Part shown: positions 1 through 64,000 of the stretch, piece by piece
Layout of the letters: each line of letters starts with the position of its first letter
Position numbering within the stretch: position 1 is the first letter of the stretch
Assembly (NCBI GenBank): GCA_029351405.1
Contig: GCA_029351405.1_4841.1
Origin: Escherichia coli
GTDB lineage: Bacteria > Pseudomonadota > Gammaproteobacteria > Enterobacterales > Enterobacteriaceae
Direction: 5' to 3' (one strand)
DNA: 64,000 nt
Position numbers and translations under genes: made by a program
Notes under the pieces: generated by a model
Seen by the model: the letters and a program-made list of their open reading frames with translations, nothing else
Databases searched by the model: none
What the model was told of the DNA's origin: nothing

Positions 1-156
1 AGCGTGTATGAAGAGACCCGCCGTCGTGTCGTCCCAGTCTTCTATATCAGGGAAGGAGACGGATTCGATGATGATATGATGGAACTTTCTCATCTGGACA
101 CAGAAGGTATCATGATTGTCGAAGATGAGCAAGAAATCATCGACGAGGAGGCGTAA
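1..156 (+). CDS. hypothetical protein, 3' end only (truncated by window start)
   Basis: Open frame from window edge to TAA at 154-156; acidic C-terminus; next gene starts at 157. Confidence 0.35.
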   Translation, partial: SVYEETRRRVVPVFYIREGDGFDDDMMELSHLDTEGIMIVEDEQEIIDEEA

Positions 157-789
157 ATGTACAAGTCTAATTTCCTTGCAGTTGCCGACAGCGAAACCCT
201 GGGTCGCTGGGATGATGCAGTCATGTTGTCCTGGGCGCACACCATCGCCGACCTGACCAAGCGTTATACTCTTCAGCAGCTGGTTGAGGAGCGCACGACG
301 TTCATTAAGCTGAATGTCAAAGAGCAACTCGAACTTGGTCGCGTGAAGGACGCTGGGACAGTTGAATGGTGGCTGGGCACGGGCAAGCGCAACCCGTGTG
401 ATGCGGCTCGCGCCGTCAGTCTGTACCCGACTGAGCAGGACATCTCTATCTTCCAGCTGGCCGATGAAATCCGCAAGGGATGTCATCGTCTTGGGGTAGA
501 CCCGCGCTCGGTTGACTGGTGTGACCGTAACTTGTTCGATCTACGCAAGGCTCAACACATCATTGAGGTGACGTGTAAGCAGGACTCCAACGAGCCATGG
601 GATTACCACCACACCTTCGACATCGTGAGCTGGCTGAAGGGTGTTGGGCAACAGGATCGCTACGCTGGCATCAAGGCGTGGGAACTGGAAGGTATGGTCT
701 ATCATGATCCTCGTTATGACGCCGCGCTTGATTGGCTTCGTATTCAGAAGACCATGGAAGATCTGATGGGACTGGAGGTTGTGGGATGA
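157..789 (+). CDS. DnaQ-like 3'-5' exonuclease (DEDDh family, DexA-like)
   Basis: Exo I-like motif AVADSETLG near N-terminus and later H-x3-D motif (YHHTFD); 210 aa. Confidence 0.5.
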   Translation: MYKSNFLAVADSETLGRWDDAVMLSWAHTIADLTKRYTLQQLVEERTTFIKLNVKEQLELGRVKDAGTVEWWLGTGKRNPCDAARAVSLYPTEQDISIFQLADEIRKGCHRLGVDPRSVDWCDRNLFDLRKAQHIIEVTCKQDSNEPWDYHHTFDIVSWLKGVGQQDRYAGIKAWELEGMVYHDPRYDAALDWLRIQKTMEDLMGLEVVG

Positions 790-1088
790 TTGTATTCACT
801 GTCATCGGTGTGATCGTAACAGCTGGGGTGTTCACAGCCATATTGGGCTACCTGTACTTCATGTTCCTTCATCCGTTATTTCAGGCGTTCAGTCTCACGA
901 ATTGGTACTTGGCCTGCCTAAAGGCCGACGGCGGCGTGAACACGGCCTCTCTTCCTTACTGGCGGCTGGTGGCGCATTACTACTCGGTCGGTGGCTGGCC
1001 TGGGGAAAGGACATGGAACTCTATCGGTGAGTGGTATGGAATAGGTCGATGGCGTATATTCCCTGATGAAGATGATCAAGCCCCGTGA
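786..1088 (+). CDS. small membrane protein
   Basis: Internal ATG overlapping upstream stop (ATGA); hydrophobic helix IVFTVIGVIVTAGVFTAILGYLYFMF. Confidence 0.5.
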   Translation: MIVFTVIGVIVTAGVFTAILGYLYFMFLHPLFQAFSLTNWYLACLKADGGVNTASLPYWRLVAHYYSVGGWPGERTWNSIGEWYGIGRWRIFPDEDDQAP

Positions 1089-1098
1089 GGGGCTTTTC
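1080..1098 (+). terminator. rho-independent terminator
   Basis: GCCCC-GTGA-GGGGC stem-loop followed by TTTT, overlapping stop of preceding CDS. Confidence 0.5.
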
Positions 1099-1151
1099 TA
1101 TATCCGGGATAGAGTATCATTGGTTCACCAACGAATCCTCTGGAAACTGTT

Positions 1152-1364
1152 ATGACTACAGCAAGAAGTTACAGAAAGAACTTCAACATCGAAGGGATTG
1201 AGTTCTACCACCATTACGCCCAGGACACACATGGCACTGTATGCAACACATACATGCTTGACGGTCACCCTGTAGGTTCCGATGAGTTCTATCGTGTTCT
1301 GCGCGAGTGTACAGAAGAATCCCTTCCGTACATCATCAACGCCAACGGATTGATTAAACCATGA
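1152..1364 (+). CDS. hypothetical protein (70 aa)
   Basis: ORF in same-strand operon, end overlaps next start. Confidence 0.4.
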   Translation: MTTARSYRKNFNIEGIEFYHHYAQDTHGTVCNTYMLDGHPVGSDEFYRVLRECTEESLPYIINANGLIKP

Positions 1365-2050
1365 TCAACGTATCAATAAACGACCGTGATTTCGTTCGCG
1401 ATGTTATGACAAACAACAAAGACCCTCTTGCGTACAACGGGGAGAAGGTTACTCTGTTCTGGTCAGGCGGTGTGGACAGCACGTACATGCTATTCTGGTT
1501 GTTGGCTCACGGGTACGAAGTTCACACGATCTACTGCGAACTGGAGAACAACTCCTTCAAGGTGAAACGTGAGAACTGGGCGCGCAAGAAGATCAGGGAA
1601 TGGGTGATCACCAATTCGCCAAGGTTGAACGCTCATTGGCATCACAGGGAAACCCCGATCAGCAAAATGAGCATCCAGTCTGGTGGGTTCCGGCCTTGTC
1701 TGGCTCAAGCCCCTGTGTGGTTAGTGAACACCCAATTCGTGGGCGGCCATTTTGATCGAGGACTGCCAAGAACTTATGTGATGGCATACGTCAACGGAGA
1801 CGACGCTCTCCACTGGATTCCAGCCTTCAACAAGATCGTGGAGGGTTATAACATGTTGGCCAAAGACGGGCATGAGATCACCGTTCTCTTCCCTCTCGCC
1901 AGCATGAAGAAGACATGGTTCTACGAAGCCCTGAAACCGATCTATGGCCTGATGACCTGGTGTGAATATCCCGTTCTGAAAAAGAACTGTGATTGCCCCG
2001 CTTGTGTCCGCCACCGTCATGAACTTTCCGTGTTTGAGGGGAAACAATGA
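1361..2050 (+). CDS. PP-loop ATP pyrophosphatase, QueC-like (7-cyano-7-deazaguanine synthase family)
   Basis: N-terminal SGGVDS PP-loop motif (LFWSGGVDSTYML) and C-terminal cysteine cluster C-x9-C-x-C-x2-C resembling the QueC zinc site; 229 aa. Confidence 0.6.
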   Translation: MINVSINDRDFVRDVMTNNKDPLAYNGEKVTLFWSGGVDSTYMLFWLLAHGYEVHTIYCELENNSFKVKRENWARKKIREWVITNSPRLNAHWHHRETPISKMSIQSGGFRPCLAQAPVWLVNTQFVGGHFDRGLPRTYVMAYVNGDDALHWIPAFNKIVEGYNMLAKDGHEITVLFPLASMKKTWFYEALKPIYGLMTWCEYPVLKKNCDCPACVRHRHELSVFEGKQ

Positions 2051-2388
2051 AACCGTCTGTTGTGGTGAACGACATCACGAGATTGATAAACCTTGTCAAA
2101 GATGTGTTTCCACAACAGGTGGATGTCGAGTACGTGGGGAAGAACGGGAAGTGTTACCAGGTTGCTCTGTTGTTGAAGCACGTGTACCCTCAAGCAGAGA
2201 TCCATTACAGTCAGACCGAAGGTCATGTGTATACTCTGATTGATGGGCATTACTACGACATCGACGGCATCCACTTCAGTGTCCCACCGGACACGTGTTT
2301 GCTCGAACACAACAGAGGCCATAAACCCCATCGCTGGCATAAAGGGTTTGTGAACGTACCGATTTTAGAATGGTTGAGGAAACCATAA
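2047..2388 (+). CDS. hypothetical protein
   Basis: ORF in operon, 113 aa, no recognised motif. Confidence 0.45.
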
Positions 2389-2948
2389 TGGCAGGAATTG
2401 TAAAGTATCTGGGCGACACCCACCTTGGGCACAAGAAGATCTTCAATCCCCGTGGGTTCGATACCCAAGAGGCACATGATGCTGCAGTTATCGACAGTAT
2501 CTTTCAGGGGTTGAAGTCCCGAGACGTCCTTGAACTGGCTGGGGACATCTGCTTCATCGGGGCTGAGGGGTTCATTCGCCTGATGCGCGAGGGTGCCAAG
2601 AGGAATATTGATGAGTTCAAGCGCCGCCCAGTTCCCGATGACTGGCGTCCGAACTTTATCATCAGGGTGGCGCAAGGCAACCATGACAGCTTCAAGATGT
2701 TGATGCAGCTGTATCAAGAGGGATGGATTAGCTCCTTTGGTGCGATGTATGAGCGTGATACTCCGGTTGGTCGTGTGTTGACCACTCACGTTCCTTATCA
2801 ATTAGACCGCTGGGCGTATAATATCCATGGTCATCTTCACGAAAATATTCGCGAAGAGCGCGAATACCTGAACTGTAGTTGGGAACAATTCAAGCGCCCT
2901 GTAACCCTGTCTGAGTTGTTATACACCAATCTGGGGATTGAAATATGA
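2388..2948 (+). CDS. calcineurin-like metallophosphoesterase
   Basis: Motifs GDTHLG, GDICFIG, GNHD and HGHLH in canonical order; start taken at internal Met (MAGIV). Confidence 0.65.
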
Positions 2949-3262
2949 AAATTTATTTTCCTGGCCAAAAGGTGCCTTCTGAAGTGCAGAAGGTCACAAT
3001 CACAGGCTACCGGAAAGGGGATCCATATCTGCGCTTCTCCTCTCCATGTATCGTGAAGCAAACTAAAACGGGTTATTATATCAGGCCGATTGTGTTGATG
3101 GGCTGTGTAATGACGTTCAGAGCTTCCTGTGAACACGTTCTTATACAAGGAAGTCCAAACATCGAAGGTGGAGAAACCCACATGAACTGCAAGCCGATTA
3201 TCCCGACATGGTTGATTATTGGTGTGCTTTCCGTTTTAGCTCTGAAAGGAGTATTGTCATGA
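2945..3262 (+). CDS. hypothetical protein with C-terminal transmembrane helix
   Basis: ORF, C-terminal hydrophobic segment [16 protein letters not shown]. Confidence 0.4.
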
Positions 3263-3588
3263 AAAAGCCACGCATCACAGGACATCAACTCTGCGTCCTT
3301 TTAGGAATGTTGAACTTTGAGAAAGGTCATTGCCGTTATGGTGAATGGTACTTTCATCCCAAATCCTGGACCAATGACAAGGGCAACACCGTCTGGACGT
3401 TCCGGGTATGCCCGAACGCTGGTGGTTTCACCTCCGTCAAAGGCAACCCCCGCACAGGGGCTTCCCTGCTCGCCAAGGGGTTGATCGAACCAGCTGGCTC
3501 AATGGTTCATGACGGTTCTTACGTGAACTGGCCGAACACTGAGGTGACGTTCTATCGCCTGACCGAACTCGGTAAATCTTATCTCTGA
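3259..3588 (+). CDS. hypothetical protein
   Basis: ORF from internal Met (MKKPRITG), overlaps upstream stop. Confidence 0.4.
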   Translation: MKKPRITGHQLCVLLGMLNFEKGHCRYGEWYFHPKSWTNDKGNTVWTFRVCPNAGGFTSVKGNPRTGASLLAKGLIEPAGSMVHDGSYVNWPNTEVTFYRLTELGKSYL

Positions 3589-3612
3589 ATAAAGATTCAG
3601 CGGTTATTGAAG

Positions 3613-3644
3613 AAGGGGGAGTATATACTTCCCCTTAGTTTATT
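3613..3644 (+). terminator. putative terminator / stem-loop
   Basis: Near-perfect inverted repeat AAGGGGGAGTATA/TATACTTCCCCTT followed by T-rich tract, between CDS 3259..3588 and 3659..3973. Confidence 0.4.
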
Positions 3645-3658
3645 AAGAGGAACCGGAA

Positions 3659-3973
3659 ATGACCCCATTAAAAGAAATGTATGAGCGCCTGTCTGAACTA
3701 CAGGCGAAGGAAAAGCGCTTCTCAGAAGAAGAGACAGAGCTGTCCGAGCTGAACAACCTGATCGCCACTCGTGAGAAGTACCTGCAGCGCTACATTAATC
3801 ACCCGCCGCGCATGGTAGACCGCGTCAGCACTATCATGGACCTGGATGAAGTTACTCCTGGCAAAGAAATCATTGTCAGGGAAGTCCACCAGATGGTCGC
3901 CATGGGTCAGATCTTTGGTCGTGCAGACCAAGACGACATGATCTTCCTCCTTGAAAAGAAACTGGTGATGTGA
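3659..3973 (+). CDS. hypothetical protein
   Basis: ORF with AGAGGAA ribosome-binding site upstream; predicted helical. Confidence 0.45.
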   Translation: MTPLKEMYERLSELQAKEKRFSEEETELSELNNLIATREKYLQRYINHPPRMVDRVSTIMDLDEVTPGKEIIVREVHQMVAMGQIFGRADQDDMIFLLEKKLVM

Positions 3974-4479
3974 TGGCTATCAAACCCCGTATGTTGTTTG
4001 CGCATATGCGCTCGGCTCATGCATACGCTCTGTCCAGCTATGCACAGCGCCTGAAGGTCGGCTGTGTTATCGTTGACCCGCGTGTTGACCAGCCCCTGTC
4101 TATCGGTTGGAACGGGACTGCTCCTGGCGCTCCTAATGTCTGTGAGAAGGAAGTAGACGGTCAACTGGTATCGGTGGGTGTTATCCACGCCGAGGAGAAT
4201 GCTCTGAGCAAACTCCCCCAGCACACTGAAGACTGTTGTGGCCTGGTGATGTTTGTCACTCATAGCCCATGCCCAGAGTGCACCCGTCGTATTATCGACA
4301 GTGGCAAGATCGCTAAAGTGTTCTATGACCGACCATATCGTATCATAGACGGTATTATTGAAATGCTGGCTGCTGGAATTGAAGTATATCGCATGGTCGA
4401 TCAGTTTGTTGTAGTCCAGCATTCTGTGAAGAACGGCGAACTGGTATCCACCCCTGTTTTAGTGAACCCTGACAAATAA
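3970..4479 (+). CDS. dCMP deaminase (cytidine/deoxycytidylate deaminase family)
   Basis: Zinc-binding signature HAEENA ... SPCPEC (H-x-E / P-C-x2-C). Confidence 0.75.
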   Translation: MMAIKPRMLFAHMRSAHAYALSSYAQRLKVGCVIVDPRVDQPLSIGWNGTAPGAPNVCEKEVDGQLVSVGVIHAEENALSKLPQHTEDCCGLVMFVTHSPCPECTRRIIDSGKIAKVFYDRPYRIIDGIIEMLAAGIEVYRMVDQFVVVQHSVKNGELVSTPVLVNPDK

Positions 4480-4489
4480 GGAATTTATC

Positions 4490-4897
4490 ATGCGTTATGT
4501 AGATCGTATGCTCGGCAAAGACGAGCACGTTATTGCCTTCACCCGCCCGACTTGGTGGAGCGGTTTTTGGATTTACGTTCTGGTTATTTTAACGTTTATC
4601 CCAACATTTGGATTCAGCTTGTTATTTCTGATACCAACAATTTTAAATGTATTGACAACTGAATTCGCTGTGACTAACAAGCGCGTCATCGTCAAACGTG
4701 GTTTCATCCGTCGTGATGCTGATGAGTTGCGCATTGGTAAGGTGGAGACAGTGAAGGTTGATCAGTCCATCACAGGCCGCATCTTGGGCTTCTCAACAAT
4801 CAGCGTGATCGGTACGGGTGGCACCCGCCTGCTGGCCAAGGGTTGTGCTGGTGGTAATGCTTTCCGTCAGAAGATCTACGATCACCTAGAAGACTGA
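4490..4897 (+). CDS. membrane protein with bacterial PH-like domain
   Basis: Two N-terminal transmembrane helices followed by soluble domain of YdbT/DUF304-like layout. Confidence 0.45.
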   Translation: MRYVDRMLGKDEHVIAFTRPTWWSGFWIYVLVILTFIPTFGFSLLFLIPTILNVLTTEFAVTNKRVIVKRGFIRRDADELRIGKVETVKVDQSITGRILGFSTISVIGTGGTRLLAKGCAGGNAFRQKIYDHLED

Positions 4898-4899
4898 TC

Positions 4900-5112
4900 A
4901 TGATCATTTCAGGTTACACTATCGATCTTTATTGTGAATGCTCAGATTGCAAGGCATGCAGTTGGGCTTGGGAAGAGCATCACCCCAAGTGCGGGTTCAA
5001 ACAATACACTGGTGAGACTTGGGGTGAGTGTGTCAAACAGGCGCGAGCAGACGGCTGGCAAATTGGGCGCGACAGGCATACCTGTTACGCCCCTGGCCAC
5101 AAGAGAAGTTAA
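4900..5112 (+). CDS. small cysteine-rich protein
   Basis: 70 aa with CEC-x2-C-x3-C and later Cys/His residues; possible zinc binder. Confidence 0.4.
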   Translation: MIISGYTIDLYCECSDCKACSWAWEEHHPKCGFKQYTGETWGECVKQARADGWQIGRDRHTCYAPGHKRS

Positions 5113-5723
5113 GGTAAGAGTAGTCCATCATCCCGCTCCGTTGGGGCGGGTTTAATCTCCTTCCGCATCTGTTCCTTCAGCACCCTGACACGTTCGGCAT
5201 GTCGGCGATCTTGCATCTCCATATCCCGTTTCTTTTTCGACTTCAATTCGAACTGTTTACGAACATCCGGATCTTCACCTGGAACAAGATGCTCTTCAGT
5301 CCAGATAATGAACTTCCAGTTCTTCTTGGCACACAGTTCGCGGGTGGCCTCCCACTTGGCAGAATTGACCAACCAGGTTCGCATCGCATTGTTGAATGTC
5401 GACTCCTTCATGTTCGGAGTCTTCTTCGGCTGCTTGATCTGGTCTTTGGGCTTGATCTCAATGAGGGTGACCTGTAGTTCATCTTGCCCTTCACGGCGCG
5501 TCCAGACCTTGAGGTCCATGAAGTAACGATGGGTGCGCCCGTCGACTGGGGAAATGTAAGGGATTACGGTCTCCTCACTAGACCACTTCACTATCGCGGA
5601 GTTCATATCACAGAACTTGAAAGCCACCAACTCCAGCGAAGAGCGGAAGATGATGTTATTCACATTCCCCTGATACTTCTTGGGATTAACTGGGGTGTAC
5701 TTCCCCTGAAGATAGTTGCTCAT
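5109..5723 (-). CDS. head completion protein, gp4-like (putative)
   Basis: N-terminal pattern KYTPVNPKKYQGN...IIFRSSLE...WSSEE..IPYISPVDG..HRYF.D...IEIKP recalled as typical of T4 gp4-family proteins; basic C-terminal tail. Confidence 0.45.
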   Translation of the reverse strand: MSNYLQGKYTPVNPKKYQGNVNNIIFRSSLELVAFKFCDMNSAIVKWSSEETVIPYISPVDGRTHRYFMDLKVWTRREGQDELQVTLIEIKPKDQIKQPKKTPNMKESTFNNAMRTWLVNSAKWEATRELCAKKNWKFIIWTEEHLVPGEDPDVRKQFELKSKKKRDMEMQDRRHAERVRVLKEQMRKEIKPAPTERDDGLLLP

Positions 5724-5731
5724 AATCTAGT

Positions 5732-5739
5732 CCTAAATA
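5732..5739 (+). promoter_or_regulatory. late-promoter-like box (CCTAAATA) upstream of baseplate gene
   Basis: TAAATA core 34 nt upstream of ATG at 5774, same spacing as exact TATAAATA boxes elsewhere in window. Confidence 0.35.
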
Positions 5740-5773
5740 GCCATAACACTCTATCTATTTAAGGGCTGAGACC

Positions 5774-6742
5774 ATGGCCGACTTCAAGAAGACAATCGAT
5801 AAGATCAAGGTTCTGAACACGAAGGGATTGTCCCAGGCTCAGAAGCAATTGTCTTATCCCCTGGACGTTACTGGGGGTAAAACCTTGGGACACTATGTCC
5901 TATTCAACATCAACCGCATCTCCGGTTCATCTTATGGCAACACGGCTACTCAGACTATCGAGAACCCAATACAGAACCCTCTGGGGAATACTCCTGTGGT
6001 CTATGGGTCCAAGTCTGGTTCCATCACCAAATATGCATGGGCGCGTCACGTTCGTTCAAACGAATCTATTGTTCTGTGTATGCCGGAGTCCATTACAACC
6101 AACTATGGCGTTGGCTGGAACGGTAGCGAGCTGGGGCTGGCTGGTATGGGGGCACAGTTCCTTTCCCGCGCCGCCCAAGACATGACTCAGTTTAAACTGG
6201 GTGATGCGCTCAACGTCGGGAAGGAGATGGGGAGATTCGCTGCCACCAAGGCTATCCAATCTGCGTCGGAGGCTATTCCATTCCTGCCGAGCATTAACGC
6301 CCATGACACCCTTGAGTTGTTCACAGGCACCATGACCAACCCATATGTGGAGATGATCTTCCAGGGTGTACGCAACCGTGAGATTCCATTTACATTCAAA
6401 TTCACGCCGCGATCTCAGAAGGAAGCCAAGATGGTCCGTGAGATCATCCGCATGTTCAAGATGCACATGTACCCAGAGTACAAGTACAACAAGAACTCCA
6501 GTGCCTTCTATCTGCATCCATCGACCTTTGATATCACGTTCATGGTCAATGGTGAGCGTAACCAATGGCTCCACCGCATCTCCACCTGCGTGCTGTCCAA
6601 CATGTTCGTCAACGAAACGCCGGACAGTTCATATGCAGTACACAAGGATGATGGGATCGTATCTACACAGGTTGACATGACCTTCATCGAACTGGAGCCT
6701 CTGCATAAAGGGCGCTTTGAAACCGAAGGCGATAGCTTCTAA
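5774..6742 (+). CDS. baseplate / tail-tube-associated structural protein (gp48/gp54-like, tentative)
   Basis: 322 aa, first gene of a plus-strand structural operon ending in a tape-measure-like gene; family call tentative. Confidence 0.4.
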   Translation: MADFKKTIDKIKVLNTKGLSQAQKQLSYPLDVTGGKTLGHYVLFNINRISGSSYGNTATQTIENPIQNPLGNTPVVYGSKSGSITKYAWARHVRSNESIVLCMPESITTNYGVGWNGSELGLAGMGAQFLSRAAQDMTQFKLGDALNVGKEMGRFAATKAIQSASEAIPFLPSINAHDTLELFTGTMTNPYVEMIFQGVRNREIPFTFKFTPRSQKEAKMVREIIRMFKMHMYPEYKYNKNSSAFYLHPSTFDITFMVNGERNQWLHRISTCVLSNMFVNETPDSSYAVHKDDGIVSTQVDMTFIELEPLHKGRFETEGDSF

Positions 6743-6753
6743 GAGAGGATGCC

Positions 6754-7308
6754 ATGAAATATTTTGAGAAGTTTCCACTTGTTTGGCATCAATTGCAAGA
6801 TGTCCAAGAGAATGATCAGGTGCTGTTACAGAACTTAACGCGCCGGGTGATGATCTTACAGAAAATTAAGGACATCGAAGGGCTTCTCCTGCCGTATACG
6901 ATCCAAGAGGGGGAAACCCCAAGGTCTTTCGCGGAACGCGTTTACGGATCCTTCGAGTTGTTTTGGATACCTTGTCTGATAAATGGCATCATGGACATCA
7001 ATAAGGACTGGCCGAAACCGGAACGCCGTATTATTGAAGAACTGACTGCAGATTATGGCATCGATGGTATGTGGGATACAGCCTATTATGTCGACCAGTT
7101 CAACAATGTGACCGACGCCCGTGCTATCAAATTTGCATATAACCTAGACCTGGATGAGCCGTCCATAATTGCTAACTATGGCCTGACGGCAGTTTCATAC
7201 CATGATGATGCAATCAGTAAGAATGAAGCCAAACGGAACATCCAAGTACTCGACCCAGATTATGTGTCTTCGTTTGTCAATCAGCTGGAGCAGGAGTTGG
7301 CGAAATGA
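6754..7308 (+). CDS. structural-operon protein (baseplate hub-associated, tentative)
   Basis: 184 aa ORF between baseplate genes; overlapping stop/start with next gene. Confidence 0.35.
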   Translation: MKYFEKFPLVWHQLQDVQENDQVLLQNLTRRVMILQKIKDIEGLLLPYTIQEGETPRSFAERVYGSFELFWIPCLINGIMDINKDWPKPERRIIEELTADYGIDGMWDTAYYVDQFNNVTDARAIKFAYNLDLDEPSIIANYGLTAVSYHDDAISKNEAKRNIQVLDPDYVSSFVNQLEQELAK

Positions 7309-8693
7309 TCGAAAACAGAGAGACCCAAGACGGTATTGTAACACCGTCAACAACATTTGACCTGAAGTATATGGCGATCCTCCCTCATACACCCCAGGGT
7401 GGATCACCAACGCCATATGACCTGACGGCGTTGTTTGAGGAGTTCAACGTCTTCCAGGATCTGGGTCTTGAAGGGAAGTCATCTCCATCACTTACAGCCA
7501 ATGTCTTGATAAAAGAGGGGTGGGACATTCTTGACACAATGCCTATCTTGGGTGGTGAAGAAGTTGTGGTGTCATTCAAGAGTCCGGCGGCCTCGGAATA
7601 CACCACTCTCTCCCTGCGCGTAGCGCGTGTTGGGCGCGTAGCTGATGAGTCCAACAGCTCGTCCAAGAAAGCATTCTGGTTGCACATGGTGACCACCGAT
7701 GCCTATAAGGACAGCATGATCCGCTGCTCCCTCGGTCTTGACGGTTCGTATTCTGACATGGCAAAGGTAATCTTCAATCAGCTGGAGTCGCGCACCAAGT
7801 TCGAAGACATCGACCCGTCGTATGGTATTCAAGAGCGGTTCGCCACCCCGCTCTGGCCTGTGCTGCGATCTATTGATTATATGGCGAGCCGTTCTTATGA
7901 CGAATTGTTCATGCCATTCGTGTTCTATGAAGACTTCAATGGCTATCACTTCAAGAGCCTGACGACGTTGTTCAACCAGGGCAGCCAGTCATTGACAGCA
8001 GAAGAGAAGCAGGAACTAGCTCAGCAGAACAAGTTGTTCCGTGATCCTCAGGACGCGCCGCTCATGCAGGATAACAACTTCAACTCTGAGCGCTTTATGC
8101 GCACGATCATCAAGGCAGAGAAGAAGCTGGCGCGTGACCAGTTCATGGCAAATTACCGTGACGTCCTGGCGGTGAACGAGCGTGTCTACGACTTTGAGAC
8201 CAAGACAGTCACCCCAACACAGCGCATCTATACTGAGTGGTTTGCAGAGACGGCTCACCTTGATCCGTTCCCGATGTTCTCAGATGAATTCAATCGTCAG
8301 AACGTCCGTTACATTGAAGCCCAGCCGGATGGAGCGGAGCAGATTGATTATGCTCGTCGTGTTATCAACTTCAGTCTTGCCAGCACTGTGATGCGCGTGT
8401 TGCTCGTTGGTGATAACCGCCTGAACGTCGGTCAGGTGTTCTACGTCGAAGACCAGTCCAACCGTCCTAAGAAGAACGAAAACCTGGCAGAGTTAAGTAA
8501 GCTATCGACAGGCCACTATATCGTGACCAAAGTGCGTCACAAAATTTCCCGCCTGACCAAAGATTATCAGTGCATCGCTGAGATTGCCAAGGACAGTTTG
8601 CTGGAGCAGGTGCTTCCACCTCAGACCAATCAGACAACTGCTTCCACCACTACTCCTCAGGCGATTGAGAAAGGCCAAGCACAGAAGGTTTAA
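7305..8693 (+). CDS. baseplate hub protein (gp27-like, tentative)
   Basis: 462 aa, precedes tape-measure-like gene; size and position fit hub subunit. Confidence 0.35.
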   Translation: MIENRETQDGIVTPSTTFDLKYMAILPHTPQGGSPTPYDLTALFEEFNVFQDLGLEGKSSPSLTANVLIKEGWDILDTMPILGGEEVVVSFKSPAASEYTTLSLRVARVGRVADESNSSSKKAFWLHMVTTDAYKDSMIRCSLGLDGSYSDMAKVIFNQLESRTKFEDIDPSYGIQERFATPLWPVLRSIDYMASRSYDELFMPFVFYEDFNGYHFKSLTTLFNQGSQSLTAEEKQELAQQNKLFRDPQDAPLMQDNNFNSERFMRTIIKAEKKLARDQFMANYRDVLAVNERVYDFETKTVTPTQRIYTEWFAETAHLDPFPMFSDEFNRQNVRYIEAQPDGAEQIDYARRVINFSLASTVMRVLLVGDNRLNVGQVFYVEDQSNRPKKNENLAELSKLSTGHYIVTKVRHKISRLTKDYQCIAEIAKDSLLEQVLPPQTNQTTASTTTPQAIEKGQAQKV

Positions 8694-8704
8694 CGAGGTG
8701 ACCC

Positions 8705-10651
8705 ATGGCACAGGAAGCAACGAACAATGATGTTGTCAAAGTTCTAGACAAGATCAAGGCGGAGATGATGCAGCGCAAACAACTCCGCGCTCAGAATGAA
8801 ACCAACAGACAGCTTGATCGGATGAACAAGAATCTGGCCAAGCTGGAATCTGCCACTAAACAGGACACCAAGGCCGAGTCCAAGCCATTTGAAATCCGTA
8901 TCCCGACAGTCAATGAGATCGTCATGGGATTCGCTCGCATGTCTCCGATCTTCACCCGCGACTTCAGCGTATGGATGAAGGATACTGTCGATGTGGGTAA
9001 CGAAGGCAATCGGGAACTGGAGAATATCACAGGCAAGATTGACCGCCTCGGTGAGATCACCCGCATGCCAACAGATGACACGTCCCTGGAGTATCTTAAC
9101 CTGATCTCAGACCAGCTGAAGTCTGCCAATGATGACACCCTCAAGCGCATGGACGAGCAGAGTGTGTCTCTGGTCCGCGTGGGATCATTCTTGAACATGA
9201 TCGACGGAGTGATGATCGAGGTTCGTGACGATGTTGCTGAACTGAAAAGGAACTCCGATGACACCCTTACTCGCTTGTCTAGCATTGAAAACAAGATTGG
9301 GCGCACGGGCGGTCATATCGTTGGAGTTCTGACACGCATCTTTGATGAAGACCAGAAGTGGCGTGAGAAGGACGAGATGCGCCGTGGGGAAACCGACAAA
9401 GAAACGGGTGGTCATCCTCAGGCGGGTTCTGTTATACCCAAAGACGATGACCAGAAAGACGATTCCTCCGGTATCGGGGCGGCGGTGGCGGCCATGCTTG
9501 GCCTGAATGCACTGAAGGGCTTCTTGCTCAAGCCGTTCAAGATCATCGGTGGTGTTGTCGGGACTTTCCTCGGCATGTTCTCCAAGCTGGGAGAAGGTAT
9601 CACCAAACTTCTGGGTCCATTTGGGAAGGTGTTCAAGTTCCTGAAAGTCGGCCCACTGGCTCTCCTGTCTATGATCTGGGACTTCGGTAAAGGCTTCATT
9701 GATGCGAAGGAGATCCTGGGTAAAGGTGCTGTCACGATAGTTGACCGAGTACGGGCGGGGATATCAGAACTGGTTGGTGGATTTGGTGATCTATTTGACT
9801 GGGTGTCCAAGATCTTTGGCTTTGATACCAAAGCGGGTGAAACCCTGCGCAAATACACCCTCATGATCACTGAGGCTCCCGCTCGTTGGCTGAATGGTAT
9901 TATCGACTGGATTAGCAACGACTTGTTTGCAGGGATCGGGAGAGACACGTCTCTTACGGATATCCCTGGCAAGTTAGCAGACAACCTACAGTCCGAGTTG
10001 ATGAAGCTGGTAGACTGGATCACAGGGGGTATCAGTAGTGTGATCGACGAGGGCATGGGTGTGGCCAACAAGGTTATTGACGAAATCAAGAAGGGATTTG
10101 CCGAAAATGTGAAGAAACCTTTCTTCAACATGCTGAACACAATCACTAATGCGATGTTCGATATCGTTGACAAGTTCGTCAGCATCATCCCTGACGCTCT
10201 GGGTGGACAGGCTGCGAAGCAGAAGATGGATGAGGCTCGCCAGTCTATGCTGATTGACACTGATGGGAATCCGTCTCCTAATGTGACAGAGACCCAGCAG
10301 CCACAGACGCCAGCACAACCGAACATTGATACACAAACGCTGACTCCAATACCTTCTGGTGTGTCTTCAGATTACAAGAATATGACTAATGACCGCACCT
10401 CTCAGCTGAAAGCTGCGTATGGTTCTATCGGGGGTGGTACTCTGGGCGGGGCCATGCCATCACAAGGGAGGGCGCTGTCTAATATCGAGCAAGTACAAGG
10501 CGGCTATTCACCGCCTCCAGCCAGCGTCGTGATGCCAGTACAGCAGAATGTGGATGCTTCTAAGAGGATCAACACGACCAATAACTTCAACAGCTCATCT
10601 CTTGAGCCTGAGAACAAAACAGATAATTCCCGCATCCTGTGGGAATGGTAA
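8705..10651 (+). CDS. tail tape-measure / baseplate hub protein (gp29-like)
   Basis: 648 aa; N-terminal coiled-coil-rich region, central Gly-rich hydrophobic segment (GIGAAVAAMLGLNALKGFLL...), Q/N/T-rich C-terminus. Confidence 0.5.
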   Translation: MAQEATNNDVVKVLDKIKAEMMQRKQLRAQNETNRQLDRMNKNLAKLESATKQDTKAESKPFEIRIPTVNEIVMGFARMSPIFTRDFSVWMKDTVDVGNEGNRELENITGKIDRLGEITRMPTDDTSLEYLNLISDQLKSANDDTLKRMDEQSVSLVRVGSFLNMIDGVMIEVRDDVAELKRNSDDTLTRLSSIENKIGRTGGHIVGVLTRIFDEDQKWREKDEMRRGETDKETGGHPQAGSVIPKDDDQKDDSSGIGAAVAAMLGLNALKGFLLKPFKIIGGVVGTFLGMFSKLGEGITKLLGPFGKVFKFLKVGPLALLSMIWDFGKGFIDAKEILGKGAVTIVDRVRAGISELVGGFGDLFDWVSKIFGFDTKAGETLRKYTLMITEAPARWLNGIIDWISNDLFAGIGRDTSLTDIPGKLADNLQSELMKLVDWITGGISSVIDEGMGVANKVIDEIKKGFAENVKKPFFNMLNTITNAMFDIVDKFVSIIPDALGGQAAKQKMDEARQSMLIDTDGNPSPNVTETQQPQTPAQPNIDTQTLTPIPSGVSSDYKNMTNDRTSQLKAAYGSIGGGTLGGAMPSQGRALSNIEQVQGGYSPPPASVVMPVQQNVDASKRINTTNNFNSSSLEPENKTDNSRILWEW

Positions 10652-11311
10652 TCAGATTCCGTGGGCTTGTATTAGCTCACGGAGTCTCTGTTTTGAATAT
10701 GTGGTATCCTCATCCGGAACCACAGCATTCGTCTTCCTGAGCAAGAACGCCTCTGAGTTCCAGTAGATGTCATCACGCAGAATCGTATCGTATAGATGAA
10801 TGAAACCAACGATCTTGTTCAGACCGACAAGGAACCAAATCGGGAACTTCTTGATGATGATGTCTGTCAGCAACGGTGGATGGCCTGTACCCGTCCCCTT
10901 GATGTACTCAATGAAGGTGCAGTTGCGCTCCCTTATGGCAGGAATCATCTCCCGCTCGAACTCCTCAAGGAAGTTATATGTGAAGTTCTCGTACAGCTTA
11001 CGGTATTCATCATAATTGGCCTGAGCCTGGCGTGTAAGCAATGTCGTCACCCAGGTCTTGGGTGATTTGATGAAGTTGGCAATGATGTAGTTCTCTACCA
11101 CTTCACCCTGTGTTGACTCGAACCGACGGGCAAGGCGAGCAAACTGTTTGCACACGGCCTCCTTCGCCAAGAACGTCTCGAACTTGTAATTCATCGGTCC
11201 ATACAAGCTGTAATCGAAGTCCTTAGTGGTGAAGTGCAGCTTGATCGCCATGAAGACACAGTAAACGTTGAACGCTCGCTCGAACTCCATCTTCTGCCAC
11301 TCTGTTAGCAT
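10652..11311 (-). CDS. helicase loading protein, gp59-like (putative)
   Basis: 219 aa; residue pattern recalled as similar to T4 gp59 N- and mid-regions (Y.....IK.H...K.D, IIANFIKSPKTW). Confidence 0.45.
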   Translation of the reverse strand: MLTEWQKMEFERAFNVYCVFMAIKLHFTTKDFDYSLYGPMNYKFETFLAKEAVCKQFARLARRFESTQGEVVENYIIANFIKSPKTWVTTLLTRQAQANYDEYRKLYENFTYNFLEEFEREMIPAIRERNCTFIEYIKGTGTGHPPLLTDIIIKKFPIWFLVGLNKIVGFIHLYDTILRDDIYWNSEAFLLRKTNAVVPDEDTTYSKQRLRELIQAHGI

Positions 11312-11559
11312 TTGCGTTCCTCTTCTTTAATAAATTGCAATAACTCTTCCATCAGCCCTTTCTTCTTGATGAACTGTAACACCAGGATGAAGCGACGGAA
11401 GGAGCGGGGGACAACACGATAACCCTTCGCCCAGTAGTTCACAACATTAGAACAATCCAATAAACGAGCCAGCCCAGATTGTGACACCCCGAGGCTCAGC
11501 AGAACCTTGTACATGTACTTCTTGTCATTTACCGGAAGCTCTTTCATTCTTAAACTCAT
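11305..11559 (-). CDS. helix-turn-helix DNA-binding protein
   Basis: Xre-like HTH segment SQSGLARLLDCSNVVNYWAKG. Confidence 0.5.
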   Translation of the reverse strand: MSLRMKELPVNDKKYMYKVLLSLGVSQSGLARLLDCSNVVNYWAKGYRVVPRSFRRFILVLQFIKKKGLMEELLQFIKEEERKC

Positions 11560-11782
11560 GATACTTGTCCGCTAATGTCTTATAATATTTGTTAGGATTA
11601 TACTCCTGTTTGGAATAGTGAAGAGTAAGGGAAGCACTCAGACCTAGGATAATCACGACAACGAGCGCCTTGTGGTTATTGATCTCGGGAATAGCTATCC
11701 ACACCAGCAACAACACAAGCGAGCTGATAATCAAGGACAGCAAGAACGTTAATGTAATCACCAATGCGAATAGCTCGTCCAT
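11525..11782 (-). CDS. small membrane protein
   Basis: Two hydrophobic helices (ALVITLTFLLSLIISSLVLLLVWIAI; LVVVIILGLSASL). Confidence 0.4.
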   Translation of the reverse strand: MDELFALVITLTFLLSLIISSLVLLLVWIAIPEINNHKALVVVIILGLSASLTLHYSKQEYNPNKYYKTLADKYHEFKNERASGK

Positions 11783-11786
11783 CAGA

Positions 11787-12020
11787 TCACACCTCTTTGT
11801 GATTCTTCATCTTGCGAACAGTGCCTACAAACCCAAGATCCTTCCCGCAATGGGTGCAGATAGCGTGGCAAGCATGGTTCTCACGATAGGTGCTGTGTTT
11901 GCAGCGCCATTGCTTGAACGCCGAACGGGCAACTAGGATCACGGCGATCAAGAAGACGATACCGGATATCTGAAGTTCAACCAAGAACTTCGCCCACCAG
12001 AAACTCATATACTCACCCAT
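11787..12020 (-). CDS. small membrane protein with C-x2-C zinc-finger-like motif
   Basis: Start at internal Met just downstream of ligase stop; TM helix then CHAICTHCGK. Confidence 0.35.
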   Translation of the reverse strand: MGEYMSFWWAKFLVELQISGIVFLIAVILVARSAFKQWRCKHSTYRENHACHAICTHCGKDLGFVGTVRKMKNHKEV

Positions 12021-13443
12021 TATCCTTCTCCAACAGGAATGCGATGTTTTCAATGTACGCTTTCTGTATCGCATAGACTTCATCCAGTGTGTTGGCCACT
12101 TTCTTGTCAATGCGGACTTCTACAAGGCGAGGTAGGAACAAAGACTTCATCGCATCATCTGTCTTGTCCTGTACGCCATTGGAGAGCACTGCGGCGATCT
12201 TGCCAATGTAGTCGCCCTGGTTCTCCCACATATGGCGTCTCAGCTCATCTGAGATCCCTGAGACGCCAACAACAAGCAGGCCGTCGGAAGTTTTACAAAT
12301 CAGTGAGCCAAAAGTCTTGGCGTGTTTGCCTTTCTTGTCGGCCTCGTTGAAGCCCACGATTTCAAGGTCACACTCAACCTCCATCTTCAGCTTCAGACCT
12401 TCAGAAGAAGTACCATCTTCCCACGGCATGTCTGCGGCCTTACATATCGTGCCTTCTTCTTTGCGAGCCAGCGCGTCTTTGAAGTGGTCTACGGCTTCGG
12501 CAAATGAGTGAACAACACGAGTTTCCTGAACCTGAACCAGACCGTCGTCTTCATCAAACAGTTGCTGGATGATATCGAAGCGGCGCTCATACGGGGTGTC
12601 CACGCGCTGGGCGTTGAACCAGTTGTCGTACGGGATAACATCCCACACCCGGTAGATCACCCGATAACGATCTTCTAGGGGTTCTCCTGTCTGAATCACG
12701 CTGTTGAGTTTACCGTTACCGACAGCACGAGGCAGGATGGTATTCGACTTGAGGTCAACCACGAGAAGTTCACCATGGAACACACTCTCACCAATCCCCG
12801 CATCGTAGATCAGGTCTTTGAACACCAGTGAAAGGTTATCAACCGAACCACCTGCGATAAGGGAACCGGAGCGAGAGCGAATCTCAGGCTCTTTATTGTA
12901 CCGACATATGATATTGGCGAACATACCGTCTGACTTCAGCTGGCTGTAGACGCCACGCTTGAAGTCCATCTTCTTCAGCAGGTCAATCGTCATGTTGTCA
13001 TAACGATGATACGGAAGAATGTTGATCAGGCGTCCAGTGCCTCCAGCGGCGTTGAATGCAGCGTTGATGCCCTTCTCAGCGATACCCGCCTTGATATCAC
13101 GGTCTAGGATCATCTGAATGAGTTCGTGGTATTGGGGATCCATCTTCAGGGCGACAGAGGCCAACAGGGCGTCAGCCTTTTGGCCACTGACAAGACGCTG
13201 CGCCATCTGGTCGAGGACGTCATAGACTTCGCTGATGTCATCAGTCTTCTCACGGACGAGCATGCGAGGATACGCGCTGAGCTTCAACTCAGTCCGATAG
13301 AACGACGTCATTGGGTCATAGACATACTGCAAGAAGTCTGCCAAGTCTGGGTTGTTCTTGAATGCTTCGGTCAGCACAGCTTTCTTCGCATTGCTGCCTT
13401 TGGTTTCGCGAAGTCGGTGGACTGTTTCAAGGATAGGGATCAT
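12013..13443 (-). CDS. ATP-dependent DNA ligase
   Basis: Adenylation motif I K-S-D-G (QLKSDGMF), 476 aa with nucleotidyltransferase/OB-fold layout. Confidence 0.75.
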   Translation of the reverse strand: MIPILETVHRLRETKGSNAKKAVLTEAFKNNPDLADFLQYVYDPMTSFYRTELKLSAYPRMLVREKTDDISEVYDVLDQMAQRLVSGQKADALLASVALKMDPQYHELIQMILDRDIKAGIAEKGINAAFNAAGGTGRLINILPYHRYDNMTIDLLKKMDFKRGVYSQLKSDGMFANIICRYNKEPEIRSRSGSLIAGGSVDNLSLVFKDLIYDAGIGESVFHGELLVVDLKSNTILPRAVGNGKLNSVIQTGEPLEDRYRVIYRVWDVIPYDNWFNAQRVDTPYERRFDIIQQLFDEDDGLVQVQETRVVHSFAEAVDHFKDALARKEEGTICKAADMPWEDGTSSEGLKLKMEVECDLEIVGFNEADKKGKHAKTFGSLICKTSDGLLVVGVSGISDELRRHMWENQGDYIGKIAAVLSNGVQDKTDDAMKSLFLPRLVEVRIDKKVANTLDEVYAIQKAYIENIAFLLEKDNG

Positions 13444-13452
13444 GTGGTGTCT

Positions 13453-13485
13453 CCAGGGTTATATGTGCTGCTATTATAACCCTGG
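13453..13485 (-). promoter_or_regulatory. 11-bp perfect inverted repeat abutting ligase ribosome-binding site
   Basis: CCAGGGTTATA-N11-TATAACCCTGG; 3' arm overlaps the GGAG Shine-Dalgarno 7 nt upstream of ligase ATG. Confidence 0.5.
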
Positions 13486-13556
13486 GGACTTCAATAGATT
13501 ATTGGCGGGTGTGGGATTTTGCCTGGCCGATAATGAGGTTAGTGTGTAATCTTCAG

Positions 13557-13898
13557 TTATTTCTTCGGGGGTTCAATTGAGGTGAAAGAATCCTTCCAAC
13601 TCTTGAATTTTTCAACCAGGGCTTCTTTACCCAGCTCGTCATTTGACACGCTGTGAATATAGGCGAATGCTCCATAGCCGGATCCTGGCATAGCCTTGCA
13701 GATGCGCAGACTAACCAAAGAATCTCCTACGGAAACAAGATAGTGGTCACGACGATTGTTCAGGGCATAATGGTTGTCGTGAAACTTGTCAACAATAACA
13801 CAGTTCTGAGGTTCGACGTCGATCGGTAGCCCGTTAGCTTCGGATCCACCGCGCCCAAGCACGCAGCCTGGGAATAATGTTTCTACGAGTGTGGTCAT
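13557..13898 (-). CDS. hypothetical protein
   Basis: 113 aa ORF with ribosome-binding site; no recognised motif. Confidence 0.45.
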   Translation of the reverse strand: MTTLVETLFPGCVLGRGGSEANGLPIDVEPQNCVIVDKFHDNHYALNNRRDHYLVSVGDSLVSLRICKAMPGSGYGAFAYIHSVSNDELGKEALVEKFKSWKDSFTSIEPPKK

Positions 13899-14130
13899 GG
13901 TCTGTTCCTTCTGTAAGTTCCCATGTATTATATGGGTGAATAGTTTATTGAATTATTTGTTGTGGAAACCCAGAGCCTTGTGGACTTCTTCGCGATTTAA
14001 TTTCGGCCTGAGACTCTGTGCGATTAATCCGGCGCTCGCCATTCCATTTCAACATCGATCGCATCTATCAGACAACGGATCTCAGCGCATCAGGGGCTTA
14101 CCCAACAGCCAGTTGAAATACTCGCGCATG

Positions 14131-14343
14131 TCACTTCCTCATCAGTGAGAGTAGGTTGACCGTAGCCGGGCGCGCATCAGGGGCGTAGAAGACGTCCTGA
14201 GAGTGCCTCTTACAGCACGGGCAATCCTTCGTGGCGATTACACAGGGAGCCTTGTCCACGGCAAATCCAGCGGCTTCGGCTTCCTTCACAGTGGTGAATG
14301 GCAGGTAAGCACTTGTGCCCTGCCCTCCGCATGAACATTCCAT
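14131..14343 (-). CDS. small cysteine-rich protein
   Basis: 70 aa, CSC ... C ... CPCC pattern. Confidence 0.4.
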   Translation of the reverse strand: MECSCGGQGTSAYLPFTTVKEAEAAGFAVDKAPCVIATKDCPCCKRHSQDVFYAPDARPATVNLLSLMRK

Positions 14344-14543
14344 CAGAAATCCTCCAACGTGATACCATTGACTTCCGACATTAACCCAAGGCGCTTAACC
14401 CGACGAGCGTGGCGGTGCTCCTTCTTGATGCTTTTAGAGCGTTGTGCTTTGGAACGTCGATTCTTGTAAGTGTCAGACGGATACTTGTCATGTCCTGGAC
14501 AACAAGACCCTGGCTCGTACACATCCATGATTTCACGTTTCAT
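14343..14543 (-). CDS. small basic protein
   Basis: 66 aa, Lys/Arg-rich centre, CCPGH motif. Confidence 0.4.
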   Translation of the reverse strand: MKREIMDVYEPGSCCPGHDKYPSDTYKNRRSKAQRSKSIKKEHRHARRVKRLGLMSEVNGITLEDF

Positions 14544-14545
14544 CT

Positions 14546-14659
14546 CTATTTCCTCTTAAAGGGGATGACCAGGGCTATGATGAGAAGCATAGCTGTAATC
14601 ATCCCGCATGCTATCAGACCAAAGGCGAACGACTTCAGAACAAACTCAATCAAATTCAT
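14546..14659 (-). CDS. micro-ORF encoding hydrophobic peptide (about 37 aa)
   Basis: ATG overlaps stop of upstream 408-aa gene (ATGA); GAGGAAA ribosome-binding site; hydrophobic product; not in ORF track (short). Confidence 0.3.
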   Translation of the reverse strand: MNLIEFVLKSFAFGLIACGMITAMLLIIALVIPFKRK

Positions 14660-15849
14660 AATTTCCTCAATTTGGCTCTGGTGACCTGAGTTTGTTTAAC
14701 GCCGTTGTACTCAGTCAGTTCTTTGACACGACCACGGATGATCATATCGCCCTGCAAGAACTCTGTATCCATATAAGAGGTCTTCCAGGTAATTGTATTG
14801 CCTTCTGCTGTTTTGAAAGTAAACAGGTAACTATCACCATATTCATTGGAGAAGAGGAAGGTGCGCTTGTCGAACCTGACTTGCACTTCCAGCATTTCAC
14901 CGACTTCTCCCACCCATTTGTTCTCCACCTTGCGTTCAGTACGAGGACGATGGATGTAATCGTAATACTTCTTGGCACCCCAGCGGACTGTGTTGTTATC
15001 CTTGATGAGGTGATAGCCGGGTTCACACATGCGTTTCAGGCGAACATTGAACTCATTAGATTCGGACAGCGCACTGATGAAAAGCTTCATATGGTACATT
15101 TCCGACTCTGCATCTTCACGGTATTCGTGTGCCTTGTTTACGAAATACTCTTCATCGGAACCTGCTTTTGGTTTCTGGTGAGACCGGACATAGCCCAGTA
15201 CTTTGTCAAACAGTTCAGACTTGATATCCACGCCTGCCAGCATCACTTGGAAGCATGCGCGCAGGTAACTGTGGGTGTCGGTGAAGCGCTCATTTTGGAC
15301 GCGATATATACCCTCTGGGTCGTCCTCGTCTGGCATGAAGAACTCTTGGATTTCCAGATAGTAAGACATAATCGCGTCAAGCGATTTCTGATGAGGTACA
15401 TAATGATGCATACAGGTGCTACCAATCAGCATCTGGGTATGCGTTTCCTCATTTTCAATCACATACGTGTTCTTGCGACGGATGGCTAGATTGCAATGCT
15501 GACACCAAGAGACGTTCTCTGTCTCGAAGCGACGGATGAAGTCAGGATTGATGTTGTCGGACAGGCGGTTAAGAATAACTTTTGGATATTCGTGATTGAA
15601 CTGACCGATGATCTTCCAGCCACCATAAGAGACGGGGCGGTCAATGCCTTCGCCTTCGAGAGTAACAGGTTTCCACCAGTGAGTAAGGATCTCACCAGTG
15701 AAGTCGCGGGTGTGGGTTTTGAAGGGTTCACCATAAGTCACAGTCGGAAACGGAACACCCAACCTTTCGGCAGTGCGCTCGAGCTTCTTCAGTCGCTCAA
15801 CTACCAACCCTTCATTGTCGATCGGAATATTGAATGTTTTGACGTTCAT
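14656..15849 (-). CDS. hypothetical protein with Cys/His cluster
   Basis: Start taken at Met preceded by GAGG (MNVKT); WCQHC ... CMHHY motif; no confident family. Confidence 0.5.
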   Translation of the reverse strand: MNVKTFNIPIDNEGLVVERLKKLERTAERLGVPFPTVTYGEPFKTHTRDFTGEILTHWWKPVTLEGEGIDRPVSYGGWKIIGQFNHEYPKVILNRLSDNINPDFIRRFETENVSWCQHCNLAIRRKNTYVIENEETHTQMLIGSTCMHHYVPHQKSLDAIMSYYLEIQEFFMPDEDDPEGIYRVQNERFTDTHSYLRACFQVMLAGVDIKSELFDKVLGYVRSHQKPKAGSDEEYFVNKAHEYREDAESEMYHMKLFISALSESNEFNVRLKRMCEPGYHLIKDNNTVRWGAKKYYDYIHRPRTERKVENKWVGEVGEMLEVQVRFDKRTFLFSNEYGDSYLFTFKTAEGNTITWKTSYMDTEFLQGDMIIRGRVKELTEYNGVKQTQVTRAKLRKL

Positions 15850-15932
15850 TTCCAGCCTCATGATGTAGTTGTAACTCTTCAATACAGATTAAATATTAGG
15901 CGATTATTTCTTGAAAGTAAAGTTATTGAAGT

Positions 15933-15959
15933 TAAAAAGCCCAGTACTTGACTGGGCTT
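15933..15959 (-). terminator. rho-independent terminator
   Basis: AAGCCCAGT-loop-ACTGGGCTT hairpin followed by TTTTT on minus strand, about 18 nt after stop of 15977..16291. Confidence 0.55.
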
Positions 15960-15976
15960 CTTGGTGTTCTATTGAC

Positions 15977-16291
15977 TTATTCGCCACTGGCATTCGGATC
16001 TCGATCGGGCTTGGCGTTCGGGAATAGAGACTCGTATAAGTCTTGATATTTCTCGCTCGTTTCGATCGTCTTATGGTAAGTTCCATTGGCGCGGTCGGAT
16101 ACAACCTTGCGCAAGTCGCTGGCCTTGATACCCGTGTCTTTCGCCAGCTCGGCCAGAGTCTCAGTAATGAAAGTCTGTTCTGACTTGATGCGGACCTGGG
16201 CGGCACGACAGTTTTCAATTGCACCTATCAGCTTGCGACGGGATTCAGGATCAGATGGTAGTACATAAAAGCCGATTTGTTCTACAGACAT
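15977..16291 (-). CDS. hypothetical protein
   Basis: 104 aa ORF with own terminator. Confidence 0.5.
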   Translation of the reverse strand: MSVEQIGFYVLPSDPESRRKLIGAIENCRAAQVRIKSEQTFITETLAELAKDTGIKASDLRKVVSDRANGTYHKTIETSEKYQDLYESLFPNAKPDRDPNASGE

Positions 16292-16306
16292 TTGGTGTTC
16301 CTCTTG

Positions 16307-16642
16307 TTAAGATCTCATACCTTGTGGGATCAGATTAGTCCCACAACGGCGTAAAAAGAAGTTTACGATTGAGTGATACTGGAACTTCGGGATGATCTCT
16401 ACACCATCTTCCGTCGTATACCATTCCACTGTGTTGGTGCGCACTGGAAGGGGAAATGACGGCAGATCCAGCTGTACGAGTTCACCCTCTTGGCATATCA
16501 TACCAATTCCATATTCCTCCCAGATTTTACGATTGTTGAAGAACTCCAGAGTCTGCTCCGGACTCAGCTCAATCGCTTGTTTGGTGTGGCACACCTGTTT
16601 GGCGGCCTGCACCAGGCCAGCCATAAAATCATTGTGTGACAT
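16307..16642 (-). CDS. hypothetical protein
   Basis: 111 aa ORF; GGAG ribosome-binding site. Confidence 0.5.
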   Translation of the reverse strand: MSHNDFMAGLVQAAKQVCHTKQAIELSPEQTLEFFNNRKIWEEYGIGMICQEGELVQLDLPSFPLPVRTNTVEWYTTEDGVEIIPKFQYHSIVNFFLRRCGTNLIPQGMRS

Positions 16643-16706
16643 GATGTGCTCCTGGTTTACATTCAGATCATAGAATTATACCCTATGACCCGCTTTATTG
16701 AATTGC

Positions 16707-18131
16707 CTAGAATTTCCAATTATTGACCGTTTGGGCTTTCTGCTCATCGCTGGCAGCAGCCCCGGACTTGTTGAGGTCATGTTTGATGTGTACGTTTTCG
16801 ACATATTTGGCCTCAGCCTCAGTCAGGTCCTTCTTAACTTCGTTCCAGTCCAGGTCAAACAGGATCTGTTTGTCTTGGTCCATACCAAACAGGAATGATT
16901 TCAGCTTCTGCTTGTTGGCATAACGGTTCTTGAGTATTGAGGCTCGGGCTTTCTTGACCGCCGCCAGTTCGTCAGGAGCATAGAATGCCATGATGAAGTC
17001 GGCCACCTTCGGAATACCGATAGCATCTGCCAAATCACTGATTCCGCCATCAGTGCTATTCTGATTCTCACGATTGAACTGCATACCAGTCCATACAGGG
17101 ACATCAAACTCAAATCCCAGCGCACGAAACTCACGAGCCACAGACGTGTAATAGACGTTCGTGTTCTGCATCAGGTGGGCAGGCAGGCGCGAGGAAGCAG
17201 CTTCGCCAAGATAGTCAATAACGATAACATCGGGAGCACGACCAGTTGCCTGGATGTACTCAAGGATATCGCGGCGGAATAAACCTGTGTGTCCAGCACC
17301 GGAAGGATATTCCTTGATGACGATATCACCCTTGGGTGCACCATCTTGGCGACTGCGGAGCTTCTCTATCGTTGCAATATACTCGTGCCTTGTGAGTTTC
17401 TCTAAAGACTCAAAGTCACGACGCATGATACGGGCATCAAGACGGTGTCGCCAGACGTTCTCGGCCACTTCAAGGGTGAAGACAAAGACGTTCAGCCCCT
17501 GCTCCGAGTACCCTGCGGTCAGGTCAATCAGCGTTGTGGTCTTACCTGCGTTGATCGCACCTGTTACGATGTTCAGTGTCTTCTTACCAACGCCACCACG
17601 TGTCGCCTTATTGAAGATCTCAACTGCGAACGGGATCTTGGCCTCGTTGGAGTTCATGTGGTCATACTGCTCTGCCGCCATCTCCCAATAGATGTGACCG
17701 AGGTATGAATCAAACCGGATCGCCAGGGCTTCCTGCAACATGGTCGGGATGTTGTTCATCTCGTCCTTGCGCTTCTCGTCACCGTAGATGTTGACGGCGG
17801 TCTTGATTGCGTTGTGTACGGCCTTTTGCCGCGCCCAAGCCTCGGTTTCCTTCGCCAGCCACTCTTCATTGAAGGTGTTGTCGTTGATGTTCTCCAGGGC
17901 AGATACCGCCTGGTCAAACACATATTCGTTCAGCTTTGTCCGTTCAAGAATTATAGATAGTGCTTCGACAGACGGGCGGGCATTGTACTCTGAGGTATAA
18001 CTGTCAATCAGACCAAAGATGACCTTTTCGCCTTCGTTGTCAAAATAATCGGCTTTCAGGTACGGCAGGATCTTTCTTTGGTAATCTTCATTGTAAATCA
18101 ACTGTGAAAGCACGACAGATTCGAGTAACAT
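16707..18131 (-). CDS. DnaB-like replicative DNA helicase (gp41-like)
   Basis: Walker A GAINAGKTT, Walker B-like VIVIDYLGEA, N-terminal DnaB-like helical domain; 474 aa. Confidence 0.8.
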   Translation of the reverse strand: MLLESVVLSQLIYNEDYQRKILPYLKADYFDNEGEKVIFGLIDSYTSEYNARPSVEALSIILERTKLNEYVFDQAVSALENINDNTFNEEWLAKETEAWARQKAVHNAIKTAVNIYGDEKRKDEMNNIPTMLQEALAIRFDSYLGHIYWEMAAEQYDHMNSNEAKIPFAVEIFNKATRGGVGKKTLNIVTGAINAGKTTTLIDLTAGYSEQGLNVFVFTLEVAENVWRHRLDARIMRRDFESLEKLTRHEYIATIEKLRSRQDGAPKGDIVIKEYPSGAGHTGLFRRDILEYIQATGRAPDVIVIDYLGEAASSRLPAHLMQNTNVYYTSVAREFRALGFEFDVPVWTGMQFNRENQNSTDGGISDLADAIGIPKVADFIMAFYAPDELAAVKKARASILKNRYANKQKLKSFLFGMDQDKQILFDLDWNEVKKDLTEAEAKYVENVHIKHDLNKSGAAASDEQKAQTVNNWKF

Positions 18132-18137
18132 TGGCCA

Positions 18138-18467
18138 CTACCCCACCAAAAATTTATTATATTCCTGAGCATTACGCTGCATGAGGTCTACAAGGATATC
18201 CCCTGACACCTCAGTGAACAAGTCATTTTCTTTCAAATTCACAAACATCAGACGCAATGGTTTCTTCAATATATCAGTCACGAAAGACAGGCGGGGTTCG
18301 CCGTCCACTTCGTTGATGGCCACCTTGCCGAACCGGAATTGAACACCACGGAATTTGCCAGAAGTGATCTTGATGATCGCCAGCTGATCAGCACCAGGGT
18401 CGATGATTGTGTAGTTATTGGGGGAGTCTCCTCCCCCTCCACTGTTATTCGCTTGTGTTAATAACAT
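18138..18467 (-). CDS. hypothetical protein
   Basis: ORF from internal Met; Gly-rich N-terminus (NNSGGGGDSP). Confidence 0.4.
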   Translation of the reverse strand: MLLTQANNSGGGGDSPNNYTIIDPGADQLAIIKITSGKFRGVQFRFGKVAINEVDGEPRLSFVTDILKKPLRLMFVNLKENDLFTEVSGDILVDLMQRNAQEYNKFLVG

Positions 18468-19530
18468 GGTCCATTTGCTCCAGCATGTTAGCAGGCATAA
18501 CAGTACCGTTAGAAACACCGAACATTTTCTTCACGTCATCGGCGAAGTTGACATTCTCCAGCAGCGGATACCAGAAATCATCACCCATCTGACGCTTCTG
18601 ATATTTCTTTTCCTTCTCAGGATCGAAACCACCCTTGGCTGTACGCACATACCAGCCGGAAGACGGCATATCAACATAACCCAGAGCACGAGCGATCTCA
18701 AGCAGGCCGCTCCAGCGATCAATACCACCGTTGTACAGTACCGTCACAGGGAGCTTGGCTTTCTCTTTGACATGGCGACCTTTCATGATGCTTATGTTGA
18801 AGTTCCAGCCCAGCAGATCTTTGTCTTCCTTCACCTGAGAACGGGTGATAAACCAGATCAAGTTGGATGATAAGAAGCCCTGCTTGCCGCCTTTGATGTT
18901 AGGCTCGGCATACTGGTTGCCGATCTCATCGTAATAGGAGTTGATCCAAACACACACGAGATTTTTGCTGTTGATTTCAGGAGTCATGACACGCCAGAAG
19001 CTGTTGAGGGCACGGGCGCGGGTCATGTCTTGAGTGTCGTTCCCTTTGATCGCATCTTCAACTTCCTTGGTGGAGGGAAGTTGGCTGATAGAGTCGATGA
19101 AGATTATAACATGGTCGCCTTTCTTGACTTCCTGTAGGATCTGCAGCAAGCGGATCTTGGTCTGTTCAACGTTGTCGATCGGTACGTACAGGACGCGGTC
19201 CATGTCAATGCCCATAGAGGTCCAGTAATCAGCGTTGGCACCCTTTTCCGAGTCAGCAAATACACAGATAGCATCAGGGAACTTGTCCATATAAGCCTTG
19301 ACGTCCACCAGACCGAACATCGTTTTGAAGGTACGGGAATCACCCACCATCATCTTGATACCGGAGATCAGGCCGCCGTCAATACGCCCAGACCATGCGA
19401 TGTCGATCAGGGGAATACCAGTAGAACATATGATAGACGGTTCCAGAGCGTCTGATTGGGACAGTACTGAAGCCTGGTCGTCATGTTTCTTGGCAACCTT
19501 CAGCATGCGGTCCATTAATGAACTGGCCAT
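18445..19530 (-). CDS. uvsX: UvsX / RecA-like recombinase
   Basis: RecA-fold ATPase core with P-loop-like GDSRTFKT and overall UvsX-like layout, 361 aa. Confidence 0.8.
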   Translation of the reverse strand: MASSLMDRMLKVAKKHDDQASVLSQSDALEPSIICSTGIPLIDIAWSGRIDGGLISGIKMMVGDSRTFKTMFGLVDVKAYMDKFPDAICVFADSEKGANADYWTSMGIDMDRVLYVPIDNVEQTKIRLLQILQEVKKGDHVIIFIDSISQLPSTKEVEDAIKGNDTQDMTRARALNSFWRVMTPEINSKNLVCVWINSYYDEIGNQYAEPNIKGGKQGFLSSNLIWFITRSQVKEDKDLLGWNFNISIMKGRHVKEKAKLPVTVLYNGGIDRWSGLLEIARALGYVDMPSSGWYVRTAKGGFDPEKEKKYQKRQMGDDFWYPLLENVNFADDVKKMFGVSNGTVMPANMLEQMDHVINTSE

Positions 19531-20057
19531 TTCACTTCCTCTTTGTTGTTAATCGTCGTTAGTAAGTCTACACCCATAACCTTCTGGGACAAAATGTTAA
19601 CCGCCTCTTGGATGCTCTTCAGGGACATTGTCTCAACAAGCGACGATGCGTCATTATGCCGGTCGGTTAGGTACATATTGCGCAGATTGTTGTAGTTCGT
19701 GCGGTTGATGCACGCAGTGTTCAGTGCTATATTCAGGATATACATTATCTGTTCAATGGTTACATCCTTTGGCATAGCGTGGATGTAATAGATCGAGCCT
19801 TCAAAATAGACGTCTACCAGTTCATCTGGTATCTTGATGCCACCACTGGCATACTCTTCGATCATTCTGAACAGAGACTCTGGTTGCTCGCTGGCGATCT
19901 TATGCGTAACAGTCGCCGAAAGACCGTCGCCCGGTTTAACAGGCCTGTTGTATTCAGTAAGGAATACATTATGGCCGCCGCCGATGATGTGCTCGGCGAA
20001 TTTGGAGGATGCCTGAGCAGCGTTCTCCGCATGGTATGAAACGACGACTGTAAACAT
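19515..20057 (-). CDS. hypothetical protein
   Basis: 180 aa ORF, no recognised motif. Confidence 0.45.
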   Translation of the reverse strand: MFTVVVSYHAENAAQASSKFAEHIIGGGHNVFLTEYNRPVKPGDGLSATVTHKIASEQPESLFRMIEEYASGGIKIPDELVDVYFEGSIYYIHAMPKDVTIEQIMYILNIALNTACINRTNYNNLRNMYLTDRHNDASSLVETMSLKSIQEAVNILSQKVMGVDLLTTINNKEEVKWPVH

Positions 20058-20611
20058 TAGAACTCCAGGGTCAGAGGGGTTTCTGCGGACTTGTCGTAAT
20101 CCGCGCCACCAGAAGCACGCAGACGATTGCGATCGTTCTTGCGCTTGTGCGCCAGTATGTAAGTCTCAATGTCGATCTCCATATAAGAACACGCAGACGA
20201 CAGGAAGAACATGAGAGTCTCAACGCAAGGATCGTTCATGAATTGCCCAAGGCGGTACGTAACATTGCGATGCCTTGCAACACCCAAAGCAGGTGGGGTG
20301 AATTCGCGATTACTGAGGACTTCAAATTCTTCTTCGATCTCGCCTTTGGTGCGGTCCACAAGGATGAAGCACAACATGAAGTGTACCACGTCCACCAGTT
20401 CATAAACTGCGTTCGTATGGTCAAACCCGATGTCGTTGCCATAGACCTTCCAGTCACGGGTGGTTTCATCAAGGAACTCTGCCCACTCACGATAGATAGA
20501 GTTGATGACTGCGTTCTGACTCCATACATTCTTCCACTCTTCCCCAAAGTAGGCCACGTTAGTGGCCTTTTGGAGTTCGAGCAGGCTTTTGATATGCCCT
20601 GCTGTGATCAT
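20057..20611 (-). CDS. all-alpha NTP pyrophosphatase (MazG / dimeric dUTPase-dCTPase-like, putative)
   Basis: Helical protein with acidic E-x2-E / W-containing segments (REWAEFLDETTRDW) typical of all-alpha NTP-PPases. Confidence 0.4.
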   Translation of the reverse strand: MITAGHIKSLLELQKATNVAYFGEEWKNVWSQNAVINSIYREWAEFLDETTRDWKVYGNDIGFDHTNAVYELVDVVHFMLCFILVDRTKGEIEEEFEVLSNREFTPPALGVARHRNVTYRLGQFMNDPCVETLMFFLSSACSYMEIDIETYILAHKRKNDRNRLRASGGADYDKSAETPLTLEF

Positions 20612-21177
20612 TTACGTTCTCCGTAGAATTTAACGAACGGTTCCCAACCATCAAATGGATTGAGGAATTCGTAGTCCACTTTCATTTGGTCAATGAAAGC
20701 CTCTATATCGTCCTCTATGATACCAGCACGATCAGCCTTTGAAATACGGGTGATAGGGCATTTCGTACTCAGCGCCCATTCATATTCCTGAGGGGTACGC
20801 AGATCGCTCACGATATAATGGACGTGGGGGTTCTGCTCTACCAGAGGAAGCTGGAAGCGCTTGAAGAATGCCAGGAACAGATCGGGTTGTACGTAACGCA
20901 AGCCCGTATCGCTGCCTAGATGAAGCCAGATCTGCCGGGGAGTTAAGCCCTTGGGGTTATCAGGGTGCACGTAAGGAACGTCCTTCACGGCATCCTCTAC
21001 CTCCGCTGGTAGCCATGGATAGATGAAGTTGGCAACCCGGCGCAGTTCATCTGAGAACGAAAGGCGCTGGATATCCATATCACCCTGTAGATGGTGATAG
21101 CTGATGAGGGACTCCAAACAGAAGTCCTTACCGGAGCGCTTGCGCCCCGTAAAGAATTCAAGATTTGGGTACATCAT
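20608..21177 (-). CDS. deoxynucleoside monophosphate kinase (T4 gp1-like)
   Basis: N-terminal P-loop variant GRKRSGKD matching the dNMP kinase signature. Confidence 0.6.
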   Translation of the reverse strand: MMYPNLEFFTGRKRSGKDFCLESLISYHHLQGDMDIQRLSFSDELRRVANFIYPWLPAEVEDAVKDVPYVHPDNPKGLTPRQIWLHLGSDTGLRYVQPDLFLAFFKRFQLPLVEQNPHVHYIVSDLRTPQEYEWALSTKCPITRISKADRAGIIEDDIEAFIDQMKVDYEFLNPFDGWEPFVKFYGERK

Positions 21178-22220
21178 ACTACACCTTCCAGGAACTTAGG
21201 ATCAACGATCTTGCGGTCAACCGGGGAATGGGTGAGCGCGGCGTTCAATCCATGATCCTGAATCAGGTCCAGGTTAATGAGCTTGTTATTCAATTTGCAG
21301 TGCAGGCAGTATGCCATCTGCACAATCAGACCGCGATCCGCATCATACTCCTTCAGGAAGGCAACAACAGTTTCCCAAGGACTACCGAAGTCACAATGAA
21401 CAAGCACGCCAGTGAACAGATCGCGGATATGGTTCTGGTTGGTCACGTTCGTGAAGTGGATCATGGAGTTGATGAACCCAGCTTCTACTTTGGTGTCCTT
21501 CGTGATCTTGCCCAGCTGCTTCTGGCTGACTTCATTGTTGTAGTAATGAAGATTGTTGGAGAAGAGCTTGTACTGGCCGACGTCAACATCCAACACCCGA
21601 GCAATCACTTCCTGAAGAATAGAGAACTCAATGAAGTTGATTGAACTCATACCCCACAGAACATCCTGTGAGCGATTGATAACCGTCAGGTTCAGGCGAC
21701 CTTCAACGATGGCGAACAACAGAGCCAGGTTACACACCATGTCCTTGGTCTTTGCTTCGCCACTCTCACTGAACTTCGCCAGACCAGCATCTGAATCCAG
21801 AGCCGGATCATAGATGGTGAGGTACGCCTGGCGAGTGTTTGGATTCTTGCGCAGGCGGTTGATGACGCTATCCAGCTGGCCATGGGCGTACAGACGCGGA
21901 CCATAAGCGGCTCGCCATGTGTGGCCGTTGTCGGAAAAGTTGGCGGCGCGGGGCAACACGCGGGACAGGAAGCGAACGTCATCGCGCCCGGACAGAACCC
22001 AGAAGGTCTCGCCGATGGCGGCGATAGCCGATGAGTTACGACCTTCAACGGATAGCCAGCGGTCACGGATGTCGGCGACGGTTATGGTCACGCCATCAAG
22101 GAAGCGGGTGCTATCAGTATTGATTTCAGCATTACCAGGATCAGATTCGATCCCGAATTCACGGATAGCCAAGACAGCCTGTTTCAGCATGTCATTGTTG
22201 TTTATTGCTTTGATTTCCAT
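21174..22220 (-). CDS. thymidylate synthase-family enzyme (TS or pyrimidine hydroxymethylase)
   Basis: ThyA-family motifs: RQAYLTIYDP, Cys-containing VCN segment, NRSQDVLWGMSSINFIEFSILQ; 348 aa with C-terminal extension. Confidence 0.7.
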   Translation of the reverse strand: MEIKAINNNDMLKQAVLAIREFGIESDPGNAEINTDSTRFLDGVTITVADIRDRWLSVEGRNSSAIAAIGETFWVLSGRDDVRFLSRVLPRAANFSDNGHTWRAAYGPRLYAHGQLDSVINRLRKNPNTRQAYLTIYDPALDSDAGLAKFSESGEAKTKDMVCNLALLFAIVEGRLNLTVINRSQDVLWGMSSINFIEFSILQEVIARVLDVDVGQYKLFSNNLHYYNNEVSQKQLGKITKDTKVEAGFINSMIHFTNVTNQNHIRDLFTGVLVHCDFGSPWETVVAFLKEYDADRGLIVQMAYCLHCKLNNKLINLDLIQDHGLNAALTHSPVDRKIVDPKFLEGVV

Positions 22221-22879
22221 CAGATACTCCCAAAATCACGACAGAGGAATGCCATCACAGCCTGGTCTACTGTTAGGCCGTGAGACTTCATCATACCCGC
22301 AGCCACCGTAGGGAACAAGTCTTTATGTCGTTGACGATGGTCATGAACTCTCTCCCACTTCTCGACCACCAGACTTTCATTGAAATCCACACCGCCGTTG
22401 CGTGATTTAACGCGGGTGATACACGTTTCAAGAGGAGTGTCCATAAAGAGCACAACCAATTCACGTGGTGGGCGTGTCAGGCGGGGGATCCAAGAACTCA
22501 ATAATGTGGATGGAATGATACCTTCGAAAATCACATCATATTTCAAGTATTCTGGTTGGTCAGCAATAGACAACGCGAACAACATCTGCTCAGTGTCCTT
22601 CAGGGAATCAACCCCCTTGGACTTCGACTTGTCATATTTACCGATACAGACCACGTTGAACGAAGGACAGACAGTCAGCATGACCTTGCCGTTATGGGTC
22701 ACGACATACGCCTGAGGATCCCTCTCCGCCAGCTGAGACGGCACAGTGGATTTACCGCTACCATTGGAGCCTTTGACGTAGTAGATTTGCCCTCGTGCTG
22801 GGTATATCCCCTTCACAACAGGTGGTTTAAAGAATGTGTGGACGGGGCGCTTCATCAGCCCCTTCAGGGAGTAGGACAT
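22220..22879 (-). CDS. P-loop kinase (candidate nucleotide / DNA-base kinase)
   Basis: Walker A GSNGSGKST; start at internal ATG with GGAG ribosome-binding site; abuts ThyA-family gene. Confidence 0.5.
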   Translation of the reverse strand: MSYSLKGLMKRPVHTFFKPPVVKGIYPARGQIYYVKGSNGSGKSTVPSQLAERDPQAYVVTHNGKVMLTVCPSFNVVCIGKYDKSKSKGVDSLKDTEQMLFALSIADQPEYLKYDVIFEGIIPSTLLSSWIPRLTRPPRELVVLFMDTPLETCITRVKSRNGGVDFNESLVVEKWERVHDHRQRHKDLFPTVAAGMMKSHGLTVDQAVMAFLCRDFGSI

Positions 22880-22894
22880 AGACTGCTCCAATAA

Positions 22895-22923
22895 ACAAAA
22901 GGAGCTGCTATTATAGCAGCCCC
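22895..22923 (-). terminator. rho-independent terminator
   Basis: GCTGCTA-loop-TAGCAGC hairpin followed by TTTTGTTTATT on minus strand, after stop of 22955..23776. Confidence 0.5.
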
Positions 22924-22954
22924 TTCATCTATTGAACAGTTTCTGAACTTAAAT

Positions 22955-23776
22955 TTACACAGCTTTCGCTTCAGCCAGAGCCTGTGGAAGCCATTCATTG
23001 ATCGCCTTAACCAGAGACTCAGCATCAGACTCTTTGATCTTCTGACGTTTGGTGAAGGACTTGCCGTTTACGTACAGACTGAAGCCCCAGCCACCGGAAA
23101 CGATAGGCGCAACGTCGACATACGTATTGGTGCGGGCGTGAAGGTTTTCAGGGTTAGCCAGTTCGGTGACCGGGAACTGGAACCAACGCATGTCTGGGTT
23201 CACGTAGCTCAGGAACACGCCGGGGACAACACCAGCTTCAATCGCCGCCAAGACCGGACCGTGATTAGAAGCGCGAGCCAAGTCAACCATTTCCTCACGT
23301 TTGGTGTGACGGCGTTTACGCTCTACCAGCGCTGCCTGCGGGGTCAGGGTCTTACCCTTCGATGCTTCTTTCAACATAGAAGACGCCAAGGAGCCGATTT
23401 TCGCGTCGGACGGCTGATTGCCTTCTTCCAGCGCCGCGTTGACTGCATCTTGAACCGCGTCTACTGGGGCTTCACAAGCATCGGCAGAGATCGGTGCTTC
23501 AGCATCAACGGTTTCAGCGACTTTCAGGGATACTTCAGCTTGGGCTTGCTCTTGGGCTTGCGCCAGAGCCTGCTGAGTTTCTTCCTTCTCTTCGGCGCTC
23601 AGACCTTCAATCAGTTCGAAGCCGTTGGCAGCCTGAAGAACACCTTCAACCATACGGCGCAGGGTAACGTTTCCGATGATCAGACCTGCTTCTTTGATTT
23701 CAGCCTGAATAGCAGCAACGTCTTTGCCTTCAATTTCAATTTTGGTTCCAGAATCCACATGAAGAATATATGACAT
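22955..23776 (-). CDS. hypothetical protein with acidic low-complexity centre
   Basis: 273 aa; E/Q/A-rich repeat-like segment (EEKEETQQALAQAQEQAQAE); own promoter and terminator. Confidence 0.5.
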   Translation of the reverse strand: MSYILHVDSGTKIEIEGKDVAAIQAEIKEAGLIIGNVTLRRMVEGVLQAANGFELIEGLSAEEKEETQQALAQAQEQAQAEVSLKVAETVDAEAPISADACEAPVDAVQDAVNAALEEGNQPSDAKIGSLASSMLKEASKGKTLTPQAALVERKRRHTKREEMVDLARASNHGPVLAAIEAGVVPGVFLSYVNPDMRWFQFPVTELANPENLHARTNTYVDVAPIVSGGWGFSLYVNGKSFTKRQKIKESDAESLVKAINEWLPQALAEAKAV

Positions 23777-23844
23777 AATAAAAACCCTTTCGTTATTAAG
23801 ACCGTATCCGCGGCATATTGTTGTTCTGACTGTGTAGTGAGAAC

Positions 23845-23873
23845 ATAATATACTGCATTTTCATAGATGTAAA
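23845..23873 (-). promoter_or_regulatory. sigma70 / T4-early-type promoter
   Basis: Minus-strand TTTACA -35, 17-nt spacer, TATTAT -10, about 65 nt upstream of ATG at 23776. Confidence 0.5.
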
Positions 23874-23965
23874 CTACTTTTTATTGAAAAGAAAGTTAAC
23901 ACCTTAGTGTTATAAGGTGCGCGACCAAGCGGAGCGCGAACTTGCGTGAATATTAACTTTCTACG

Positions 23966-24241
23966 TCAATATAGAAAAACCATTTCCGGTGGCCAACAAT
24001 TTGTTAGCTCGACTTTTGCGAACCGTGGTTGGCAGTACGCATCAACCGACTCATCAAACAGACAGTGTTCTACATTTGCAATCATCAGATCATCATCCAC
24101 CACTTCAACAGAATGGACAATGATCTTGTGGTCATACGTCAGGCAACCGTCTAAATGCATGTTGTCAGCGCGGAGGTGTTGCATGATGAAATACTCTATG
24201 ATCGACTCAAGGACAGTCGTCAGCTTCAGATAACGTTTCAT
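23966..24241 (-). CDS. hypothetical protein (91 aa)
   Basis: ORF with GAGAGGTG ribosome-binding site, co-oriented with neighbours. Confidence 0.4.
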   Translation of the reverse strand: MKRYLKLTTVLESIIEYFIMQHLRADNMHLDGCLTYDHKIIVHSVEVVDDDLMIANVEHCLFDESVDAYCQPRFAKVELTNCWPPEMVFLY

Positions 24242-24261
24242 ACACACCTCTCACATTGGAG

Positions 24262-25011
24262 TTATTTGGACAGATAGAAGTTTGGAACTTCAGGGAAATG
24301 CTCTGGTAGATATCCCACCAGAACATCCTGTTTCACCTTCCCTTCGATATCTTCGCGGATACGACGAATCACATCTTCCTGTTGTTCTGCTGCCATCACT
24401 TCTTCCATGGCTGAGTACAAGTTTTCTAGAATGACACCTACGTAGTTGTGGATGGCACGACAGGAGTTCTGATCATACTCCATATCCGGATGAATCGCCA
24501 GGTCGACCTGATCACGCCCTACCAGCAGATGCCCAGACACCAGATTTATCGGGTATTTGAATACTTCACCAGATTTGACAGCAACTCCGTCGGCTTGCTT
24601 CAGCAGGAATTCGGTTTCAGAGAAGCGTTCAAGTAGTTCCGATGGGAATACCATATCGAGATTCTGATGTTTACGACCAAAGAAGTACAGACAATGCGCC
24701 AGTTTCAGGCATGCATCGGTGGCCATCTTCATGTGTGCTTTAGCGTGTTCATAACCAGCGATCACATCACGGACATAATCGTACAGGTCGGAATGACCAA
24801 AACGGATGTCCTCTTCGAAGCGGATTGCTGTTTCACTGTCCGGTTTCACACCCAGAACATCGAAAATATTTTGTTCACGAACGGATCTGCCGTTTCGATC
24901 GAAACCCAGAACGCAACCGACTTCGAATCCACTCTTTTCAAAATTTGGGAGTTTCATATCAAGGCGAGCTGGGGTAAACTCTAACCCGAACATACGATAA
25001 ATTTGTGACAT
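24262..25011 (-). CDS. hypothetical protein
   Basis: 249 aa ORF, no recognised motif. Confidence 0.5.
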   Translation of the reverse strand: MSQIYRMFGLEFTPARLDMKLPNFEKSGFEVGCVLGFDRNGRSVREQNIFDVLGVKPDSETAIRFEEDIRFGHSDLYDYVRDVIAGYEHAKAHMKMATDACLKLAHCLYFFGRKHQNLDMVFPSELLERFSETEFLLKQADGVAVKSGEVFKYPINLVSGHLLVGRDQVDLAIHPDMEYDQNSCRAIHNYVGVILENLYSAMEEVMAAEQQEDVIRRIREDIEGKVKQDVLVGYLPEHFPEVPNFYLSK

Positions 25012-25073
25012 GTTATAGCCTCATCATTTAGGATTACCTGTTCACGAATTATCCCTCGGAACGGGTTATAGAA

Positions 25074-25778
25074 CTATTTCTTCTTATGCATACGACGTGC
25101 ATCTTTCCACACAGACATCTGGCTCTGTTTCTGGAAGCGGGCAGTGCGCATGAAGAGAACGATCTCCCAGTACTGTGGCTCAATCTCGTAAAGCTGTGAA
25201 CGGAACTGATCGGCGCGGTACAGCTTCACACAGTGATTGTACAGCGGATGGTTGGCGAAGCGCTTCAGGGCTTCCCAGGTGAGCTTCAGACGCGTCTTCG
25301 AGCGGTATGCCCGTTCGTTACGCAACTTGATCAGATCCTCAAACACCAACAGCCTGAGCTTCGGTGGCAGGTAGTGCATGTTGAGTCCCCAGAGGTATGT
25401 CACACCCTTCTCTCCAAAGGTGATACCATCACCCTTGACAAAGTTGAAGAAGAACACCAGAGGGTACATATCCCAGTAGGGTAGTTCATTCTTCGTCAGA
25501 GCATCATATTTGAAATAGAACATACGCCCGACTATATACCGCACACCTTGTACCGGACGTTTATGATCAGCGAATGCCTGTTTCATATGGTTGGGACTCA
25601 GGTTGGCGTCCTTAGACACACGCTCCATGAACCACAAATGCGAACGGCGGATGTTACGCTTCGCCTCTGGGCCGAAGTGTTGACGGTACTTGCGGATGTA
25701 ACGCTTGACCAGCTCGGGGGCGTCCATCTCGGCCGGAAACAGCAACGGATCTTCTTCGCCAGCTGCATTCTTTGCCAT
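25074..25778 (-). CDS. hypothetical protein
   Basis: 234 aa ORF, basic C-terminus, no recognised motif. Confidence 0.5.
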   Translation of the reverse strand: MAKNAAGEEDPLLFPAEMDAPELVKRYIRKYRQHFGPEAKRNIRRSHLWFMERVSKDANLSPNHMKQAFADHKRPVQGVRYIVGRMFYFKYDALTKNELPYWDMYPLVFFFNFVKGDGITFGEKGVTYLWGLNMHYLPPKLRLLVFEDLIKLRNERAYRSKTRLKLTWEALKRFANHPLYNHCVKLYRADQFRSQLYEIEPQYWEIVLFMRTARFQKQSQMSVWKDARRMHKKK

Positions 25779-25789
25779 TTGTCAACTCC

Positions 25790-25798
25790 TATAAATAA
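25790..25798 (+). promoter_or_regulatory. T4-type late promoter (TATAAATA)
   Basis: Exact TATAAATA about 34 nt upstream of GTG start at 25832; GGAG ribosome-binding site between. Confidence 0.6.
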
Positions 25799-25831
25799 TA
25801 ACAGTTATTTTATTTAAGTGGAGTCCTCATC

Positions 25832-26776
25832 GTGGAAGACTATCGCAATTTTATCACACAGATGTTACAGCGGGGCTTGTCGCGCAAGAACCGCTTCAGA
25901 GTGACCATCCCTCTACCACCAGGGATCTTTGATTCCAATGCCACTCTGGCTAATGACGGAAAGGCGTACAGAACCAATTCATCTTTCGGCGACTTGTTTA
26001 AGCAGTCAGCCCGTATTGTAAACGCTTTCTTTGGAGGGACAAACCAGACGTCCCGTTCCCTTCAGATGATGTGTATGGTTGCCTCATTGCCAGGGGTTGG
26101 TATCGACACCACTCCAATGACAAGCAACGGTAATCACATCAAGATGCCGAACAACAAGTCCAACGTCGACCTCGACTTGTCATTCTTATTAGCCAATGAC
26201 TATTATGAGAAGTCTGTGATGGACAAGTGGAAGAGTCTGATCTTTGATCCACACACCACCAAAATGGGATATTACGAAGACTTCGTGACTGACATATGCA
26301 TTGAACAGCTTGACACCGAAGATCAAGTGGTCCACCGCGTCTACATCGTCGAGGCTCACCCAATAAATTTCAGTTCTATTGAGCTGGATAAAGGTGCCAC
26401 AGACCAGTTCAACCAGTACAACATTTCTTTCTCTTACAACAAAGTGCTTTCGGAGACAGAATATGAAACACGCAGCCTTTCCAGCGATTTTCTTCCTCTC
26501 GGCATTGCTGACGCTCTTACCAGTGGTGACTGGGAAACTGCGGCCTCAAAAGCCGGACAACTTTATCGCAAGGTGAAAGAAGGGAACTTCACAGGAGAGG
26601 CTCTCCTGGCTTACAAACAGCTTGACCAACTTGTAAACAACCTGGCTGGGATAAGCATACAGGACTTCGAGCGCATCTCGGTAGGTATCTCTCGTGACAT
26701 CATGGGTAACGATAACCTGACGGCGGCGGAGAAGACAAGCCTGTTGGGGTTATTGAAAGACGTGATGGGAAAATAA
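25832..26776 (+). CDS. late-expressed structural protein (baseplate/tail-tube family, tentative)
   Basis: 314 aa ORF (GTG start) directly downstream of late-promoter box; plus-strand gene in a minus-strand region. Confidence 0.5.
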   Translation: MEDYRNFITQMLQRGLSRKNRFRVTIPLPPGIFDSNATLANDGKAYRTNSSFGDLFKQSARIVNAFFGGTNQTSRSLQMMCMVASLPGVGIDTTPMTSNGNHIKMPNNKSNVDLDLSFLLANDYYEKSVMDKWKSLIFDPHTTKMGYYEDFVTDICIEQLDTEDQVVHRVYIVEAHPINFSSIELDKGATDQFNQYNISFSYNKVLSETEYETRSLSSDFLPLGIADALTSGDWETAASKAGQLYRKVKEGNFTGEALLAYKQLDQLVNNLAGISIQDFERISVGISRDIMGNDNLTAAEKTSLLGLLKDVMGK

Positions 26777-26802
26777 AAAGCCATCCGAAGATGGCTTGTT
26801 GA

Positions 26803-27813
26803 TCAGTTAGACTTGAGATACTGCTCGAATTCGTCAATGGAAGCCGTGTTTCTGGCATTCGGTTGAGCCTGAGCCTGAGACGGCGCGGCCTGTTGCTGTT
26901 TCAGGCTATCTTGAGCAGTTGGCTGATGCGTAGTCTGGGTGCTAGGAGCATGAGCCATCGTGGCTGCACCACCTTCAACCAGAGGCTGGTCATCAGGGAT
27001 TGCCAGAACTTTGCGCAGGCGCTTTTCCAGGGAGTCGTAGTCTTTGAAGTTAGCCGGATTGAAGAATTCAAACAGGCTGTGCTCGCGAGACCAGACGTCT
27101 TCCATATACGCTTCGTCATCACTCAGCGGGGCAGGGTTCTCCCACACCACCTTACTGAAGTTTGCCACCAGACCTTCCCAGTTCCCAAACTTCTTCTGCT
27201 CGCCAAAGAGCTTCAGGTTCAGGTTGGCACCTTCCCACAGATCGAACGGATCGAATTTAGGGTCGGTTGGGAACTTAGGATTCTGCGCCTGATCCAGGAT
27301 TTTCTTGATGGCGTTACCAAATTCCAGCAGGAAGACCTTGCCGTTGTTTTCCGGTACGTTGACATCTTTGATCACCAGAATGTTAGCGTAGTATTTGGTG
27401 TCGGGTAGACGTTTCTTCAGGATGTCCTTCAGCTTTTCGTCGTTCGTTTCTTTCTGCTGCGCCCACAGCGGACGGTCATGGTCGCGCACCGGATCGTCGT
27501 TACCGAACGTCTGAGGTGAGTTCTCAATATACCAACCACCAGGTCCCTGGAACTGATGCTTCATGATCATGGCACAAGGGGTAAGGATCTGATCTTTATC
27601 GATCGTTCCTTCTTCCTGTGCCTTGAGGTCTACCAGCGGGACTGGCAGGAAGCGGATGATGTTCTCAGAGATACCATCTTTGTTCCAAGTCCATTTCCAG
27701 ATGCGAGGATCCTTCTGGAAACCGGACTTCTGACCTTGCTGTGCAAGACGCGCCTGCATAGCTTCAGTTTGCTGGCCACGGGATGCTTTCAGACGATCGA
27801 ATAAATTACCCAT
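26803..27813 (-). CDS. single-stranded DNA-binding protein (gp32-like)
   Basis: gp32-like motifs IIRFLPVP and GGWYIEN in an OB-fold-like core; 336 aa. Confidence 0.8.
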   Translation of the reverse strand: MGNLFDRLKASRGQQTEAMQARLAQQGQKSGFQKDPRIWKWTWNKDGISENIIRFLPVPLVDLKAQEEGTIDKDQILTPCAMIMKHQFQGPGGWYIENSPQTFGNDDPVRDHDRPLWAQQKETNDEKLKDILKKRLPDTKYYANILVIKDVNVPENNGKVFLLEFGNAIKKILDQAQNPKFPTDPKFDPFDLWEGANLNLKLFGEQKKFGNWEGLVANFSKVVWENPAPLSDDEAYMEDVWSREHSLFEFFNPANFKDYDSLEKRLRKVLAIPDDQPLVEGGAATMAHAPSTQTTHQPTAQDSLKQQQAAPSQAQAQPNARNTASIDEFEQYLKSN

Positions 27814-27881
27814 TTCTTAATTTCCTCTGTTTCCGCCCCTCAGGGCTATTCTGTTACATGTATTTTCAGTTTGCTACAAAG

Positions 27882-27899
27882 CGGGGTAATTATACCCCG
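27882..27899 (-). promoter_or_regulatory. GC-clamped hairpin (GGGGTATAATTACCCC) in gp32 leader
   Basis: Stem CGGGG/CCCCG, loop carries TATAAT-like sequence; about 70 nt upstream of gp32 ATG. Confidence 0.4.
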
Positions 27900-27912
27900 A
27901 TCTTACATTGAA

Positions 27913-28152
27913 TTAACCTTTAAGCACTTGATTTGCTGGGTCAATTTCAATAATGTCGAACACGTCCGAAAACGTCTTCTTGCCTTCGTCGTGCGTGTGA
28001 TACTCAACGACATATGAGCGACCATCAGGGGTAACGTAACGAATACGATCCGTCTGGTCGGCATTCTCGTTCAGACTACCCACACGCCAGCGCATTGCGC
28101 CAGGAAGAAACTCGGCAGCTTTCATTGCGCTGTAAATTGATTCTTTGCTCAT
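27913..28152 (-). CDS. hypothetical protein (79 aa)
   Basis: ORF, no motif. Confidence 0.4.
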   Translation of the reverse strand: MSKESIYSAMKAAEFLPGAMRWRVGSLNENADQTDRIRYVTPDGRSYVVEYHTHDEGKKTFSDVFDIIEIDPANQVLKG

Positions 28153-28159
28153 AATAGAC

Positions 28160-28405
28160 CTACACTAATTTCTTAGACTTTAGCGCGTCTTTGATCAGGC
28201 GCGCATCGGAGCACTCAGCTGTCAGTCGTGACAACAATGGTGCTGTAATCATCTTTTTGACTTTGGTCTCGTCTATGTCGTTCTCTTCACAGACAGCTGC
28301 CAGAGTCTCAAGGATAGTATCCTTGGTTTGGGCGGCGCGTAGTAGGACGATTTCAGAAAATAATTCTGGTGTCATCACAAGCGCTGGCTGTTTTTCGTCA
28401 GACAT
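28160..28405 (-). CDS. hypothetical protein (81 aa)
   Basis: ORF, helical, no motif. Confidence 0.4.
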   Translation of the reverse strand: MSDEKQPALVMTPELFSEIVLLRAAQTKDTILETLAAVCEENDIDETKVKKMITAPLLSRLTAECSDARLIKDALKSKKLV

Positions 28406-28643
28406 CGATTGTGTTCCCCTTACCCGAACCCTTCTTTATCGTACGCAAGACGTCCTTGAAGCCGTCTGGAGCTGATTGTGGTCCCTTCACCCCAGAGACA
28501 ATCTTGGGAGCACCCACGATCATACTAATCTCCCCTCCGCACTCAGTGCAGGGGTTGGATTCAGGCTCATGGCGATCTGCAATAGATTTACGCAGTGTCA
28601 TCGCGTTACCACAGCCCTTGCATTGATAATCATACAGCGGCAT
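28398..28643 (-). CDS. FmdB-family zinc-ribbon protein
   Basis: N-terminal MPLYDYQCKGCG ... later C-x2-C (CTECGG) zinc-ribbon pattern. Confidence 0.5.
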   Translation of the reverse strand: MPLYDYQCKGCGNAMTLRKSIADRHEPESNPCTECGGEISMIVGAPKIVSGVKGPQSAPDGFKDVLRTIKKGSGKGNTIDV

Positions 28644-28944
28644 GGAACACCCCCAAGGTTGTCAGCACGAAACGAACCATAATGATAACCAGCAACATCA
28701 CTGTAGAAAACACTACACGCTTGATCATTTTATCGCGCATGTGGATGAACTGATATGAGAGGATAGCCTCGGCCTGTTGATCGGCACGAACGTTCGTGTC
28801 ACGATGTGGGGACAGTGTGTAGAAGTTGATCTGGTACACATACGCATGAACCAGAGTGAAGAACGACTTCACCCAGACCAAGACAACCACTAACAACAAG
28901 GCGAACGTCAGGAAGTTCGCCAACAACCAATAATCGACCATCAT
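28630..28944 (-). CDS. membrane protein
   Basis: Multiple hydrophobic helices (LLANFLTFALLLVVVLVWV; VVFSTVMLLVIIMV). Confidence 0.4.
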   Translation of the reverse strand: MMVDYWLLANFLTFALLLVVVLVWVKSFFTLVHAYVYQINFYTLSPHRDTNVRADQQAEAILSYQFIHMRDKMIKRVVFSTVMLLVIIMVRFVLTTLGVFHAAV

Positions 28945-29531
28945 ACACCTCTGTTGAAGTCTGGATTATTCTCAATGAAGTAAGAGCCACAAGCCATTAT
29001 CGCAAACGAATCCACGAGGTCATCGATTGGCTTGGGATCCTTAACTTCCAACATATCCATTATACCGCGCATGCTAACATTGAACAGTGACTCGAAGTGA
29101 GCGATCATGGCATGTTTATCCGCGTTGCCCTTGTCGGTGAACATCTTCTTCACGTGTGATGGCGTGACGATCTGGAAGTCGAAATTGTTACGGCGCAGGG
29201 CTTGCTTCAACAGTGAGGTATTCTCTGCGGTCTGGCATATGTTGTTGGAGTTCTTAGAGTTGCCCATAGCATACCCTTCAAGAGTGATCGCATCCGGCTT
29301 CTCAGTCAACAGGACAGCCTCAGCCCATTTACAGATGTTATAGAAGCGTTCTTCTGGGGTCTCCCACTTCGGTTGCTTCATGATAAGGATATTCTGACGA
29401 ATCTGAGTGCAGTACTTCTCCACAGTATAATATGCGTAGAAGCGCAGATGATCAAAATCAAGAGGGTCTTTATCATCCCAGAAGCACAGGGATGGACAGC
29501 CATAGGAGTAGTCGATTCCGCAATATTTCAT
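28941..29531 (-). CDS. RuvC-like Holliday junction resolvase
   Basis: RNase H-fold motif order CGIDYS ... DAITLEGYA ... DDLVDSFAIMA matching RuvC catalytic acidic residues. Confidence 0.55.
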   Translation of the reverse strand: MKYCGIDYSYGCPSLCFWDDKDPLDFDHLRFYAYYTVEKYCTQIRQNILIMKQPKWETPEERFYNICKWAEAVLLTEKPDAITLEGYAMGNSKNSNNICQTAENTSLLKQALRRNNFDFQIVTPSHVKKMFTDKGNADKHAMIAHFESLFNVSMRGIMDMLEVKDPKPIDDLVDSFAIMACGSYFIENNPDFNRGV

Positions 29532-29582
29532 GTAAATAGCCCATAACGAAGTTTCATTGGTGTATGGGCTATTTACGCCGGG

Positions 29583-30092
29583 TTAACGGGTGATGATTTT
29601 GCTATCAGGCAGGACCAGACCAGGGTGGTCCAGGTTCTTCTGCATCTGTTGGATACTCTGCAGGATCACGGTAGTGTCAATGTGGCGTTTCACTTTGCGC
29701 GCTTCATCACCGTAGGAGATCTGCCCCTGAGGATCGATGTAGTGGGCTGACACAACCTGCAGATCATAACCACACTTGATCAGGTACTTAGCAATGTTGC
29801 TAACTTCGAGAGACAGGGACTCACCGTCCACACCGATGTTGGCTGAGTAGACGATTACGCCATTTTCTACCGCTTTTGGTTCAAACAAAACCATACCAGC
29901 GATCGTCTGGATCAAAGGAACTCCCTCGGTATCGAAAGCCACCTGATCGAACGCGCCGATGAACTCATCCGGCACTTTACCTTCGGCATCAGAAACTGTG
30001 TGTTTCATAAGGTCCAGGACGTGTTGTTGTACTTCCTCAATCGGAGCACGTTCAACGGGTTTTTCGTTTTGCATTACTTTTCTCCAGTTCAT
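29583..30092 (-). CDS. hypothetical protein
   Basis: ORF from internal Met (MNWRK), no motif. Confidence 0.4.
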   Translation of the reverse strand: MNWRKVMQNEKPVERAPIEEVQQHVLDLMKHTVSDAEGKVPDEFIGAFDQVAFDTEGVPLIQTIAGMVLFEPKAVENGVIVYSANIGVDGESLSLEVSNIAKYLIKCGYDLQVVSAHYIDPQGQISYGDEARKVKRHIDTTVILQSIQQMQKNLDHPGLVLPDSKIITR

Positions 30093-30576
30093 AATCGCGC
30101 TCCACAACGTATTGGTAGACACGCATCTTAATATAGTCAGCACTGCCTGCTGAAGACAGCACCATCCATCCACTACTAAGGGCATTCATCTTATATTGAC
30201 CAACACCCTCTTGAAAATAACTTTTAATCTGTTCCAGCTTTCGCCCACGATGATAATACGAGATGAGTTCACCGATGACAATACAATCTGGATAATGCTT
30301 TTCCAATGTATTGATGTTGCGGTGAACATATACGGGTAGAACTTCTTCATCGTCGATAGGGCTGTAGTATGGGTCTACGATGACCACTTGTAGACCATAA
30401 CGCAGCAGGTCTTTGACACCCAGCCGACAGAACTTATAATCTTCGTGTTTCATTGCCACATGGAGGATATTCTCTTTCTTGGCATAATCGGTCAGGAAGA
30501 TAAAGAAGTCTGTGTTGGGATCGGGATATTGTATAGACAGTTCTTTGCCTATTTCACTAAAACAAAATCCGCGCAT
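30052..30576 (-). CDS. hypothetical protein
   Basis: ORF with GAGGA ribosome-binding site before third-codon Met; no motif. Confidence 0.4.
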   Translation of the reverse strand: MRGFCFSEIGKELSIQYPDPNTDFFIFLTDYAKKENILHVAMKHEDYKFCRLGVKDLLRYGLQVVIVDPYYSPIDDEEVLPVYVHRNINTLEKHYPDCIVIGELISYYHRGRKLEQIKSYFQEGVGQYKMNALSSGWMVLSSAGSADYIKMRVYQYVVERDYELEKSNAKRKTR

Positions 30577-30625
30577 TTTCATTCCTCGTTATAATTACTC
30601 TTACAATATACCGTGGAGATACATT

Positions 30626-31432
30626 ATGAATTTACCATCATTGCCCAGAACAGAAAAGACATATAAAAGCGACTTTTGGCCTACTGTGATCAAATATCGC
30701 GCCTTTACTGCGGGGCAACAAACTTTGTTACTTCAGGTGTCAGATCCGCAAACGCCGATTGAAGAACGCGCAGCCATGATGGAGAGTCTCTTTAGCGAGT
30801 GTGTAAATGCAGGCGCACCTTTCAGCAAACTGCCAATCGGCGTTGTTGAAGAAGTGTTCATCCGCATGCGCATGATCTCCATCGGTGAATTGATGAAGAT
30901 TCGTTATAAGTGCAATAATCAGATTGAAGAAACGATCGATCTGGGAGATGGTCAAGAAAAGCACCAGATGGTTCCCTGTGAGCAGGAACTGACTTTACCT
31001 ATCCCGTTGAACAATGTCAAATGCATTGCTCAGGACGGCTTCCGGGAGACGTTTGACCTGCCAGGTGGATATCACCTCAAAATGCGCCAACCTTCCTTCT
31101 CGGACGCTACGGCACTGTCTGATGCTGCAAGCGTTGAGATGATGCTGGCCACCTTTATCGACTGTCTGTATGATGATGACGGTCAGGTGTGGAAGGTTGA
31201 GAATCCTGAAGAAATCGGAATCACTCCGGAAGAGGCTACTGAGCGCCGCCGTGTGAAAGAAGCGTTTGTTGGGTGGGTGAAGGATAACATCGAATCAGAT
31301 GTTATTGACAGCATTACGAAGAACTTCTTCCATAAAATACCGCGCATCCACTACAAGAGTTCGATCAAGTGTCCGAAATGTGGTAAGGAGCACAAAATCG
31401 AATTCAATAGTATTAATGAAATTTTCATTTAA
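30626..31432 (+). CDS. hypothetical protein with C-terminal C-x2-C zinc-ribbon (possible baseplate assembly protein)
   Basis: Start at internal Met (MNLPSLP) with GGAG ribosome-binding site; CPKCGKEH near C-terminus; lies just upstream of gp5-like gene. Confidence 0.4.
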   Translation: MNLPSLPRTEKTYKSDFWPTVIKYRAFTAGQQTLLLQVSDPQTPIEERAAMMESLFSECVNAGAPFSKLPIGVVEEVFIRMRMISIGELMKIRYKCNNQIEETIDLGDGQEKHQMVPCEQELTLPIPLNNVKCIAQDGFRETFDLPGGYHLKMRQPSFSDATALSDAASVEMMLATFIDCLYDDDGQVWKVENPEEIGITPEEATERRRVKEAFVGWVKDNIESDVIDSITKNFFHKIPRIHYKSSIKCPKCGKEHKIEFNSINEIFI

Positions 31433-31580
31433 TGTTTGAAACTGATTTATTATCCTACTTCGTGATGTGTGATGAATTGAAGTTACACGGCTATAGCATA
31501 TTTGAAATCAACGAGTCGATGCCATGGCATCTTGACTTGTTAACCGAAGCCCTCAAGGTCAGGTTGTCTAAGAAACAGTA

Positions 31581-31603
31581 ATCCCGCTTCGGCGGGATTT
31601 TTA
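31581..31603 (+). terminator. rho-independent terminator
   Basis: ATCCCGC-TTCG-GCGGGAT stem-loop followed by TTTTT. Confidence 0.6.
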
Positions 31604-31903
31604 TTGGCTTAACTGTAAAATCGGTTAACACGCACTCTCTTTACCTGAAATTGCTATAATGGGCTTGTTCCCCGAATCATTTGTTGGTGTTTGTCTGTTT
31701 TGAATCAGATTGTCAGTAAAATACCATTTTTCAAGGAGTGTTCTGGGGTGTACAGTTATTGCCTCGCCCTTATGCCTCCATGGCATTGGAATGGTGCTGC
31801 CCGCATAGGGCGGTTTGATGAGCGAAGCGAATAGGATCGAATAAAACAAATAAAATGAACGGAAGCAGAGCTTCCTATAGTATATAAGGCAAAATCAGCT
31901 GCG

Positions 31904-31911
31904 CATAAATA
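31904..31911 (+). promoter_or_regulatory. late-promoter-like box (cATAAATA)
   Basis: 7 of 8 match to TATAAATA, about 34 nt upstream of ATG at 31946. Confidence 0.45.
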
Positions 31912-31945
31912 CCTTCAAATCCTTGTTTGACAACCGGAACTCAAT

Positions 31946-33556
31946 ATGTTAGACAATATGAGATGGTTTTACGGCACCGTTGAAGATGTCAACGATCCAG
32001 ACCAAAACGGGCGCGTCGCCGTCCGCATCTATGGCGTACACACCGACGATCCCGTCCTCCTGCCTACGGACAAACTCCCATGGGCGAAGGTACTGATGCC
32101 TGCTTCAAACGCCTCCTCTGCTGGTTTAGGTTGGTCTCCAACGGGTATCATTCCTGGTACTGAGGTTATGGGGTTCGCCCTTGACGAAGCATACCAGAAT
32201 TTACGCATCACCTGGACTTGGACTGGTTCAAGTCCTACTGATGGTGCCGACACAAACCCACTGGCTCTCGGGCAGGTCGTTCAATCTGTGGAACGTCAGG
32301 CGTACAACGCCGTCACTGACGTTCCTGTGAAACAAGAAGACGAACCACAACCAGATCCACAACCACCTGTTGGCGGGTATGATCCAGAGAAGTGGATGAC
32401 AATCGCGCGTGGTGAATTGGGTATCAAGGAGTACGCCGGAAAGTTCAACAACAACCCGCGCATTATAGAATATCACAAGACAACCTCCCTTGGTGCTTCT
32501 GAAGATGAAGTGTCGTGGTGTGCGGCGTTCGTGGGTTGGGTTATGATACAGGCTGGATACACGTCTACGCGCTCCGCTCTTGCCCGATCTTACCTTACAT
32601 GGGGTACTGCACTGTCAGCACCACAATATGGCGCTATCGTAGTCTTCCGGCGTGGTAACAACCCCACATTTGGACACGTAGCGTTTGTGCAGAAGTTCGA
32701 TGCAAACTATGTCTGGTGTATTGGTGGCAACCAATCCGATTCAGTGAAGGTTAGTCGTTTCAGACGTTCTTCGGTCTTGGGATATCGTTGGCCTGGTCCT
32801 GCTAACACAGCCACAGCCGCGCCTGCGCAGCAGAATGGTAAATGGTCAGAACCTATCCCAGATCGTACTCCAAAGGAACAACCGACTCCGGCTCCTACTG
32901 GGCGAGTACAGGATATTGACAACACTGGAGAAACCATGGTTCCGGCTGCGGGTGGATCTAAATACCCGTACAATAACGTCATGGTGTCCCGAGCTGGGCA
33001 TATTATGGAAGTGGATGACACCCCTGGCGGTGAACGTCTTCACTGGATGCATAAGTCTGGGTCTTACAAGCAAATGTTGCCGGATGGTGATGTGGTCAAC
33101 AAGTCCGTCAAAGACCACTATGACCTGACGATGTTCAACAAGCGTTATTATGTCGGCGGGGACCACAACCTGACGGTCAAAGGAACTGAAGTTCAGCGCA
33201 AGACAGGTGAGGTCTATCATTTGCATTCCAACAATTACTCCAACGTGGTTGCGGGCACAGCGCTGATGAAATTCAGTGACCTAGCTGAGTTTCAAGCACA
33301 GAATATTCTGCGCATTATCTGCGAGACTCTGGAGGTCGGCGGGACATTGAAGGTTCCTAAGATTCTAACGACTGAGATCATCGCTGACAAACTGACTGTC
33401 GCTCAGACGATCAATGGTAACATCATATATGCCGAAGGTGCTGGTCGCGCTTCTTCTCTGTCGGGTGCAACCCCTGCATCCCCTACGGGTCCGGGTGAGA
33501 TTGACATCAAGGCAGAATTAAAAGACAATGGTGGTAATTTCGGCACCAAAGAGTAA
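31946..33556 (+). CDS. baseplate hub / cell-puncturing protein (gp5-like) with NlpC/P60-type peptidase-like domain
   Basis: N-terminal gp5-type OB-fold signature (WFYGTVEDVNDPDQNGRVAVRIYGVH); central domain (GYDPEKWMTIARGELGIKEYAGKFNNNPRIIEYH ... SWCAAFVGW) resembling TIGR02594-type cell-wall hydrolases; C-terminal beta-helix-like region. Confidence 0.7.
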   Translation: MLDNMRWFYGTVEDVNDPDQNGRVAVRIYGVHTDDPVLLPTDKLPWAKVLMPASNASSAGLGWSPTGIIPGTEVMGFALDEAYQNLRITWTWTGSSPTDGADTNPLALGQVVQSVERQAYNAVTDVPVKQEDEPQPDPQPPVGGYDPEKWMTIARGELGIKEYAGKFNNNPRIIEYHKTTSLGASEDEVSWCAAFVGWVMIQAGYTSTRSALARSYLTWGTALSAPQYGAIVVFRRGNNPTFGHVAFVQKFDANYVWCIGGNQSDSVKVSRFRRSSVLGYRWPGPANTATAAPAQQNGKWSEPIPDRTPKEQPTPAPTGRVQDIDNTGETMVPAAGGSKYPYNNVMVSRAGHIMEVDDTPGGERLHWMHKSGSYKQMLPDGDVVNKSVKDHYDLTMFNKRYYVGGDHNLTVKGTEVQRKTGEVYHLHSNNYSNVVAGTALMKFSDLAEFQAQNILRIICETLEVGGTLKVPKILTTEIIADKLTVAQTINGNIIYAEGAGRASSLSGATPASPTGPGEIDIKAELKDNGGNFGTKE

Positions 33557-33628
33557 GTTGGTATAAGTTTAGTGGCAGAGGGCAGCACGTCTCTCTGCTC
33601 CTTATAGGCATCCTGAGAGGATCGCGAA

Positions 33629-34009
33629 ATGAAAGAGTACAAAGATGTCGATCTGAAGTTCGGCATGCATCCGGTGACCAAAGATGTCACCATGAAATCA
33701 GGTGTATATGCTGTCTTACAATCCGTGCGGAATATCGTCATGTCTTCAGTCGGGGACTGGCCCACTTATCCTGGGATCGGCGCAGGGTTGTATAATCTCC
33801 TCGGAGAGAACACCACCCCAACGATTCAGGTAGATGTGAAGAACAAAGTAGAGGACGCTATCGCCCTGTATGAACCCAGAGCAGAGGTAGAAGAAGTCAC
33901 GGTGAGTCTGTCAGAGGATTACCATTCTCTGGGCGTGACCATCACATTCTATGTGGTCAACAATCCAGATCCAATAACAGACACCGTGTGGTTGAAAAGG
34001 ACGAATTAG
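33629..34009 (+). CDS. baseplate wedge protein, gp25-like
   Basis: 126 aa; pattern SVRNIVMSSVGDWP ... YEPRAEVEEV ... VTITFYVVNNPDP recalled as matching T4 gp25. Confidence 0.7.
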   Translation: MKEYKDVDLKFGMHPVTKDVTMKSGVYAVLQSVRNIVMSSVGDWPTYPGIGAGLYNLLGENTTPTIQVDVKNKVEDAIALYEPRAEVEEVTVSLSEDYHSLGVTITFYVVNNPDPITDTVWLKRTN

Positions 34010-34356
34010 AGTTTCGTCCTGAATGCCGGAGCCACGACTAACATGAAGTGGCTCAATAACCTGAACATTTCTTTGCCGTTGAAGTGGTAGAGGATAATCA
34101 TCGGCCTGACGTCAACCACTGATCCCTCCAGCTTCTTGTTCAACATAAATCTGGAACCGACACTGACCTTCCCGCGCTCTTCGTCTCCTGGTTTGTCGTA
34201 GACCACGCAACTGGTGGCATAACCGATCTGAGATCCATCCTCAGACCGCAAGGGCAGCATATGCCCTTCAGACATCAGATGATGCAGGTTTTGGTATAAA
34301 CCTTTGTCTGGTATGGGGACTGCCAGCTGCATTCTCAACTCTTTGTAATCTTGCAT
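34006..34356 (-). CDS. hypothetical protein
   Basis: 116 aa ORF, no motif. Confidence 0.4.
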   Translation of the reverse strand: MQDYKELRMQLAVPIPDKGLYQNLHHLMSEGHMLPLRSEDGSQIGYATSCVVYDKPGDEERGKVSVGSRFMLNKKLEGSVVDVRPMIILYHFNGKEMFRLLSHFMLVVAPAFRTKL

Positions 34357-34361
34357 GAGGA

Positions 34362-34823
34362 CTACTCCGCCAGGGTGATCACAACCATATTTAAGACTGT
34401 GTCGATAGCTCGGCCTGTTTCCTCTTCATGGAGGGTTTCGGCGCGGAGGTGCACGTCGGTGATGAAATTGTCGATGTGCATTGACGTCAGGTACGGGCGG
34501 TGCTGGCTGACCGGACGGTTGATCAGTACATAGTTACGCAGTGTGTTGAAGTCCTGCTGAGAGCACCCGGTGGTGTCAATGCGCAGGAAGCGTTCATTGT
34601 GGCTTGTCTTCAACTCAGTTACTTTGCCGAGGTAGACCAGAGGTCCATTGCGACCGATACGGAACATAACATCAACAACAGACTTGAAGATTTCGCGTTC
34701 AATCAGTGCGGTGGGTGACCAGCAGATCTCTTCTTTGTCGTCGGCGTACAGGGTGTCGATCACCAGAGGGAGTTGAATGTAACCGAAGTTGTGCAGTGGG
34801 TTGGTGAGTACCTTGTTTGTCAT
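34362..34823 (-). CDS. hypothetical protein
   Basis: Start at Met inside conserved AGGAACTATATCATG cassette; no motif. Confidence 0.45.
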   Translation of the reverse strand: MTNKVLTNPLHNFGYIQLPLVIDTLYADDKEEICWSPTALIEREIFKSVVDVMFRIGRNGPLVYLGKVTELKTSHNERFLRIDTTGCSQQDFNTLRNYVLINRPVSQHRPYLTSMHIDNFITDVHLRAETLHEEETGRAIDTVLNMVVITLAE

Positions 34824-34892
34824 GATATAGTTCCTGCTTTCAATTTGTGGCGAATGCCAATGAATTACTGGGAAGTATAGGGGAGGGCGTTT

Positions 34893-34921
34893 CAAAAGTA
34901 AAGCCCCTCAATGAGGGGCTT
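34893..34921 (-). terminator. rho-independent terminator
   Basis: AAGCCCC-loop-GGGGCTT hairpin followed by TACTTTTGAAA on minus strand, 8 nt after redoxin stop. Confidence 0.5.
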
Positions 34922-34928
34922 TGACAGA

Positions 34929-35153
34929 TCAGCGTTTGAGGCTGGCGGCGAGTCCATTAACGTCGGTCACGGTCTGGTCAGCGAGGACGATTACAGGCAT
35001 CGACACGCGCGGCTTACCCGTCAACTGCTGAAGTTCTTCCAGCCGGTAATCTTTGTCCAGCTTGAGGATCTTGTGTTCCAGCCCTTTCATTTTGCACAGA
35101 TTTTCGGCTGTTACACACTGAGCGCAACCTTGTTTGGAATAGATCGTAATCAT
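34929..35153 (-). CDS. glutaredoxin / NrdH-like redoxin
   Basis: 74 aa thioredoxin-fold protein with CAQC active-site motif, directly downstream of nrdB. Confidence 0.6.
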   Translation of the reverse strand: MITIYSKQGCAQCVTAENLCKMKGLEHKILKLDKDYRLEELQQLTGKPRVSMPVIVLADQTVTDVNGLAASLKR

Positions 35154-35162
35154 TTCTCACCT

Positions 35163-36266
35163 TTAAGCGAATTTGAGGCCATCGGATACCGAACCAGTCA
35201 GTACACCCATCAGATAATCAGGAGCTTCCGCTTCCTGCAACGCGTACTGCATTGCCTTATTATCTAGCCAGTCATTAATCCATGGAACTGGGTTCTCCTT
35301 GCGAGGTTCACCGGGATATGGGTGCCCGATAGCGCCCATCCGGTGGGTTGCCAGCCAGTCTACCATCTGATGAAGGATCTTGGCGTTCAGCCCCAGGATG
35401 GAACCGTCTTTGAACAGGTAGTTCGCCCACTCCTTCTCTTGATGAACCACGTCCAGGAACATCTGGGTCATCTCACCACGCAGTTCCTCACGGATGATTG
35501 CAAAGTCGGGGTCCATACCAGGCAGGCGGTTTAGTAGCGTCTGGGTCAGTATCAGGTGATCCTGCTCATCACGGGCGATCTGTCGAATGATTTTGGCATT
35601 GCCTTCCATCTTCTTCTGGAACTGTGTGAATGCCCAAGAGCACGCAAAGGACACGTAGAAGCGGATGCCTTCCAGTGTGTTGGCAGCAAACAGAGCACGC
35701 CAGAATGCGCGTTTGGCATTCATCAGATCTTCTCGGGTGAAGATGCGTCCGGCCATACGCATGCCACTGTACTGTACCATGTCATCGTAGTACACACTGA
35801 TCTGGTGAGCACAGTCCACGATCTCTGCAACATCCAGTACATGGTCAAACACGATACCTGGATCGTTCACAGTGTTGCGCAAAATGTGGGTGTACGATAA
35901 AGAGTGAATGGCTTCCTGGCGCGTCCATTCAAGGACAGCAAACTGCATTTCAGGGGTAGACGCCCATGGACCAAACGCCTCGAAAGGAGCCGCACCCTGG
36001 ATAGAGTCCAGCATGGTCTGGCGCTTCAGGTTGCTGAAGTAGACATGTTTCTCTGCTTCGTTCAGAGTAGCGAAGTCTGCCTTGTCCTTGGTGATGTCCA
36101 CCTCTTCAGGACGCCAGAATTGACTGAGACCTTTCTCATACCACTTCTGTACGAATGGCCAGGCCACGACATCGTAACGCTGGATGCTCACTGGGTCGCC
36201 GAAGAACGGTAGACCAGTGTTGTCCGAGCTTGGGTCGAATACGGAGAATTGTTTCTGTTCGCTCAT
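35163..36266 (-). CDS. nrdB: ribonucleotide reductase class Ia beta subunit
   Basis: 367 aa; diiron-site helices with conserved E/H ligands (EAIHSLSYTHI, EGIRFYVSFACSWAF) and C-terminal tail. Confidence 0.85.
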   Translation of the reverse strand: MSEQKQFSVFDPSSDNTGLPFFGDPVSIQRYDVVAWPFVQKWYEKGLSQFWRPEEVDITKDKADFATLNEAEKHVYFSNLKRQTMLDSIQGAAPFEAFGPWASTPEMQFAVLEWTRQEAIHSLSYTHILRNTVNDPGIVFDHVLDVAEIVDCAHQISVYYDDMVQYSGMRMAGRIFTREDLMNAKRAFWRALFAANTLEGIRFYVSFACSWAFTQFQKKMEGNAKIIRQIARDEQDHLILTQTLLNRLPGMDPDFAIIREELRGEMTQMFLDVVHQEKEWANYLFKDGSILGLNAKILHQMVDWLATHRMGAIGHPYPGEPRKENPVPWINDWLDNKAMQYALQEAEAPDYLMGVLTGSVSDGLKFA

Positions 36267-36336
36267 GTTTCTTTCCTGATTAATAAGGGGTGATCGCTCA
36301 CCCCTGATGATATAACGGTAGTAGGTTTAGACCAAT

Positions 36337-38619
36337 TTATACAACACAGCTATCGCACTGAGTTTCCTCAGCCTGTTTCAACTCTTCGTCTTCCTTGGCG
36401 TCCTTGTTTGTGTTGTAATACAGAGTCTTGCCACCCCACATATAGAATGACAGGATATCCTGCATCATCTTGGCACGAGGGATCTTGCTGTCAGGGTACT
36501 TCTCTGGGTCATACCACGTGTTGGTACTGATGGACTGGTCAACCCAGCGCTGGATGACAGCAGCGGTCTTCAGGTACTCAATACAGTCCAGATCCCACTT
36601 GAGGTCATACATCGGTCCAAGGGTCTCAACGTCCGGGACGACCTGCTTATAAGTGCCGTCCTTGCTACCCTTGATGCTCACCAAGCCCTTCGGTGGCTCA
36701 ATGCCGTTCGTTGCGTTGAGGACCTGTGAGGAGCTTTCGGTAGGGGCTACTGCCAGCAGGGTAGCGTTGCGGATACCATAGGTCTTCAGATTATCCTTCA
36801 ACTCATCCCAATCCAGCCCATATGCCATGCCTTCCGGCTTCTTGCCATTTGGTAGGATATCAAGTGGAAGAGGCTGAAGGTCGGCGGTGACCTGCCCATT
36901 ATTGTGGATGGTTCCGCGTTTACACGCCCCGAACTTCATAGCCAGACGGTTGGATGCCTTGACCAGATAGAAGTGCAGGTGTGCCATCCACGTATCCAGC
37001 ATTTCAAGACCAGCTGGTGAGCCATAGCCCGTGAAGTTCTTGGCCAAGAAGTGAGCCACGTTCACGATACCAACACCCAGAGGACGATAGTCTTCAACAG
37101 CTTTACGAGCCTGAATCGCTGGATAGTCCTGATATTCCAACAGCATGTCCAGCGCAGACACCAACACGAACGCAACGTCTTCCATTTCCGTAGGATCTTC
37201 GAACGCCGTCAGGTTAAAGGAAGCTAGGGTGCACAGAGCCACGCGCCCGTTTTCATCGTTGTACTGCTCAAACTCACGGGTCGGCAGGGCGATTTCTAAA
37301 CAAAGATTTGAAGAATAAATCGTGTCTAGGTTGAATGGACTGTATTCATTCATGTGATCGACAAATGCGATGTAGATGCGGCCTGTGTCTGAACGCTGGT
37401 CTAACAGCATCTGGAACACCTCTTCTGCCTGCAACTTTTTAGCACGAACCAAACCAGCATCAGCGGCCTTGATCATGTTCTCATACAGAGTACGGAACTT
37501 GTCAACGTCAGCGAAGTATGCTTCATACATTTCGCGGTTGTCTTTCGGGTCGAACAGATACAGAGGCTGCTTGGCAACAAGGCGCTCAAACATCACGCGG
37601 TTGATCTGAATGCCATAGTCGATACGGCGTTCGCGGTTTTCTTCAGTACCACGGTTGTTCTTCAGAACAACGACGTCATCGAACTGGTAATGCCACAGAG
37701 GGATGTATGCTGTTGCTGCACCACCACGAATGCCGCCCTGAGAGCACGATTTGAGTGCCCCAGTGAGATACTTGATGAACGGGATCAGGCCTGTGTGAAC
37801 CATCTCTCCGCCGCGAATAGGACTACCAATCCCACGGATTGCCCCGACGTCGAAGCCGATACCCGCACGTTTGGAGACATAGTCAACGATGGTCTTGGCT
37901 GTTGCGTTGATAGAGTTCAGGGTGTCATCAGTCTTGATTAACACACAGGAACTGAACTGACGAGTAGGAGTACGAACACCTGCCATAATCGGGGTGGGAA
38001 GACTGAACTTGCCTGTGCTGGCATATTCATAGAACTTTTTCACCATCTCCAGGCGGCTGTCTTTGTCCCAGTTAGAGAACAACGCCATGGCTATGCCCAT
38101 GTACATGACCTGTGGGGTTTCGTAGAAGATCTTGCTGTCTTTCTTGGAACGGTCGCGCAACAGGTACTTCTCAGTCAGCTGACCCATGGCCGCCCACGTG
38201 AAGTTCTTATCGCGTTTGTGATTGATGACATCGTTCAGCTCGTTGAACTCTTCGGTCGTGTAGAGATCAAGGAACTCACGATCATACACGCGCTGTTTGA
38301 TGTTCTTGACGAAGATGTCCAGCAGGTGAGGCGGCTTGTACTGACCGTAGACAGCCTTGCGCAGATCATACGACTTCAGACGAGCAGCCACATACTGGTA
38401 ATTGGGTTTGTCTACAGAGATCAGTGAAGCTGCAGCCTGGATGAGGATATCCTGAATGCGATCTGTTCTCATGTTGTCGGTGAACTGAATCTTCGATGCA
38501 GCGATCACCTCTGACATTGACACACCAGACAGGCCATCACATGCGCGGTCTACGACTGCGTGTAGTTTCTCAATATCAAATGGGACAGAAGATCCGTCAC
38601 GTTTTATAACGTTAATCAT
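36337..38619 (-). CDS. nrdA: ribonucleotide reductase class Ia alpha subunit
   Basis: 760 aa; N-terminal ATP-cone (VIKRDGSSVPFDIEKL), catalytic-core Cys-containing motifs, C-terminal CDSC redox pair. Confidence 0.9.
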   Translation of the reverse strand: MINVIKRDGSSVPFDIEKLHAVVDRACDGLSGVSMSEVIAASKIQFTDNMRTDRIQDILIQAAASLISVDKPNYQYVAARLKSYDLRKAVYGQYKPPHLLDIFVKNIKQRVYDREFLDLYTTEEFNELNDVINHKRDKNFTWAAMGQLTEKYLLRDRSKKDSKIFYETPQVMYMGIAMALFSNWDKDSRLEMVKKFYEYASTGKFSLPTPIMAGVRTPTRQFSSCVLIKTDDTLNSINATAKTIVDYVSKRAGIGFDVGAIRGIGSPIRGGEMVHTGLIPFIKYLTGALKSCSQGGIRGGAATAYIPLWHYQFDDVVVLKNNRGTEENRERRIDYGIQINRVMFERLVAKQPLYLFDPKDNREMYEAYFADVDKFRTLYENMIKAADAGLVRAKKLQAEEVFQMLLDQRSDTGRIYIAFVDHMNEYSPFNLDTIYSSNLCLEIALPTREFEQYNDENGRVALCTLASFNLTAFEDPTEMEDVAFVLVSALDMLLEYQDYPAIQARKAVEDYRPLGVGIVNVAHFLAKNFTGYGSPAGLEMLDTWMAHLHFYLVKASNRLAMKFGACKRGTIHNNGQVTADLQPLPLDILPNGKKPEGMAYGLDWDELKDNLKTYGIRNATLLAVAPTESSSQVLNATNGIEPPKGLVSIKGSKDGTYKQVVPDVETLGPMYDLKWDLDCIEYLKTAAVIQRWVDQSISTNTWYDPEKYPDSKIPRAKMMQDILSFYMWGGKTLYYNTNKDAKEDEELKQAEETQCDSCVV

Positions 38620-38702
38620 GGTGTTCCTCGGGTTTGTTTACGCAGGTTTTATTATACGCCGCCCTCATAGATTGAAGGCGGCAGGGAGGGTTGGCGGGTT
38701 AC

Positions 38703-39545
38703 TTAAATGTCGTACAGATCGTTGACTTCCAGCATCAGGCGGGTGAAGTCGCCGCGCCCGTTGCGGTCAGACTTGTCGAACTCGATGACACTGAAAGGCT
38801 GAACCCATTCAGGGTACTCATCGCCGACGCCAACACCATCGATCTTCAGGGTTCCGGCCTCCAGCTTGGCGTTGAAGTCGCGGAAGGAACTGACGTACTT
38901 TTCAAGGGCGCTGTCGCGCAGGCGCTTGTTAGACTGTTTGATGTCACCGTTGACGAAGATGTAAGTCGAGTCGGATGCGCGGGTCAGTAGGTTCTTCAGC
39001 TGCTCCATATCACATTCCTGCGCTTCTTCAATGATCAGGAAGGTGTCGTCGAAGGTCATCCCCTTGATGGTCTCCAGATCCTGGATCTCAATGATCCGCT
39101 TCTCCCACAGATAGTTGAAGAAACCGTCGCTACCTGTGTCAGTCTTCAGCACCTTCTTCAGCGTCTGAATCAGGGGCATCAGATATGGCATCAGCTTTTC
39201 GTATGTGTCGCCAGGGCGGAAGCCTGCAGTCTGGCCTGTTGGCAGCGGAGAGCGCGTGATGACGATCTTGCTGACCACTTTATCGATCAGGAGCTTGGCG
39301 GCGGCTGAGGCACCACAGTACGATTTACCTGTGCCTGCCGGACCGATTGCGATGGTGAGGTTTTCTTCAAGAGCAGATTGATACGCGAGGTTCTGATTTT
39401 CTGAGAGGCCATTGAACGGAGCGATTCTGAAGTCACCTTTAGAGAACTTCATCCAGTCATCTTCTTTCTGAATTGTCTCTTTCTTACGTGCTGACTTGGT
39501 CTTGCCCGCTGGCTTCTTACTTACAACTTTGGTGGCAGATTGCAT
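38703..39545 (-). CDS. phoH: PhoH-like ATPase
   Basis: Walker A GPAGTGKS and PhoH-family layout, 280 aa. Confidence 0.8.
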   Translation of the reverse strand: MQSATKVVSKKPAGKTKSARKKETIQKEDDWMKFSKGDFRIAPFNGLSENQNLAYQSALEENLTIAIGPAGTGKSYCGASAAAKLLIDKVVSKIVITRSPLPTGQTAGFRPGDTYEKLMPYLMPLIQTLKKVLKTDTGSDGFFNYLWEKRIIEIQDLETIKGMTFDDTFLIIEEAQECDMEQLKNLLTRASDSTYIFVNGDIKQSNKRLRDSALEKYVSSFRDFNAKLEAGTLKIDGVGVGDEYPEWVQPFSVIEFDKSDRNGRGDFTRLMLEVNDLYDI

Positions 39546-39647
39546 GGGAACCTTCCTATATCTCAGGGTGTCATCACCTCTAATTAAGGTGACAACCCCA
39601 GCATACCTGAGGATTGGATAAAGAAAAGGCCGTTTCCGGCCTTTGAG

Positions 39648-40442
39648 TTAACTGAAACTCTTGTATGCTGCTGCGAGCTTCGTGTCGTACTGGTTCTTGG
39701 CATACGCCGGACCATTATAGCGCCGCGCAAACTCAGCCCAGTTCTTGTCCTTCAGAGCCTGCCAGAGCTTGGCGTCAGCCTTGATGAACTTCACGAATGC
39801 CATCAAATGAGCACGTTCTCCTGTCAGGAAGTCGTTGAACATCTCCTTGGCGTTGGCATATCCACAGACCTGGCAGTTGAATCCCATGATCTGGAAGAGA
39901 CCGTAAGAGGCGCTCTCGTACGCACAATCCTCGTCGATGTTGATCGCTGCATGAAGTCGATCCAACTCCGCGTCGCCGCCCGTGTACCCGCCTGCGGAAG
40001 GGCTGACCAACGTCGGGTACATATGTCCCATGGCATTCGCCCGAGCCTGTCCGAACTTCGCCATCAGCTTCTTATACATGATGTGGCGCTCAAATAATGT
40101 CTTGATCTTACCTGATTTGGTGAAGCCCGTGCCGCGCGACTCAACCTGATTCACCGCCTTGACAGAGGCAAGGTCAACACCCAGATCGTTAGCAGCATCA
40201 ATCAGGTCTGACTCAGTTAGATGATCCTGATGGGCGTCTCCGGCGTTGCGAATAGCATAGGAGGTCTTTGGACCCACGATACCATCAATGACAAGTCCCG
40301 CACCCGCCTGAACCGTCTTGACGGCGTTCTCTGTTACCTTGCCAAAGATACCATCAGCGACGAGGGTGAAGCCGATTTTGTTGAGGCTATTCTGAAGTGC
40401 CTTCACTTCAGTGCCACGGTTGCCAAGTTTTAGAATGGCCAT
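39648..40442 (-). CDS. endolysin: peptidoglycan-binding domain plus N-acetylmuramidase-like catalytic domain
   Basis: N-terminal PG_binding_1-like repeat (LKLGNRGTEVKALQNSLN ... DGIFGKVTENAV ... DGIVGPKT); C-terminal domain with EYESASYGLFQIMGFN-type motif; start at Met with GGAGG ribosome-binding site. Confidence 0.7.
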   Translation of the reverse strand: MAILKLGNRGTEVKALQNSLNKIGFTLVADGIFGKVTENAVKTVQAGAGLVIDGIVGPKTSYAIRNAGDAHQDHLTESDLIDAANDLGVDLASVKAVNQVESRGTGFTKSGKIKTLFERHIMYKKLMAKFGQARANAMGHMYPTLVSPSAGGYTGGDAELDRLHAAINIDEDCAYESASYGLFQIMGFNCQVCGYANAKEMFNDFLTGERAHLMAFVKFIKADAKLWQALKDKNWAEFARRYNGPAYAKNQYDTKLAAAYKSFS

Positions 40443-40445
40443 AAG

Positions 40446-40479
40446 AAATACCTCCACAATGAATGCAGAGGTATTTAAA
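40446..40479 (-). promoter_or_regulatory. SD-sequestering hairpin overlapped by late-promoter-like box (TTTAAATA)
   Basis: 9-bp perfect stem AAATACCTC / GAGGTATTT with 13-nt loop; 3' arm contains endolysin GGAGG; TAAATA-core box overlaps 5' arm. Confidence 0.5.
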
Positions 40480-40627
40480 GTGAAAGTGAACTACTCGAGA
40501 AACTGAGGGAAAACTTTGTTCGGAATGTGGTCAGCAACCCAGAGAGCGCCTAAAGATGATTGAATGACTGTGATCTCCTCCCAAGACCTGATAGGGGGAG
40601 TTGCCTCCCCTATGTTACACGTCGGGA

Positions 40628-41116
40628 TTAGGCCAGTTTGCTCACCAGAGCTTCAACTGCGTCGGCGCTCAGTTTACCCATTTTGACGTACTGAGCTTTT
40701 GCTTCGCCGCCAACTGCTTTCACGATGTCGGTGTTGTCGTACCCCTTCTTAGGGAAGACCATCACAGAGAAGGAACCGTTGTTCAGCGGGTTCAGCTGGA
40801 TGCGACCTTTACCGACTACGATGGTGCCGTAAGTTTCGGTGTTTGCTTCGACAATGTGGATGTCGTGACCCAGGTTTTTCAGCATACCAACTTTGTCGGC
40901 AGTCTTAGCAACCACAGCTTTGTCAACCACAACCTGCTCTACCAGGGTGAAGCCGTTAGTCGATTTCACTTTACCGTTCAGCAGGTTCATGAAGGAAGTT
41001 TTGCCACCAGTGAAGCCAGCCGCCTGAGCGATGCGGAACATTTCAACTTTAGCAACTTCGGTGTTCAGTTCGAAAGAGATGGTGCCGTTGGTGATCAGAG
41101 TTTTGGTAGTAGCCAT
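40628..41116 (-). CDS. hypothetical protein (Lys/Val/Ala/Thr-rich, likely highly expressed)
   Basis: 162 aa from Met after GAGGAATTACATC; own promoter, leader hairpin and terminator; no Cys; no family recognised. Confidence 0.55.
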   Translation of the reverse strand: MATTKTLITNGTISFELNTEVAKVEMFRIAQAAGFTGGKTSFMNLLNGKVKSTNGFTLVEQVVVDKAVVAKTADKVGMLKNLGHDIHIVEANTETYGTIVVGKGRIQLNPLNNGSFSVMVFPKKGYDNTDIVKAVGGEAKAQYVKMGKLSADAVEALVSKLA

Positions 41117-41189
41117 GATGTAATTCCTCATAATGTAGTTGGTTCATTTCACTTTTCATTCGGCGGTGTGTTGCCGCCCTATGTGAACT

Positions 41190-41218
41190 ATAATAGTGCA
41201 TCATTATTGAAGAGTAAA
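41190..41218 (-). promoter_or_regulatory. sigma70 / T4-early-type promoter
   Basis: Minus-strand TTTACT -35, 17-nt spacer, TATTAT -10, AT-rich upstream tract; about 70 nt upstream of ATG at 41116. Confidence 0.45.
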
Positions 41219-41254
41219 GTCTTTTTCAATAATTTTTTAAAATATTTTTGAAGT

Positions 41255-41283
41255 ATTTTAAAAGGCCTCATTCGACGAGGCCT
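41255..41283 (-). terminator. rho-independent terminator
   Basis: AGGCCTC-loop-GAGGCCT hairpin followed by TTTTTAAAA on minus strand, about 29 nt after stop of 41312..41518. Confidence 0.55.
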
Positions 41284-41311
41284 GGAGGGAGGTGATGTGA
41301 AGTAAAAAGTT

Positions 41312-41518
41312 TTAGCTCGGGCGAAATCTTACAAACTCGCGAGCCAATTCGGCCTGCTCAGCACTGATAGGAACTCCATGGAAGTCCACCTGACCATTCT
41401 TCCAGCCGTGGATGAAACTCGGGGACTCTTCCCCAGATAGGACATACCCCTCACGAGATTTCAAGTACCCCCGCAGGATCTCTCCGTCGTCCAGTTTGTT
41501 CAGTTCTTCTAACGTCAT
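41312..41518 (-). CDS. hypothetical protein (68 aa)
   Basis: ORF overlapping primase stop; own terminator. Confidence 0.4.
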   Translation of the reverse strand: MTLEELNKLDDGEILRGYLKSREGYVLSGEESPSFIHGWKNGQVDFHGVPISAEQAELAREFVRFRPS

Positions 41519-42573
41519 CGCACTTTCCTCAGTTCAGCGAATTGTAATGATGCGGCCATACCTTGGTAAACGTTCTTGGCGATCAGCTTCAGGAGGTCTT
41601 GTATGGACATGTTGCCCTTTGATGGCATGACCATGTCGTTGATATCCTTCCAAGGAACGTCTGGTGGGAACAGTACAACTTTGACACCTTTATCTATCAT
41701 CTTCTGAATACCGTCACACACCTGCGGGTTCCGGTACTGATTATCAGGGATATAAATGTCGCCCTTCACGCTCAGTAGATCAGCATCGGCCGATGCAAGA
41801 CAGTTGGGTAGGAACAGGCTGTCAATCGGACCTTCCACAACCAGCTTGGTCTTGTGAATGTTCACCCGGTCTTCACCATACACCTTAGTGTCTTCATCCT
41901 TGGGCTTGACTGTTGCGTAGCGCAGTGTCGCACTCTTGTCGAATGCACGCCCCTGAACGATCTTCATGCGACCATCCTGAGTCCAGAACGGAATCACCAG
42001 CCGCTCATCGTCGGGGATCTTCAGCTGCTTCTCAGGGTTCGTTTCGAACTGGAGTAGATCCTGGCGGAAGTGCTGTGTGTAATATAGGAGGGTCAAAGTG
42101 CTCTCCGGCAGTCCACGCCACTGTACGTACTGTCGAGCCTTATGGTCAGGCGGTAGCAGATCAAGCCGTAGCATATTGCCGAGGAGGCTCTCGTCGCGTT
42201 TCGCCGCCACTGAGCCAATACGGGCGGTCTGTGTCAGCTTTGGCAACGGCTTCAGGGAAGGAAGTGGTCTGCCCGACGTATCACCCAGCAGACGGAACTT
42301 CTCCATGTTGTACTCTGTTGAGAGGCGTTCGTCGAACTTCTTCAGCCAGAACTCAAATGACCAGCCATTCATCTGGTTGCAGTTGTGGCACTTGAACCGG
42401 AAGCAGTCATTATCTCGATCGAAGAAAAAATAACCGCGTCGCTTATTAGCACTTTTGAGAGAATCTCCACAAAGCGGGCATCTAAAATTTGCGACAGACC
42501 CAACGCGTTCCCACTTGAATTTATCGAGTCTGGGAGCAACGTAATTTATGAATTGTTCATCAAGAAATTTCAT
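41515..42573 (-). CDS. DNA primase (gp61-like, zinc-ribbon plus TOPRIM)
   Basis: Zinc-ribbon CPLCGD ... CHNCN and TOPRIM-like acidic motif VVEGPIDSLFL; start at Met abutting upstream stop. Confidence 0.7.
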   Translation of the reverse strand: MKFLDEQFINYVAPRLDKFKWERVGSVANFRCPLCGDSLKSANKRRGYFFFDRDNDCFRFKCHNCNQMNGWSFEFWLKKFDERLSTEYNMEKFRLLGDTSGRPLPSLKPLPKLTQTARIGSVAAKRDESLLGNMLRLDLLPPDHKARQYVQWRGLPESTLTLLYYTQHFRQDLLQFETNPEKQLKIPDDERLVIPFWTQDGRMKIVQGRAFDKSATLRYATVKPKDEDTKVYGEDRVNIHKTKLVVEGPIDSLFLPNCLASADADLLSVKGDIYIPDNQYRNPQVCDGIQKMIDKGVKVVLFPPDVPWKDINDMVMPSKGNMSIQDLLKLIAKNVYQGMAASLQFAELRKVR

Positions 42574-43184
42574 TAGATCTTCGGCCTCTGGAACACTTCG
42601 GTCACAGTATAGTCTACACCACGACTTTGAGCTATACACAGTTGTCGCCAAGCCCCATACAGGATATTCTGCTCCCCGGCAGTGTTGCGCTCAAAGTGGG
42701 CGAAGCCGTCGAGGAGTTTCATGTAGCTGCGCATAAGCTGGGTAACGGTTCTTCCTCTCTTGATCTGTTCATCAAGGTACTTCTGATAATGCTCTGGTGA
42801 TGACAATGAAGAGTACTTCATGTCTGGCACATGAACTGGCATCAGGGACTTGCGGGGTGTGAAGTAGAACAACCCCCACTTTGGTGGCAGGTCTTCAACC
42901 CTGATCACGTCCTGAGGGCAGACATAAAAGCGGTATGCGCCCATGCCCGTCGTCGGATCCATGCGATGAGGCTTCTTCTTGTCGGTAAGGAAATCAGAGC
43001 GAGACACCTTCACTTCCATCAGGATAGAGCAACCGCCGGAACGGAACCCGATGGCATCAGGTGATTCTTTGTTGTCAAACGAATTTGGCTCGATGAAGAC
43101 AGCGCCGCAGTTCATGCGACCGCGCAGGTAGTTGGCCGCGATTTCACATCCTTCGCGGTGTGACGGGATAAAGATTTTGCTCAT
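42573..43184 (-). CDS. PD-(D/E)XK nuclease-like protein (putative)
   Basis: Candidate catalytic triad PDAIGF ... ILMEVKVS (D ... E-x-K). Confidence 0.4.
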   Translation of the reverse strand: MSKIFIPSHREGCEIAANYLRGRMNCGAVFIEPNSFDNKESPDAIGFRSGGCSILMEVKVSRSDFLTDKKKPHRMDPTTGMGAYRFYVCPQDVIRVEDLPPKWGLFYFTPRKSLMPVHVPDMKYSSLSSPEHYQKYLDEQIKRGRTVTQLMRSYMKLLDGFAHFERNTAGEQNILYGAWRQLCIAQSRGVDYTVTEVFQRPKI

Positions 43185-43241
43185 TGTCCTTTCCTTTTGG
43201 TGAATAATGAGCAAAATTATATGCCTTTATTTCGTATTGAC

Positions 43242-43595
43242 TTACGACAGCTGCTTCAGTTTGTAGATCGTCTGATAGCACAGTGTCTTGATTTCATCAA
43301 GCGTGTTCTGAAGGTGGGAGTCACACTGCTTGTAGATGCCATCGACGTCTATCACCACACTGTTAATATAGGAGATAGGGTCTGGGTTGTAGAGCTTGAT
43401 GTTCTCGAATGATGGAACATACTGACCACCCGCACCGATGTATGCTTCGGTAAACGTGTCCAGCAAGCCCTCCAGTTCCCCGTAGAACTCCCCGAGTGCC
43501 TTGTGCTTGGCATAGGATGTTGTAACGAAGTGCAAGGCATGAGAGTGGGCTATAGCAAGCAGTCCACGGTTGATGAAAATACTCGCATTGACCAT
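43242..43595 (-). CDS. hypothetical protein
   Basis: 117 aa ORF, helical, no motif. Confidence 0.45.
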   Translation of the reverse strand: MVNASIFINRGLLAIAHSHALHFVTTSYAKHKALGEFYGELEGLLDTFTEAYIGAGGQYVPSFENIKLYNPDPISYINSVVIDVDGIYKQCDSHLQNTLDEIKTLCYQTIYKLKQLS

Positions 43596-43688
43596 GATGT
43601 TGTCCTCAGAAAAAGAAATCCCCCTGTATTTAGGGGGATCCAGTTACAGACCAAGTTCTTTCGTCGTGGCGTCGTCTAGTGCAACCTC

Positions 43689-44258
43689 CTAGACAGGCTT
43701 AACACCGAGGAACTTGGCAATGTCAGCAGCCAGGTTTTTACCCTTGCTGATATCATGCTCCTTGCCGTTGCAGGTGACGATCACATACGGGTCATCTTCA
43801 CCACCGAAGTTCACGGTGATCGCCTTGCCGATGCCAGGGATGCCAGAGTATTCGAACTCAGTACGACCACTCTTGCGAGACTTGCCAGCACCCAGTGCTT
43901 TACCGATCATCTTGTCCATGTTCGCCAGTTCCTGAGCATAGGATTCGGTCACCTGGCCTTTGTCGGCAGACTTGCCAAAGAAGAATTCGAAGCCGTCATG
44001 GACAGCAACGACTTCCTGACCTTGGGAAATACCGTGAGTCTGATCCGGAGTCAGCTTCACCTTGATGGTGTTGCCGTTGGTTAACTCCAGGTTGTAGACA
44101 TCCGCCTGATTGTCAGGAGTGATCTGGGTCACGGTAGCGCCGGAACACCACTGGGTGCCGTCAGCTTGCTTGGTGATGGATACGGTCTTACCCTGGACAC
44201 CAGCATGGGTCTGAGGTTTAGCGGCTTGTTCTTTAAAATATTCGATAAACGGTTTCAT
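43689..44258 (-). CDS. late-expressed protein (probable virion component)
   Basis: 189 aa ORF with GAGGAG ribosome-binding site, 25 nt downstream of exact TATAAATA box. Confidence 0.5.
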   Translation of the reverse strand: MKPFIEYFKEQAAKPQTHAGVQGKTVSITKQADGTQWCSGATVTQITPDNQADVYNLELTNGNTIKVKLTPDQTHGISQGQEVVAVHDGFEFFFGKSADKGQVTESYAQELANMDKMIGKALGAGKSRKSGRTEFEYSGIPGIGKAITVNFGGEDDPYVIVTCNGKEHDISKGKNLAADIAKFLGVKPV

Positions 44259-44282
44259 CTTAATCTCCTCGGGGATTTCAGT

Positions 44283-44290
44283 TATTTATA
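44283..44290 (-). promoter_or_regulatory. T4-type late promoter (TATAAATA)
   Basis: Exact TATAAATA on minus strand between GC hairpin and ribosome-binding site of 43689..44258. Confidence 0.55.
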
Positions 44291-44291
44291 A

Positions 44292-44306
44292 GCCCCCGAA
44301 GGGGCT
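44292..44306 (-). terminator. putative terminator hairpin
   Basis: GCCCC-TTCG-GGGGC hairpin 10 nt after stop of 1017-aa gene, followed by TTATAAATAA. Confidence 0.45.
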
Positions 44307-44314
44307 TTCGATGA

Positions 44315-47300
44315 TCAGATCTTAATCTGCATGTTGCCACCCAGGGACTGCTCGTACTCGCTGTATGCGCCTTCCCCGTAGTCTCGTGCCCACTGGTCAG
44401 ACTGCTGGGCGCTATCCAGAGTCATCAGGTTTGGTTCAGTCGGGTTGTAACCCTTGGACTTCGCATCCCGGTACAGAGTCTGCAGGTACTGGTTGGCGCG
44501 GTCAATCTGAGCTTTGAACTCGCGATATGCCCCTTCAGTTGTGTTGCGGCGGAAGGTGATATCCCAGTCCACGTTCAGAGTCTGGCCATCACGGCTTGCA
44601 TAGATCTGCCAATCCAGGTCGCGACCTTTTGGTGCGTTGTCGCGGATGGAGTCGGCGTATGCCGCAAGGTCGACACCAGTCTTCTTCGCAGTACTCGACT
44701 CTTTCTCCAGTCTCTCGGTTTCTTTGGACAGGATACCCAACATAAATTCATTAGTGCGGCGATCCGCCATGTCGTACCCGCGCCAAAGGACTGAACCGTT
44801 GTTGTCAACAGAAATGTCGTCCAAAAATACTTGTTTCGGATTATGCGACGTGCTTTTCAGAGTTTGCATATTCCGAGATATCATTTCCATATTAGAAGAA
44901 ATTTCATCGATCAATGCCTGAACAATGTCTTTCTTCAAAGGAAGTTCATATGTCTTCGGATTGTTCAGCAGCCGCCCTTTCTGGGAGATCATCGGTGTGA
45001 ACGCGACTTTTCCTTTGTCGTAGTAATAGGTCACATTCGTGGTCAATACAGCACCATCATACTTCCCAGTTTTCGGGAAATTGACGCCAGACCAAGTGAT
45101 GGACATACCGTTGACAGTCTCACCAAACACCATGGCGTTGCTTGGCATCTTCAGGGTTCCAGAGTTGACCAGATCAGCGCCTTGGGCATTCAGGTCGATA
45201 GAACCATAGATGGCCCCGGTAATACGATCTTTCAGCATCAGGGTCTTGTCGCCCTTCTCTGGGATGATTTCCAGCGGGTGCTTGCCACGCGGAGGCTCTT
45301 TGATGAGTTCCAGCAGAGCAGTGTTCCCAGGCTTCACACGATTCAGGACAGCGTCGGACACTGTCAGAGTCCAGTTTGCGGTTTCCACATAACCCCAGCC
45401 CCGAGAACGGCGAATGGCTTTGATAGGATATGGAGCGCTTGTTGGAACTGCGCTAATTTCCCATTTGCCAGTGTACTGGGTCTTGGCAACCTCAAAGATG
45501 GACGCAATTACCGCATTGGCGACGTCACGGGCGCTACCTTTGGCCACGCTCTCCTCTTCAGCAATTTCGCTGAAAACTGAGTATTGAACGAAACCAGCGA
45601 GGACGTTTGTGAAGTTGACAACGATAACCAACCCGCCTGCCGTCGTGTAACGACCAGCGCCCACGCGACGGATGTTTTCACCAGGAAGAATAGAAGTGTC
45701 CAGCCCAACGTTGGTATCAATGATACCCAGAACACGAGCGATGAAACCGCTGTCACGTAATTGATCAACACTGGTTGCACCCTCGGTCGAATCCGATGCG
45801 GATTTAGACACTTTGTTCAACTTGATAGAGACAAGAGTTTCCCCGTTGACACCGATGATATCCCATTCAGTACCCTGCTCGTTCGAGATGCGGGCAATCT
45901 TGCGCTTTGAATTGATGGCACCTTCGTAACGCCCGTTTTTGACCACAACAGAGGCAGTAGCAGCATCAGTAGCACTTGCTGCATTTGAAAAGTCTGGGTC
46001 AGAAATACTGATGTCGACGTCACCGTTTTGAGAACGCATGCGAACACCGTTTTTGAATCGTTCCACGTTTACTTCTCGAGCACCAAGTCGTTTGGCATCA
46101 ATAACAGCAGTTCCAGAACCGATAATGTTGGCTGGGTTATTTCTGTCTGAACTGTTTTGAGAACCTTTCCAAAATTTTGTGGACGCTGTGGTGAAATCAT
46201 TCAGGATACTGATAGGGACTTGTGGTAATTTCAACTGACGAGCAATGAAATCAGCACTTTGCCCACGCACAGGTTTCTCATTCATGTATGCGCCAACATA
46301 CACGCCCGGCTCATTGTAGTGGGGAGCGATATTTGCCGTGACTAAGCGACCTTTTTCTTTCCCCGCCCACACTAACATTGGTTGAGTGGCATCGGCTTTT
46401 GTGAGTTTCCAACCGTTGTCATTGCTGGTGTCATTGCTGGTGTCATTGCTGGTGTCAACGTCCACCACCAGAATTATCTGAGCACCTTTCTTGAAAGTGT
46501 ACTGATCGTACATGCCTTTCTTCTGTTTGGTCATGGACGCACCGACCAAGTCTTGGTTGGTGAAGCCGCGCTTCATATTCCAAGATACCTCAGTCCCGTC
46601 TGGATATTTGTCAAAATCATAACCATAGAATGCGGCTACTTCTTTCGAACCGCTTATCAGGCGGACGTAGTTTCCACGAATCGGGTCTCGCCCGCTCTTC
46701 AACTCCAGACCAGTGTCCGAGCTGTTGTACCACTCGCGGTTGACTTCGATTTCAGAAGAACCAGCCCCAACTCCCACATCCGAAGTATTATTCTGAACCG
46801 GAACGTCGCCGACCTTGTCTGGATCATCCCAGGTGATACCCTGCATCTTCGGACCGTCGAATACCTGAGCCGGATCTTTACCCTTGCGGACCAGCCACAC
46901 ATAACCACGGTCAGGGACAGGCGCGTAGGTCAGGTCCATGACATTCAGTTTCTGTTTCAGACCGGACTGGCGGATAATCTTAGGAATCAGGGTCATACCG
47001 CGATCCAGTGCTTTCTTGGAGAAGTTGACAGCAAAGCCATCGATGGTCTTGCCCAGAGGAGTCGCCATGAATTGTTTGGTCGCTTCGATCATGCTGGCAA
47101 TAACGCGCATTGGGTTCTTGAAGCGAGCGATGGCGTCAGGATAGACGGAGCCGCGCTTCTGGCCGATGAAAACCTGACGAACGCTCTTGCCCAGCCCCTG
47201 AGGGGTATAGAACTGAATACGGTATTCCTTTTCATCTTCGTCGACGAAGGTGAAGAACACATCGCCTGCGTTCTTCTTACCCATGGTCAGCTCATACGGA

Positions 47301-47368
47301 GCGGAGTTGAACGCTTCGTCCAACTGATCTCTTTCCTGCATGAACTGGAGGAAACTTAGCTTTGACAT
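44315..47368 (-). CDS. large hypothetical protein (1017 aa; possible virion structural or ejected protein)
   Basis: Long uninterrupted ORF with AGGAG ribosome-binding site; contains DTSN x3 repeat; lies upstream of a late gene; no catalytic motif recognised. Confidence 0.6.
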   Translation of the reverse strand: MSKLSFLQFMQERDQLDEAFNSAPYELTMGKKNAGDVFFTFVDEDEKEYRIQFYTPQGLGKSVRQVFIGQKRGSVYPDAIARFKNPMRVIASMIEATKQFMATPLGKTIDGFAVNFSKKALDRGMTLIPKIIRQSGLKQKLNVMDLTYAPVPDRGYVWLVRKGKDPAQVFDGPKMQGITWDDPDKVGDVPVQNNTSDVGVGAGSSEIEVNREWYNSSDTGLELKSGRDPIRGNYVRLISGSKEVAAFYGYDFDKYPDGTEVSWNMKRGFTNQDLVGASMTKQKKGMYDQYTFKKGAQIILVVDVDTSNDTSNDTSNDNGWKLTKADATQPMLVWAGKEKGRLVTANIAPHYNEPGVYVGAYMNEKPVRGQSADFIARQLKLPQVPISILNDFTTASTKFWKGSQNSSDRNNPANIIGSGTAVIDAKRLGAREVNVERFKNGVRMRSQNGDVDISISDPDFSNAASATDAATASVVVKNGRYEGAINSKRKIARISNEQGTEWDIIGVNGETLVSIKLNKVSKSASDSTEGATSVDQLRDSGFIARVLGIIDTNVGLDTSILPGENIRRVGAGRYTTAGGLVIVVNFTNVLAGFVQYSVFSEIAEEESVAKGSARDVANAVIASIFEVAKTQYTGKWEISAVPTSAPYPIKAIRRSRGWGYVETANWTLTVSDAVLNRVKPGNTALLELIKEPPRGKHPLEIIPEKGDKTLMLKDRITGAIYGSIDLNAQGADLVNSGTLKMPSNAMVFGETVNGMSITWSGVNFPKTGKYDGAVLTTNVTYYYDKGKVAFTPMISQKGRLLNNPKTYELPLKKDIVQALIDEISSNMEMISRNMQTLKSTSHNPKQVFLDDISVDNNGSVLWRGYDMADRRTNEFMLGILSKETERLEKESSTAKKTGVDLAAYADSIRDNAPKGRDLDWQIYASRDGQTLNVDWDITFRRNTTEGAYREFKAQIDRANQYLQTLYRDAKSKGYNPTEPNLMTLDSAQQSDQWARDYGEGAYSEYEQSLGGNMQIKI
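46418..46453 (-). repeat. 12-nt tandem repeat x3 (GTCATTGCTGGT on plus strand) encoding DTSN-DTSN-DTSN
   Basis: Three perfect consecutive copies read directly in sequence, in-frame within the 1017-aa CDS. Confidence 0.8.
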
Positions 47369-47443
47369 TTTATATCTCCTGATTGAATTAACGGCGATTT
47401 CTTCTAATTAGCGAAACCAAAAGGGAGCGTCAGCCCCCTTATC

Positions 47444-47779
47444 TTATTTTTGAACTTGGGCTACAGACATCGCCCAGAGCGGGAGGGTGTGGGGGTCCAG
47501 GGCTTCCAGTAGATATTCGACGCGCTCTGACATGATACCTTCAGGGAAGTTTACTTCTTCTGGTTCGTTGTTGGCCGTCCAACCCAAGGTCAGTCCTTCA
47601 GCGTGATGGATGATATAAACGAAGTCGCCCGATTCGTAGTCCTTTTCCATCAGGTCGAAGAACGCTTCCATTTCTTCGTCGGAGAAGTAGTAGATGCGAG
47701 GTACGGAGCCGTCAGCAAAGTGTTCAGCACCCTGGAAGGCAAACATGTCATCGGCGGTGAAGTTCTTGAGTTGTGTCAT
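47444..47779 (-). CDS. hypothetical protein
   Basis: Start at Met inside AGGAACTATATCATG cassette; acidic; followed by hairpin and T-tract. Confidence 0.45.
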   Translation of the reverse strand: MTQLKNFTADDMFAFQGAEHFADGSVPRIYYFSDEEMEAFFDLMEKDYESGDFVYIIHHAEGLTLGWTANNEPEEVNFPEGIMSERVEYLLEALDPHTLPLWAMSVAQVQK

Positions 47780-47801
47780 GATATAGTTCCTTCGGTTCAA
47801 A

Positions 47802-48077
47802 TTAACGGCGGAAAGGGCGGTTTGCGTTTTCGCGGTTAGACCAATTCTTTTCAGCCCGAGCGATAGCCGCTGGACTCCATTCGCGCTCCCACTCTTTGTC
47901 TACTTCAGCCTGGTTGGCAGGCTCTACCATTTCAACGCCAGGGAAGTCGCATGACATGATTTCGCGCAGCTGGGCAGCTGGGGCGGTCTGGGCGTGGATC
48001 AATTCTTCGCCGTCGTAAACCTTGGCCATCAGGTATTTCTGACCGTGGCGGATATATGCGTCGAGGATAATTTTCAT
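47802..48077 (-). CDS. hypothetical protein
   Basis: Start at Met inside AGGAACTACACCATG cassette. Confidence 0.45.
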   Translation of the reverse strand: MKIILDAYIRHGQKYLMAKVYDGEELIHAQTAPAAQLREIMSCDFPGVEMVEPANQAEVDKEWEREWSPAAIARAEKNWSNRENANRPFRR

Positions 48078-48192
48078 GGTGTAGTTCCTGCTTTTCAAGT
48101 TGGTGTTGTACTGCTTATGGAATGAAGTATAGGGAAGGATATTGAAGAAGTAAAGGGGCGAAAGCCCCTTTTATTGAATTATTTTTACGGCG

Positions 48193-48822
48193 TCAGCTCA
48201 CAACCGGAATGTGGGATCGAATACCTGCGATGATGTCCTTCAGCTGAGGCTTCCATCCACCCACCAAACGGGGTAGAGCGATAGCACCAGGCTGGACCAA
48301 AATGATGTCGCTGCCTGTGATATTGTGCTGAGGGAACTGGGCGAGGTACTGCTCCATTGTGACACCCTCATCAATCAGAACCGCACCGACGTCAGACGAT
48401 GCGTAGGTTGCACCCAGACCGTCAACGCCCCATGCCAAGATGCCCCAGTCAGGGATGTTGGCTTCAGATGTGATGGTGAATCCAAACACGGTGTTCAGCG
48501 ATGTAAAGGAGTAGACATCGTGGGTGAGGTCATGCACCAGATACCCCTTGGCCAGCATATCGGCAAAGATCGCGTCTGTATCGCCAGCAGCCGGAGTCGG
48601 CACAGTAAACAACAGCTCACCCTCAGGAGGAGCAGGGTATGTTCTGAGGGCATAGAGGCACCATGCGTCAATACACTTCTTGATAAATGCCTCTGGTGCG
48701 ACATAATCGGCAAGGCGAACCGTGCCTGAGTACTCGGATACGATGATGCCTTCCTTCGCGCCCTGTAGAGCGATGAAGACCAAGATATGTTCATATCCGG
48801 TCTGAGATGGAGTGATGTTCAT
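48193..48822 (-). CDS. hypothetical protein
   Basis: Start at internal Met (MNITPSQ) overlapping upstream stop; no motif. Confidence 0.45.
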   Translation of the reverse strand: MNITPSQTGYEHILVFIALQGAKEGIIVSEYSGTVRLADYVAPEAFIKKCIDAWCLYALRTYPAPPEGELLFTVPTPAAGDTDAIFADMLAKGYLVHDLTHDVYSFTSLNTVFGFTITSEANIPDWGILAWGVDGLGATYASSDVGAVLIDEGVTMEQYLAQFPQHNITGSDIILVQPGAIALPRLVGGWKPQLKDIIAGIRSHIPVVS

Positions 48823-49436
48823 TATCTTGTCCTCTTCAGTTTCTCTATCGTGTGCTTGTTCATGGCGATCACCCGAGGATCTACCTCGGAGATGGTCCGG
48901 CCTTTGAAGGACACACATTTCTGAAGATATTTAGCTTTCTTCACGACGTCAGCGGCATAAGCGTTCGATGCAGGATTACGGGCAAAGCCAGCATTGTAAG
49001 AGGAGAGGGATTTGCGGATATTCTGATTGTGATAGGTCAGCCAGAACTGCATCTCATCGAGGGCGGCTTGCGCGGCATATTCTTGGTCGGTCAGCAACTT
49101 TATGGCGACATTGGCATAGCACTTGCGATTCTTACAACCTTCGCGATCACCAACTGTCTTCACCTTGTTCTGAAAGGCTCCCATGTTGGCCGCCTTGAGG
49201 CCGTATCGCATTGACACTACATCTTCGCCAGCGCGGCTCTCACGCCAAGATATGGCGGCCAGAGTGTAGCCAAGATCTTGTGTCTTGCCCACGTGATAGG
49301 CGGTTGCCATCGTATTAAGTTGTTGCTCGGAGAAATTATAAACACATTGGCTTGTATTTTGGGAAGCGTGCACATTCCCGCTGGCAATGGTAAAGGTCAC
49401 GGACAAGGCCATGGCCTTCAACGTTGTCATCGTCAT
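48822..49436 (-). CDS. exported lytic transglycosylase (SLT-domain) with signal peptide
   Basis: N-terminal signal peptide (MTMTTLKAMALSVTFTIASGNVHA); SLT catalytic motif AISWRESRAGEDVVS ... GAFQ and later YNAG motif. Confidence 0.55.
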   Translation of the reverse strand: MTMTTLKAMALSVTFTIASGNVHASQNTSQCVYNFSEQQLNTMATAYHVGKTQDLGYTLAAISWRESRAGEDVVSMRYGLKAANMGAFQNKVKTVGDREGCKNRKCYANVAIKLLTDQEYAAQAALDEMQFWLTYHNQNIRKSLSSYNAGFARNPASNAYAADVVKKAKYLQKCVSFKGRTISEVDPRVIAMNKHTIEKLKRTR

Positions 49437-49534
49437 GATGGCGTTCCTTATGTTTTGTCGACTTGCAGCTCGCTTGAGCCTCCTGACAGGGGGTTAAAAG
49501 ATAAAGGGCACGTGATATTTAGTGCCCTTCAGCC

Positions 49535-49819
49535 TCATTCGTAGATGAGGTGGTAGGATTCCTCGATACACTCCAGCCAGCCGTAGACGAACTGTAGAGG
49601 GTCATCCCATGCCGTCTTGGTCGCGACGGTAAAGTTGCCGTCCAGGATCTGCATATCTTGGTACTTGTTGAAAGCGAGTACAGCATCAACCACAATCAGA
49701 CCGCCCTGCTCAAGATAACGATTCGGAGTGACGGTCACTTGGTAATGAGGATTCCTGCGATTCCATATCTCCACAGCAATGTCACAGGATTCCTGAATTT
49801 CATCTTTGTTTTCTGACAT
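49535..49819 (-). CDS. hypothetical protein
   Basis: 94 aa ORF. Confidence 0.4.
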   Translation of the reverse strand: MSENKDEIQESCDIAVEIWNRRNPHYQVTVTPNRYLEQGGLIVVDAVLAFNKYQDMQILDGNFTVATKTAWDDPLQFVYGWLECIEESYHLIYE

Positions 49820-50129
49820 ACGTTTGTCTCAGATGTTCGGTAAAGGATTTACCCAGCTTGCGGAATAGTTTAATACGACCAATGACTTTGACGTAAACAT
49901 CTCCGTGGCAGGGGCGCGGCTTACACCAGCACCCCAATACCTTCCCGTCAAGATCAAGGAGTTCATCCTCAGTGATATCCCCTTCAATCAGGCGCACATA
50001 CAGGTCGTCCTCAAACAGTTCGATACAGACGCCTCGTCCATGGTCTTTGACCTCAAACGGGTTTCCCCATTTACCAGGCCGACCAATGTAGACGTCATAT
50101 GGCTCCTTCTTGAAGTGGACGACTTTCAT
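49800..50129 (-). CDS. DUF4326-like conserved protein
   Basis: Pattern YIGRPGKWGNPF ... GCWCKPRPCHGD recalled as characteristic of DUF4326. Confidence 0.45.
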   Translation of the reverse strand: MKVVHFKKEPYDVYIGRPGKWGNPFEVKDHGRGVCIELFEDDLYVRLIEGDITEDELLDLDGKVLGCWCKPRPCHGDVYVKVIGRIKLFRKLGKSFTEHLRQTYVRKQR

Positions 50130-50290
50130 TTCAGGATTTGACCTGCAAGTAGATAACAGAACCAGACAGAGAACCCGAGATACCCCAGTGCTTTCAGGTA
50201 GTTTTTCCTTTCGACTTCACGAGAAAACGCAACGATGTCAATGATGCATGCAAAGACCAGGATTGCGAGTTTAATTTGTTCGTAGTTCAT
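50127..50290 (-). CDS. micro-ORF encoding small membrane peptide (about 52 aa)
   Basis: ATG with AAGGA ribosome-binding site just after gp46 stop; hydrophobic product; stop overlaps next start; not in ORF track. Confidence 0.3.
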
Positions 50291-50292
50291 GA

Positions 50293-52638
50293 TCAATCCT
50301 TATTGATAACTTCGGTCAGGCCGTTGCGCAGGCCATAGCGAATATTGTGTTGGAAGTATTCCTGGAACTCCTGCTCACGCTGGCTGATGACAAACAGGTT
50401 GTTCCCGCCGAACTTATGCTTCAACATCTCAACCGATTCCTGCACCCCGCGCTCGCTCATGTTCTCAAGGATCTCGTCCAGCACGAACAGGTTACATTGT
50501 ACAGACGCCTTGAGGTTAGCCACATCGCGCAGGGCTAATGTCACAGCCAGGTTCAGACGACTGCGCTGACCAGTAGACAGGGAGAAGATACTCTGTCCTT
50601 TGCGGCCTGCTGCGCTCATGGTGATCTCAAAGGTATCGTCAACAACGATGTCCAAGAACATGTTGAGGGCTTCAAGATACTCGTTGATCTTGCTATTGAG
50701 GAATGGCAGATACAGGGCGATGATACGCGCCTTGGTCTGGTCATCTTTCAAGAAGAACAGCAGGTGCTGTAAGTCCTGGAGTTCCTGGTCGGCATCCTCG
50801 CGGCGCTGGTATAGATCCTCCAGTTCACCCTCCAACGCAGCGATAGAGTTCTCTAGGTCGGTGGTAGGTGTTGGCTGTACAGCCAGTTTACGCTCCAGAT
50901 CGGCAATAGACGCCACGAGAGGAGCACGACGGGCTTTCAGCTCGGCGATCTTATCATCGACGGCTTTAATCCCGCTGACGGCATTCTCTCGCGTTTGTTG
51001 TAGTGACGCAGTGATGTCTTCAAAACGAACGTTCAGTGCCTTGCGGATGTCAAGGATCTTCTGTTGGCATTCACGGTTCAGCGAATTACACTCAATCGTG
51101 GCGGCATCATGAAAACCTTGAATATCACGGCGCAGCTGCTTGATGTTGTCAACGATTTCGTCGGCCTGCTTGCGCATTGCATCCAGTTCAGCATCCAACA
51201 CAGCAATGTCAGCAACCAGCTTGTCGTCCTGGGCTTTGTGGTCATCGATCAGGACATTGATATCGGCGGTAACTTTGTCCAGTTGATCTAACTTCGACTG
51301 CAGTTCCTGGATCTGAGGATTGTACTCGCTTTCAATACGCGCCTTGGTGTCATCAGACACTAGTTGGGTACATGTTGGGCAAGTCCCCATGTCGTGGAAG
51401 CGCTTGATGGCCGACTGATGCCCATCCATTTCGGTCTGGAACTTGATACGGAAGTTTTCACCCTGTTGACGGCGCTGGATAGCAGCGTTCAGGGCGTCCA
51501 GGTTTGTGTTGCGCTCGGTGAGCAGAGTGTTCTTGCGTTCGGCCACTGTAAAGGCGCGGTCACGCAAGACCTGAAGATCATGCTCCGCAGTAGACACTTC
51601 GATGCGCTCATAATCGTCAGCCTTGTCCTGCGCGGCGTCCTTCACCGCCTGGATCTTGGTATCAAAGTCTTTCTTGACAGCCTCGATCTCCACCATGGAT
51701 TCATCATGCAGGCGGCTTTCTACCGTCTTCATTTCCTGGCTGGCTTCGAACTCAACCGCAGCGAGACGGGTGCGCTCTTCATTCTGGGAAGCGATGTCAG
51801 CATCCAGGGCATTCAGGGCTTCCTGTTGCTGTACAAGGATATCGGCCGACTGCTGTTGGATCAGGGCGTTGGATTGCTCGATCTGCTGAAGCTGCGTCTT
51901 CTTGTTGGTGTGGTCAACAACCTTCAGTGCGCATTCGTTAGATATAGAGTCCAGAGTTGCATTTGTCCTTTTGATGGCGGCCTTGACATCTTCGTTCATC
52001 AGGCTGAAGAAGCCCAAGTCCCAGATAGTCTCCACCATCGCGCGGCGGTCGGCTGTGTACATCTCCGTGAACGGAATGAACTTCTCTTTACCCAGCACCA
52101 GAGAGTTCTCAAACATCTTCTGGTCCACGCCGATGAGATTCACGATGTACTTGTTCATGTCGGCTTTGGCTGCTTCGTTATCGATCTGCAACCACTTGCC
52201 GTCCACCATCTGGTAGACTTCAACAAAGTCAGGTTTAATGCCACGGCGAACCTTCCATTCGCTACCACGGCAGGCAAACTCCACCTCACCCACACATTCC
52301 TTGCGGCTTTGTGAGTTAACCAGGCCTGCCTTCTTCTCCTTCTTGCTGTATGTGTCGTTGTACAGTACGAAAAACAGCAGCCATACCAACATCGTGGATT
52401 TACCCGCGCCGTTGTCATCAGACGTGACAAGGGTGGCCGGGTTGCGCTGATAATCAATCTCCATGAACTGATTGCCGATGGAGCGGAAGTTCTTGGCGCG
52501 GCCTTTGCGGAAGGTCAGTTTGTGTGTAACAACGTTACGCACTTCAAATGGGACTTCAACCTCGACCGGGGCGTCGGCTTCCTTCAAAAGATTACCAAAT
52601 TTGGTCAAGATATCTGTGCTCTGAGTCATGTTATGCAT
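50293..52638 (-). CDS. recombination endonuclease subunit (gp46 / SbcC / Rad50-like ATPase)
   Basis: Walker A GAGKST, long coiled coils with CPTC zinc hook, ABC signature LSTGQRSRL, Walker B LFVLDE. Confidence 0.8.
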   Translation of the reverse strand: MHNMTQSTDILTKFGNLLKEADAPVEVEVPFEVRNVVTHKLTFRKGRAKNFRSIGNQFMEIDYQRNPATLVTSDDNGAGKSTMLVWLLFFVLYNDTYSKKEKKAGLVNSQSRKECVGEVEFACRGSEWKVRRGIKPDFVEVYQMVDGKWLQIDNEAAKADMNKYIVNLIGVDQKMFENSLVLGKEKFIPFTEMYTADRRAMVETIWDLGFFSLMNEDVKAAIKRTNATLDSISNECALKVVDHTNKKTQLQQIEQSNALIQQQSADILVQQQEALNALDADIASQNEERTRLAAVEFEASQEMKTVESRLHDESMVEIEAVKKDFDTKIQAVKDAAQDKADDYERIEVSTAEHDLQVLRDRAFTVAERKNTLLTERNTNLDALNAAIQRRQQGENFRIKFQTEMDGHQSAIKRFHDMGTCPTCTQLVSDDTKARIESEYNPQIQELQSKLDQLDKVTADINVLIDDHKAQDDKLVADIAVLDAELDAMRKQADEIVDNIKQLRRDIQGFHDAATIECNSLNRECQQKILDIRKALNVRFEDITASLQQTRENAVSGIKAVDDKIAELKARRAPLVASIADLERKLAVQPTPTTDLENSIAALEGELEDLYQRREDADQELQDLQHLLFFLKDDQTKARIIALYLPFLNSKINEYLEALNMFLDIVVDDTFEITMSAAGRKGQSIFSLSTGQRSRLNLAVTLALRDVANLKASVQCNLFVLDEILENMSERGVQESVEMLKHKFGGNNLFVISQREQEFQEYFQHNIRYGLRNGLTEVINKD

Positions 52639-53746
52639 CCAGTTTGTTCAGGCGTTGTTGGGCAGCATTATAGAAGTGCTCTGCCAGTTTACAGACGTTG
52701 TCGGGGCGCTGAATGTTGTTCCCGGCGCGGATATCCTTCTTCAGGACTTCCACCGCATCGGTCGCCACCATCTCTTCGGTGACCTCAACCTTCTCGGCAG
52801 CAACAGTAATCGTCCGGTCGATGAAGTTGTAGTCAATACACTTGCATCGCTTCATGGCATCACAGAACTTTTCATAATGCTTAGCATTGTCACGGTTCTG
52901 TACAATAACCTTAACGATTTGCCCTTCAATACCCAAGCCTGTGTTCAACCATTCCGGGTCGATCCAATTACCTTCTTCATCAGAGGACAACTTGGTGTAA
53001 TCATATTCCACATAGCGGAACAGCGTCTGGTGCTCGGCGTTCGGGATAAAGATCTCACCACCACGCATGTCGTCTACATAGAAGCCACGATTGGTCCCGT
53101 CTTTGTAGTCTTCCCAGTTCAGGTGATACGGAGTCCCAATATATTGAATGTTACCTTCCATCGAACGGGTATGGAAATGCCCCGTGTCGACCCTGGTAAA
53201 CTTGGAAAGCAGCGCAACGTCGATCTGACCGTGATCACAAGTAGAAGACTGGTACATTTTGAACCCCGCCAGCTCCAGATGCGCAAAACAGTACTCGGCG
53301 TCTGTATCCTGTATCGCTTTAATAGACGCATCATAGTTCTCCTTGTTGATCCAAGGCAGCAGCAGAGTCTTGACACCCTCGATCATCACTTCGGTCGGTT
53401 CGCTGTAATAGCAGTACACATCCGGGTCGAGTTCGTTCAGGTAGGATGGCCAGTTGATGCGGTTGGACTCTTCCAGGGTGATGTCATGGTTGCCCACGAT
53501 GCCATTCCACTTGATACCAGCCGCTTTCAACGCAGGGGTGAGTTCATCCTTCAGCCAGTCTTTGTCGCGCCCGTACATGAATTTGCGGACATCAAACGTA
53601 TCACCGAACTGCCAGACCTCTTTGATATCAGAGTCGGCAAGTTCAGGAATGAAATAATTGATGAGATAGTTCTTGATGAAGTCGCGAACGTATCGAGAAC
53701 CATTACGGCTCCCGATATGCAGATCGCCAATTTTAGCAATCGCCAT
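52631..53746 (-). CDS. recombination endonuclease subunit (gp47 / SbcD / Mre11-like nuclease)
   Basis: Metallophosphoesterase motifs GDLHIG, GDTFD, GNHD and HFH in Mre11 order; overlaps gp46-like start. Confidence 0.8.
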   Translation of the reverse strand: MAIAKIGDLHIGSRNGSRYVRDFIKNYLINYFIPELADSDIKEVWQFGDTFDVRKFMYGRDKDWLKDELTPALKAAGIKWNGIVGNHDITLEESNRINWPSYLNELDPDVYCYYSEPTEVMIEGVKTLLLPWINKENYDASIKAIQDTDAEYCFAHLELAGFKMYQSSTCDHGQIDVALLSKFTRVDTGHFHTRSMEGNIQYIGTPYHLNWEDYKDGTNRGFYVDDMRGGEIFIPNAEHQTLFRYVEYDYTKLSSDEEGNWIDPEWLNTGLGIEGQIVKVIVQNRDNAKHYEKFCDAMKRCKCIDYNFIDRTITVAAEKVEVTEEMVATDAVEVLKKDIRAGNNIQRPDNVCKLAEHFYNAAQQRLNKLDA

Positions 53747-54524
53747 TGTTCTTTTTCTCCCGTTCTTCTAATCTTTGTTTGAGGGCTTCCCAATCTGGTT
53801 CCATCGCACAGATATCATCTTCCAGATTGAATTGGGTTTTGCCAAAGTCCTGATCTGAATTGTCTTCGGCCTGCGCTGTTACCGTATTCTTAGCCTGCGC
53901 CATGTATTGAAGTATGCCTTTCGCAATCTTTTTATTCGATTCTGCGAGACGAGCCGCCTCCACCTTCTCTCGTTCCTTTTGCCTTTGAGCGTCCTTTTTG
54001 TTCTCAAAGTTGCCGATACGTTCACGGAAGTCCATGCCAATTCCTGTAGCATCAACAAAGACCTCTTGTTGGAAGTCGGGATCGTCTGCCAGGCCTGCGA
54101 ACCCACCCGCCTCTTCAAATGAGCGCAATTTAATGTACGTGTGCTCTTCTTCGATGTTCAGTTTACGAGCAAATGATCGATCAGCACACATGGTCACCCA
54201 AGAGAAGAAGTTGATCTTCCCTTTCTTTCCAATGTGTTCGACGTCAAATGTGTGGAGGTAGCGCAAGATGTTGACTATTGCTTCAGAGACCATGTCTTCA
54301 CGGAAGGGATAGTCGCGATAGTTGTAGCGGGTGCTCATCTTGGTGATGATGCGCTGGACCTGTAGAGCAACATAGTTGGGGATCTTTGGAAGCCTGGTGC
54401 CTTCAGCTAGAGCCTTCTTACGAGCAGGGATCCAATCACGCAGGATGCTGATGACACGCTCGTTATCTTCGTCTGTGAAATATTTGACGACATTCTCCCC
54501 TCTGTCCACGAAGTTCATTCCCAT
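53733..54524 (-). CDS. late-transcription sigma factor, gp55-like
   Basis: Segments MVSEAIVNILRYLHTFD and KINFFSWVTMCADRSFARK align by pattern with recalled T4 gp55 regions; sits next to gp47/gp46 as in T4. Confidence 0.7.
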   Translation of the reverse strand: MGMNFVDRGENVVKYFTDEDNERVISILRDWIPARKKALAEGTRLPKIPNYVALQVQRIITKMSTRYNYRDYPFREDMVSEAIVNILRYLHTFDVEHIGKKGKINFFSWVTMCADRSFARKLNIEEEHTYIKLRSFEEAGGFAGLADDPDFQQEVFVDATGIGMDFRERIGNFENKKDAQRQKEREKVEAARLAESNKKIAKGILQYMAQAKNTVTAQAEDNSDQDFGKTQFNLEDDICAMEPDWEALKQRLEEREKKNNGDC

Positions 54525-54535
54525 TATGATAGCCC

Positions 54536-55063
54536 TCAGATACCGATAAATTCATCAAAAGATCCAACAACCTTCTTCACCGAGATATTGTCATTCTCAA
54601 TCAGGAAGTTGCTGTCGTTTTTGGCTGCTGTGGCCCAGTCATCGGCAAGTTCGTTGCCTTCGTGCCCCGCATGACCCTTAACCCATTTTAGTTCAACATC
54701 ACAAATTGAACAAACGAGATCATAGATTCTGAACAGATCTTTGATGAGTTCAACGTTCTTTTCTGGAAACCCCTGATACTCCCACTTCGCTCGCCATTCG
54801 GTGACGCTCTTGATGGCATATTGGCTGTCAGACCAAATTGTTGCCTTTGGTATTCTGCGCTCACCCTTTCCTGAGAATGCCCACAGTAGCTTCAATGCGT
54901 TGGTCACACCCAACAACTCGGCGATATTGTTAGTGGACGGGGGAGGTAGATGACCGAAGAACACCTTCCATTGCATACCCGTTATTGGCCTGATGACAAA
55001 TGCCCATCCTGCGGCCTGGTTGGTCTTCGGGTTAGAACCCCCGTCAGAATAAATTTCTATCAT
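54536..55063 (-). CDS. rnhA: ribonuclease HI (cellular RnhA type)
   Basis: RNase H1 motifs IYSDGGSNP, GWAFV, TNNIAELLG, VKGHAGHEGNELAD; start at internal Met (MIEIYSDGG). Confidence 0.75.
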   Translation of the reverse strand: MIEIYSDGGSNPKTNQAAGWAFVIRPITGMQWKVFFGHLPPPSTNNIAELLGVTNALKLLWAFSGKGERRIPKATIWSDSQYAIKSVTEWRAKWEYQGFPEKNVELIKDLFRIYDLVCSICDVELKWVKGHAGHEGNELADDWATAAKNDSNFLIENDNISVKKVVGSFDEFIGI

Positions 55064-55065
55064 GA

Positions 55066-55073
55066 TATAAATA
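55066..55073 (+). promoter_or_regulatory. T4-type late promoter (TATAAATA)
   Basis: Exact TATAAATA about 35 nt upstream of ATG at 55109; AAGAGGA ribosome-binding site between; adjacent to divergent RNase HI start. Confidence 0.55.
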
Positions 55074-55108
55074 TCCCAAACTGGTTTTATAGAAAGAGGA
55101 ATGAAACT

Positions 55109-55876
55109 ATGGCACCCCGCGCATATCGTTTCAGTCTCACCGCCCCGCAGATTGAGCAATTGCTCCTCTCTATCTATGATGCTATCAAGTCAGAAGATAT
55201 CATCTATGATTATGCTGCAGGTGGGACTGCTGGACAAGTCGCAGCAGCGTCTGCTGTCAAGAACATGTGGTTGAAGCTCAACGAGATGGTGACAGGCCAA
55301 GGTCTCAAAGATGCCATCAACGATGCAGAAGACAGCAACGTGTTCACCGACTATTATAAGTCTTTACTGGATCGCGAAGGCTGGAAATTTATTGGATCTC
55401 CAGCAGATGAACTTCAGCGAGGCGACATCGATACCTCGAACTTCAAAGGTGGTGAGGTCATTCTACTTCAGAAGAACGCTTCGGGCAACCCAGAATTCCA
55501 ATACTGGAAGCGAACCCCTGTTGCTGGGGGTGATCCTACCTTTGCATGGGCTTCGGTCTATGAAGGGAACTCCAATGATTCCAGCATAGAGATTCCCGTG
55601 GTTGGCACCAGCGTACTCAAGGACATCCCCAAGGCACTCTTCCATATGATCGAGTTCAGAGTGCATGTCTACGATGAGACACTGGGTCATTGGCAAGACA
55701 CCGATGGGAAGGTAGGGTATCGTGGCGAGGATCTGATCTACAGTGTCTATAACCATATTCAGACCAAACCTCTCGCCACCATTGACTTCAGCCAAGATAC
55801 GGACAATATGACGGTTTCTGTGACGTCGTTGGAACCGAATGTCAAATGTCATCTGTCCTTCGTTGCGGGTTACTAA
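55109..55876 (+). CDS. late-expressed protein (probable virion component)
   Basis: 255 aa ORF downstream of late box; plus-strand gene in minus-strand block. Confidence 0.5.
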   Translation: MAPRAYRFSLTAPQIEQLLLSIYDAIKSEDIIYDYAAGGTAGQVAAASAVKNMWLKLNEMVTGQGLKDAINDAEDSNVFTDYYKSLLDREGWKFIGSPADELQRGDIDTSNFKGGEVILLQKNASGNPEFQYWKRTPVAGGDPTFAWASVYEGNSNDSSIEIPVVGTSVLKDIPKALFHMIEFRVHVYDETLGHWQDTDGKVGYRGEDLIYSVYNHIQTKPLATIDFSQDTDNMTVSVTSLEPNVKCHLSFVAGY

Positions 55877-57591
55877 ACCTCAAACACGGCATCAGTGAAC
55901 CAAGCGGGGAAGAACTCTGGGTTGCGCATCATCAGTGATTCAAAAGAAGAATCAAGGATGTACGTCGCAGCCCAGTCATTCACGCCCCTGACCGAACGCC
56001 CACACATCTGAACGATACGCAGTACCGCCATCCTGAAGTACGCCGATGGGTCCACACTGTTGACGTGGGCCACCAGAGGATCACCAAGGTAATCGTATGG
56101 CACCTTGATCAAGATCTGAAATCGACTATAATCGCCTTTGAAGTCATACCCCTCTTCCATGGCCGGACTGGCGATGACACAAGGCGTCTTCGTCCTGAAC
56201 GCGTGTTCCATGATGTCCATCAGAGCCTTACGGGTACGAGGAACGTGAATCATATTCCGGTACTTACTGAACTTTTGTAGAGCCAGGGCGCGGTCATAAC
56301 TCACGGTGTGGATGATACCAGACTGCCCAGGGTGGAATGCGATGATTTCATCCACGTATTCGGCCAGCTTCTTCATCTCATAGTCACCCATGTTCGCCGT
56401 CATCTTCATGATGGGCATGTAGTTGACTTTCCGGTTCTCAATCGGGATAGGATTGCCGATCTGTATCTTGTGGTACTCACCCTCACGGATACCCAGTGAC
56501 CGGGCGTACGAGTCAATCCCACAAATGGTCGCCGACATGTGAACGTGGTAGTCACCCTTGCGGAACAGACCGAACTGGGATACATCAGAGGCGATGACAG
56601 GCTTGAACTGAATCATACCCTTGTCCTTCTCCTGTACGATGAAAGTGCTGGCGTTGGTCTGCCCCATGATACCACAGTAGTCGCTGAGGTTGTGAAGAGT
56701 ATCAATAATATCAGACAGCTTCATCACCTGGGCTTCAGTCAGGCGCTCGTCTTCTACCAGTTCCTCAAGAGTTTCCAGCAGGGATTCAACCTTGCCGTGT
56801 AGTTCATCAAATATCGCATGCATCTCACCAGACAGGGAATACAGCTTGCCCAATTCATAGTTCTCTGTGCGCCTGATGATATCCTTGATGGTCTCCACGA
56901 TAGGCACTCCCTCGGGGATCGTAAGCAGCCCTTCCACAGCCTTTGTGCTGTATTCCATGATAGTATGCTCTAGGAGCGTAGAGGGCATTTTATGACACTC
57001 GTCAAGGATCAGCATATCGGCGCGGTTTTCCGGCTTCATACAGATCGTCGTGCACATCTCCACCATCATGGCGGCGTTGGTGCAGCGCAAGGAGGAGACG
57101 TCGGTCCACTGTCGACGCGCCTGAACATATGGGCAACGATTCTTACTACAGTGGCCATCACGGCATGCCATACGACACTGAATGGCGTTGTAGTATAGGT
57201 CGGGACTGATGTGGCAACGATAGTTCTTCTTGCCCTTCAGGATGTCTATCGCCACGGCTTTCTCTGCTGCATACTGATCCTGTAAACCTTTGGTCGGCGT
57301 CGTGATAGACGTGCGAAACTGACCATACGGGTTGTGCTCAAGAACCAAATGGCGAAGCACGTTATGGATGGTAGTGCCGATGAGGGATTTACCCACACCA
57401 GTCGGAGCCTCGATGATCACGTGTTTGAATTTCTTATTCACAAGGGCATCAATGGCTTCAACGATGCACTCCATCTGGCCGGGGTTGGCGGTGTCATACG
57501 GGAAGAACTCAGTGGCAAGAGACTTGATGCGGTCTATGCTGACTGGTCCGACGCCGTCAAGCGCCTTGGTATATTGGTTGAATGCTGTCAC
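55873..57591 (-). CDS. DinG/XPD-like ATP-dependent helicase with Fe-S cluster domain
   Basis: Walker A APTGVGKS, DEAH-type LILDECH, four-Cys cluster (C-x8-C-x3-C-x4-C region YRCHISPDLYYNAIQCRMACRDGHC); GTG start with GGAGG ribosome-binding site. Confidence 0.7.
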   Translation of the reverse strand: MTAFNQYTKALDGVGPVSIDRIKSLATEFFPYDTANPGQMECIVEAIDALVNKKFKHVIIEAPTGVGKSLIGTTIHNVLRHLVLEHNPYGQFRTSITTPTKGLQDQYAAEKAVAIDILKGKKNYRCHISPDLYYNAIQCRMACRDGHCSKNRCPYVQARRQWTDVSSLRCTNAAMMVEMCTTICMKPENRADMLILDECHKMPSTLLEHTIMEYSTKAVEGLLTIPEGVPIVETIKDIIRRTENYELGKLYSLSGEMHAIFDELHGKVESLLETLEELVEDERLTEAQVMKLSDIIDTLHNLSDYCGIMGQTNASTFIVQEKDKGMIQFKPVIASDVSQFGLFRKGDYHVHMSATICGIDSYARSLGIREGEYHKIQIGNPIPIENRKVNYMPIMKMTANMGDYEMKKLAEYVDEIIAFHPGQSGIIHTVSYDRALALQKFSKYRNMIHVPRTRKALMDIMEHAFRTKTPCVIASPAMEEGYDFKGDYSRFQILIKVPYDYLGDPLVAHVNSVDPSAYFRMAVLRIVQMCGRSVRGVNDWAATYILDSSFESLMMRNPEFFPAWFTDAVFEV

Positions 57592-57640
57592 TTTCTTCCT
57601 CCTATGGGATTCGCCTATAGTTTACCCGATCCCCAAGAAC

Positions 57641-57677
57641 GAAAAAGCCGGAGTACAATGCTCCGGCTTTCTCTTTT
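57641..57677. terminator. bidirectional rho-independent terminator
   Basis: AGCCGGAG-loop-CTCCGGCT hairpin flanked by A-tract upstream and T-tract downstream on plus strand; about 43 nt after HU-like gene stop. Confidence 0.55.
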
Positions 57678-57719
57678 GCCATGCCCTGATTACAGAGCCT
57701 GGCCGCGCGTCAGATAGAA

Positions 57720-57998
57720 TTACTTGCCGTTGGCAGCGTTCTTCAGACCTTCGCCCACTTTGAATTTCACAACGTTTTTCGCCGCGATCTGAATGGTCTG
57801 GCCGTTCAGAGGGTTGCGACCTTCACGCGCTTCTTGGTGTTTCACTTCGAACGCACCGAAGCCGACCAGCTGTACAGATGCGCCTGCAGCAACTGCAGTC
57901 TTAACACCGTCGATAAAGGATGCCACTACTTTCTCCGCTTCGCCTTTGGTGATATTCTGGGTCGAAGCAATGTGGGCAACAAATTCAGTACGATTCAT
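57720..57998 (-). CDS. HU/IHF-family DNA-binding protein
   Basis: 92 aa with HU signature (GFGAFEVKHQEAREGRNPLNGQTIQI). Confidence 0.8.
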   Translation of the reverse strand: MNRTEFVAHIASTQNITKGEAEKVVASFIDGVKTAVAAGASVQLVGFGAFEVKHQEAREGRNPLNGQTIQIAAKNVVKFKVGEGLKNAANGK

Positions 57999-58091
57999 CT
58001 AGATTTCTCCGTTGGGTTAATGTTTACTTTCATGTTCACTACAAGAGGACTACAGCTTACCTAACAAAACATATTGAATAAAGCGAAATTA

Positions 58092-58340
58092 TTAGCCTTT
58101 CACCACGTCTTCAGTCGTTATCGTGCCATAACATCCACAGCGTTCACAAATCACTCTGACGCAAGGCTTAAAAGTCTGAATATTAGACACAGGAACGTTC
58201 ACCGCCTTTGAAGAAACCTGCATTTCGCGGACTTTAACCCGTTGTTCGGCCAGGCGCTCATCGTCCAAGAAGGTGATCGTCTTGTGAGGACAACGCATTG
58301 ACGATTCACCAACCCAGATTATTGCCATGTTGGGACTCAT
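58092..58340 (-). CDS. small zinc-ribbon-like protein
   Basis: 82 aa, CPH ... CVRVICERCGC cysteine pattern. Confidence 0.4.
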   Translation of the reverse strand: MSPNMAIIWVGESSMRCPHKTITFLDDERLAEQRVKVREMQVSSKAVNVPVSNIQTFKPCVRVICERCGCYGTITTEDVVKG

Positions 58341-58615
58341 GATTTGACCTCCGATTTGGAGATTAACGATTCCATCTCCTGACGACCAATGACAGTCTCA
58401 ACTTTGTCTTCTTCAACCATCATTTCATTCAGAAGATCGTACCCCAGGACTTGTACACCAAAAGACTTTTTGTTCAGTTCTGCCTCAATATTGAGAACTC
58501 GCTGAACCGTCAGGCCACCGGAAGAGGACGGTACTGGATAGAAGGCGGAACGCACTTGAACACACCCATTTACGCTGTAACGAACCAGCAAGACATCACA
58601 CCATACACCAGCCAT
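58337..58615 (-). CDS. hypothetical protein
   Basis: 92 aa ORF overlapping neighbour. Confidence 0.4.
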   Translation of the reverse strand: MAGVWCDVLLVRYSVNGCVQVRSAFYPVPSSSGGLTVQRVLNIEAELNKKSFGVQVLGYDLLNEMMVEEDKVETVIGRQEMESLISKSEVKS

Positions 58616-58616
58616 G

Positions 58617-59279
58617 TTACACCTCCACCGCGTGAGACTTCAGGAGTTCATCAATCTCTTTCTGTCCCATGTATGAGAACGGGGTGCGCTGGTAGAACGC
58701 CCAGAGTACTAACTGGACAACAGCACGGGAACGGGTTTCGGCCGTCATCACCAGGCCACTGAAATGAGGAGACTCAGCTGTCCATTGTATCTCTTCGCCC
58801 AGGTCTTGATTACAGGTCACCGAGATGCGGAACTTGTTGCACAGATTGTCGACTTCTTTGTACGCATCGGTAGACACACGAAGTTGTTCCGCATGTGCCC
58901 ACGGAGTTGTGACGATTCTTTCACCCATCACTTTATCAGAGATAAACCAATCAATACATTCGGTAAACTCACTAAAATGGTCGATACGATAAATGCAGTC
59001 TCCCCCTTCCATAGAACGCATGGCATGATAGCGAGCGTCGATTTCGTTGTTGTGCATCGCGTTGAAGTCGATGAACACGCGACGCGCCAGCACAACATCT
59101 TCTGGTTGAAGTGCCAGGAAATCGTTCAGGCGGCTATAATGGAGGACATTGGAACCGTCGTGGCCACGTGTGCAATATGCGTAATGGCTACCGATACGGG
59201 CGTGGGCAATATAAGACAACGGGGCGAAGAATAATCCGTCAGGATCAGGACCGACGATAATAGAATAAAGTTTTTCCAT
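58617..59279 (-). CDS. hypothetical protein
   Basis: Start at Met inside ACTATATCATG cassette; no motif. Confidence 0.45.
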   Translation of the reverse strand: MEKLYSIIVGPDPDGLFFAPLSYIAHARIGSHYAYCTRGHDGSNVLHYSRLNDFLALQPEDVVLARRVFIDFNAMHNNEIDARYHAMRSMEGGDCIYRIDHFSEFTECIDWFISDKVMGERIVTTPWAHAEQLRVSTDAYKEVDNLCNKFRISVTCNQDLGEEIQWTAESPHFSGLVMTAETRSRAVVQLVLWAFYQRTPFSYMGQKEIDELLKSHAVEV

Positions 59280-59335
59280 GATATAGTCACTCAAATGAAA
59301 GGGCAGCTTTATGATAAGCCGCCCGAGGTTATTGA

Positions 59336-60205
59336 TTATTGGAAATCGCCAACATACATGTTCAGCTTGTCGTCCCAATTCAGAACGACACGGATCGTTC
59401 CGGTATCTTCTGGGAAGGTCAGTTTGTCACACATGGCGCGATTAACATAAGTCCCGCTCTGGTTGACGTTGTAGTCCTTGCCTTGCATGATACCAAAACG
59501 CTTGAAGTCGCGAGTGACCATCATGTTCAACGTGGTCCACGGAATGATGTCACGCAAGGCTTTGCACAGGACGATCTTGCCATCCGACCTGAACGACACA
59601 AACAGCTCGTTGGCGATACGACGGCGAGTAGGCGGTTCAAGTTCACGCAGGGAAATGAATTGTGAATTCTTTACCTTTTCTGCCAGCGCCTGTACTTCTG
59701 CTGGATCCGGCTTGAACGGCTCCACTGAAGAGTCAGACTTCATCACAACATCACCCTTGCGCTTCTCAACCAATTGCTTCACAGCCTTTTGACTCACGGG
59801 CGGGAGGTATTTGGACTTAGGAACAACCGCTGGCTTGATGACAGGGCTTGCATCTGGTTTCGCCTTTGGGGTACTCCGAGCCGCACGCAGCTTTTCCTGG
59901 GCTTGTAGAATGCGCTCTTGACGAGAAAGCGGAGCCTTTGGGGTGATCTTCGTACTGAAGTCAGAAACTCCGACCCAGTCACCCTGGTCGTTGCGCTTGG
60001 CGACCAGAGTCAGTTTGTGGATGATACCCTGAAGTTTGCTCTCACGTAAGTTGTCGGCATACCAGAACTTCGCGCCCATCTCGAACTTCTCGGCGAAGAT
60101 CACGCGAGCGTCTTCGTGTACCAACATAACTTTGGCTGCGTTGGGGGCAAAAGCCTTATTCTTTTCGATAATCGCCGCAGCGATTGTTTTGGTCAGGAGC
60201 ATCAC
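59336..60205 (-). CDS. hypothetical protein
   Basis: 289 aa ORF with Pro/Lys-rich linker. Confidence 0.45.
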   Translation of the reverse strand: MMLLTKTIAAAIIEKNKAFAPNAAKVMLVHEDARVIFAEKFEMGAKFWYADNLRESKLQGIIHKLTLVAKRNDQGDWVGVSDFSTKITPKAPLSRQERILQAQEKLRAARSTPKAKPDASPVIKPAVVPKSKYLPPVSQKAVKQLVEKRKGDVVMKSDSSVEPFKPDPAEVQALAEKVKNSQFISLRELEPPTRRRIANELFVSFRSDGKIVLCKALRDIIPWTTLNMMVTRDFKRFGIMQGKDYNVNQSGTYVNRAMCDKLTFPEDTGTIRVVLNWDDKLNMYVGDFQ

Positions 60206-60241
60206 AGTGTATTCCTTCAGTTCACAATGTAGGGCTAAATT

Positions 60242-60571
60242 TTAACCCGAAACTTTATTTTGAAATCCGACAAAGTCCTGGGCAATTCCCCGGCAATACA
60301 TCAGGTCTTTCTTCGTTTGTGCACTGTTGTCAGCCGCAGTCAGCATCATGGGAAGGTCCAGCGCATTCTCTATCTGATCAACACTGAACAGATCAAGGCG
60401 CTTCAGCTCTCCCTCGAAGTCAGACAGTAGGATAGATGTGTCTTTGTCATCTGGGTGGAACTGCTGATACGTCTCCATCCATGCCACACATGTGTTCAGT
60501 TTGGACGGTGGCGCAGCGTTTACACACCCGGCTATCAGTACCAACAAGAGCAGGATTTTACATTTCATCAC
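60242..60571 (-). CDS. lipoprotein
   Basis: Signal peptide with lipobox (MKCKILLLLVLIAGC). Confidence 0.55.
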   Translation of the reverse strand: MMKCKILLLLVLIAGCVNAAPPSKLNTCVAWMETYQQFHPDDKDTSILLSDFEGELKRLDLFSVDQIENALDLPMMLTAADNSAQTKKDLMYCRGIAQDFVGFQNKVSG

Positions 60572-61254
60572 TCGTTCTCCTTCATCATATTGTCGCAGTC
60601 AACGCGAGTCTGCTGGAGTTCGCGTGACATGCGAGGATCATCAAGGTTCACGCTCAGATTCGTGGCCAGGTCTTTCAGACCGTTCTGAACCCTGTCTTCA
60701 AAGTAATAATCGTTCTCAACCAACCAGGCTCTGAGACCGAGAGCGCGAGTGCGCCATTCCTTCTTCAGGACGCGATCAGAGGTCTGCGTAGCGCTGTATT
60801 CGAATACTTTGATGCACTGGTTGCCATCGTTGATAAGGTTCAGGTGGCGGCGACCAACCTGCACACCCTTCTGTAATGCCGGAGAAGGGAGCGAACGACA
60901 CTGTCTTACGGTCATTCGGCCTTGGGTGCCCATACGCCCAGTCATGATTAAATCGCCAGCCTCCATGCCTCCACGGTTAAATTCGTCGTCATTGAGGTAG
61001 CCCTTGAGGTTATAGGCTCCCTGTTTGTAACGGTTGAACTCAATTCCGGCATTGACGACAGCAGTGGAGACGTTGCCTGTGTTCCAGAGTTCAGCGAAGT
61101 TCTCTATGGAACCAGACTTGTCGATGGCAACCGCCTGGGAGAACCCAGCACAATAGGAAAGGTCGGACCACAGTTTATCACCTGTGGAGTTCAGATTGGC
61201 AGCGGCGGGTAATGCCAGACCAGCCAGCACAACCCCGAGGATTAAACGTTTCAT
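60568..61254 (-). CDS. exported (periplasmic) protein
   Basis: Start at Met with AAGGAG ribosome-binding site; cleavable signal peptide MKRLILGVVLAGLALPAAA. Confidence 0.5.
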   Translation of the reverse strand: MKRLILGVVLAGLALPAAANLNSTGDKLWSDLSYCAGFSQAVAIDKSGSIENFAELWNTGNVSTAVVNAGIEFNRYKQGAYNLKGYLNDDEFNRGGMEAGDLIMTGRMGTQGRMTVRQCRSLPSPALQKGVQVGRRHLNLINDGNQCIKVFEYSATQTSDRVLKKEWRTRALGLRAWLVENDYYFEDRVQNGLKDLATNLSVNLDDPRMSRELQQTRVDCDNMMKENE

Positions 61255-61333
61255 GGTGATTCTCCTTATTTCATTGGATGAAATGATAGGCGGCTCACCA
61301 TGTTGAGTAAAGGGTTTCAATAAACTATCGTAT

Positions 61334-61783
61334 TCAGAAACGGGTATCGCTGACCGTTCTGTATCGCACACCCTGAAACTGTTTAGCGAGTTTAACAAAT
61401 TCCATCGCTGGTAAATCAACTTTGTAGACCTTCATGCGCTGTTTGCCGTCCATGTTCAACGCAGCGACAAATCGGTGTGAGCCGTCAACAACGTAATTGT
61501 CAGAAGACACCCAAACCCGACCCATAGGTTTCTTATTTCTGATGTTCTTCATGATCTTCCAGACCTTCATCTTGTTGATTTCGTTCTGGGTAAGACGAAG
61601 CATTTTGATGGGCACTTGCGCAGCATCTATGGACACGCCGTTGTCTTCAAGATATTTGTGAAAATCTTCTTGTTTGTCGGCATCGATTTGCGGCATAGAA
61701 GAACGAGAAAGCCCGAGGTTCCCAACAGGAATCCTCAGGCCGTTAATGATGTTCAACCAGTCAATAAAAGATGTAAGGAACAT
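61334..61783 (-). CDS. ParB/Srx-like nuclease-domain protein (putative)
   Basis: DGSHRFVAA motif resembling the DG-x-HR signature of ParB N-terminal / sulfiredoxin-fold domains. Confidence 0.4.
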   Translation of the reverse strand: MFLTSFIDWLNIINGLRIPVGNLGLSRSSMPQIDADKQEDFHKYLEDNGVSIDAAQVPIKMLRLTQNEINKMKVWKIMKNIRNKKPMGRVWVSSDNYVVDGSHRFVAALNMDGKQRMKVYKVDLPAMEFVKLAKQFQGVRYRTVSDTRF

Positions 61784-61815
61784 GACACACCTCGGGATAT
61801 AGGGTTATCCCTTAG

Positions 61816-62007
61816 TTAGCGCATCCATCGATCCTTTCTCTCTTTCTCCTTGCGTTCGCGACGTTTCTGGTCGGATCGGAATAACCAATAGAAGAAGTTC
61901 CCACCCAAGATGAAAACCACCGCGATTATTACTAGGACACCCTTCACAATTTCCCAAACCAATTCTTTATCCAAATTACACCTCGTCTTCTTCAGGTCCA
62001 CCGTCAA
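61816..62007 (-). CDS. small membrane protein
   Basis: 63 aa, one TM helix (VLVIIAVVFILGGNFFYWLF) then basic tail. Confidence 0.35.
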   Translation of the reverse strand: MTVDLKKTRCNLDKELVWEIVKGVLVIIAVVFILGGNFFYWLFRSDQKRRERKEKERKDRWMR

Positions 62008-62263
62008 TCAGGATACGAGCGGTGTCGAAAGTTTCCCCACCCGTGTTCAACAGCTTGGTTAGATCATCAAGAGTACCGACAGGACCAAGATCAGCCTGGC
62101 GGAGAACGAACTCTAGAAGCCCGTAGAGCGCTGATTGGAAACGGGAGTTGTCGATATCGTTCTTGACTTCCATCAGGCGGACAACATTGGCAGACTGGAC
62201 ATAACTCAGCTGAGTCTTACCTTTTGCCATGTCTTTCACGGAACGGCGTTGTTCAGGCGTCAT
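61976..62263 (-). CDS. hypothetical protein
   Basis: 95 aa ORF. Confidence 0.4.
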   Translation of the reverse strand: MTPEQRRSVKDMAKGKTQLSYVQSANVVRLMEVKNDIDNSRFQSALYGLLEFVLRQADLGPVGTLDDLTKLLNTGGETFDTARILIDGGPEEDEV

Positions 62264-62637
62264 AATGTTCCACCCCCGACAGAGATCAAGAACTCTTCTT
62301 GCATGGTCTTGACCGGGTGGTGGTTTCGGATTTCGATCATGAAGCCCCAGCCGCCGTCGGCGACGTTGCCAAAGGTCTTGACGCCAAAGGACTTCGTCCC
62401 GTTGGAGCAGGAATAGATGTCCAGGACGTATGGGCTACCCTGATTGTCGATCCCACGATTCACGTCTTCTGATACGCAGCGCTCAATCATCTTCCCGTTC
62501 TTATACAGAACGAGGTCTTGGCCATACGCCTTGAAAGCATAAACACCGTTGGTAGACACTCCGGTGATGACAGGAGGGGCGGAAACAGCAGCAAAGGAAG
62601 CGCCTAGCAGGGCAACAGCGAGGATTAACTTTTTCAT
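62260..62637 (-). CDS. exported small protein
   Basis: Start at Met in AGAGACTATATCATG cassette; signal peptide MKKLILAVALLGASFAAVSA. Confidence 0.5.
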   Translation of the reverse strand: MKKLILAVALLGASFAAVSAPPVITGVSTNGVYAFKAYGQDLVLYKNGKMIERCVSEDVNRGIDNQGSPYVLDIYSCSNGTKSFGVKTFGNVADGGWGFMIEIRNHHPVKTMQEEFLISVGGGTL

Positions 62638-62655
62638 GATATAGTCTCTTGGTTT

Positions 62656-62677
62656 CAAATGGGCGGGGTATGATTAC
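62656..62677 (-). promoter_or_regulatory. GC-clamped hairpin (GGCGGGG-loop-CCCCGCC) upstream of initiation cassette
   Basis: Perfect 7-bp stem with 8-nt loop immediately 5' of TTGAAA-N3-AGAGACTATATCATG. Confidence 0.4.
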
Positions 62678-62689
62678 CCCGCCGTGGGT

Positions 62690-63196
62690 TTATAGAGTAA
62701 CAAGTGATACGGTAAAAACCATCGTCCCGTCTGTTGCCATTTTTCTTGAAACTGGTATGACGCGAGGCTGGCAGAATATCCATTCTTTCTCCATGGACGC
62801 CAAGTCCAGCATATCCATTTCTGATTCATCGCCTTTGTTCACAAATTTTTCTAGAGAACCATAGACATTAAGCCCCTCCGGGAGTCCGTTTCGATGTTTG
62901 TAACAAATGCGGGCAACAGCTTTGGTTCCGTACGATTTAGAAAATTGTTTGGCCACATGCTTCAGTTCACTGAAGCTAAGACAAGAATCCCATGTCTGGA
63001 ACATGTCGCCTCGTTCAAACATCATCTCTAAACGCGCAACGTCCTCTTTAGGCAGCCCGCGATAAAGTGTGGTCGTCTGTGGTTCGCGTAATTCTTGCAC
63101 CAGATCACGGACGGCAGGGGAAACAGTACCGGGGCGCATTATGTGGGACTTATCATGGACGAGGTAAAATAAATCTTGAATTTGTTGATCGGTCAT
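62690..63196 (-). CDS. hypothetical protein
   Basis: Start at Met in AGGAACTATACCATG cassette; no motif. Confidence 0.45.
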   Translation of the reverse strand: MTDQQIQDLFYLVHDKSHIMRPGTVSPAVRDLVQELREPQTTTLYRGLPKEDVARLEMMFERGDMFQTWDSCLSFSELKHVAKQFSKSYGTKAVARICYKHRNGLPEGLNVYGSLEKFVNKGDESEMDMLDLASMEKEWIFCQPRVIPVSRKMATDGTMVFTVSLVTL

Positions 63197-63218
63197 GGTA
63201 TAGTTCCTGCATTTCAAA

Positions 63219-63241
63219 TAGACGGGGTAATCATACCCCGC
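63219..63241 (-). promoter_or_regulatory. GC-clamped hairpin (GGGGTA-loop-TACCCC) upstream of initiation cassette
   Basis: Same stem as hairpin at 62656..62677 with loop inverted; immediately 5' of the cassette for 62690..63196. Confidence 0.4.
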
Positions 63242-63302
63242 CCAAAGTTATAGAATTAACTGATGTGCTTCAGAAGAGCGAAGAGGATCGCGGCCTTGGC
63301 CT

Positions 63303-63494
63303 TTACCTTTCCCACGATACCTGTCTCGACATCAACTTCTTCAGCAACCCACTCTTTCCCTTCTTGCTGATGATAACGTCACGACGCTGTGCGTAGACTT
63401 CTTTGGTCGCATACACACGACGGAACCCTTTAGCGCGGAGCAAGCCCCAATTGCGATCAATTTCTACTGAGGTTTCTACCATTTTGTTCTTCAT
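63303..63494 (-). CDS. small basic protein
   Basis: 63 aa ORF preceded by TTGAAA-N3-AAGATTATAACATG; a second frame continues past its stop. Confidence 0.35.
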   Translation of the reverse strand: MKNKMVETSVEIDRNWGLLRAKGFRRVYATKEVYAQRRDVIISKKGKSGLLKKLMSRQVSWER

Positions 63495-63585
63495 GTTATA
63501 ATCTTACCTTTCAACCCGGTGAACCCATCGTTCGCCAGTTATTGAATAATAGGACATTCCTTAGAGGAAGTAAACCCCTAAAAGT

Positions 63586-63610
63586 AAAAATCCCCAACGT
63601 TTGTTGGGGA
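63586..63610 (-). terminator. rho-independent terminator
   Basis: TCCCCAAC-loop-GTTGGGGA hairpin followed by TTTTTACTTTT on minus strand, just after ACP-like gene stop. Confidence 0.5.
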
Positions 63611-63616
63611 CTTCTG

Positions 63617-63940
63617 TTATTTGCGCAGGGCAACTACGAGTTCAGCGAGTTCACCCATGGTCGGGTCATCACCTTTACTGCCCAGCCAACCATCGTCGAT
63701 TTCGACCTGAAACTCTTCTTCGAGGTCCATTACAATTTCGATAGCGTCCAGTTCATCACCGCCGAGGTCTTTCTTGGTACGGAGGCCAGCCAGCTTGTCC
63801 AGGGCGTCCTCGTTCTGAGATGCCACGTCGTCCAGCAATTTGCGCTTGTCATCGTCACGCCACAGATCCAAGTTCAGATTGTCAGTGGCGTACTGAGCCA
63901 GATGACGCATGACTTCAACATATGTTGGTTTGCTGCTCAT
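63617..63940 (-). CDS. acyl carrier protein-like protein
   Basis: C-terminal half matches ACP helix II region (LGGDELDAIEIVMDLEEEFQVEIDD) but has Glu where the phosphopantetheine-attachment Ser of DSL is expected. Confidence 0.55.
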   Translation of the reverse strand: MSSKPTYVEVMRHLAQYATDNLNLDLWRDDDKRKLLDDVASQNEDALDKLAGLRTKKDLGGDELDAIEIVMDLEEEFQVEIDDGWLGSKGDDPTMGELAELVVALRK

Positions 63941-64000
63941 GCTACTTCTCCCAAAGAATGGCGGGTTGCCCCGCCCGTTGGATTAGATTTTGATTTCTTT

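What the first reader, a model, noticed from the sequence alone, without database searches (positions are those of the whole stretch)
44315..47368. 1017-aa protein of unknown family with an internal DTSN x3 repeat
This is the largest gene in the window and has no recognisable catalytic motif. It contains a perfect 12-nt tandem repeat (three copies at 46418..46453) encoding DTSN-DTSN-DTSN. Short perfect repeats in coding regions are slippage-prone and can give length variation between isolates. It is followed by a hairpin and an exact late promoter driving the next gene, so it may be a large virion, baseplate, tailspike or ejected protein.
Basis: seen in the sequence. Interest (0 to 1): 0.5.

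Follow-up and report, generated by a model that had tools for sequence, protein, structure and literature searches.

The report
Alt-like packaged virion protein, modular
The largest gene in this phage window encodes an abundant but unnamed virion protein whose N-terminal domain matches that of phage T4's injected enzyme Alt, so it is probably carried inside the head and injected with the DNA, and its DTSN repeat is just a slippage-prone linker between swappable middle segments.

Summary
A 1017-aa ORF lies at 44315..47368 on the minus strand, and it contains a perfect 12-nt repeat (3.4 copies) encoding DTSN x3. After the stop codon come a stable hairpin and TATAAATA.

The window is from an Ackermannviridae phage, and the gene sits between the gp46/47-like nuclease and the primase. 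No Pfam, NCBIfam or PDB match exists; the only family hit is PHROG 3867 (function unknown).

Orthologs are major components of purified virions in three published proteomes: Sajous1 gp214, EspM4VN gene 182 and LIMEstone1 ORF081/082.

Residues 1-195 are almost invariant across the family. They are homologous to the N-terminal domain of T4 Alt, a prohead-core protein that is ejected with the DNA (hhalign 92.8%; Foldseek E 1e-6). The family's invariant L16-D17-E18 aligns with Alt's protease cleavage site, ITE-6.

The same N-domain heads many unrelated proteins, and three of these carry Alt-type ADP-ribosyltransferase domains. The middle of this protein is built from cassettes that are present or absent between phages. 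The repeat lies in a linker at a cassette edge and varies from 1 to 3 units between relatives.

Best reading: a head-internal, probably injected protein whose cargo function is unknown. Head location, cleavage and ejection are inferred, not shown.

The parts
44315..47368 (-). CDS of the 1017-aa protein (112 kDa; stop codon 44315..44317)
   Evidence: ORF list. Orthologs occur in 176+ Ackermannviridae records, all annotated 'hypothetical'. PHROG 3867, function unknown, E=0.
47315..47368 (-). Putative N-terminal propeptide, aa 1-18, ending in L16-D17-E18 (predicted prohead-protease site; cleavage inferred)
   Evidence: hhalign places L16-D17-E18 opposite T4 Alt I4-T5-E6, where gp21 cleaves Alt ('ITE-6', PMC5694885). 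39/40 aligned family members have hydrophobic-x-E at this column, and 73/76 representatives carry the motif within the first 43 aa. In EspM4VN virion MS the tryptic peptides 1-13 and 14-31 were not seen, while coverage runs from 32 to 545.
46784..47314 (-). Alt-N-like domain, aa 19-195 (basic, pI 9.55); the conserved 'delivery' module
   Evidence: 150/195 positions are invariant across 49 diverse family members. AF2 with a diverse MSA gives pLDDT 88.4, pTM 0.81. Foldseek against BFVD hits Alt proteins of phiAS5, HY03, CF1, SP18 and Henu6 at E 1e-6 to 7e-5, TMq 0.52-0.59. Profile-profile hhalign against 7 Alt N-termini gives 92.8%, E 4e-7, over 157 columns. The domain is always at the extreme N-terminus of 430-1440 aa proteins.
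46457..46783 (-). Cassette A, aa 196-304: optional middle segment
   Evidence: Present in about 40% of the aligned family members and absent from the 906-aa forms such as RPN242.
46417..46457 (-). 12-nt tandem repeat (GAC ACC AGC AAT x3.4) = DTSN x3 linker at the C-edge of cassette A
   Evidence: TRF. It lies in a low-confidence, linker-like stretch of the model, pLDDT<50 for aa 293-316. Copy number is 1-3 in relatives, with DTSSN variants.
46133..46416 (-). Cassette B, aa 318-412
   Evidence: Occupancy 0.75; 65% identical to Sajous1 gp214.
45797..46132 (-). Cassette C, aa 413-524: optional middle segment
   Evidence: Occupancy 0.42.
44696..45796 (-). Body segments D/E, aa 525-891: alpha/beta-rich, well modelled, function unknown
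   Evidence: pLDDT mostly 70-90. They are replaced by unrelated sequence in the short orthologs EspM4VN and LIMEstone1. No significant fold match was found.
44318..44695 (-). Conserved C-terminal domain, aa 892-1017 (acidic, pI 4.9; signature TFRRNT..GA and YSEYEQSxGG)
   Evidence: Found at the C-terminus of orthologs and as stand-alone 110-300 aa proteins. E1006 is 100% conserved in 61 sequences. It is intact in the EspM4VN virion, where a peptide reaches the penultimate residue.
44290..44307 (-). Hairpin after the stop codon (AAGCCCC-UUCG-GGGGCUU)
   Evidence: -13.1 kcal/mol, z -3.1.
44283..44290 (-). TATAAATA, T4-type late-promoter consensus, in front of the next gene
   Evidence: 3 copies in the window against 0.52 expected. 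Equivalent site annotated 'putative late promoter' in LIMEstone1.
43689..44258 (-). Neighbouring 189-aa ORF, also a virion protein by orthology; its N-terminus MKPFIEYFKE resembles the T4 capsid-targeting sequence
   Evidence: 85% identical to Sajous1 gp215 (32 spectra) and 94% to LIMEstone1 ORF080, a 'confirmed structural protein'. The T4 CTS is MKTYQEFIAE (PMC8442874).
47405..47440 (-). Upstream terminator-like hairpin (47421..47440) followed by the invariant block TTCGCTAATTA (47405..47415)

Best explanation
The gene encodes a T4-Alt-like internal head protein of an Ackermannviridae phage. A short N-terminal propeptide plus a basic, almost invariant domain of about 180 aa, homologous to the N-terminal domain of T4 Alt, would recruit the protein into the prohead scaffolding core. 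The T4-type prohead protease would then clip it after L16-D17-E18. The roughly 110-kDa mature protein stays in the filled head in tens of copies and is expelled into the cell with the DNA. Behind this delivery module sits the cargo: a chain of small alpha/beta segments joined by Ser/Thr/Asn/Asp-rich linkers, which phages gain, lose and swap, ending in a conserved acidic C-terminal domain. The cargo has no recognisable enzyme signature. Its most likely role is an early host-directed or anti-defence function, but that is a guess. The DTSN x3 repeat is a microsatellite in one inter-cassette linker. It changes length by slippage in multiples of 3 nt and is probably tolerated spacer variation rather than a switch. 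SHOWN: the ORF, repeat, hairpin and promoter motif; the virion presence and abundance of orthologs; the homology of the N-domain to the Alt N-domain; the conserved L/I-x-E motif; the modular architecture; the repeat copy-number variation. INFERRED: head-internal location, proteolytic cleavage, ejection, and any cargo function.
For: Virion presence by orthology. Sajous1 gp214 is syntenic, with the N-domain 86% identical, and gave 196 spectra in CsCl-purified virions, third after the major capsid protein and VriC (PMC10892097 Table 6). EspM4VN gene 182 came from a Coomassie-stained SDS-PAGE band with 28 peptides spanning aa 32-545 of 546 (PMC7283392 Table S3). LIMEstone1 ORF081 gave 23 unique peptides at 55% coverage, and ORF082 was also detected; both are 'confirmed structural protein' (PMC3296691). 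The LIMEstone1 paper states that its unknown structural proteins have structural counterparts in ViI.

Alt link. The N-domain model (pLDDT 88.4) matches Alt models of several Straboviridae phages (Foldseek E 1.3e-6 to 6.7e-5, prob 1.00). The hhalign probability rises with Alt profile depth, from 3% to 37% to 92.8% (E 4e-7), always over the same collinear alignment of N-domain 14-176 to Alt 2-176. 3/40 distant members hit the Alt PHROG 802. Three distant N-domain proteins carry a C-terminal PF03496 ADP-ribosyltransferase domain (P0185, P0246, P0187).

T4 Alt is a prohead-core protein of about 40 copies, ejected into the host and cleaved by gp21 at ITE-6. The aligned family motif is [LI]-x-E in 39/40 sequences.

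Ackermannviridae have a T4-type prohead protease, core and scaffold (Sajous1 gp154-156). The EspM4VN capsid protein shows no peptide before residue 65, as expected for T4-like processing.

Delivery-module behaviour. The N-domain is always N-terminal on otherwise unrelated proteins. A Vibrio Ackermannviridae phage has two near-adjacent paralogs sharing only this domain.

The neighbouring virion protein has a CTS-like N-terminus and a late promoter.
Against: No experiment places this protein or any ortholog inside the head; all three proteomes used whole virions. No semi-tryptic peptide showing a mature N-terminus at A19 is available, and the missing peptides 1-31 could be a detection gap. The role of the Alt N-domain in packaging has itself never been demonstrated; the T4 literature calls core localisation 'mysterious' (PMC9958956). 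The Alt profile used here is shallow (7 sequences), and the hhalign E-value is pairwise, not database-corrected. Foldseek output does not say which part of Alt aligned. No TATAAATA precedes the gene, so late expression is not evident from the sequence. Modular beta-rich cassettes with low-complexity linkers are also typical of surface-exposed proteins. The C-domain shows no similarity to Alt (a weak test).
Confidence: 0.6

Rival explanations
1. It is an external virion component: a tail or baseplate accessory, or a capsid decoration protein. On this view the swappable cassettes and variable linker reflect exposure to the environment or to host surfaces.
For: It is abundant in whole-virion proteomes. 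It has a modular beta-rich architecture with Ser/Thr/Asn/Asp linkers, cassette gain and loss, and repeat length variation, as in many surface proteins. Some GenBank records and the Sajous1 paper label orthologs 'tail completion protein'.
Against: The N-domain is homologous to that of Alt, a head-internal ejected protein, and carries the protease-site motif. No tailspike beta-helix, Ig-like, baseplate or fibre fold or Pfam domain was found. The gene lies outside the tail and tailspike gene clusters. No solved phage structure contains a sequence relative. The 'tail completion' label has no supporting homology; GenBank calls Sajous1 gp214 'hypothetical'.
Confidence: 0.2
2. It is a head-internal protein that is not an injected effector. 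It might be a structural or assembly factor of the prohead core, or a DNA-organising 'inner body' protein that stays in the capsid. Its conserved ends would contact the core or the DNA, and its middle would be a tolerant spacer.
For: It shares the Alt-type N-domain and virion presence described above. It is universally conserved and syntenic in Ackermannviridae (176-356 records), which suits a morphogenetic role. The basic N-domain (pI 9.55) and acidic C-domain could bind DNA and protein. No enzymatic domain was found in the cargo. Middle length varies freely from 530 to 1208 aa.
Against: In T4 the proteins that stay in the mature head after clipping (Alt and the IPs) are ejected and non-essential. 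Relatives with the same N-domain carry toxin-type ADP-ribosyltransferase domains, which only make sense if delivered to a cell. Cassette turnover looks more like arms-race diversification than a neutral spacer.
Confidence: 0.15
3. It is a non-structural replication or recombination protein, as its genomic neighbourhood suggests, that merely co-purifies with virions.
For: The gene sits between the gp46/47-like nuclease and the primase. Trace amounts of replication proteins are seen in the same proteomes.
Against: It ranks third by spectra in Sajous1, second by unique peptides in LIMEstone1, and is a stained gel band in EspM4VN. That is far above the contaminant level of 1-5 spectra.
Confidence: 0.03

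Closest known systems
Bacteriophage T4 Alt (NAD-protein ADP-ribosyltransferase; PHROG 802; about 40 copies in the prohead core; ejected with the DNA)
   Same: Homologous N-terminal domain of about 160-175 aa starting right after a short propeptide. The [LI]-x-E motif lies at the position of Alt's gp21 cleavage site ITE-6. Both are large proteins present in virions at moderate copy number and encoded outside the main structural module. Some members of this N-domain superfamily do carry the Alt-type ART domain.
   Different: The window protein has no ADP-ribosyltransferase domain (no PF03496 hit). Its cargo is a cassette array of unknown function plus a distinct conserved C-domain unrelated to Alt. 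The propeptide is 18 aa rather than 6. The C-terminus is not trimmed in the EspM4VN ortholog, whereas Alt loses 63 C-terminal residues.
T4 internal proteins IPI/IPII/IPIII and the polymorphic internal proteins of T4-like phages (10-aa capsid-targeting sequence MKTYQEFIAE plus variable cargo)
   Same: The logic is the same: a conserved N-terminal targeting element, cleavage after Glu by the prohead protease, a highly variable cargo, non-structural-module location and injection with the DNA. The 189-aa neighbour begins MKPFIEYFKE, which resembles the CTS.
   Different: Here the conserved element is a folded domain of about 180 aa that is retained in the mature protein (peptides from aa 32 onward), not a 10-aa peptide that is discarded. 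The protein is 5-10 times larger than the IPs.
PHROG 3867 / the 'unknown structural proteins' of ViI-like phages (LIMEstone1 ORF081/082, Sajous1 gp214, EspM4VN gene 182)
   Same: Direct orthologs with the same synteny and the same N- and C-terminal domains.
   Different: The window protein is one of the longer forms (1017 aa against 530-800 aa). It carries cassettes A and C and has the highest pure DTSN copy number seen (3).
MuF-type and other phage-head 'polymorphic toxin' proteins, and P1 Dar proteins (conserved head-incorporation module plus swappable effector). This comparison rests on general knowledge; it was not tested here.
   Same: Architectural principle: a conserved packaging module fused to diverse C-terminal payloads.
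   Different: No sequence or fold relationship was tested or found; the phage lineage and packaging machinery differ.

Membership tests
T4 Alt family (head-packaged ADP-ribosyltransferase) | Alt-type N-terminal domain | tested here: met
   hhalign A3 vs 7 Alt N-termini: 92.8%, E 4e-7, 157 columns. Foldseek vs BFVD Alt models: E 1e-6 to 7e-5.
T4 Alt family (head-packaged ADP-ribosyltransferase) | C-terminal ADP-ribosyltransferase catalytic domain (PF03496 / PHROG 802 core) | tested here: not met
   No PF03496 or any Pfam hit in the window protein at E<=1; only PHROG 3867. Therefore it is not an Alt enzyme.
T4 Alt family (head-packaged ADP-ribosyltransferase) | N-terminal propeptide removed by the prohead protease at an L/I-x-E site | tested here: inconclusive
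   The motif L16-D17-E18 is present, invariant, and aligned to Alt ITE-6. Peptides 1-31 are absent from EspM4VN MS. No direct observation of the mature N-terminus exists.
T4 Alt family (head-packaged ADP-ribosyltransferase) | Located inside the head and ejected into the host | not testable with these tools
   Only whole-virion proteomes of orthologs are available.
PHROG 3867 (Ackermannviridae unknown structural protein) | Full-length profile match and synteny between the gp46-like nuclease and the primase | tested here: met
   E=0, 1220 bits; synteny in 5 genomes.
T4 internal proteins (CTS-bearing IPs) | 10-aa capsid-targeting sequence resembling MKTYQEFIAE at the extreme N-terminus | tested here: inconclusive
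   The window protein starts MSKLSFLQFMQE, with only loose resemblance judged by eye. The neighbour's MKPFIEYFKE matches M1, K2, E6 and E10. No statistical test was made.
Tailspike / tail fibre / baseplate proteins | Beta-helix, fibre or baseplate fold, or tail-protein Pfam domain; location in the tail gene cluster | tested here: not met
Hoc-like capsid decoration proteins | Tandem Ig-like domains | tested here: not met
   No Ig-type Pfam hit; no internal repeats by self-BLAST; no Ig fold among the fold-search hits.

The most novel reading that the evidence does not exclude
The Alt-N-like domain may be a portable, folded capsid-targeting and ejection module, distinct from the 10-aa CTS. On this reading it defines a superfamily of polymorphic injected proteins across Ackermannviridae, Straboviridae and other large myophages. 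The Ackermannviridae member would then be an abundant, universally conserved injected protein whose cassette-shuffled middle is an arms-race interface with host defences. That would also explain how T4 Alt itself is recruited to the scaffolding core, which T4 reviews still describe as unknown.
Probability: 0.35. Interest if true: 0.75.

Novelty: new variant of a known kind. Interest (0 to 1): 0.55.

Why it matters
Every ViI-like (Ackermannviridae) phage carries this gene, including many being developed against Salmonella, E. coli O157, Klebsiella and Dickeya. Three virion proteomes list its product among the most abundant particle proteins, yet it is still annotated 'hypothetical' or mislabelled.

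Linking it to the N-terminal domain of T4 Alt gives the first mechanistic handle: it is probably delivered into the cell at the moment of infection.

It also yields a testable hypothesis for an open T4 question, namely what targets Alt to the prohead core. The proposed answer is a conserved folded domain shared by proteins with very different payloads (ADP-ribosyltransferases, deaminase- and ParB-like domains, and this cassette protein).

If the domain is sufficient for packaging, it would be a tool for loading proteins into Ackermannviridae heads.

The DTSN repeat by itself is minor. It is a genuine in-frame microsatellite in a linker, possibly useful as a strain marker, and unlikely to act as a functional switch.

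Tried and rejected
- Pfam, NCBIfam and a PDB sequence search on the full protein found nothing. A PDB profile search with the N-domain alignment also found nothing.
- A full-length AF2 model was built. The N-domain failed (pLDDT<50) because the first alignment was nearly invariant there. This was solved with a diverse N-domain alignment.
- Self-BLAST for internal domain repeats found none, so the cassettes are not detectable paralogs of each other.
- I considered the weak Spore_GerAC Pfam hit (E 0.12) and the protochlorophyllide reductase PDB hit (E 0.31) and rejected both as chance.
- hhalign of the N-domain against a single Alt sequence was not significant (3%). I did not accept the link until deeper profiles and the fold search agreed.
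- PF26846, precomputed on Alt N-termini, could not be examined because it is absent from the local Pfam copy.
- The C-domain showed no similarity to Alt. That alignment was compromised by out-of-frame translation of two loci, so it is a weak negative.
- The Sajous1 supplementary files hold no peptide-level data, so they could not reveal the mature N-terminus.
- A search for a late promoter upstream of the gene found no TATAAATA, even allowing 1 mismatch, within the upstream intergenic region.
- A literature search for prior description of an Alt-like or ejected protein in Ackermannviridae found nothing relevant.
- The conserved upstream block TTCGCTAATTA was tested as a recurrent promoter motif. 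It is unique in the window.
Full report
**Observation**

The window holds a 1017-aa ATG-initiated ORF at 44315..47368 on the minus strand. It is the largest ORF in the 64 kb. Tandem Repeats Finder reports a period-12 array at 46417..46457 with 3.4 copies and 100% identity. In frame it reads (GAC ACC AGC AAT)x3 = DTSN-DTSN-DTSN, aa 305-316. After the stop codon there is a 7-bp GC-rich hairpin (-13.1 kcal/mol, z -3.1). It abuts an exact TATAAATA at 44283..44290, one of three in the window against 0.5 expected. A 189-aa ORF follows. No TATAAATA, even with one mismatch, lies in the intergenic region upstream of the 1017-aa gene itself.

**Context**

Megablast places the window in the Ackermannviridae (ViI/Ag3-like; Aglimvirinae/Agtrevirus-type), and the gene is present in at least 176 phage records. 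In all examined genomes it lies between the gp47/gp46-like SbcCD nuclease and the primase. That is the replication/recombination module, not the tail or head gene cluster. It is annotated 'hypothetical protein' almost everywhere. The Ag3 and LIMEstone1 records have it broken into two or three ORFs. Pfam, NCBIfam and PDB sequence searches give nothing. The only family hit is PHROG 3867, of unknown function.

**It is a virion protein**

Three published proteomes of purified particles contain the ortholog at high abundance.

- Sajous1 gp214 is syntenic. Its N-domain is 86% identical and its C-terminal 487 aa are 44% identical. It gave 196 spectra, third after the major capsid protein (924) and VriC (311) (PMC10892097).
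- EspM4VN gene 182 (546 aa) was identified from a Coomassie-stained gel band with 28 peptides covering aa 32-545 (PMC7283392 Table S3).
- LIMEstone1 ORF081 and ORF082 are the same gene split by a frameshift in the record. They gave 23 and 4 unique peptides. ORF081 had 55% coverage, second only to the tail sheath (PMC3296691). The authors note a cluster of unknown structural proteins at ORF78-85 and say these have structural counterparts in ViI.

The neighbours are detected too: the 189-aa ORF, the Dps/ferritin-like 117-aa ORF, the ORF at 48193..48918 and, in Sajous1 only, the RegB-like protein. This evidence applies to the window protein only by orthology.

**Architecture**

Across 49 diverse family members, 150 of the first 195 positions are invariant. 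No other segment comes close. The middle is a mosaic:

- Segment A (aa 196-304) is present in about 40% of members.
- Segment C (413-524) is present in about 42%.
- Segment B is present in about 75%.
- Short orthologs (530-546 aa) replace the entire 200-890 region with unrelated sequence.
- Long orthologs (up to 1208 aa) have extra inserts.

The last roughly 125 aa form a second conserved domain with the signatures TFRRNT..GA and YSEYEQSxGG.

An exhaustive HMMER scan of 1.8 billion representatives found 131 relatives, which fall into two independent sets. In one, the N-domain sits at the extreme N-terminus of otherwise unrelated 430-1440 aa proteins. In the other, the C-domain is usually C-terminal and often stands alone in 110-300 aa proteins.

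A Vibrio Ackermannviridae phage has two near-adjacent paralogs at the syntenic site that share only the N-domain.

**The N-domain is the Alt N-domain**

Three distant N-domain proteins carry a C-terminal PF03496 ADP-ribosyltransferase domain and hit the 'Alt-like' PHROG 802.

With a diverse alignment, the N-domain folds confidently (pLDDT 88.4, pTM 0.81). Foldseek against predicted viral structures returns, after the domain's own family, Alt proteins of phiAS5, HY03, 50AhydR13PP, CF1, SP18 and Henu6 (E 1.3e-6 to 6.7e-5, prob 1.00, TMq 0.52-0.59). It also returns proteins annotated with deaminase and ParB/sulfiredoxin domains.

At the sequence level, hhalign of the family profile against Alt improves steadily with Alt profile depth: 3% against one sequence, 37% against four, and 92.8% (E 4e-7) against seven. 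The alignment is always the same collinear one, N-domain 14-176 to Alt 2-176.

There are caveats. The Alt profile is shallow, the E-value is pairwise, and Foldseek does not report the aligned range in the target. Two independent methods and the ART fusions agree, so I accept homology with about 0.85 confidence.

**What that implies**

According to the T4 literature, Alt is a non-essential component of the prohead scaffolding core (about 40 copies). It remains in the mature head, is ejected into the host, and is clipped by the gp21 protease at ITE-6 and also at LTE-619 (PMC9958956, PMC9026906, PMC5694885).

In the alignment, ITE-6 falls exactly on L16-D17-E18 of the window protein. L16, E18, A19 and F20 are invariant in the family. 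39 of 40 diverse N-domains have hydrophobic-x-E at that column. 73 of 76 representatives have the motif within the first 43 residues, with L or I at P3 in 68 of those 73.

Ackermannviridae encode a T4-type prohead protease, core and scaffold. In the EspM4VN data the capsid protein has no peptide before residue 65. Gene 182 has none before residue 32, although the 18-aa tryptic peptide 14-31 should be readily detectable. This is consistent with cleavage at E18 but does not prove it. The N-domain itself is retained in the mature protein, since peptides are seen from aa 32 onward. The C-terminus is intact.

**The cargo**

**The repeat**

The DTSN array lies in a stretch of the model with pLDDT<50 (aa 293-316), at the C-terminal edge of cassette A, which makes it an inter-segment linker. 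Among relatives that have this cassette, the linker takes several forms:

- DTSN x2 in four clusters
- x3 in the window only
- DTSN-DTSSN-DTSN
- DTSN-DTSSN-DTSSN
- DTSN-DTSSN
- DTSN-DTSN-GN
- DTSN followed by SSSVD(D/N)SN

At the DNA level, one close relative differs from the window by exactly one 12-nt unit with identical flanks. Others differ by AGC triplet insertions. So slippage-type, in-frame length variation is real. It looks like tolerated linker variation rather than a regulatory switch.

**Rivals**

- An external tail or decoration role is the main alternative (about 0.2). It is favoured only by the modular, linker-rich look and by unsupported 'tail completion' labels.
- A head-internal but non-ejected structural role is possible (about 0.15).
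- Contamination by a replication protein is excluded by abundance.

**Verdict**

The protein is a virion protein, most likely of the ejected, head-internal kind rather than a tailspike or baseplate part, and the repeat does vary. The added value is the homology of its invariant N-terminal domain to that of T4 Alt, and the picture of a shared delivery module with swappable cargo. I rate it as a new variant of a known kind, of moderate interest.

Noticed in passing
window 43689..44258 (-): The next gene (189 aa) is preceded by the TATAAATA late-promoter motif. It starts MKPFIEYFKE, which resembles the T4 capsid-targeting sequence MKTYQEFIAE (M1, K2, E6, E10 identical; aromatic or hydrophobic residues at 4, 7, 8). 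Its orthologs are in virions (Sajous1 gp215, 32 spectra; LIMEstone1 ORF080). It may be an IP-like internal head protein.
   Followed up: partly
window 43242..43595 (-): A 117-aa Dps/ferritin-like ORF, annotated elsewhere as 'starvation-inducible transcriptional regulator'. It is 95% identical to Sajous1 gp217 and 92% to LIMEstone1 ORF078, both detected in virions. The Sajous1 authors proposed a tail 'ferrojan horse' role, but a head-internal DNA-associated role seems equally possible.
   Followed up: partly
window 42573..49436 (-): The whole stretch forms an islet of virion-associated proteins inside the replication module: the RegB-like ORF, the 48193..48918 ORF, the 1017-aa ORF, the 189-aa ORF and the Dps-like ORF. 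Orthologs of the last four are in the LIMEstone1 (ORF078-085) virion proteome, and those of the 1017-aa, 189-aa and Dps-like ORFs also in the Sajous1 (gp214-217) proteome; the RegB-like ortholog was detected only in Sajous1 (gp211).
   Followed up: partly
window 47405..47440 (-): Upstream of the gene is a terminator-like hairpin whose stem changes between phages, apparently with compensatory substitutions. It is followed by an invariant block, TTTCGCTAATTA...AAA(C/T)CGC, that is conserved even where the upstream gene is unrelated (Sajous1, EspM4VN). The 11-mer is unique in the window, so it looks like a gene-specific regulatory element.
   Followed up: partly
window 43616..43641 (-): The hairpin GGATCCCCCTAAATACAGGGGGATTT, between the 189-aa and Dps-like ORFs, carries CTAAATAC in its loop. 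This matches the 'CTAAATAcCcc' motif listed as promoter-like in the EspM4VN paper. There are only two copies in the window.
   Followed up: no
L003 (Ag3 NC_013693) 3001..5380; L012 (LIMEstone1 HE600015) 5416..7012: The reference records of Ag3 and LIMEstone1 have this gene split into 3 and 2 ORFs. In LIMEstone1, peptides were found from both pieces, so at least that split is probably a sequencing or annotation frameshift.
   Followed up: partly
Public annotations of orthologs: Labels are inconsistent. The Sajous1 paper's Table 6 and the Guerrero GenBank record say 'tail completion protein', Klebsiella phage FKP10 says 'endolysin', and 0507-KN2-1 says 'phage associated protein'. None is supported by homology found here.
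   Followed up: no
L016 (Vibrio phage 144E46.1 MW824370) 4421..6637 and 6992..10072: Two near-adjacent paralogs at the syntenic site share only the Alt-N-like domain (56% identity) and lack the C-domain. BFVD also lists a 182-aa N-domain-only protein next to a 1139-aa one (A0A2I7RYC8/9).
   Followed up: partly
Proteins P0188-P0249: The conserved C-terminal domain (YSEYEQSxGG signature) occurs as stand-alone proteins of 110-300 aa and at the ends of unrelated proteins in metagenomes. One of these also carries a KMPT-N domain (P0223). Among isolated phages, tblastn finds it only in enterobacterial Ackermannviridae.
   Followed up: partly
Alt N-termini P0250-P0258: A recent Pfam family, PF26846, is precomputed on Alt N-terminal regions but is missing from the local Pfam library, so its name and scope could not be checked. 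None of the window protein's relatives carries it in the precomputed table.
   Followed up: no

What the first reader, a model, noticed from the sequence alone, without database searches (positions are those of the whole stretch)
48822..49436. Second, signal-peptide-bearing cell-wall enzyme separate from the endolysin
A 204-aa protein carries a cleavable signal peptide and SLT-domain lytic transglycosylase motifs (ES...GAFQ, YNAG). It is encoded far from the endolysin (39648..40442). A Sec-exported transglycosylase may act from the periplasm during infection, as an entry-associated or cell-wall remodelling enzyme, rather than in holin-dependent lysis.
Basis: partly seen in the sequence, partly recalled or inferred. 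Interest (0 to 1): 0.45.

Follow-up and report, generated by a model that had tools for sequence, protein, structure and literature searches.

The report
Exported Vs.1-type lytic transglycosylase
This phage gene encodes a small cell-wall-cutting enzyme with an export signal; it is the counterpart of the long-known but still unexplained T4 gene vs.1, so it is a real feature but an ordinary member of a known family.

Summary
ORF 48822..49436 (-) encodes 204 aa with a signal-peptide-like N-terminus (predicted cut VHA24|S25) and the motifs E66-S67, G86-A-F-Q89, S146-Y-N-A-G150 and Y160. E66, G86, Y147, G150 and Y160 are invariant in 79 diverse homologues.

It is not a new kind of enzyme. The window is an Ackermannviridae (Agtrevirus-like) phage, and the protein is the orthologue of T4 Vs.1 (PHROG 600, E 3.5e-59). 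About 2,090 phage records and about 1,500 50%-identity clusters hold relatives. The SLT likeness of Vs.1 was published by 2006.

Export is well supported: 73 of 79 homologues have a hydrophobic leader, and cysteines co-vary in pairs. An entry role is poorly supported. The phage has its own gp5-type hub enzyme with a CHAP domain. One virion proteome detected the orthologue (31 spectra) and another did not.

T4 vs.1 has early RNA, is non-essential and is 'Semi-Fit' on knockdown. Its role remains unknown.

In passing: a roughly 200-nt block covering the 5' leader and the signal-peptide codons is far more conserved than its surroundings, including at synonymous sites.

The parts
48822..49436 (-). 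CDS of the 204-aa Vs.1-type exported lytic transglycosylase (stop codon included)
   Evidence: ORF listing. PHROG 600 E 3.5e-59. 32% identity, E 1e-18 to T4 Vs.1. 97.9% nt identity to Escherichia phage A221 across 47400..50300, which contains the gene.
49365..49436 (-). Codons 1-24: predicted Sec signal peptide, with cleavage predicted after VHA24
   Evidence: Heuristic n/h/c-region analysis, and leaders in 73 of 79 homologues. Low pLDDT for residues 1-30. Synonymous sites are frozen: 0 of 21 changed versus 81 of 139 in the mature part.
48912..49331 (-). GH23/SLT-like catalytic domain, residues about 36-175
49239..49241 (-). Codon of Glu66, the predicted single catalytic acid/base (ES motif)
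   Evidence: Invariant in 79 of 79 homologues; Ser67 in 77 of 79. Aligned with the ES of EtgA (AIAWNES) in the profile alignment.
48825..48911 (-). C-terminal basic tail, residues 176-204 (calculated pI 11.0 for residues 175-204); absent from T4 Vs.1
   Evidence: Alignment. pI calculation. Modelled as two short helices with high confidence.
49496..49529 (-). Intrinsic-terminator-like hairpin (AAGGGCAC, 10-nt loop, GTGCCCTT) plus TATCTTTT, between the upstream 94-aa ORF and the gene
   Evidence: Read directly from the sequence. Present in the MFE fold. Conserved across genera. Missed by the scanner because the loop exceeds 8 nt.
49346..49564 (-). Exceptionally conserved nucleotide block: terminator, 60-nt leader, SD, ATG and signal-peptide codons
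   Evidence: Identity 88-99% here versus 59-78% in the flanks, across Kuttervirus, Taipeivirus and Limestonevirus. Longest stretch at >= 90% identity in the 5.6-kb syntenic region, where the median is 70%. Synonymous-site test P about 1e-8.
48193..48822 (-). Downstream DUF7270 gene (209 aa); its start overlaps the stop of the target by 1 nt (TAATG)
   Evidence: Pfam DUF7270 E 6e-108. Overlap read from the sequence. The LIMEstone1 orthologue ORF085 is a confirmed virion protein.
39648..40442 (-). Canonical endolysin (context only): PG_binding_1 + N-acetylmuramidase, with no hydrophobic N-terminus
   Evidence: Pfam PF11860 E 2.7e-59 and PF01471 E 1.3e-14. Translation.
31946..33556 (+). gp5-type baseplate hub protein with a CHAP domain (context only): the virion's own wall-degrading enzyme
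   Evidence: Pfam Gp5_OB E 1.9e-12 and CHAP E 6e-11. [quoted passage not shown]

Best explanation
The gene encodes the Ackermannviridae orthologue of T4 Vs.1, a small, soluble, Sec-exported periplasmic enzyme of the GH23 / family-1 lytic transglycosylase type.

**Proposed mechanism.**
- The precursor is exported through Sec, and signal peptidase I cuts after Ala24 (inferred).
- The mature protein of about 20 kDa is basic (calculated pI 9.6). It is predicted to form one or two disulfides in the periplasm, C31-C174 and C101-C106 (inferred from co-variation).
- Glu66 acts as the single acid/base. It cleaves MurNAc-beta-1,4-GlcNAc bonds to give 1,6-anhydroMurNAc ends (inferred from fold and motifs; not assayed).

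**Role.** Because it reaches the wall without a holin, it acts separately from the holin/endolysin/spanin pathway. It is an accessory, non-essential wall-remodelling or wall-loosening factor. Its anatomy is that of the 'specialised' lytic transglycosylases of secretion systems, such as EtgA and VirB1. The physiological purpose is not known.
For: **Family.** PHROG 600 E 3.5e-59. T4 Vs.1 is 32% identical, E 1e-18, over the whole mature part.

**Active site.** E66, G86, Y147, G150 and Y160 are invariant; S67 and N148 are nearly so. This clade has no conserved second carboxylate in the beta-hairpin: A82 and N84 here, and none at these positions in the T4 sequence. That fits a transglycosylase rather than a lysozyme mechanism.

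**Export.** 73 of 79 homologues have a leader. Cysteines co-vary in pairs: 39 sequences have both and 26 have neither, against 14 discordant, for the 31/174 pair; 12 have both, 62 have neither and 5 are discordant for the 101/106 pair.

**Independence from the lysis cassette.** The gene lies 8.4 kb from the endolysin.

**T4 orthologue.** RNA is early and protein is 'middle' (PMC9697503 supplement). The gene is non-essential in HIDEN-SEQ, with 46 of 52 sites hit. It is 'Semi-Fit' in CRISPRi-ART (PMC11879866 supplement).
Against: - No enzyme assay or localisation experiment exists for any family member that I could find.
- Pfam SLT is just below threshold for this protein, and Foldseek E-values against PDB are weak, 5e-3 at best.
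- The signal peptide was judged by heuristics only.
- Expression timing in this phage is unknown. The gene sits behind a terminator-like hairpin with no recognisable sigma-70 or TATAAATA promoter. LIMEstone1 annotators proposed a weak late promoter upstream. The coupled downstream gene encodes a virion protein.
- The orthologue was found in one virion preparation.
Confidence: 0.62

Rival explanations
1. It is a genuine virion-associated, entry-assisting glycosidase. It would complement the CHAP peptidase of the gp5-type hub when the tail penetrates the wall.
For: Sajous1 gp211 is 83% identical and syntenic. It gave 31 spectra in CsCl-purified virions, more than the row labelled 'lysozyme' with 20 spectra (PMC10892097 Table 6). 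The translationally coupled neighbour DUF7270 is a confirmed LIMEstone1 virion protein. Nearby genes (Sajous1 gp214-217) are abundant in virions. The hub enzyme is a peptidase, so a glycosidase would be complementary.
Against: A family-wide export signal and paired cysteines place the protein in the periplasm, away from virion assembly. LIMEstone1 virions lacked ORF086. T4 Vs.1 RNA is early and it is not a known virion protein (my knowledge). A basic protein (pI 9.6) released at lysis can stick to particles and be picked up by shotgun MS. Peptide-level data were not retrievable.
Confidence: 0.1
2. It is an auxiliary lysis enzyme of the secreted or SAR-endolysin type. It would accumulate in the envelope in a restrained form and help destroy the wall when the holin depolarises the membrane.
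For: It combines an N-terminal export signal with a muralytic domain, as in Sec-dependent endolysins and SAR endolysins (my knowledge). The h-region is rich in Ala, Ser, Thr and Gly. The family was previously proposed to have 'some role in cell lysis' (PMC1524935).
Against: The uncharged core is only 13 residues, too short for a SAR anchor, and an AXA-type site follows it. The gene is not next to a holin, the endolysin or spanins. The phage has a complete canonical endolysin. T4 vs.1 is transcribed early and is non-essential.
Confidence: 0.15
3. It is not a working enzyme. Instead it would be a peptidoglycan- or protein-binding factor in the periplasm, for example a modulator of host autolysins or a superinfection or lysis-from-without protection factor.
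For: The function has been unknown for more than 20 years. This clade lacks the hairpin Asp that 51 of 79 relatives carry at position 82. Motif II is GAFQ or GxxH rather than GLMQ. T4 has other periplasmic early proteins with such roles, such as Sp, Imm and RI (my knowledge).
Against: The catalytic Glu and all four motif cores are invariant across a very diverged family with mean column identity 19%. That pattern is what selection for catalysis predicts.
Confidence: 0.08

Closest known systems
Bacteriophage T4 Vs.1 (NP_049725, PHROG 600), found across Straboviridae, Ackermannviridae and Felix-O1-like phages
   Same: Same length class, signal-peptide-like leader, ES / G-x-[FY]-[QH] / SYN-x-G / Y motifs, and whole-length homology. 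Both phages also carry a gp5-type hub enzyme and a separate endolysin (for T4; here).
   Different: The protein here has four cysteines (T4 has none), a 4-residue insertion in the beta-hairpin and a 30-residue basic C-terminal tail. The neighbours differ: T4 has regB and vs, whereas here there is a terminator and conserved leader upstream and a coupled DUF7270 gene downstream.
Specialised lytic transglycosylases of secretion systems (EtgA of the EPEC T3SS; VirB1, IagB, IpgF)
   Different: The gene is not in a secretion-system cluster and no partner that activates it is known. EtgA's essential hairpin Asp60 aligns with Asn84 here.
Housekeeping family-1 lytic transglycosylases (Slt70, MltC, MltE, MltF; Pfam SLT PF01464; GH23)
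Virion-borne phage transglycosylases and lysozymes (T7 gp16, phiKZ gp144/gp181, T4 gp5)
   Different: Those proteins lack export signals, and those that are virion parts are built into tails or cores (my knowledge). This one has a leader and is a free-standing 20-kDa domain.

Membership tests
T4 Vs.1 family (PHROG 600) | Significant full-length match to the family profile | tested here: met
   E 3.5e-59, residues 7-179 on profile positions 4-176 of 178.
T4 Vs.1 family (PHROG 600) | Direct homology to T4 Vs.1 itself | tested here: met
   BLASTP 32% identity over 165 columns, E 1e-18. T4 vs.1 is listed as phrog_600.
Family-1 lytic transglycosylase / SLT (PF01464, GH23) | Catalytic Glu in an E-S motif at the end of the first core helix | tested here: met
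   E66-S67. E is present in 79 of 79 and S in 77 of 79 homologues. Aligned to the ES of EtgA.
Family-1 lytic transglycosylase / SLT (PF01464, GH23) | Motifs II (G-L-M-Q), III (A-Y-N-x-G) and IV (Y) | tested here: met
   GAFQ (G invariant; Q in 28 and H in 45 of 79), SYNAG (Y and G invariant; N in 78 of 79) and Y160 invariant. Motif II is a variant form.
Family-1 lytic transglycosylase / SLT (PF01464, GH23) | Score above Pfam's gathering threshold | tested here: not met
   20.2 bits against a cut-off of 21.3. 48 of 79 relatives match SLT at E <= 0.01, best 4.8e-10.
Family-1 lytic transglycosylase / SLT (PF01464, GH23) | Lysozyme-like GH23 fold | tested here: met
Family-1 lytic transglycosylase / SLT (PF01464, GH23) | Produces 1,6-anhydroMurNAc products (non-hydrolytic cleavage) | not testable with these tools
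   Needs purified protein, sacculi and muropeptide analysis.
Sec-exported periplasmic protein | n-, h- and c-regions with small residues at -3 and -1, and no lipobox | tested here: met
   K7; uncharged core at residues 8-20; V-H-A at -3 to -1; no lipobox. Heuristic only, because no SignalP was available.
Sec-exported periplasmic protein | Actual export and cleavage | not testable with these tools
   Indirect support comes from leaders in 73 of 79 homologues and co-varying cysteine pairs.
SAR endolysin | Uncleaved, weakly hydrophobic N-terminal transmembrane domain of about 16-20 or more residues, with the gene in a lysis cassette next to a (pin)holin | tested here: not met
   The core is only 13 residues and is followed by an AXA-type site. 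The neighbours are DUF7270, DUF4326 and a gp46-like SbcC-type endonuclease (so annotated in related phages), not lysis genes.
Virion-associated peptidoglycan hydrolase | Reproducible presence in purified virions | tested here: inconclusive
   31 spectra for Sajous1 gp211. Absent from the LIMEstone1 virion list, which instead has the neighbouring ORF085.
RegB endoribonuclease (the name carried by many GenBank records for this gene) | Sequence similarity to T4 RegB | tested here: not met
   BLASTP E 0.5. The name appears to come from the adjacency of regB and vs.1 in T4.

The most novel reading that the evidence does not exclude
The Vs.1-type enzyme would be a protein that matures in the periplasm and still ends up as a functional part of the infectious particle or of the next infection. 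For example, it could bind virions at lysis, or be co-delivered with the coupled DUF7270 virion protein. Its synthesis would be governed by a dedicated cis-regulatory element, the roughly 200-nt block whose synonymous sites are frozen across genera. That would be a new route for equipping virions with a wall-cutting enzyme, and a new regulatory RNA or DNA element in Ackermannviridae.
Probability: 0.1. Interest if true: 0.65.

Novelty: new member of a known kind. Interest (0 to 1): 0.3.

Why it matters
Vs.1 is one of the most widespread phage genes of unknown role: about 2,090 of 50,697 phage records hold a relative. It is one of only five T4 'Semi-Fit' genes of purely unknown function.

Showing that the family is uniformly exported, keeps a complete transglycosylase active site and carries periplasm-type cysteine pairs turns it into a directly testable case. 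The claim to test is that a phage acts on the host wall from the periplasm well before lysis.

For genome annotation, it matters that many Ackermannviridae records call this gene 'RegB RNA endonuclease', or start it at an internal Met and so lose the signal peptide. Both are errors.

For this window specifically, nothing sets the gene apart from its many orthologues.

Tried and rejected
- **Single-sequence search of PDB:** only a chance hit, E = 1.
- **NCBIfam:** nothing for this protein or for T4 Vs.1.
- **Rfam on 48000..50500:** nothing.
- **T4-type late promoter TATAAATA:** none upstream of the gene on its strand; the nearest minus-strand copy is at 44283..44290, downstream.
- **Loop motif CTAAATA as a late promoter:** rejected. 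It is not enriched (5 found, 3.5 expected) and is CTAATTA in Taipeivirus.
- **LIMEstone1's annotated 'late promoter' upstream:** it falls on CTCATC, next to TATGAATG, which is a poor match.
- **Sigma-70 scan:** no site between the terminator and the ATG.
- **Leader motif as a repeated promoter:** rejected; it is unique in the window.
- **Overall RNA stability of the leader:** not significant, z = -1.3. The alifold structure has no co-variation to test because the block is invariant.
- **Peptide-level virion MS data for Sajous1 gp211:** the stored supplement is truncated.
- **Other Ackermannviridae proteome papers (phiD3, PP35):** uninformative.
- **RegB identity:** rejected.
- **Lipoprotein:** rejected; no lipobox.
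- **Truncated gene in Ag3 (129 aa annotated):** rejected. The full 204-aa ORF is intact, so only the annotated start is wrong.
- **DUF7270 as a general partner of Vs.1:** rejected. It is absent next to the Vibrio phage K448 homologue and next to T4 vs.1.
- **Phage-only family:** rejected. One homologue lies among ordinary bacterial genes in a Nitrospirota MAG contig.
- **Literature:** no study of Vs.1 localisation or activity was found.

Full report
**1. What is there**

The minus-strand ORF 48822..49436 starts with ATG and encodes 204 aa. An AAGGAA Shine-Dalgarno lies 7 nt upstream of the ATG. The stop overlaps the start of the next gene by one base (TAATG).

The window comes from an Ackermannviridae phage of the Agtrevirus/Limestonevirus type. 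The segment 47400..50300 is 97.9% identical to Escherichia phage A221 and 94% identical to Shigella phage Ag3. The protein is 94% identical to that of Dickeya phage Coodle.

**2. Check of the observation**

All named motifs are present: E66-S67, G86-A-F-Q89 and Y147-N-A-G150. In an alignment of 79 diverse homologues (mean column identity 19%), Q39, E66, G86, Y147, G150 and Y160 are invariant. S67, G70, S146 and N148 are nearly invariant.

The N-terminus, MTMTTLK-AMALSVTFTIASG-NVHA|SQ, has one positive charge, a 13-residue uncharged core and V-x-A before the predicted cut. There is no lipobox. 73 of the 79 homologues have an equivalent hydrophobic leader. No dedicated signal-peptide predictor was available, so this is a heuristic result. 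It is supported by family-wide conservation and by the low model confidence of residues 1-30 only.

39648..40442 (-) is PG_binding_1 + N-acetylmuramidase PF11860 without a hydrophobic N-terminus. It lies 8.4 kb away.

**3. What it is**

*Sequence families.* The protein matches PHROG 600 ('unknown function') at E 3.5e-59. It is 32% identical (E 1e-18) to T4 Vs.1, which is itself phrog_600. Pfam SLT scores 20.2 bits, just under the 21.3 cut-off. However, 48 of 79 relatives match SLT, the best at 4.8e-10.

*Solved structures.* A family profile finds the T3SS transglycosylase EtgA as the best solved relative (E 1e-5), with the ES and YNAG motifs aligned. Goose-type lysozymes follow.

*Second carboxylate.* This clade has no conserved second carboxylate in the beta-hairpin. 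Position 82 is Asp in 51 of 79 relatives but Ala here. The position aligned with EtgA Asp60 is Asn84 here. The T4 sequence also has no acidic residue at these positions. That favours a single-Glu transglycosylase mechanism, but it remains an inference.

*Spread of the family.* The family is large: 2,089 phage records, mostly Straboviridae, Ackermannviridae and Felix-O1-like phages, and 1,522 cluster representatives at E <= 0.001. It is not strictly viral. One homologue sits among ordinary bacterial genes in a Nitrospirota MAG contig, and another lies in a 210-kb contig whose neighbouring genes mostly lack any Pfam hit.

**4. Evidence for export**

Besides the leaders, cysteines co-vary in pairs:
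- A Cys near position 31 and a Cys near position 174 are both present in 39 sequences and both absent in 26. Only 14 sequences are discordant.
- The C101/C106 pair is present together in 12 sequences and absent together in 62, with 5 discordant.

Paired cysteines in a small secreted domain fit disulfide formation in the periplasm. T4 Vs.1 has no Cys, so the disulfides are not essential to the fold.

**5. What is known about the orthologues**

- *Prior publication.* The SLT resemblance of vs.1 was published by 2006, with reference to earlier PSI-BLAST results, and was interpreted as 'some role in cell lysis' (PMC1524935).
- *Timing in T4.* In T4 time-course omics, vs.1 is classed as 'early-RNA_middle-Protein', so the protein is made and detected well before lysis (PMC9697503 supplement).
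- *Essentiality in T4.* vs.1 is non-essential by transposon-type mapping, with 46 of 52 sites hit (bioRxiv 10.1101/2025.11.20.689424 supplement). It is 'Semi-Fit' on dCas13d knockdown. The authors list it among five Semi-Fit genes of purely unknown function (PMC11879866 supplement).
- *Gaps.* I found no localisation or activity study.

**6. The entry-associated idea**

On first principles, an exported protein is kept apart from virions assembling in the cytoplasm. The phage also has its own gp5-type hub protein (31946..33556) with Gp5_OB and CHAP domains.

There is experimental evidence both ways:
- Salmonella phage Sajous1 gp211 is 83% identical and in the same gene order. It is listed under the wrong name 'RegB site-specific RNA endonuclease' with 31 spectra from CsCl-purified virions (PMC10892097 Table 6).
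- In LIMEstone1, the orthologue ORF086 is not among the 39 virion proteins. The neighbouring DUF7270 protein ORF085 (22.75 kDa) is (PMC3296691).

The mature enzyme is basic (pI 9.6, with a tail of pI 11). Sticking to particles after lysis is therefore a simple explanation, but it is not shown. The peptide table that could show whether the N-terminus was cleaved is truncated in the stored copy.

**7. Expression signals in this phage**

Upstream of the gene lies a terminator-like hairpin followed by a T-rich run (49496..49529). After it comes a 60-nt leader with no sigma-70-like site and no TATAAATA. The LIMEstone1 record marks a 'late promoter' there, but the sequence is a poor match. Timing in Ackermannviridae is therefore open. 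Extrapolating 'early' from T4 is an inference.

**8. Noticed on the way: a conserved nucleotide block**

The block at about 49346..49564 covers the hairpin, leader, SD, ATG and first 25 codons. Its identity to Kuttervirus and Taipeivirus genomes is 88-99%. The rest of the gene is 74-78% identical and the flanking genes are 59-75% identical.

It is the longest stretch at >= 90% identity in the 5.6-kb syntenic region, where the median is 70%.

Among codons with identical amino acids, 0 of 21 in the signal-peptide part carry a synonymous change, against 81 of 139 in the mature part (Vi01; binomial P about 1e-8). The result is similar for four other genomes.

The core is retained even in a relative with only 58% protein identity.

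There is no Rfam match, no significant overall fold stability and no second copy in the window. Candidate hairpins exist around the AUG and the SD. They cannot be tested by co-variation because the block does not vary. I cannot explain the block. A phage-specific promoter combined with a translational control element is my best guess.

**9. Verdict**

It is an ordinary member of the long-known Vs.1 family and not a peculiarity of this phage.

'Entry-associated' is not supported, although one proteome keeps it alive. The biological purpose remains unknown for the whole family.

**10. Annotation errors seen**

- Many records name this gene RegB or 'RNA endonuclease'. It has no similarity to RegB.
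- The Ag3 record starts the gene at an internal Met (129 aa) and places a spurious small ORF over the true 5' end.

Noticed in passing
window 49346..49564 (minus strand): A roughly 200-nt block covers the terminator hairpin, 60-nt leader, SD, ATG and the 25 signal-peptide codons. It is 88-99% identical across Ackermannviridae genera, while neighbouring sequence is 59-78% identical. Synonymous sites are frozen (0 of 21 changed versus 81 of 139; P about 1e-8). There is no Rfam hit, and the leader motifs tested occur only once in the window. No explanation was found.
   Followed up: partly
window 48193..48822 (-): This DUF7270 gene (209 aa; LIMEstone1 orthologue pI 4.4) starts 1 nt inside the stop codon of the basic transglycosylase (TAATG). 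Its LIMEstone1 orthologue ORF085 is a confirmed virion protein of unknown role. A possible acidic partner of the enzyme was not tested.
   Followed up: partly
window 31946..33556 (+): The gp5-type baseplate hub protein carries a CHAP (peptidase/amidase) domain where T4 gp5 has a lysozyme domain. This phage's entry enzyme is therefore predicted to cut peptide stems rather than glycan strands.
   Followed up: partly
L010 (Sajous1) 9832..10449; L011 (LIMEstone1) 10408..11022; L001 (Ag3) 5425..6039: There is a systematic annotation error in public records. The Vs.1 orthologue is called 'RegB' or 'RNA endonuclease' but has no similarity to RegB. In Ag3 it is started at an internal Met (129 aa instead of 204), which hides the signal peptide.
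   Followed up: yes
window 44315..47368 (-) and 43689..44258 (-): A 1017-aa protein (PHROG 3867, no Pfam domain) varies greatly in length between relatives: it is split into ORF081 and ORF082 in LIMEstone1, while the protein at the corresponding position is 573 aa in Ag3 and 795 aa in Sajous1. By position, its Sajous1 counterpart appears to be gp214, among the five most abundant proteins in virion MS; this was not tested by comparison. The next gene has an exact TATAAATA late promoter (44283..44290). This looks like an uncharacterised cluster of structural genes.
   Followed up: no
window 48680..48707 (+) and 49420..49445 (+): On the opposite strand there is the best sigma-70-like match of the region (10 of 12) and, about 700 nt downstream, a terminator-like hairpin overlapping the start codon of the gene. 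Together they would bracket an antisense transcript of the whole gene. The promoter region is not specially conserved, so this may be chance.
   Followed up: no
L007 1943..2617 (Nitrospirota MAG contig): A 224-aa homologue of the Vs.1 family sits among ordinary bacterial genes (MscS channel, aminotransferase, epimerase, MFS transporter). The family is therefore not restricted to phages.
   Followed up: partly

What the first reader, a model, noticed from the sequence alone, without database searches (positions are those of the whole stretch)
60242..62637. Cluster of exported proteins interleaved with a ParB/Srx-like nuclease-domain protein
Within about 2.4 kb are a lipoprotein with a clear lipobox (LIAGC), a 228-aa signal-peptide protein, a small single-TM protein and a 125-aa signal-peptide protein. 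A ParB/Srx-like protein (DGSHRF motif) and an unknown 95-aa protein sit among them. Envelope-targeted proteins in this arrangement in virulent phages often mediate superinfection exclusion, spanin-like lysis functions or receptor masking. None resembles a known family by eye.
Basis: inference. Interest (0 to 1): 0.5.

Follow-up and report, generated by a model that had tools for sequence, protein, structure and literature searches.

The report
Exported protein pair mislabelled as spanin
In this Vi1-like (Ackermannviridae) phage the flagged genes are real exported proteins plus a ParB-fold protein whose Dickeya-phage counterpart is carried in the virion, but they are not one system, and the conserved exported pair that databases call a "spanin" lacks the membrane anchors a spanin needs, so its role is still unknown.

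Summary
The window comes from an Ackermannviridae (Agtrevirus-like) phage.

- **Conserved core:** only three genes are kept family-wide, in the order ParB-like, 228-aa protein, small partner.
- **ParB-like protein:** its LIMEstone1 orthologue was found in virions by mass spectrometry. It has a different recombination history from the pair.
- **The pair:** the 228-aa protein and the lipoprotein are co-translated (1–4 nt overlap in every relative). Phage Marshall annotates them as i-/o-spanin, and PHROGs labels the small one "Rz-like spanin".
- **Why the spanin label fails:** the 228-aa protein has a short h-region and an invariant AxA cleavage site in all homologues, so it is probably released into the periplasm. 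The partner has a lipobox in only 6 of 36 family representatives.
- **Expression:** a conserved sigma-70/T4-early-like promoter precedes the pair, and no T4-type late promoter lies nearby.

My best reading, which is an inference, is an early periplasmic complex, tethered to the outer membrane in this clade, that protects or excludes at the envelope. The accessory genes (125-aa, 95-aa, 52-aa) are variable. Interest is moderate to low.

The parts
60242..60568 (-). Small partner protein, 108 aa. Here it is a predicted outer-membrane lipoprotein (LIAG|C, +2 Val). The mature domain is about 90 aa, acidic (pI 4.4) and has two conserved Cys.
   Evidence: Sequence. PHROG 3843, E 1e-54. Family alignment with invariant C27 and C92. 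Lipobox in only 6 of 36 cluster representatives. It is the only credible lipobox ORF in about 150 kb of a closely related genome, 93.6% identical over the query region.
60568..61254 (-). 228-aa exported protein with a cleavable Sec signal peptide and four invariant Cys. Its stop overlaps the partner's ATG (TGATG).
   Evidence: A17 and A19 (positions -3 and -1) are invariant. Distant homologues show HASA|A, ANA|G and VHA|R. The family has only 10 representatives among 1.84 billion proteins. The AF2 model is poor, pLDDT 41.
61283..61311 (-). Sigma-70/T4-early-like promoter candidate (TTTACT-17-TATCAT) in the 79-nt gap ahead of the 228-aa gene.
   Evidence: The -35 and -10 elements and the 17-nt spacing are kept while the spacer sequence diverges in a Klebsiella relative. 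A single window match is not above chance on its own.
61334..61783 (-). 149-aa ParB/sulfiredoxin-fold protein, basic (pI 9.9), with an invariant DGSHR motif and no export signal. Its orthologue is a virion component.
61816..61974 (-). 52-aa single-pass membrane protein with a TTG start, a short N-terminus and a very basic C-tail. It is an accessory gene.
   Evidence: PHROG 14464 'membrane protein'. The CBA120 and LIMEstone1 loci have no such TM protein at this position. A weak Pfam holin hit at E 0.064 is not significant.
61976..62263 (-). 95-aa acidic protein with no signal peptide, so presumably cytoplasmic. Function unknown.
   Evidence: PHROG 4458. Homologues are present in LIMEstone1, CBA120 and L004 but not seen in the Klebsiella, phiMAM1 or Bue1 loci.
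62260..62637 (-). 125-aa exported protein with a signal peptide and two Cys. It is an accessory gene whose stop overlaps the 95-aa gene's ATG (ATGA).
   Evidence: PHROG 5474. Present in LIMEstone1, Marshall and a Klebsiella phage, absent in CBA120.
62634..62683 (-). Repeated cassette: a GC hairpin, then ATTTGAAA, an SD-like element and CTATATC-ATG, ahead of the 125-aa gene. A second copy at 63193-63242 sits ahead of the ART-like gene.
   Evidence: Direct repeat D1, 76% identical, and inverted repeat I1. Hairpin motif search found 3 against 0.05 expected. Start contexts.
62690..63196 (-). 168-aa Alt-like ADP-ribosyltransferase, just outside the finding. It is bracketed by the two cassette copies.
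   Evidence: PHROG 832, E 5e-16, matching the C-terminal part of a 1480-position profile. LIMEstone1 has denV in this slot.

Best explanation
The region is a mosaic stretch of an Ackermannviridae genome, not a single device. It contains three kinds of gene.

(1) **A stand-alone ParB/sulfiredoxin-fold protein.** Its LIMEstone1 orthologue is packaged into virions. It probably binds a nucleotide in its DGSHR pocket and acts on DNA or another phosphoryl acceptor soon after entry. The fold and the orthologue's packaging are shown. The activity and the delivery are inferred.

(2) **A family-wide conserved, translationally coupled pair.** The pair is the 228-aa protein plus a small acidic partner. 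Both are exported by Sec and probably disulfide-bonded, and they probably form a periplasmic complex. In this sub-clade the small subunit has acquired a lipobox, so the complex would hang from the inner face of the outer membrane. The pair has its own conserved sigma-70/T4-early-type promoter. I therefore think it is made early and guards or modifies the envelope from the periplasmic side. Examples would be blocking cell-wall penetration by superinfecting relatives, or protection from lysis-from-without, analogous to T4 Spackle or T5 Llp. I do not think it fuses the membranes at lysis. Export signals, coupling and conservation are shown. Complex formation, timing and the exclusion role are inferred.

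(3) **Variable accessory genes.** These are the 125-aa exported protein, the 95-aa cytoplasmic protein and the 52-aa membrane protein. They sit in cassette-flanked swappable slots.
For: **Identity and synteny.** The region is 96-97% identical to Agtrevirus-like phages and has the same gene order.

**ParB fold.**

**Virion presence of the orthologue.** The LIMEstone1 record flags it as a 'confirmed structural protein'. Table 2 of PMC3296691 lists a 17.31 kDa protein with 35.6% coverage and 5 peptides, matching the computed 17.30 kDa. Solo and polyvalent-protein ParB domains are described as packaged phage effectors in PMC5512222.

**The pair.**
- There is a 1- or 4-nt overlap in the window and in all 7 comparators.
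- The order ParB, 228-aa, partner is kept even at 30-35% identity.
- The -3/-1 Ala residues and all Cys are invariant.
- The partner's signal region diverges (22-63% identity) while the mature domain is more conserved in the closer genera (71-94% in LIMEstone1, CBA120 and the Klebsiella phage). In the distant comparators the two regions are similarly divergent.
- Both genes are on the Vi01-like core-gene list.

**Promoter.** The elements are conserved while the spacer has diverged. An early promoter is annotated upstream in LIMEstone1. No TATAAATA occurs within one mismatch in 57-64 kb, although the motif is enriched elsewhere in the window.

**Separate histories.** ParB is 97% identical to CBA120 and 84% to LIMEstone1, whereas the 228-aa protein shows 89% and 95%.
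Against: - There is no experimental or homology evidence for any function of the pair. Pfam, NCBIfam and PDB profile searches are empty, and AF2 failed on the 228-aa protein.
- Exclusion genes are usually variable, whereas this pair is core. That fits an essential step such as lysis at least as well.
- T4's own spanin genes are not late-only, from my own knowledge, so an early promoter does not exclude a lysis role.
- Ackermannviridae have no other spanin candidate.
- Signal-peptide cleavage is predicted, not measured.
- Virion packaging of the ParB protein rests on one proteome of an 84%-identical orthologue. It was not reported in the Sajous1 virion list.
Confidence: 0.4

Rival explanations
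1. The 228-aa protein and the lipoprotein are a genuine two-component spanin, as annotated in phage Marshall. The 228-aa protein would stay in the inner membrane through its uncleaved N-terminus, the lipoprotein would sit in the outer membrane, and the complex would fuse the membranes at the last step of lysis.
For: - Marshall carries i-/o-spanin annotation from a lysis-specialist group, and PHROG 3843 carries the 'Rz-like spanin' label.
- The gene architecture is overlapped, with the lipobox ORF directly downstream.
- It is the only credible lipobox ORF in about 150 kb of a closely related genome.
- Both genes are core genes.
- The LIMEstone1 record notes a coiled coil in the 228-aa homologue.
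Against: - The 228-aa protein has a 12-residue h-region and an invariant AxA site in all homologues, including those at 30-35% identity. The LIMEstone1 record notes a signal peptide.
- The partner lacks a lipobox in 30 of 36 representatives, including CBA120, LIMEstone1, Klebsiella phages, phiMAM1 and Bue1.
- The same authors list Vi01, CBA120, Maynard, SFP10 and AG3 as spanin-less. They list Marshall as a singleton with the longest periplasmic span, 300 residues.
- The C-terminal helical half is missing in phiMAM1 and Bue1.
- The N-terminal half is Gly/Asn-rich and not coiled-coil-like.
- There is no late promoter, and the endolysin is about 20 kb away.
Confidence: 0.1
2. The pair is a non-canonical lysis factor: either an anchor-independent outer-membrane or cell-wall-link disruptor, or a periplasmic regulator of lysis timing comparable to the T4 RI antiholin. 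It would explain how 'spanin-less' Ackermannviridae complete lysis.
For: - The pair has core-gene status across the family.
- No canonical spanin is found in relatives.
- It is the only conserved exported pair in this region.
- The endolysin is cytoplasmic, with no SAR or signal sequence, so a holin-dependent pathway with periplasmic partners is plausible.
- rIIA and rIIB are present.
Against: - Neither mature protein is cationic or amphipathic like a disruptin; net charges are -1 and -6.
- There is no linkage to the endolysin or to any holin candidate.
- The promoter is early-type and no late promoter is present.
- There is no homology to RI, RIII, T or any lysis protein family.
Confidence: 0.2
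3. All six genes form one envelope-directed system in which the ParB/Srx protein is an integral enzymatic component.
For: The genes are tightly packed on one strand, with two overlapping gene junctions (ATGA, TGATG) and a 1-nt gap. ParB is always directly upstream of the pair.
Against: - ParB has no export signal, is basic, and its orthologue is virion-associated.
- The three accessory genes are absent or replaced in relatives.
- ParB and the pair show discordant identities to relatives, which implies recombination between them.
- A separate promoter precedes the pair.
- Gene order is strongly conserved genome-wide in this family, so adjacency is weak evidence.
Confidence: 0.05

Closest known systems
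Two-component spanins (lambda Rz/Rz1, T4 PseT.3/PseT.2), specifically the 'Marshall' singleton family of Kongari et al. 2018
   Same: Adjacent, overlapping genes. The second encodes, in this phage, an outer-membrane lipoprotein with a canonical lipobox. Both products face the periplasm. The window's proteins are nearly identical to Marshall gp94 and gp95.
   Different: The first protein carries a cleavable signal peptide rather than a retained type-II anchor. The lipobox is absent from most orthologues. The combined periplasmic length is the largest in the spanin survey. There is no sequence similarity to any experimentally tested spanin, and no linkage to holin or endolysin genes.
T4 Spackle (Sp, gp61.3) and T5 Llp: phage-encoded periplasmic or outer-membrane-lipoprotein exclusion factors
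   Same: Small exported proteins made by virulent phages. They carry conserved Cys pairs that suggest disulfides, and are soluble periplasmic (Spackle) or outer-membrane lipoproteins (Llp). The probable early expression also fits. This resemblance is analogy from my own knowledge.
   Different: There is no sequence similarity: a PDB-wide profile search with the partner family returned no significant hit. Here there are two co-translated subunits. The pair is core to the whole family. No target has been identified.
DdrB-like and solo ParB/Srx domains of phage polyvalent proteins (Iyer et al. 2017); phage P1 DdrB
   Same: ParB/Srx fold with the conserved Arg pocket. Phage-restricted. Found either alone or embedded in 700-1300-aa multidomain phage proteins. 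Virion association is reported for the LIMEstone1 orthologue and for P1 DdrB.
   Different: Pfam ddrB-ParB and ParBc_2 are not matched significantly (E about 0.07-0.08, each in 1 of 23 members). It has a distinctive N-terminal extension with an invariant PxGxL..R..MPQ motif. It is not next to late structural genes.
Sulfiredoxin, SbnI/SerK kinases and ParB CTPases (cellular ParB/Srx enzymes)
   Different: Identity is 10-18%. There is no HTH or DNA-binding module, no catalytic Cys and no ParA partner. The activity is untested.

Membership tests
i-spanin (two-component spanin, inner-membrane subunit) | N-terminal transmembrane domain that is retained (type II, N-in/C-out) | tested here: not met
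   The h-region is only about 12 residues and is followed by Pro and AxA. A17 and A19 are invariant in 21 sequences while the core varies. Distant homologues show HASA|A, ANA|G and VHA|R. The LIMEstone1 record notes a signal peptide. This is prediction, not biochemistry.
i-spanin (two-component spanin, inner-membrane subunit) | Periplasmic domain dominated by coiled-coil helices | tested here: inconclusive
   The AF2 model has low confidence (pLDDT 41). Helices lie mainly in residues 140-227, and the N-terminal half is Gly/Asn-rich. The helical half is absent in phiMAM1 and Bue1. The LIMEstone1 record notes a COILS hit.
o-spanin (outer-membrane lipoprotein subunit) | Lipobox with Cys and an outer-membrane sorting signal | tested here: met
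   LIAG|C with +2 Val and +3 Asn in the window, AV101, vB_CECAV_050 and Marshall.
o-spanin (outer-membrane lipoprotein subunit) | The lipid anchor is a conserved property of the orthologous family | tested here: not met
   Only 6 of 36 90%-cluster representatives have a lipobox, and a 92%-identical one has Ser in place of Cys. CBA120, LIMEstone1, the Klebsiella phage, phiMAM1, Bue1, L004 and L005 all have SPase-I-type signals.
Two-component spanin system | Adjacent, overlapped or embedded gene pair | tested here: met
   The stop and start share one base (TGATG). Relatives show 1-4 nt overlaps.
Two-component spanin system | Functional: needed for outer-membrane disruption, or complements lambda Rz/Rz1 | not testable with these tools
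   I found no experimental report in the papers searched. Kongari et al. list most relatives as spanin-less.
ParB/sulfiredoxin superfamily | Characteristic alpha+beta core fold | tested here: met
ParB/sulfiredoxin superfamily | Conserved Arg-containing phosphate-binding motif | tested here: met
   D100-G-S-H-R104 is invariant in 23 sequences down to 39% identity.
ParB/sulfiredoxin superfamily | Significant match to a curated sequence model (Pfam ParBc, ParBc_2 or ddrB-ParB) | tested here: not met
   The window protein has no Pfam hit at E<=0.1. Among the 23 members, ddrB-ParB scores E 0.073 and ParBc_2 E 0.081, each in one member. PHROG 1033 'ParB-like' scores E 5.8e-4.
Virion-packaged solo ParB-domain effectors (DdrB-like, polyvalent-protein class) | Present in purified virions | tested here: inconclusive
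   The 84%-identical LIMEstone1 orthologue is a mass-spectrometry-confirmed structural protein. It is not listed in the Sajous1 virion proteome. There are no data for this phage.
Holin (for the 52-aa membrane protein) | Match to a holin family, or linkage to the endolysin | tested here: not met
   The only hit is Pfam Phage_holin_2_4 at E 0.064, below its cut-off. The endolysin is about 20 kb away. The CBA120 and LIMEstone1 loci have no such TM protein at this position.

The most novel reading that the evidence does not exclude
The conserved exported pair is the missing outer-membrane-breaching device of the 'spanin-less' Ackermannviridae. It would be a soluble, or only optionally outer-membrane-tethered, periplasmic complex that completes lysis without bridging and fusing the two membranes. 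That would make it a third solution alongside spanins and disruptin.
Probability: 0.12. Interest if true: 0.75.

Novelty: new variant of a known kind. Interest (0 to 1): 0.35.

Why it matters
Hundreds of Ackermannviridae genomes, many from phage-therapy and biocontrol candidates, carry an 'Rz-like spanin' or 'i-spanin' label on these two genes. The label appears to trace back to one topological call in phage Marshall. The comparison here shows that it fails the defining anchor requirements across the family.

That reopens a concrete question raised by Kongari et al.: how do these large virulent phages of Salmonella, E. coli, Klebsiella and Dickeya get through the outer membrane at lysis? It also identifies the pair as a core, orphan periplasmic module that can be tested directly.

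The ParB-fold protein adds a probable virion-delivered effector to a family in which no such effector has been characterised, as far as I know.

None of this is a new principle yet. It is an annotation correction plus a well-posed experiment.

Tried and rejected
**Searches that found nothing**
- Pfam and NCBIfam on all nine or ten local proteins gave nothing significant.
- Per-member Pfam scans of the three family alignments at E<=5 gave only scattered noise.
- PDB sequence and profile searches for ParB149 returned only non-significant hits (best E 0.36-0.96). The partner family returned one non-significant hit (E 0.49), and the 228-aa family returned none.
- An exhaustive HMMER search of 1.84 billion representatives with the 228-aa protein found only 10 clusters, and the two full-length distant ones lie on Ackermannviridae-like contigs, so no cellular relative is available to lean on.
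- I searched the literature for Ackermannviridae or Kuttervirus transcriptomes to time expression and found nothing relevant.
- No TATAAATA late promoter occurs within one mismatch in 57-64 kb.

**Analyses that failed or were uninformative**
- AF2 of the 228-aa protein with a shallow alignment (77-95% identity) gave pLDDT 41. I did not use it for a fold search.
- The generic terminator and promoter scan was not above shuffled expectation. Only the promoter ahead of the 228-aa gene gained support, from cross-phage conservation.
- The phiD3 proteome paper held no information on the ParB orthologue.

**Ideas considered and rejected**
- The 52-aa protein as holin or i-spanin. Its predicted topology is N-out with almost no periplasmic domain, the CBA120 and LIMEstone1 loci have no such TM protein at this position, and there is no significant family match.
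- A SAR endolysin needing a periplasmic inhibitor. The endolysin has a PG-binding plus muramidase architecture with no N-terminal hydrophobic segment.
- 'Cytidyltransferase', the label on the ParB homologue in two records. No tool result supports it.
Full report
**What the window is.** The region 59300-63300 is 96-97% identical to Enterobacter phage fGh-Ecl02 and to Escherichia phages AV101 and vB_EcoM-ZQ1. It is 93.6% identical to Salmonella phage vB_CECAV_050 (Ackermannviridae, Agtrevirus). About 276 phage records share it, nearly all named for enterobacterial hosts and every one I opened an Ackermannviridae genome. Gene order in the annotated relatives is the same as in the window. The order is: acyl carrier protein, a small PHROG-804 protein, an Alt-like ADP-ribosyltransferase, then the six genes of the finding, then two larger unknowns, an HU-like protein and a helicase. 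All lie on the minus strand, within a long block of replication and repair genes.

**Checking the observation.** All six ORFs are there.
- The lipoprotein (60242-60568, 108 aa from the ATG) begins MKCKILLLLVLIAG|C. The 228-aa protein's stop overlaps its start (TGATG).
- The 228-aa protein (60568-61254) begins MKRLILGVVLAGLALPAAA|N.
- The ParB-like protein is at 61334-61783.
- The membrane protein most likely starts at TTG 61974 (52 aa, GAGG five bases upstream), as annotated in AV101 and Marshall.
- The 95-aa protein (61976-62263) has no signal peptide.
- The 125-aa protein (62260-62637) has a signal peptide. Pro follows AVSA, so cleavage probably occurs two or three residues earlier.

SignalP and LipoP were not available, so I used a rule-based screen. 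Of 95 non-overlapping ORFs in the window it flagged 9, and only the four in this cluster look convincing to me. Five other ORFs elsewhere have TM-like segments. The clustering is therefore real but only modestly beyond chance; my rough estimate is about 0.01.

**The ParB/Srx protein.**
- Sequence models do not reach significance. The exception is a weak PHROG 'ParB-like' hit at E 5.8e-4, plus a strong hit to an unannotated PHROG whose 740-position profile contains this domain internally.
- An AF2 model built on 23 homologues down to 39% identity is confident, with pLDDT 82.
- D-G-S-H-R is invariant.
- In BFVD the same fold occurs alone (121-160 aa) in other phages and embedded in proteins of 700-1300 aa. 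That is the pattern Iyer et al. describe for ParB domains of virion-delivered 'polyvalent proteins' (PMC5512222).
- The LIMEstone1 orthologue is flagged 'confirmed structural protein'. Table 2 of the LIMEstone paper lists a 17.31 kDa unknown structural protein with 35.6% coverage and 5 peptides, and the orthologue's computed mass is 17.30 kDa.

**The exported pair and the spanin label.** Phage Marshall annotates the two genes as i-spanin and o-spanin. The small protein matches PHROG 3843 'Rz-like spanin', and RefSeq has spread that name widely. In Kongari et al. 2018, Marshall is a singleton family with the longest combined periplasmic length in the survey, 300 residues. The same paper lists Vi01, CBA120, Maynard, SFP10, SJ2, SJ3, PhaxI, ECML-4, phiSboM-AG3 and a Dickeya phage as spanin-less. 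The Ackermannviridae relatives I examined carry the same gene pair.

The comparison explains this inconsistency and undermines the label.
1. **The 228-aa protein looks cleaved.** In 21 homologues the two Ala at -3 and -1 are invariant while the 12-residue hydrophobic core varies. Homologues at 30-35% identity show HASA|A, ANA|G and VHA|R. The LIMEstone1 authors' SignalP run also called a signal peptide. This is the signature of a cleaved signal, not a retained anchor.
2. **The partner is rarely a lipoprotein.**
   - Only 6 of 36 cluster representatives have a lipobox, and all six are at least 95% identical to the window protein.
   - A 92%-identical one has Ser in place of Cys, and the rest end in AxA-type sites directly before the conserved (A/T)P..(K/N)LN.C start of the mature domain.
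   - CBA120, LIMEstone1, a Klebsiella phage, phiMAM1, Bue1 and two metagenomic relatives all lack the Cys.
   - Marshall has the window's lipobox version, which is why it alone passed the topological filter.
   - The window protein still keeps the ancestral SPase-I-type site (VNA|AP) just after the lipobox Cys.
3. **The helical half is dispensable.** phiMAM1 and Bue1 have only the N-terminal domain of the 228-aa protein, at 126 and 165 aa.

A system whose subunits are soluble in most members cannot work by bridging and fusing two membranes.

**What does hold for the pair.**
- The two genes overlap by 1 or 4 nt in the window and in all seven comparators.
- The order ParB, 228-aa, partner persists in relatives at 30-35% identity.
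- All four Cys of the large protein are invariant among the close homologues, three of them also in the two distant full-length ones, and both Cys of the small one are invariant family-wide. This is consistent with oxidised periplasmic folds.
- In the closer genera the partner's mature domain is far more conserved than its signal region: 71-94% against 30-63%.
- Both genes are on the 114-gene Vi01-like core list.
- The large protein's family has only 10 representative clusters among 1.84 billion proteins.
- Neither family has any Pfam or PDB relative.
- In about 150 kb of the closely related vB_CECAV_050 genome, the partner is the only credible lipobox ORF in any frame.

**Expression.** The 79-nt gap before the 228-aa gene holds TTTACT-17-TATCAT. 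Across Agtrevirus, Limestonevirus, Kuttervirus and a Klebsiella phage, the -35 and -10 elements and the 17-nt spacing are kept, while the spacer sequence differs in the Klebsiella phage. TTTAC resembles the T4 early -35 element; that comparison is from my own knowledge. LIMEstone1 has an annotated early promoter upstream of the cluster, and the window has a matching TTTACT-17-TATTAT at 63574-63546. The T4 late motif TATAAATA is enriched in the window, with 3 copies against 0.5 expected. No copy within one mismatch lies between 57 and 64 kb. I found no transcriptome for the family. Early or middle expression is therefore likely but not proven.

**Not one unit.** The 125-aa, 95-aa and 52-aa genes are variably present. 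ParB is 97% identical to CBA120 and 84% to LIMEstone1, whereas the 228-aa protein is 89% and 95%. This implies a recombination junction between them. The Alt-like gene next door is bracketed by two copies of a hairpin-containing cassette, and denV replaces it in LIMEstone1.

**Mechanism.** My preferred reading (confidence 0.4) has three steps.
- The ParB-fold protein is a packaged, nucleotide-dependent effector.
- The pair is co-translated, exported and oxidised, and forms a periplasmic complex, tethered to the outer membrane in this clade.
- That complex is made early and guards or remodels the envelope. It could, for example, act against penetration by superinfecting relatives or against lysis-from-without, which LIMEstone shows readily on non-hosts.

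The rivals are as follows.
- A non-canonical lysis factor (0.2). It is favoured by core status and by the lack of any other spanin candidate.
- A canonical spanin (0.1). It is disfavoured by both anchor tests.
- A single six-gene system (0.05).

The endolysin (39648-40442) has no signal or SAR segment, so an inhibitor of a secreted endolysin is not needed.

**Novelty and value.** The genes are already in hundreds of records, and the ParB fold is a new member of a known kind. The pair belongs to no characterised family and fails the one membership it has been given. If it works like Spackle or Llp, it is a new variant. If it is the family's outer-membrane breaching device, it would be a new class (probability about 0.12). 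As it stands, this is an annotation correction plus a clear experiment, so interest is 0.35.

Noticed in passing
window 62634-62683 and 63193-63242 (also a hairpin at 27883-27898): A 50-nt direct repeat (76% identical) brackets the Alt-like ADP-ribosyltransferase gene. On the minus strand each copy reads: GC hairpin (GGCGGGGTA-loop-TACCCCGCC), ATTTGAAA, an SD-like AGGAA, then CTATA(T/C)C-ATG. LIMEstone1 has denV in this slot. It looks like a swappable cassette, comparable to the T4 promoter-early stem-loops (that comparison is from memory).
   Followed up: partly
window minus strand: 34821, 47777, 59277, 62635 (exact); 63194, 55061, 25009, 15859 (one mismatch): The start context CTATATC-ATG recurs: 10 matches at up to one mismatch against 3.6 expected, 8 of them on the minus strand. 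Most copies have ATTTGAA(A/C) about 10 nt upstream. It may be a shared translation-initiation or regulatory operator, for example for the RegA-like repressor these phages encode. It remains unexplained.
   Followed up: partly
window 62690-63196 (-): A stand-alone 168-aa Alt-like ADP-ribosyltransferase (PHROG 832, E 5e-16) matches the C-terminal part of a 1480-position profile. By eye it has R (LYRG), S (LSFSE) and E-x-E (EKEW) motifs. Together with the ParB protein it may be a second solo version of a polyvalent-protein domain.
   Followed up: partly
window 61334-61783 versus 60568-61254: Identities to relatives are discordant: ParB is 97% identical to CBA120 and 84% to LIMEstone1, while the 228-aa protein is 89% and 95%. 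This implies a recombination breakpoint in or near the 79-nt intergenic promoter region.
   Followed up: partly
window 25790 (+), 44283 (-), 55066 (+): There are three exact copies of the T4 late-promoter motif TATAAATA against 0.5 expected. By offset to the vB_CECAV_050 annotation they appear to lie next to structural genes embedded in the early-gene block.
   Followed up: partly
window 39648-40442 (-): The endolysin has what looks by eye like an N-terminal peptidoglycan-binding domain plus a muramidase domain, with no signal or SAR segment. It lies about 20 kb from the cluster, and no holin is annotated in the relative's genome.
   Followed up: partly
L013 (CBA120) 6467-7467; L004 7028-8028; L011 (Bue1) 4954-5733: Relatives carry an SPFH/Band-7 lipoprotein, preceded in CBA120 and L004 by a 69-aa two-TM protein, between the pair and the HU gene. 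This pair is absent from that position in the window. The 106-157-aa protein labelled 'superinfection exclusion' in these phages has no export signal, so that label also looks doubtful.
   Followed up: no
L005 2745-3077 and 5782-6189: A distant relative has further exported proteins in the same neighbourhood: a 110-aa signal-peptide protein and a Phage_VG64 lipoprotein. This suggests the region is a general hotspot for envelope-targeted accessory genes.
   Followed up: no
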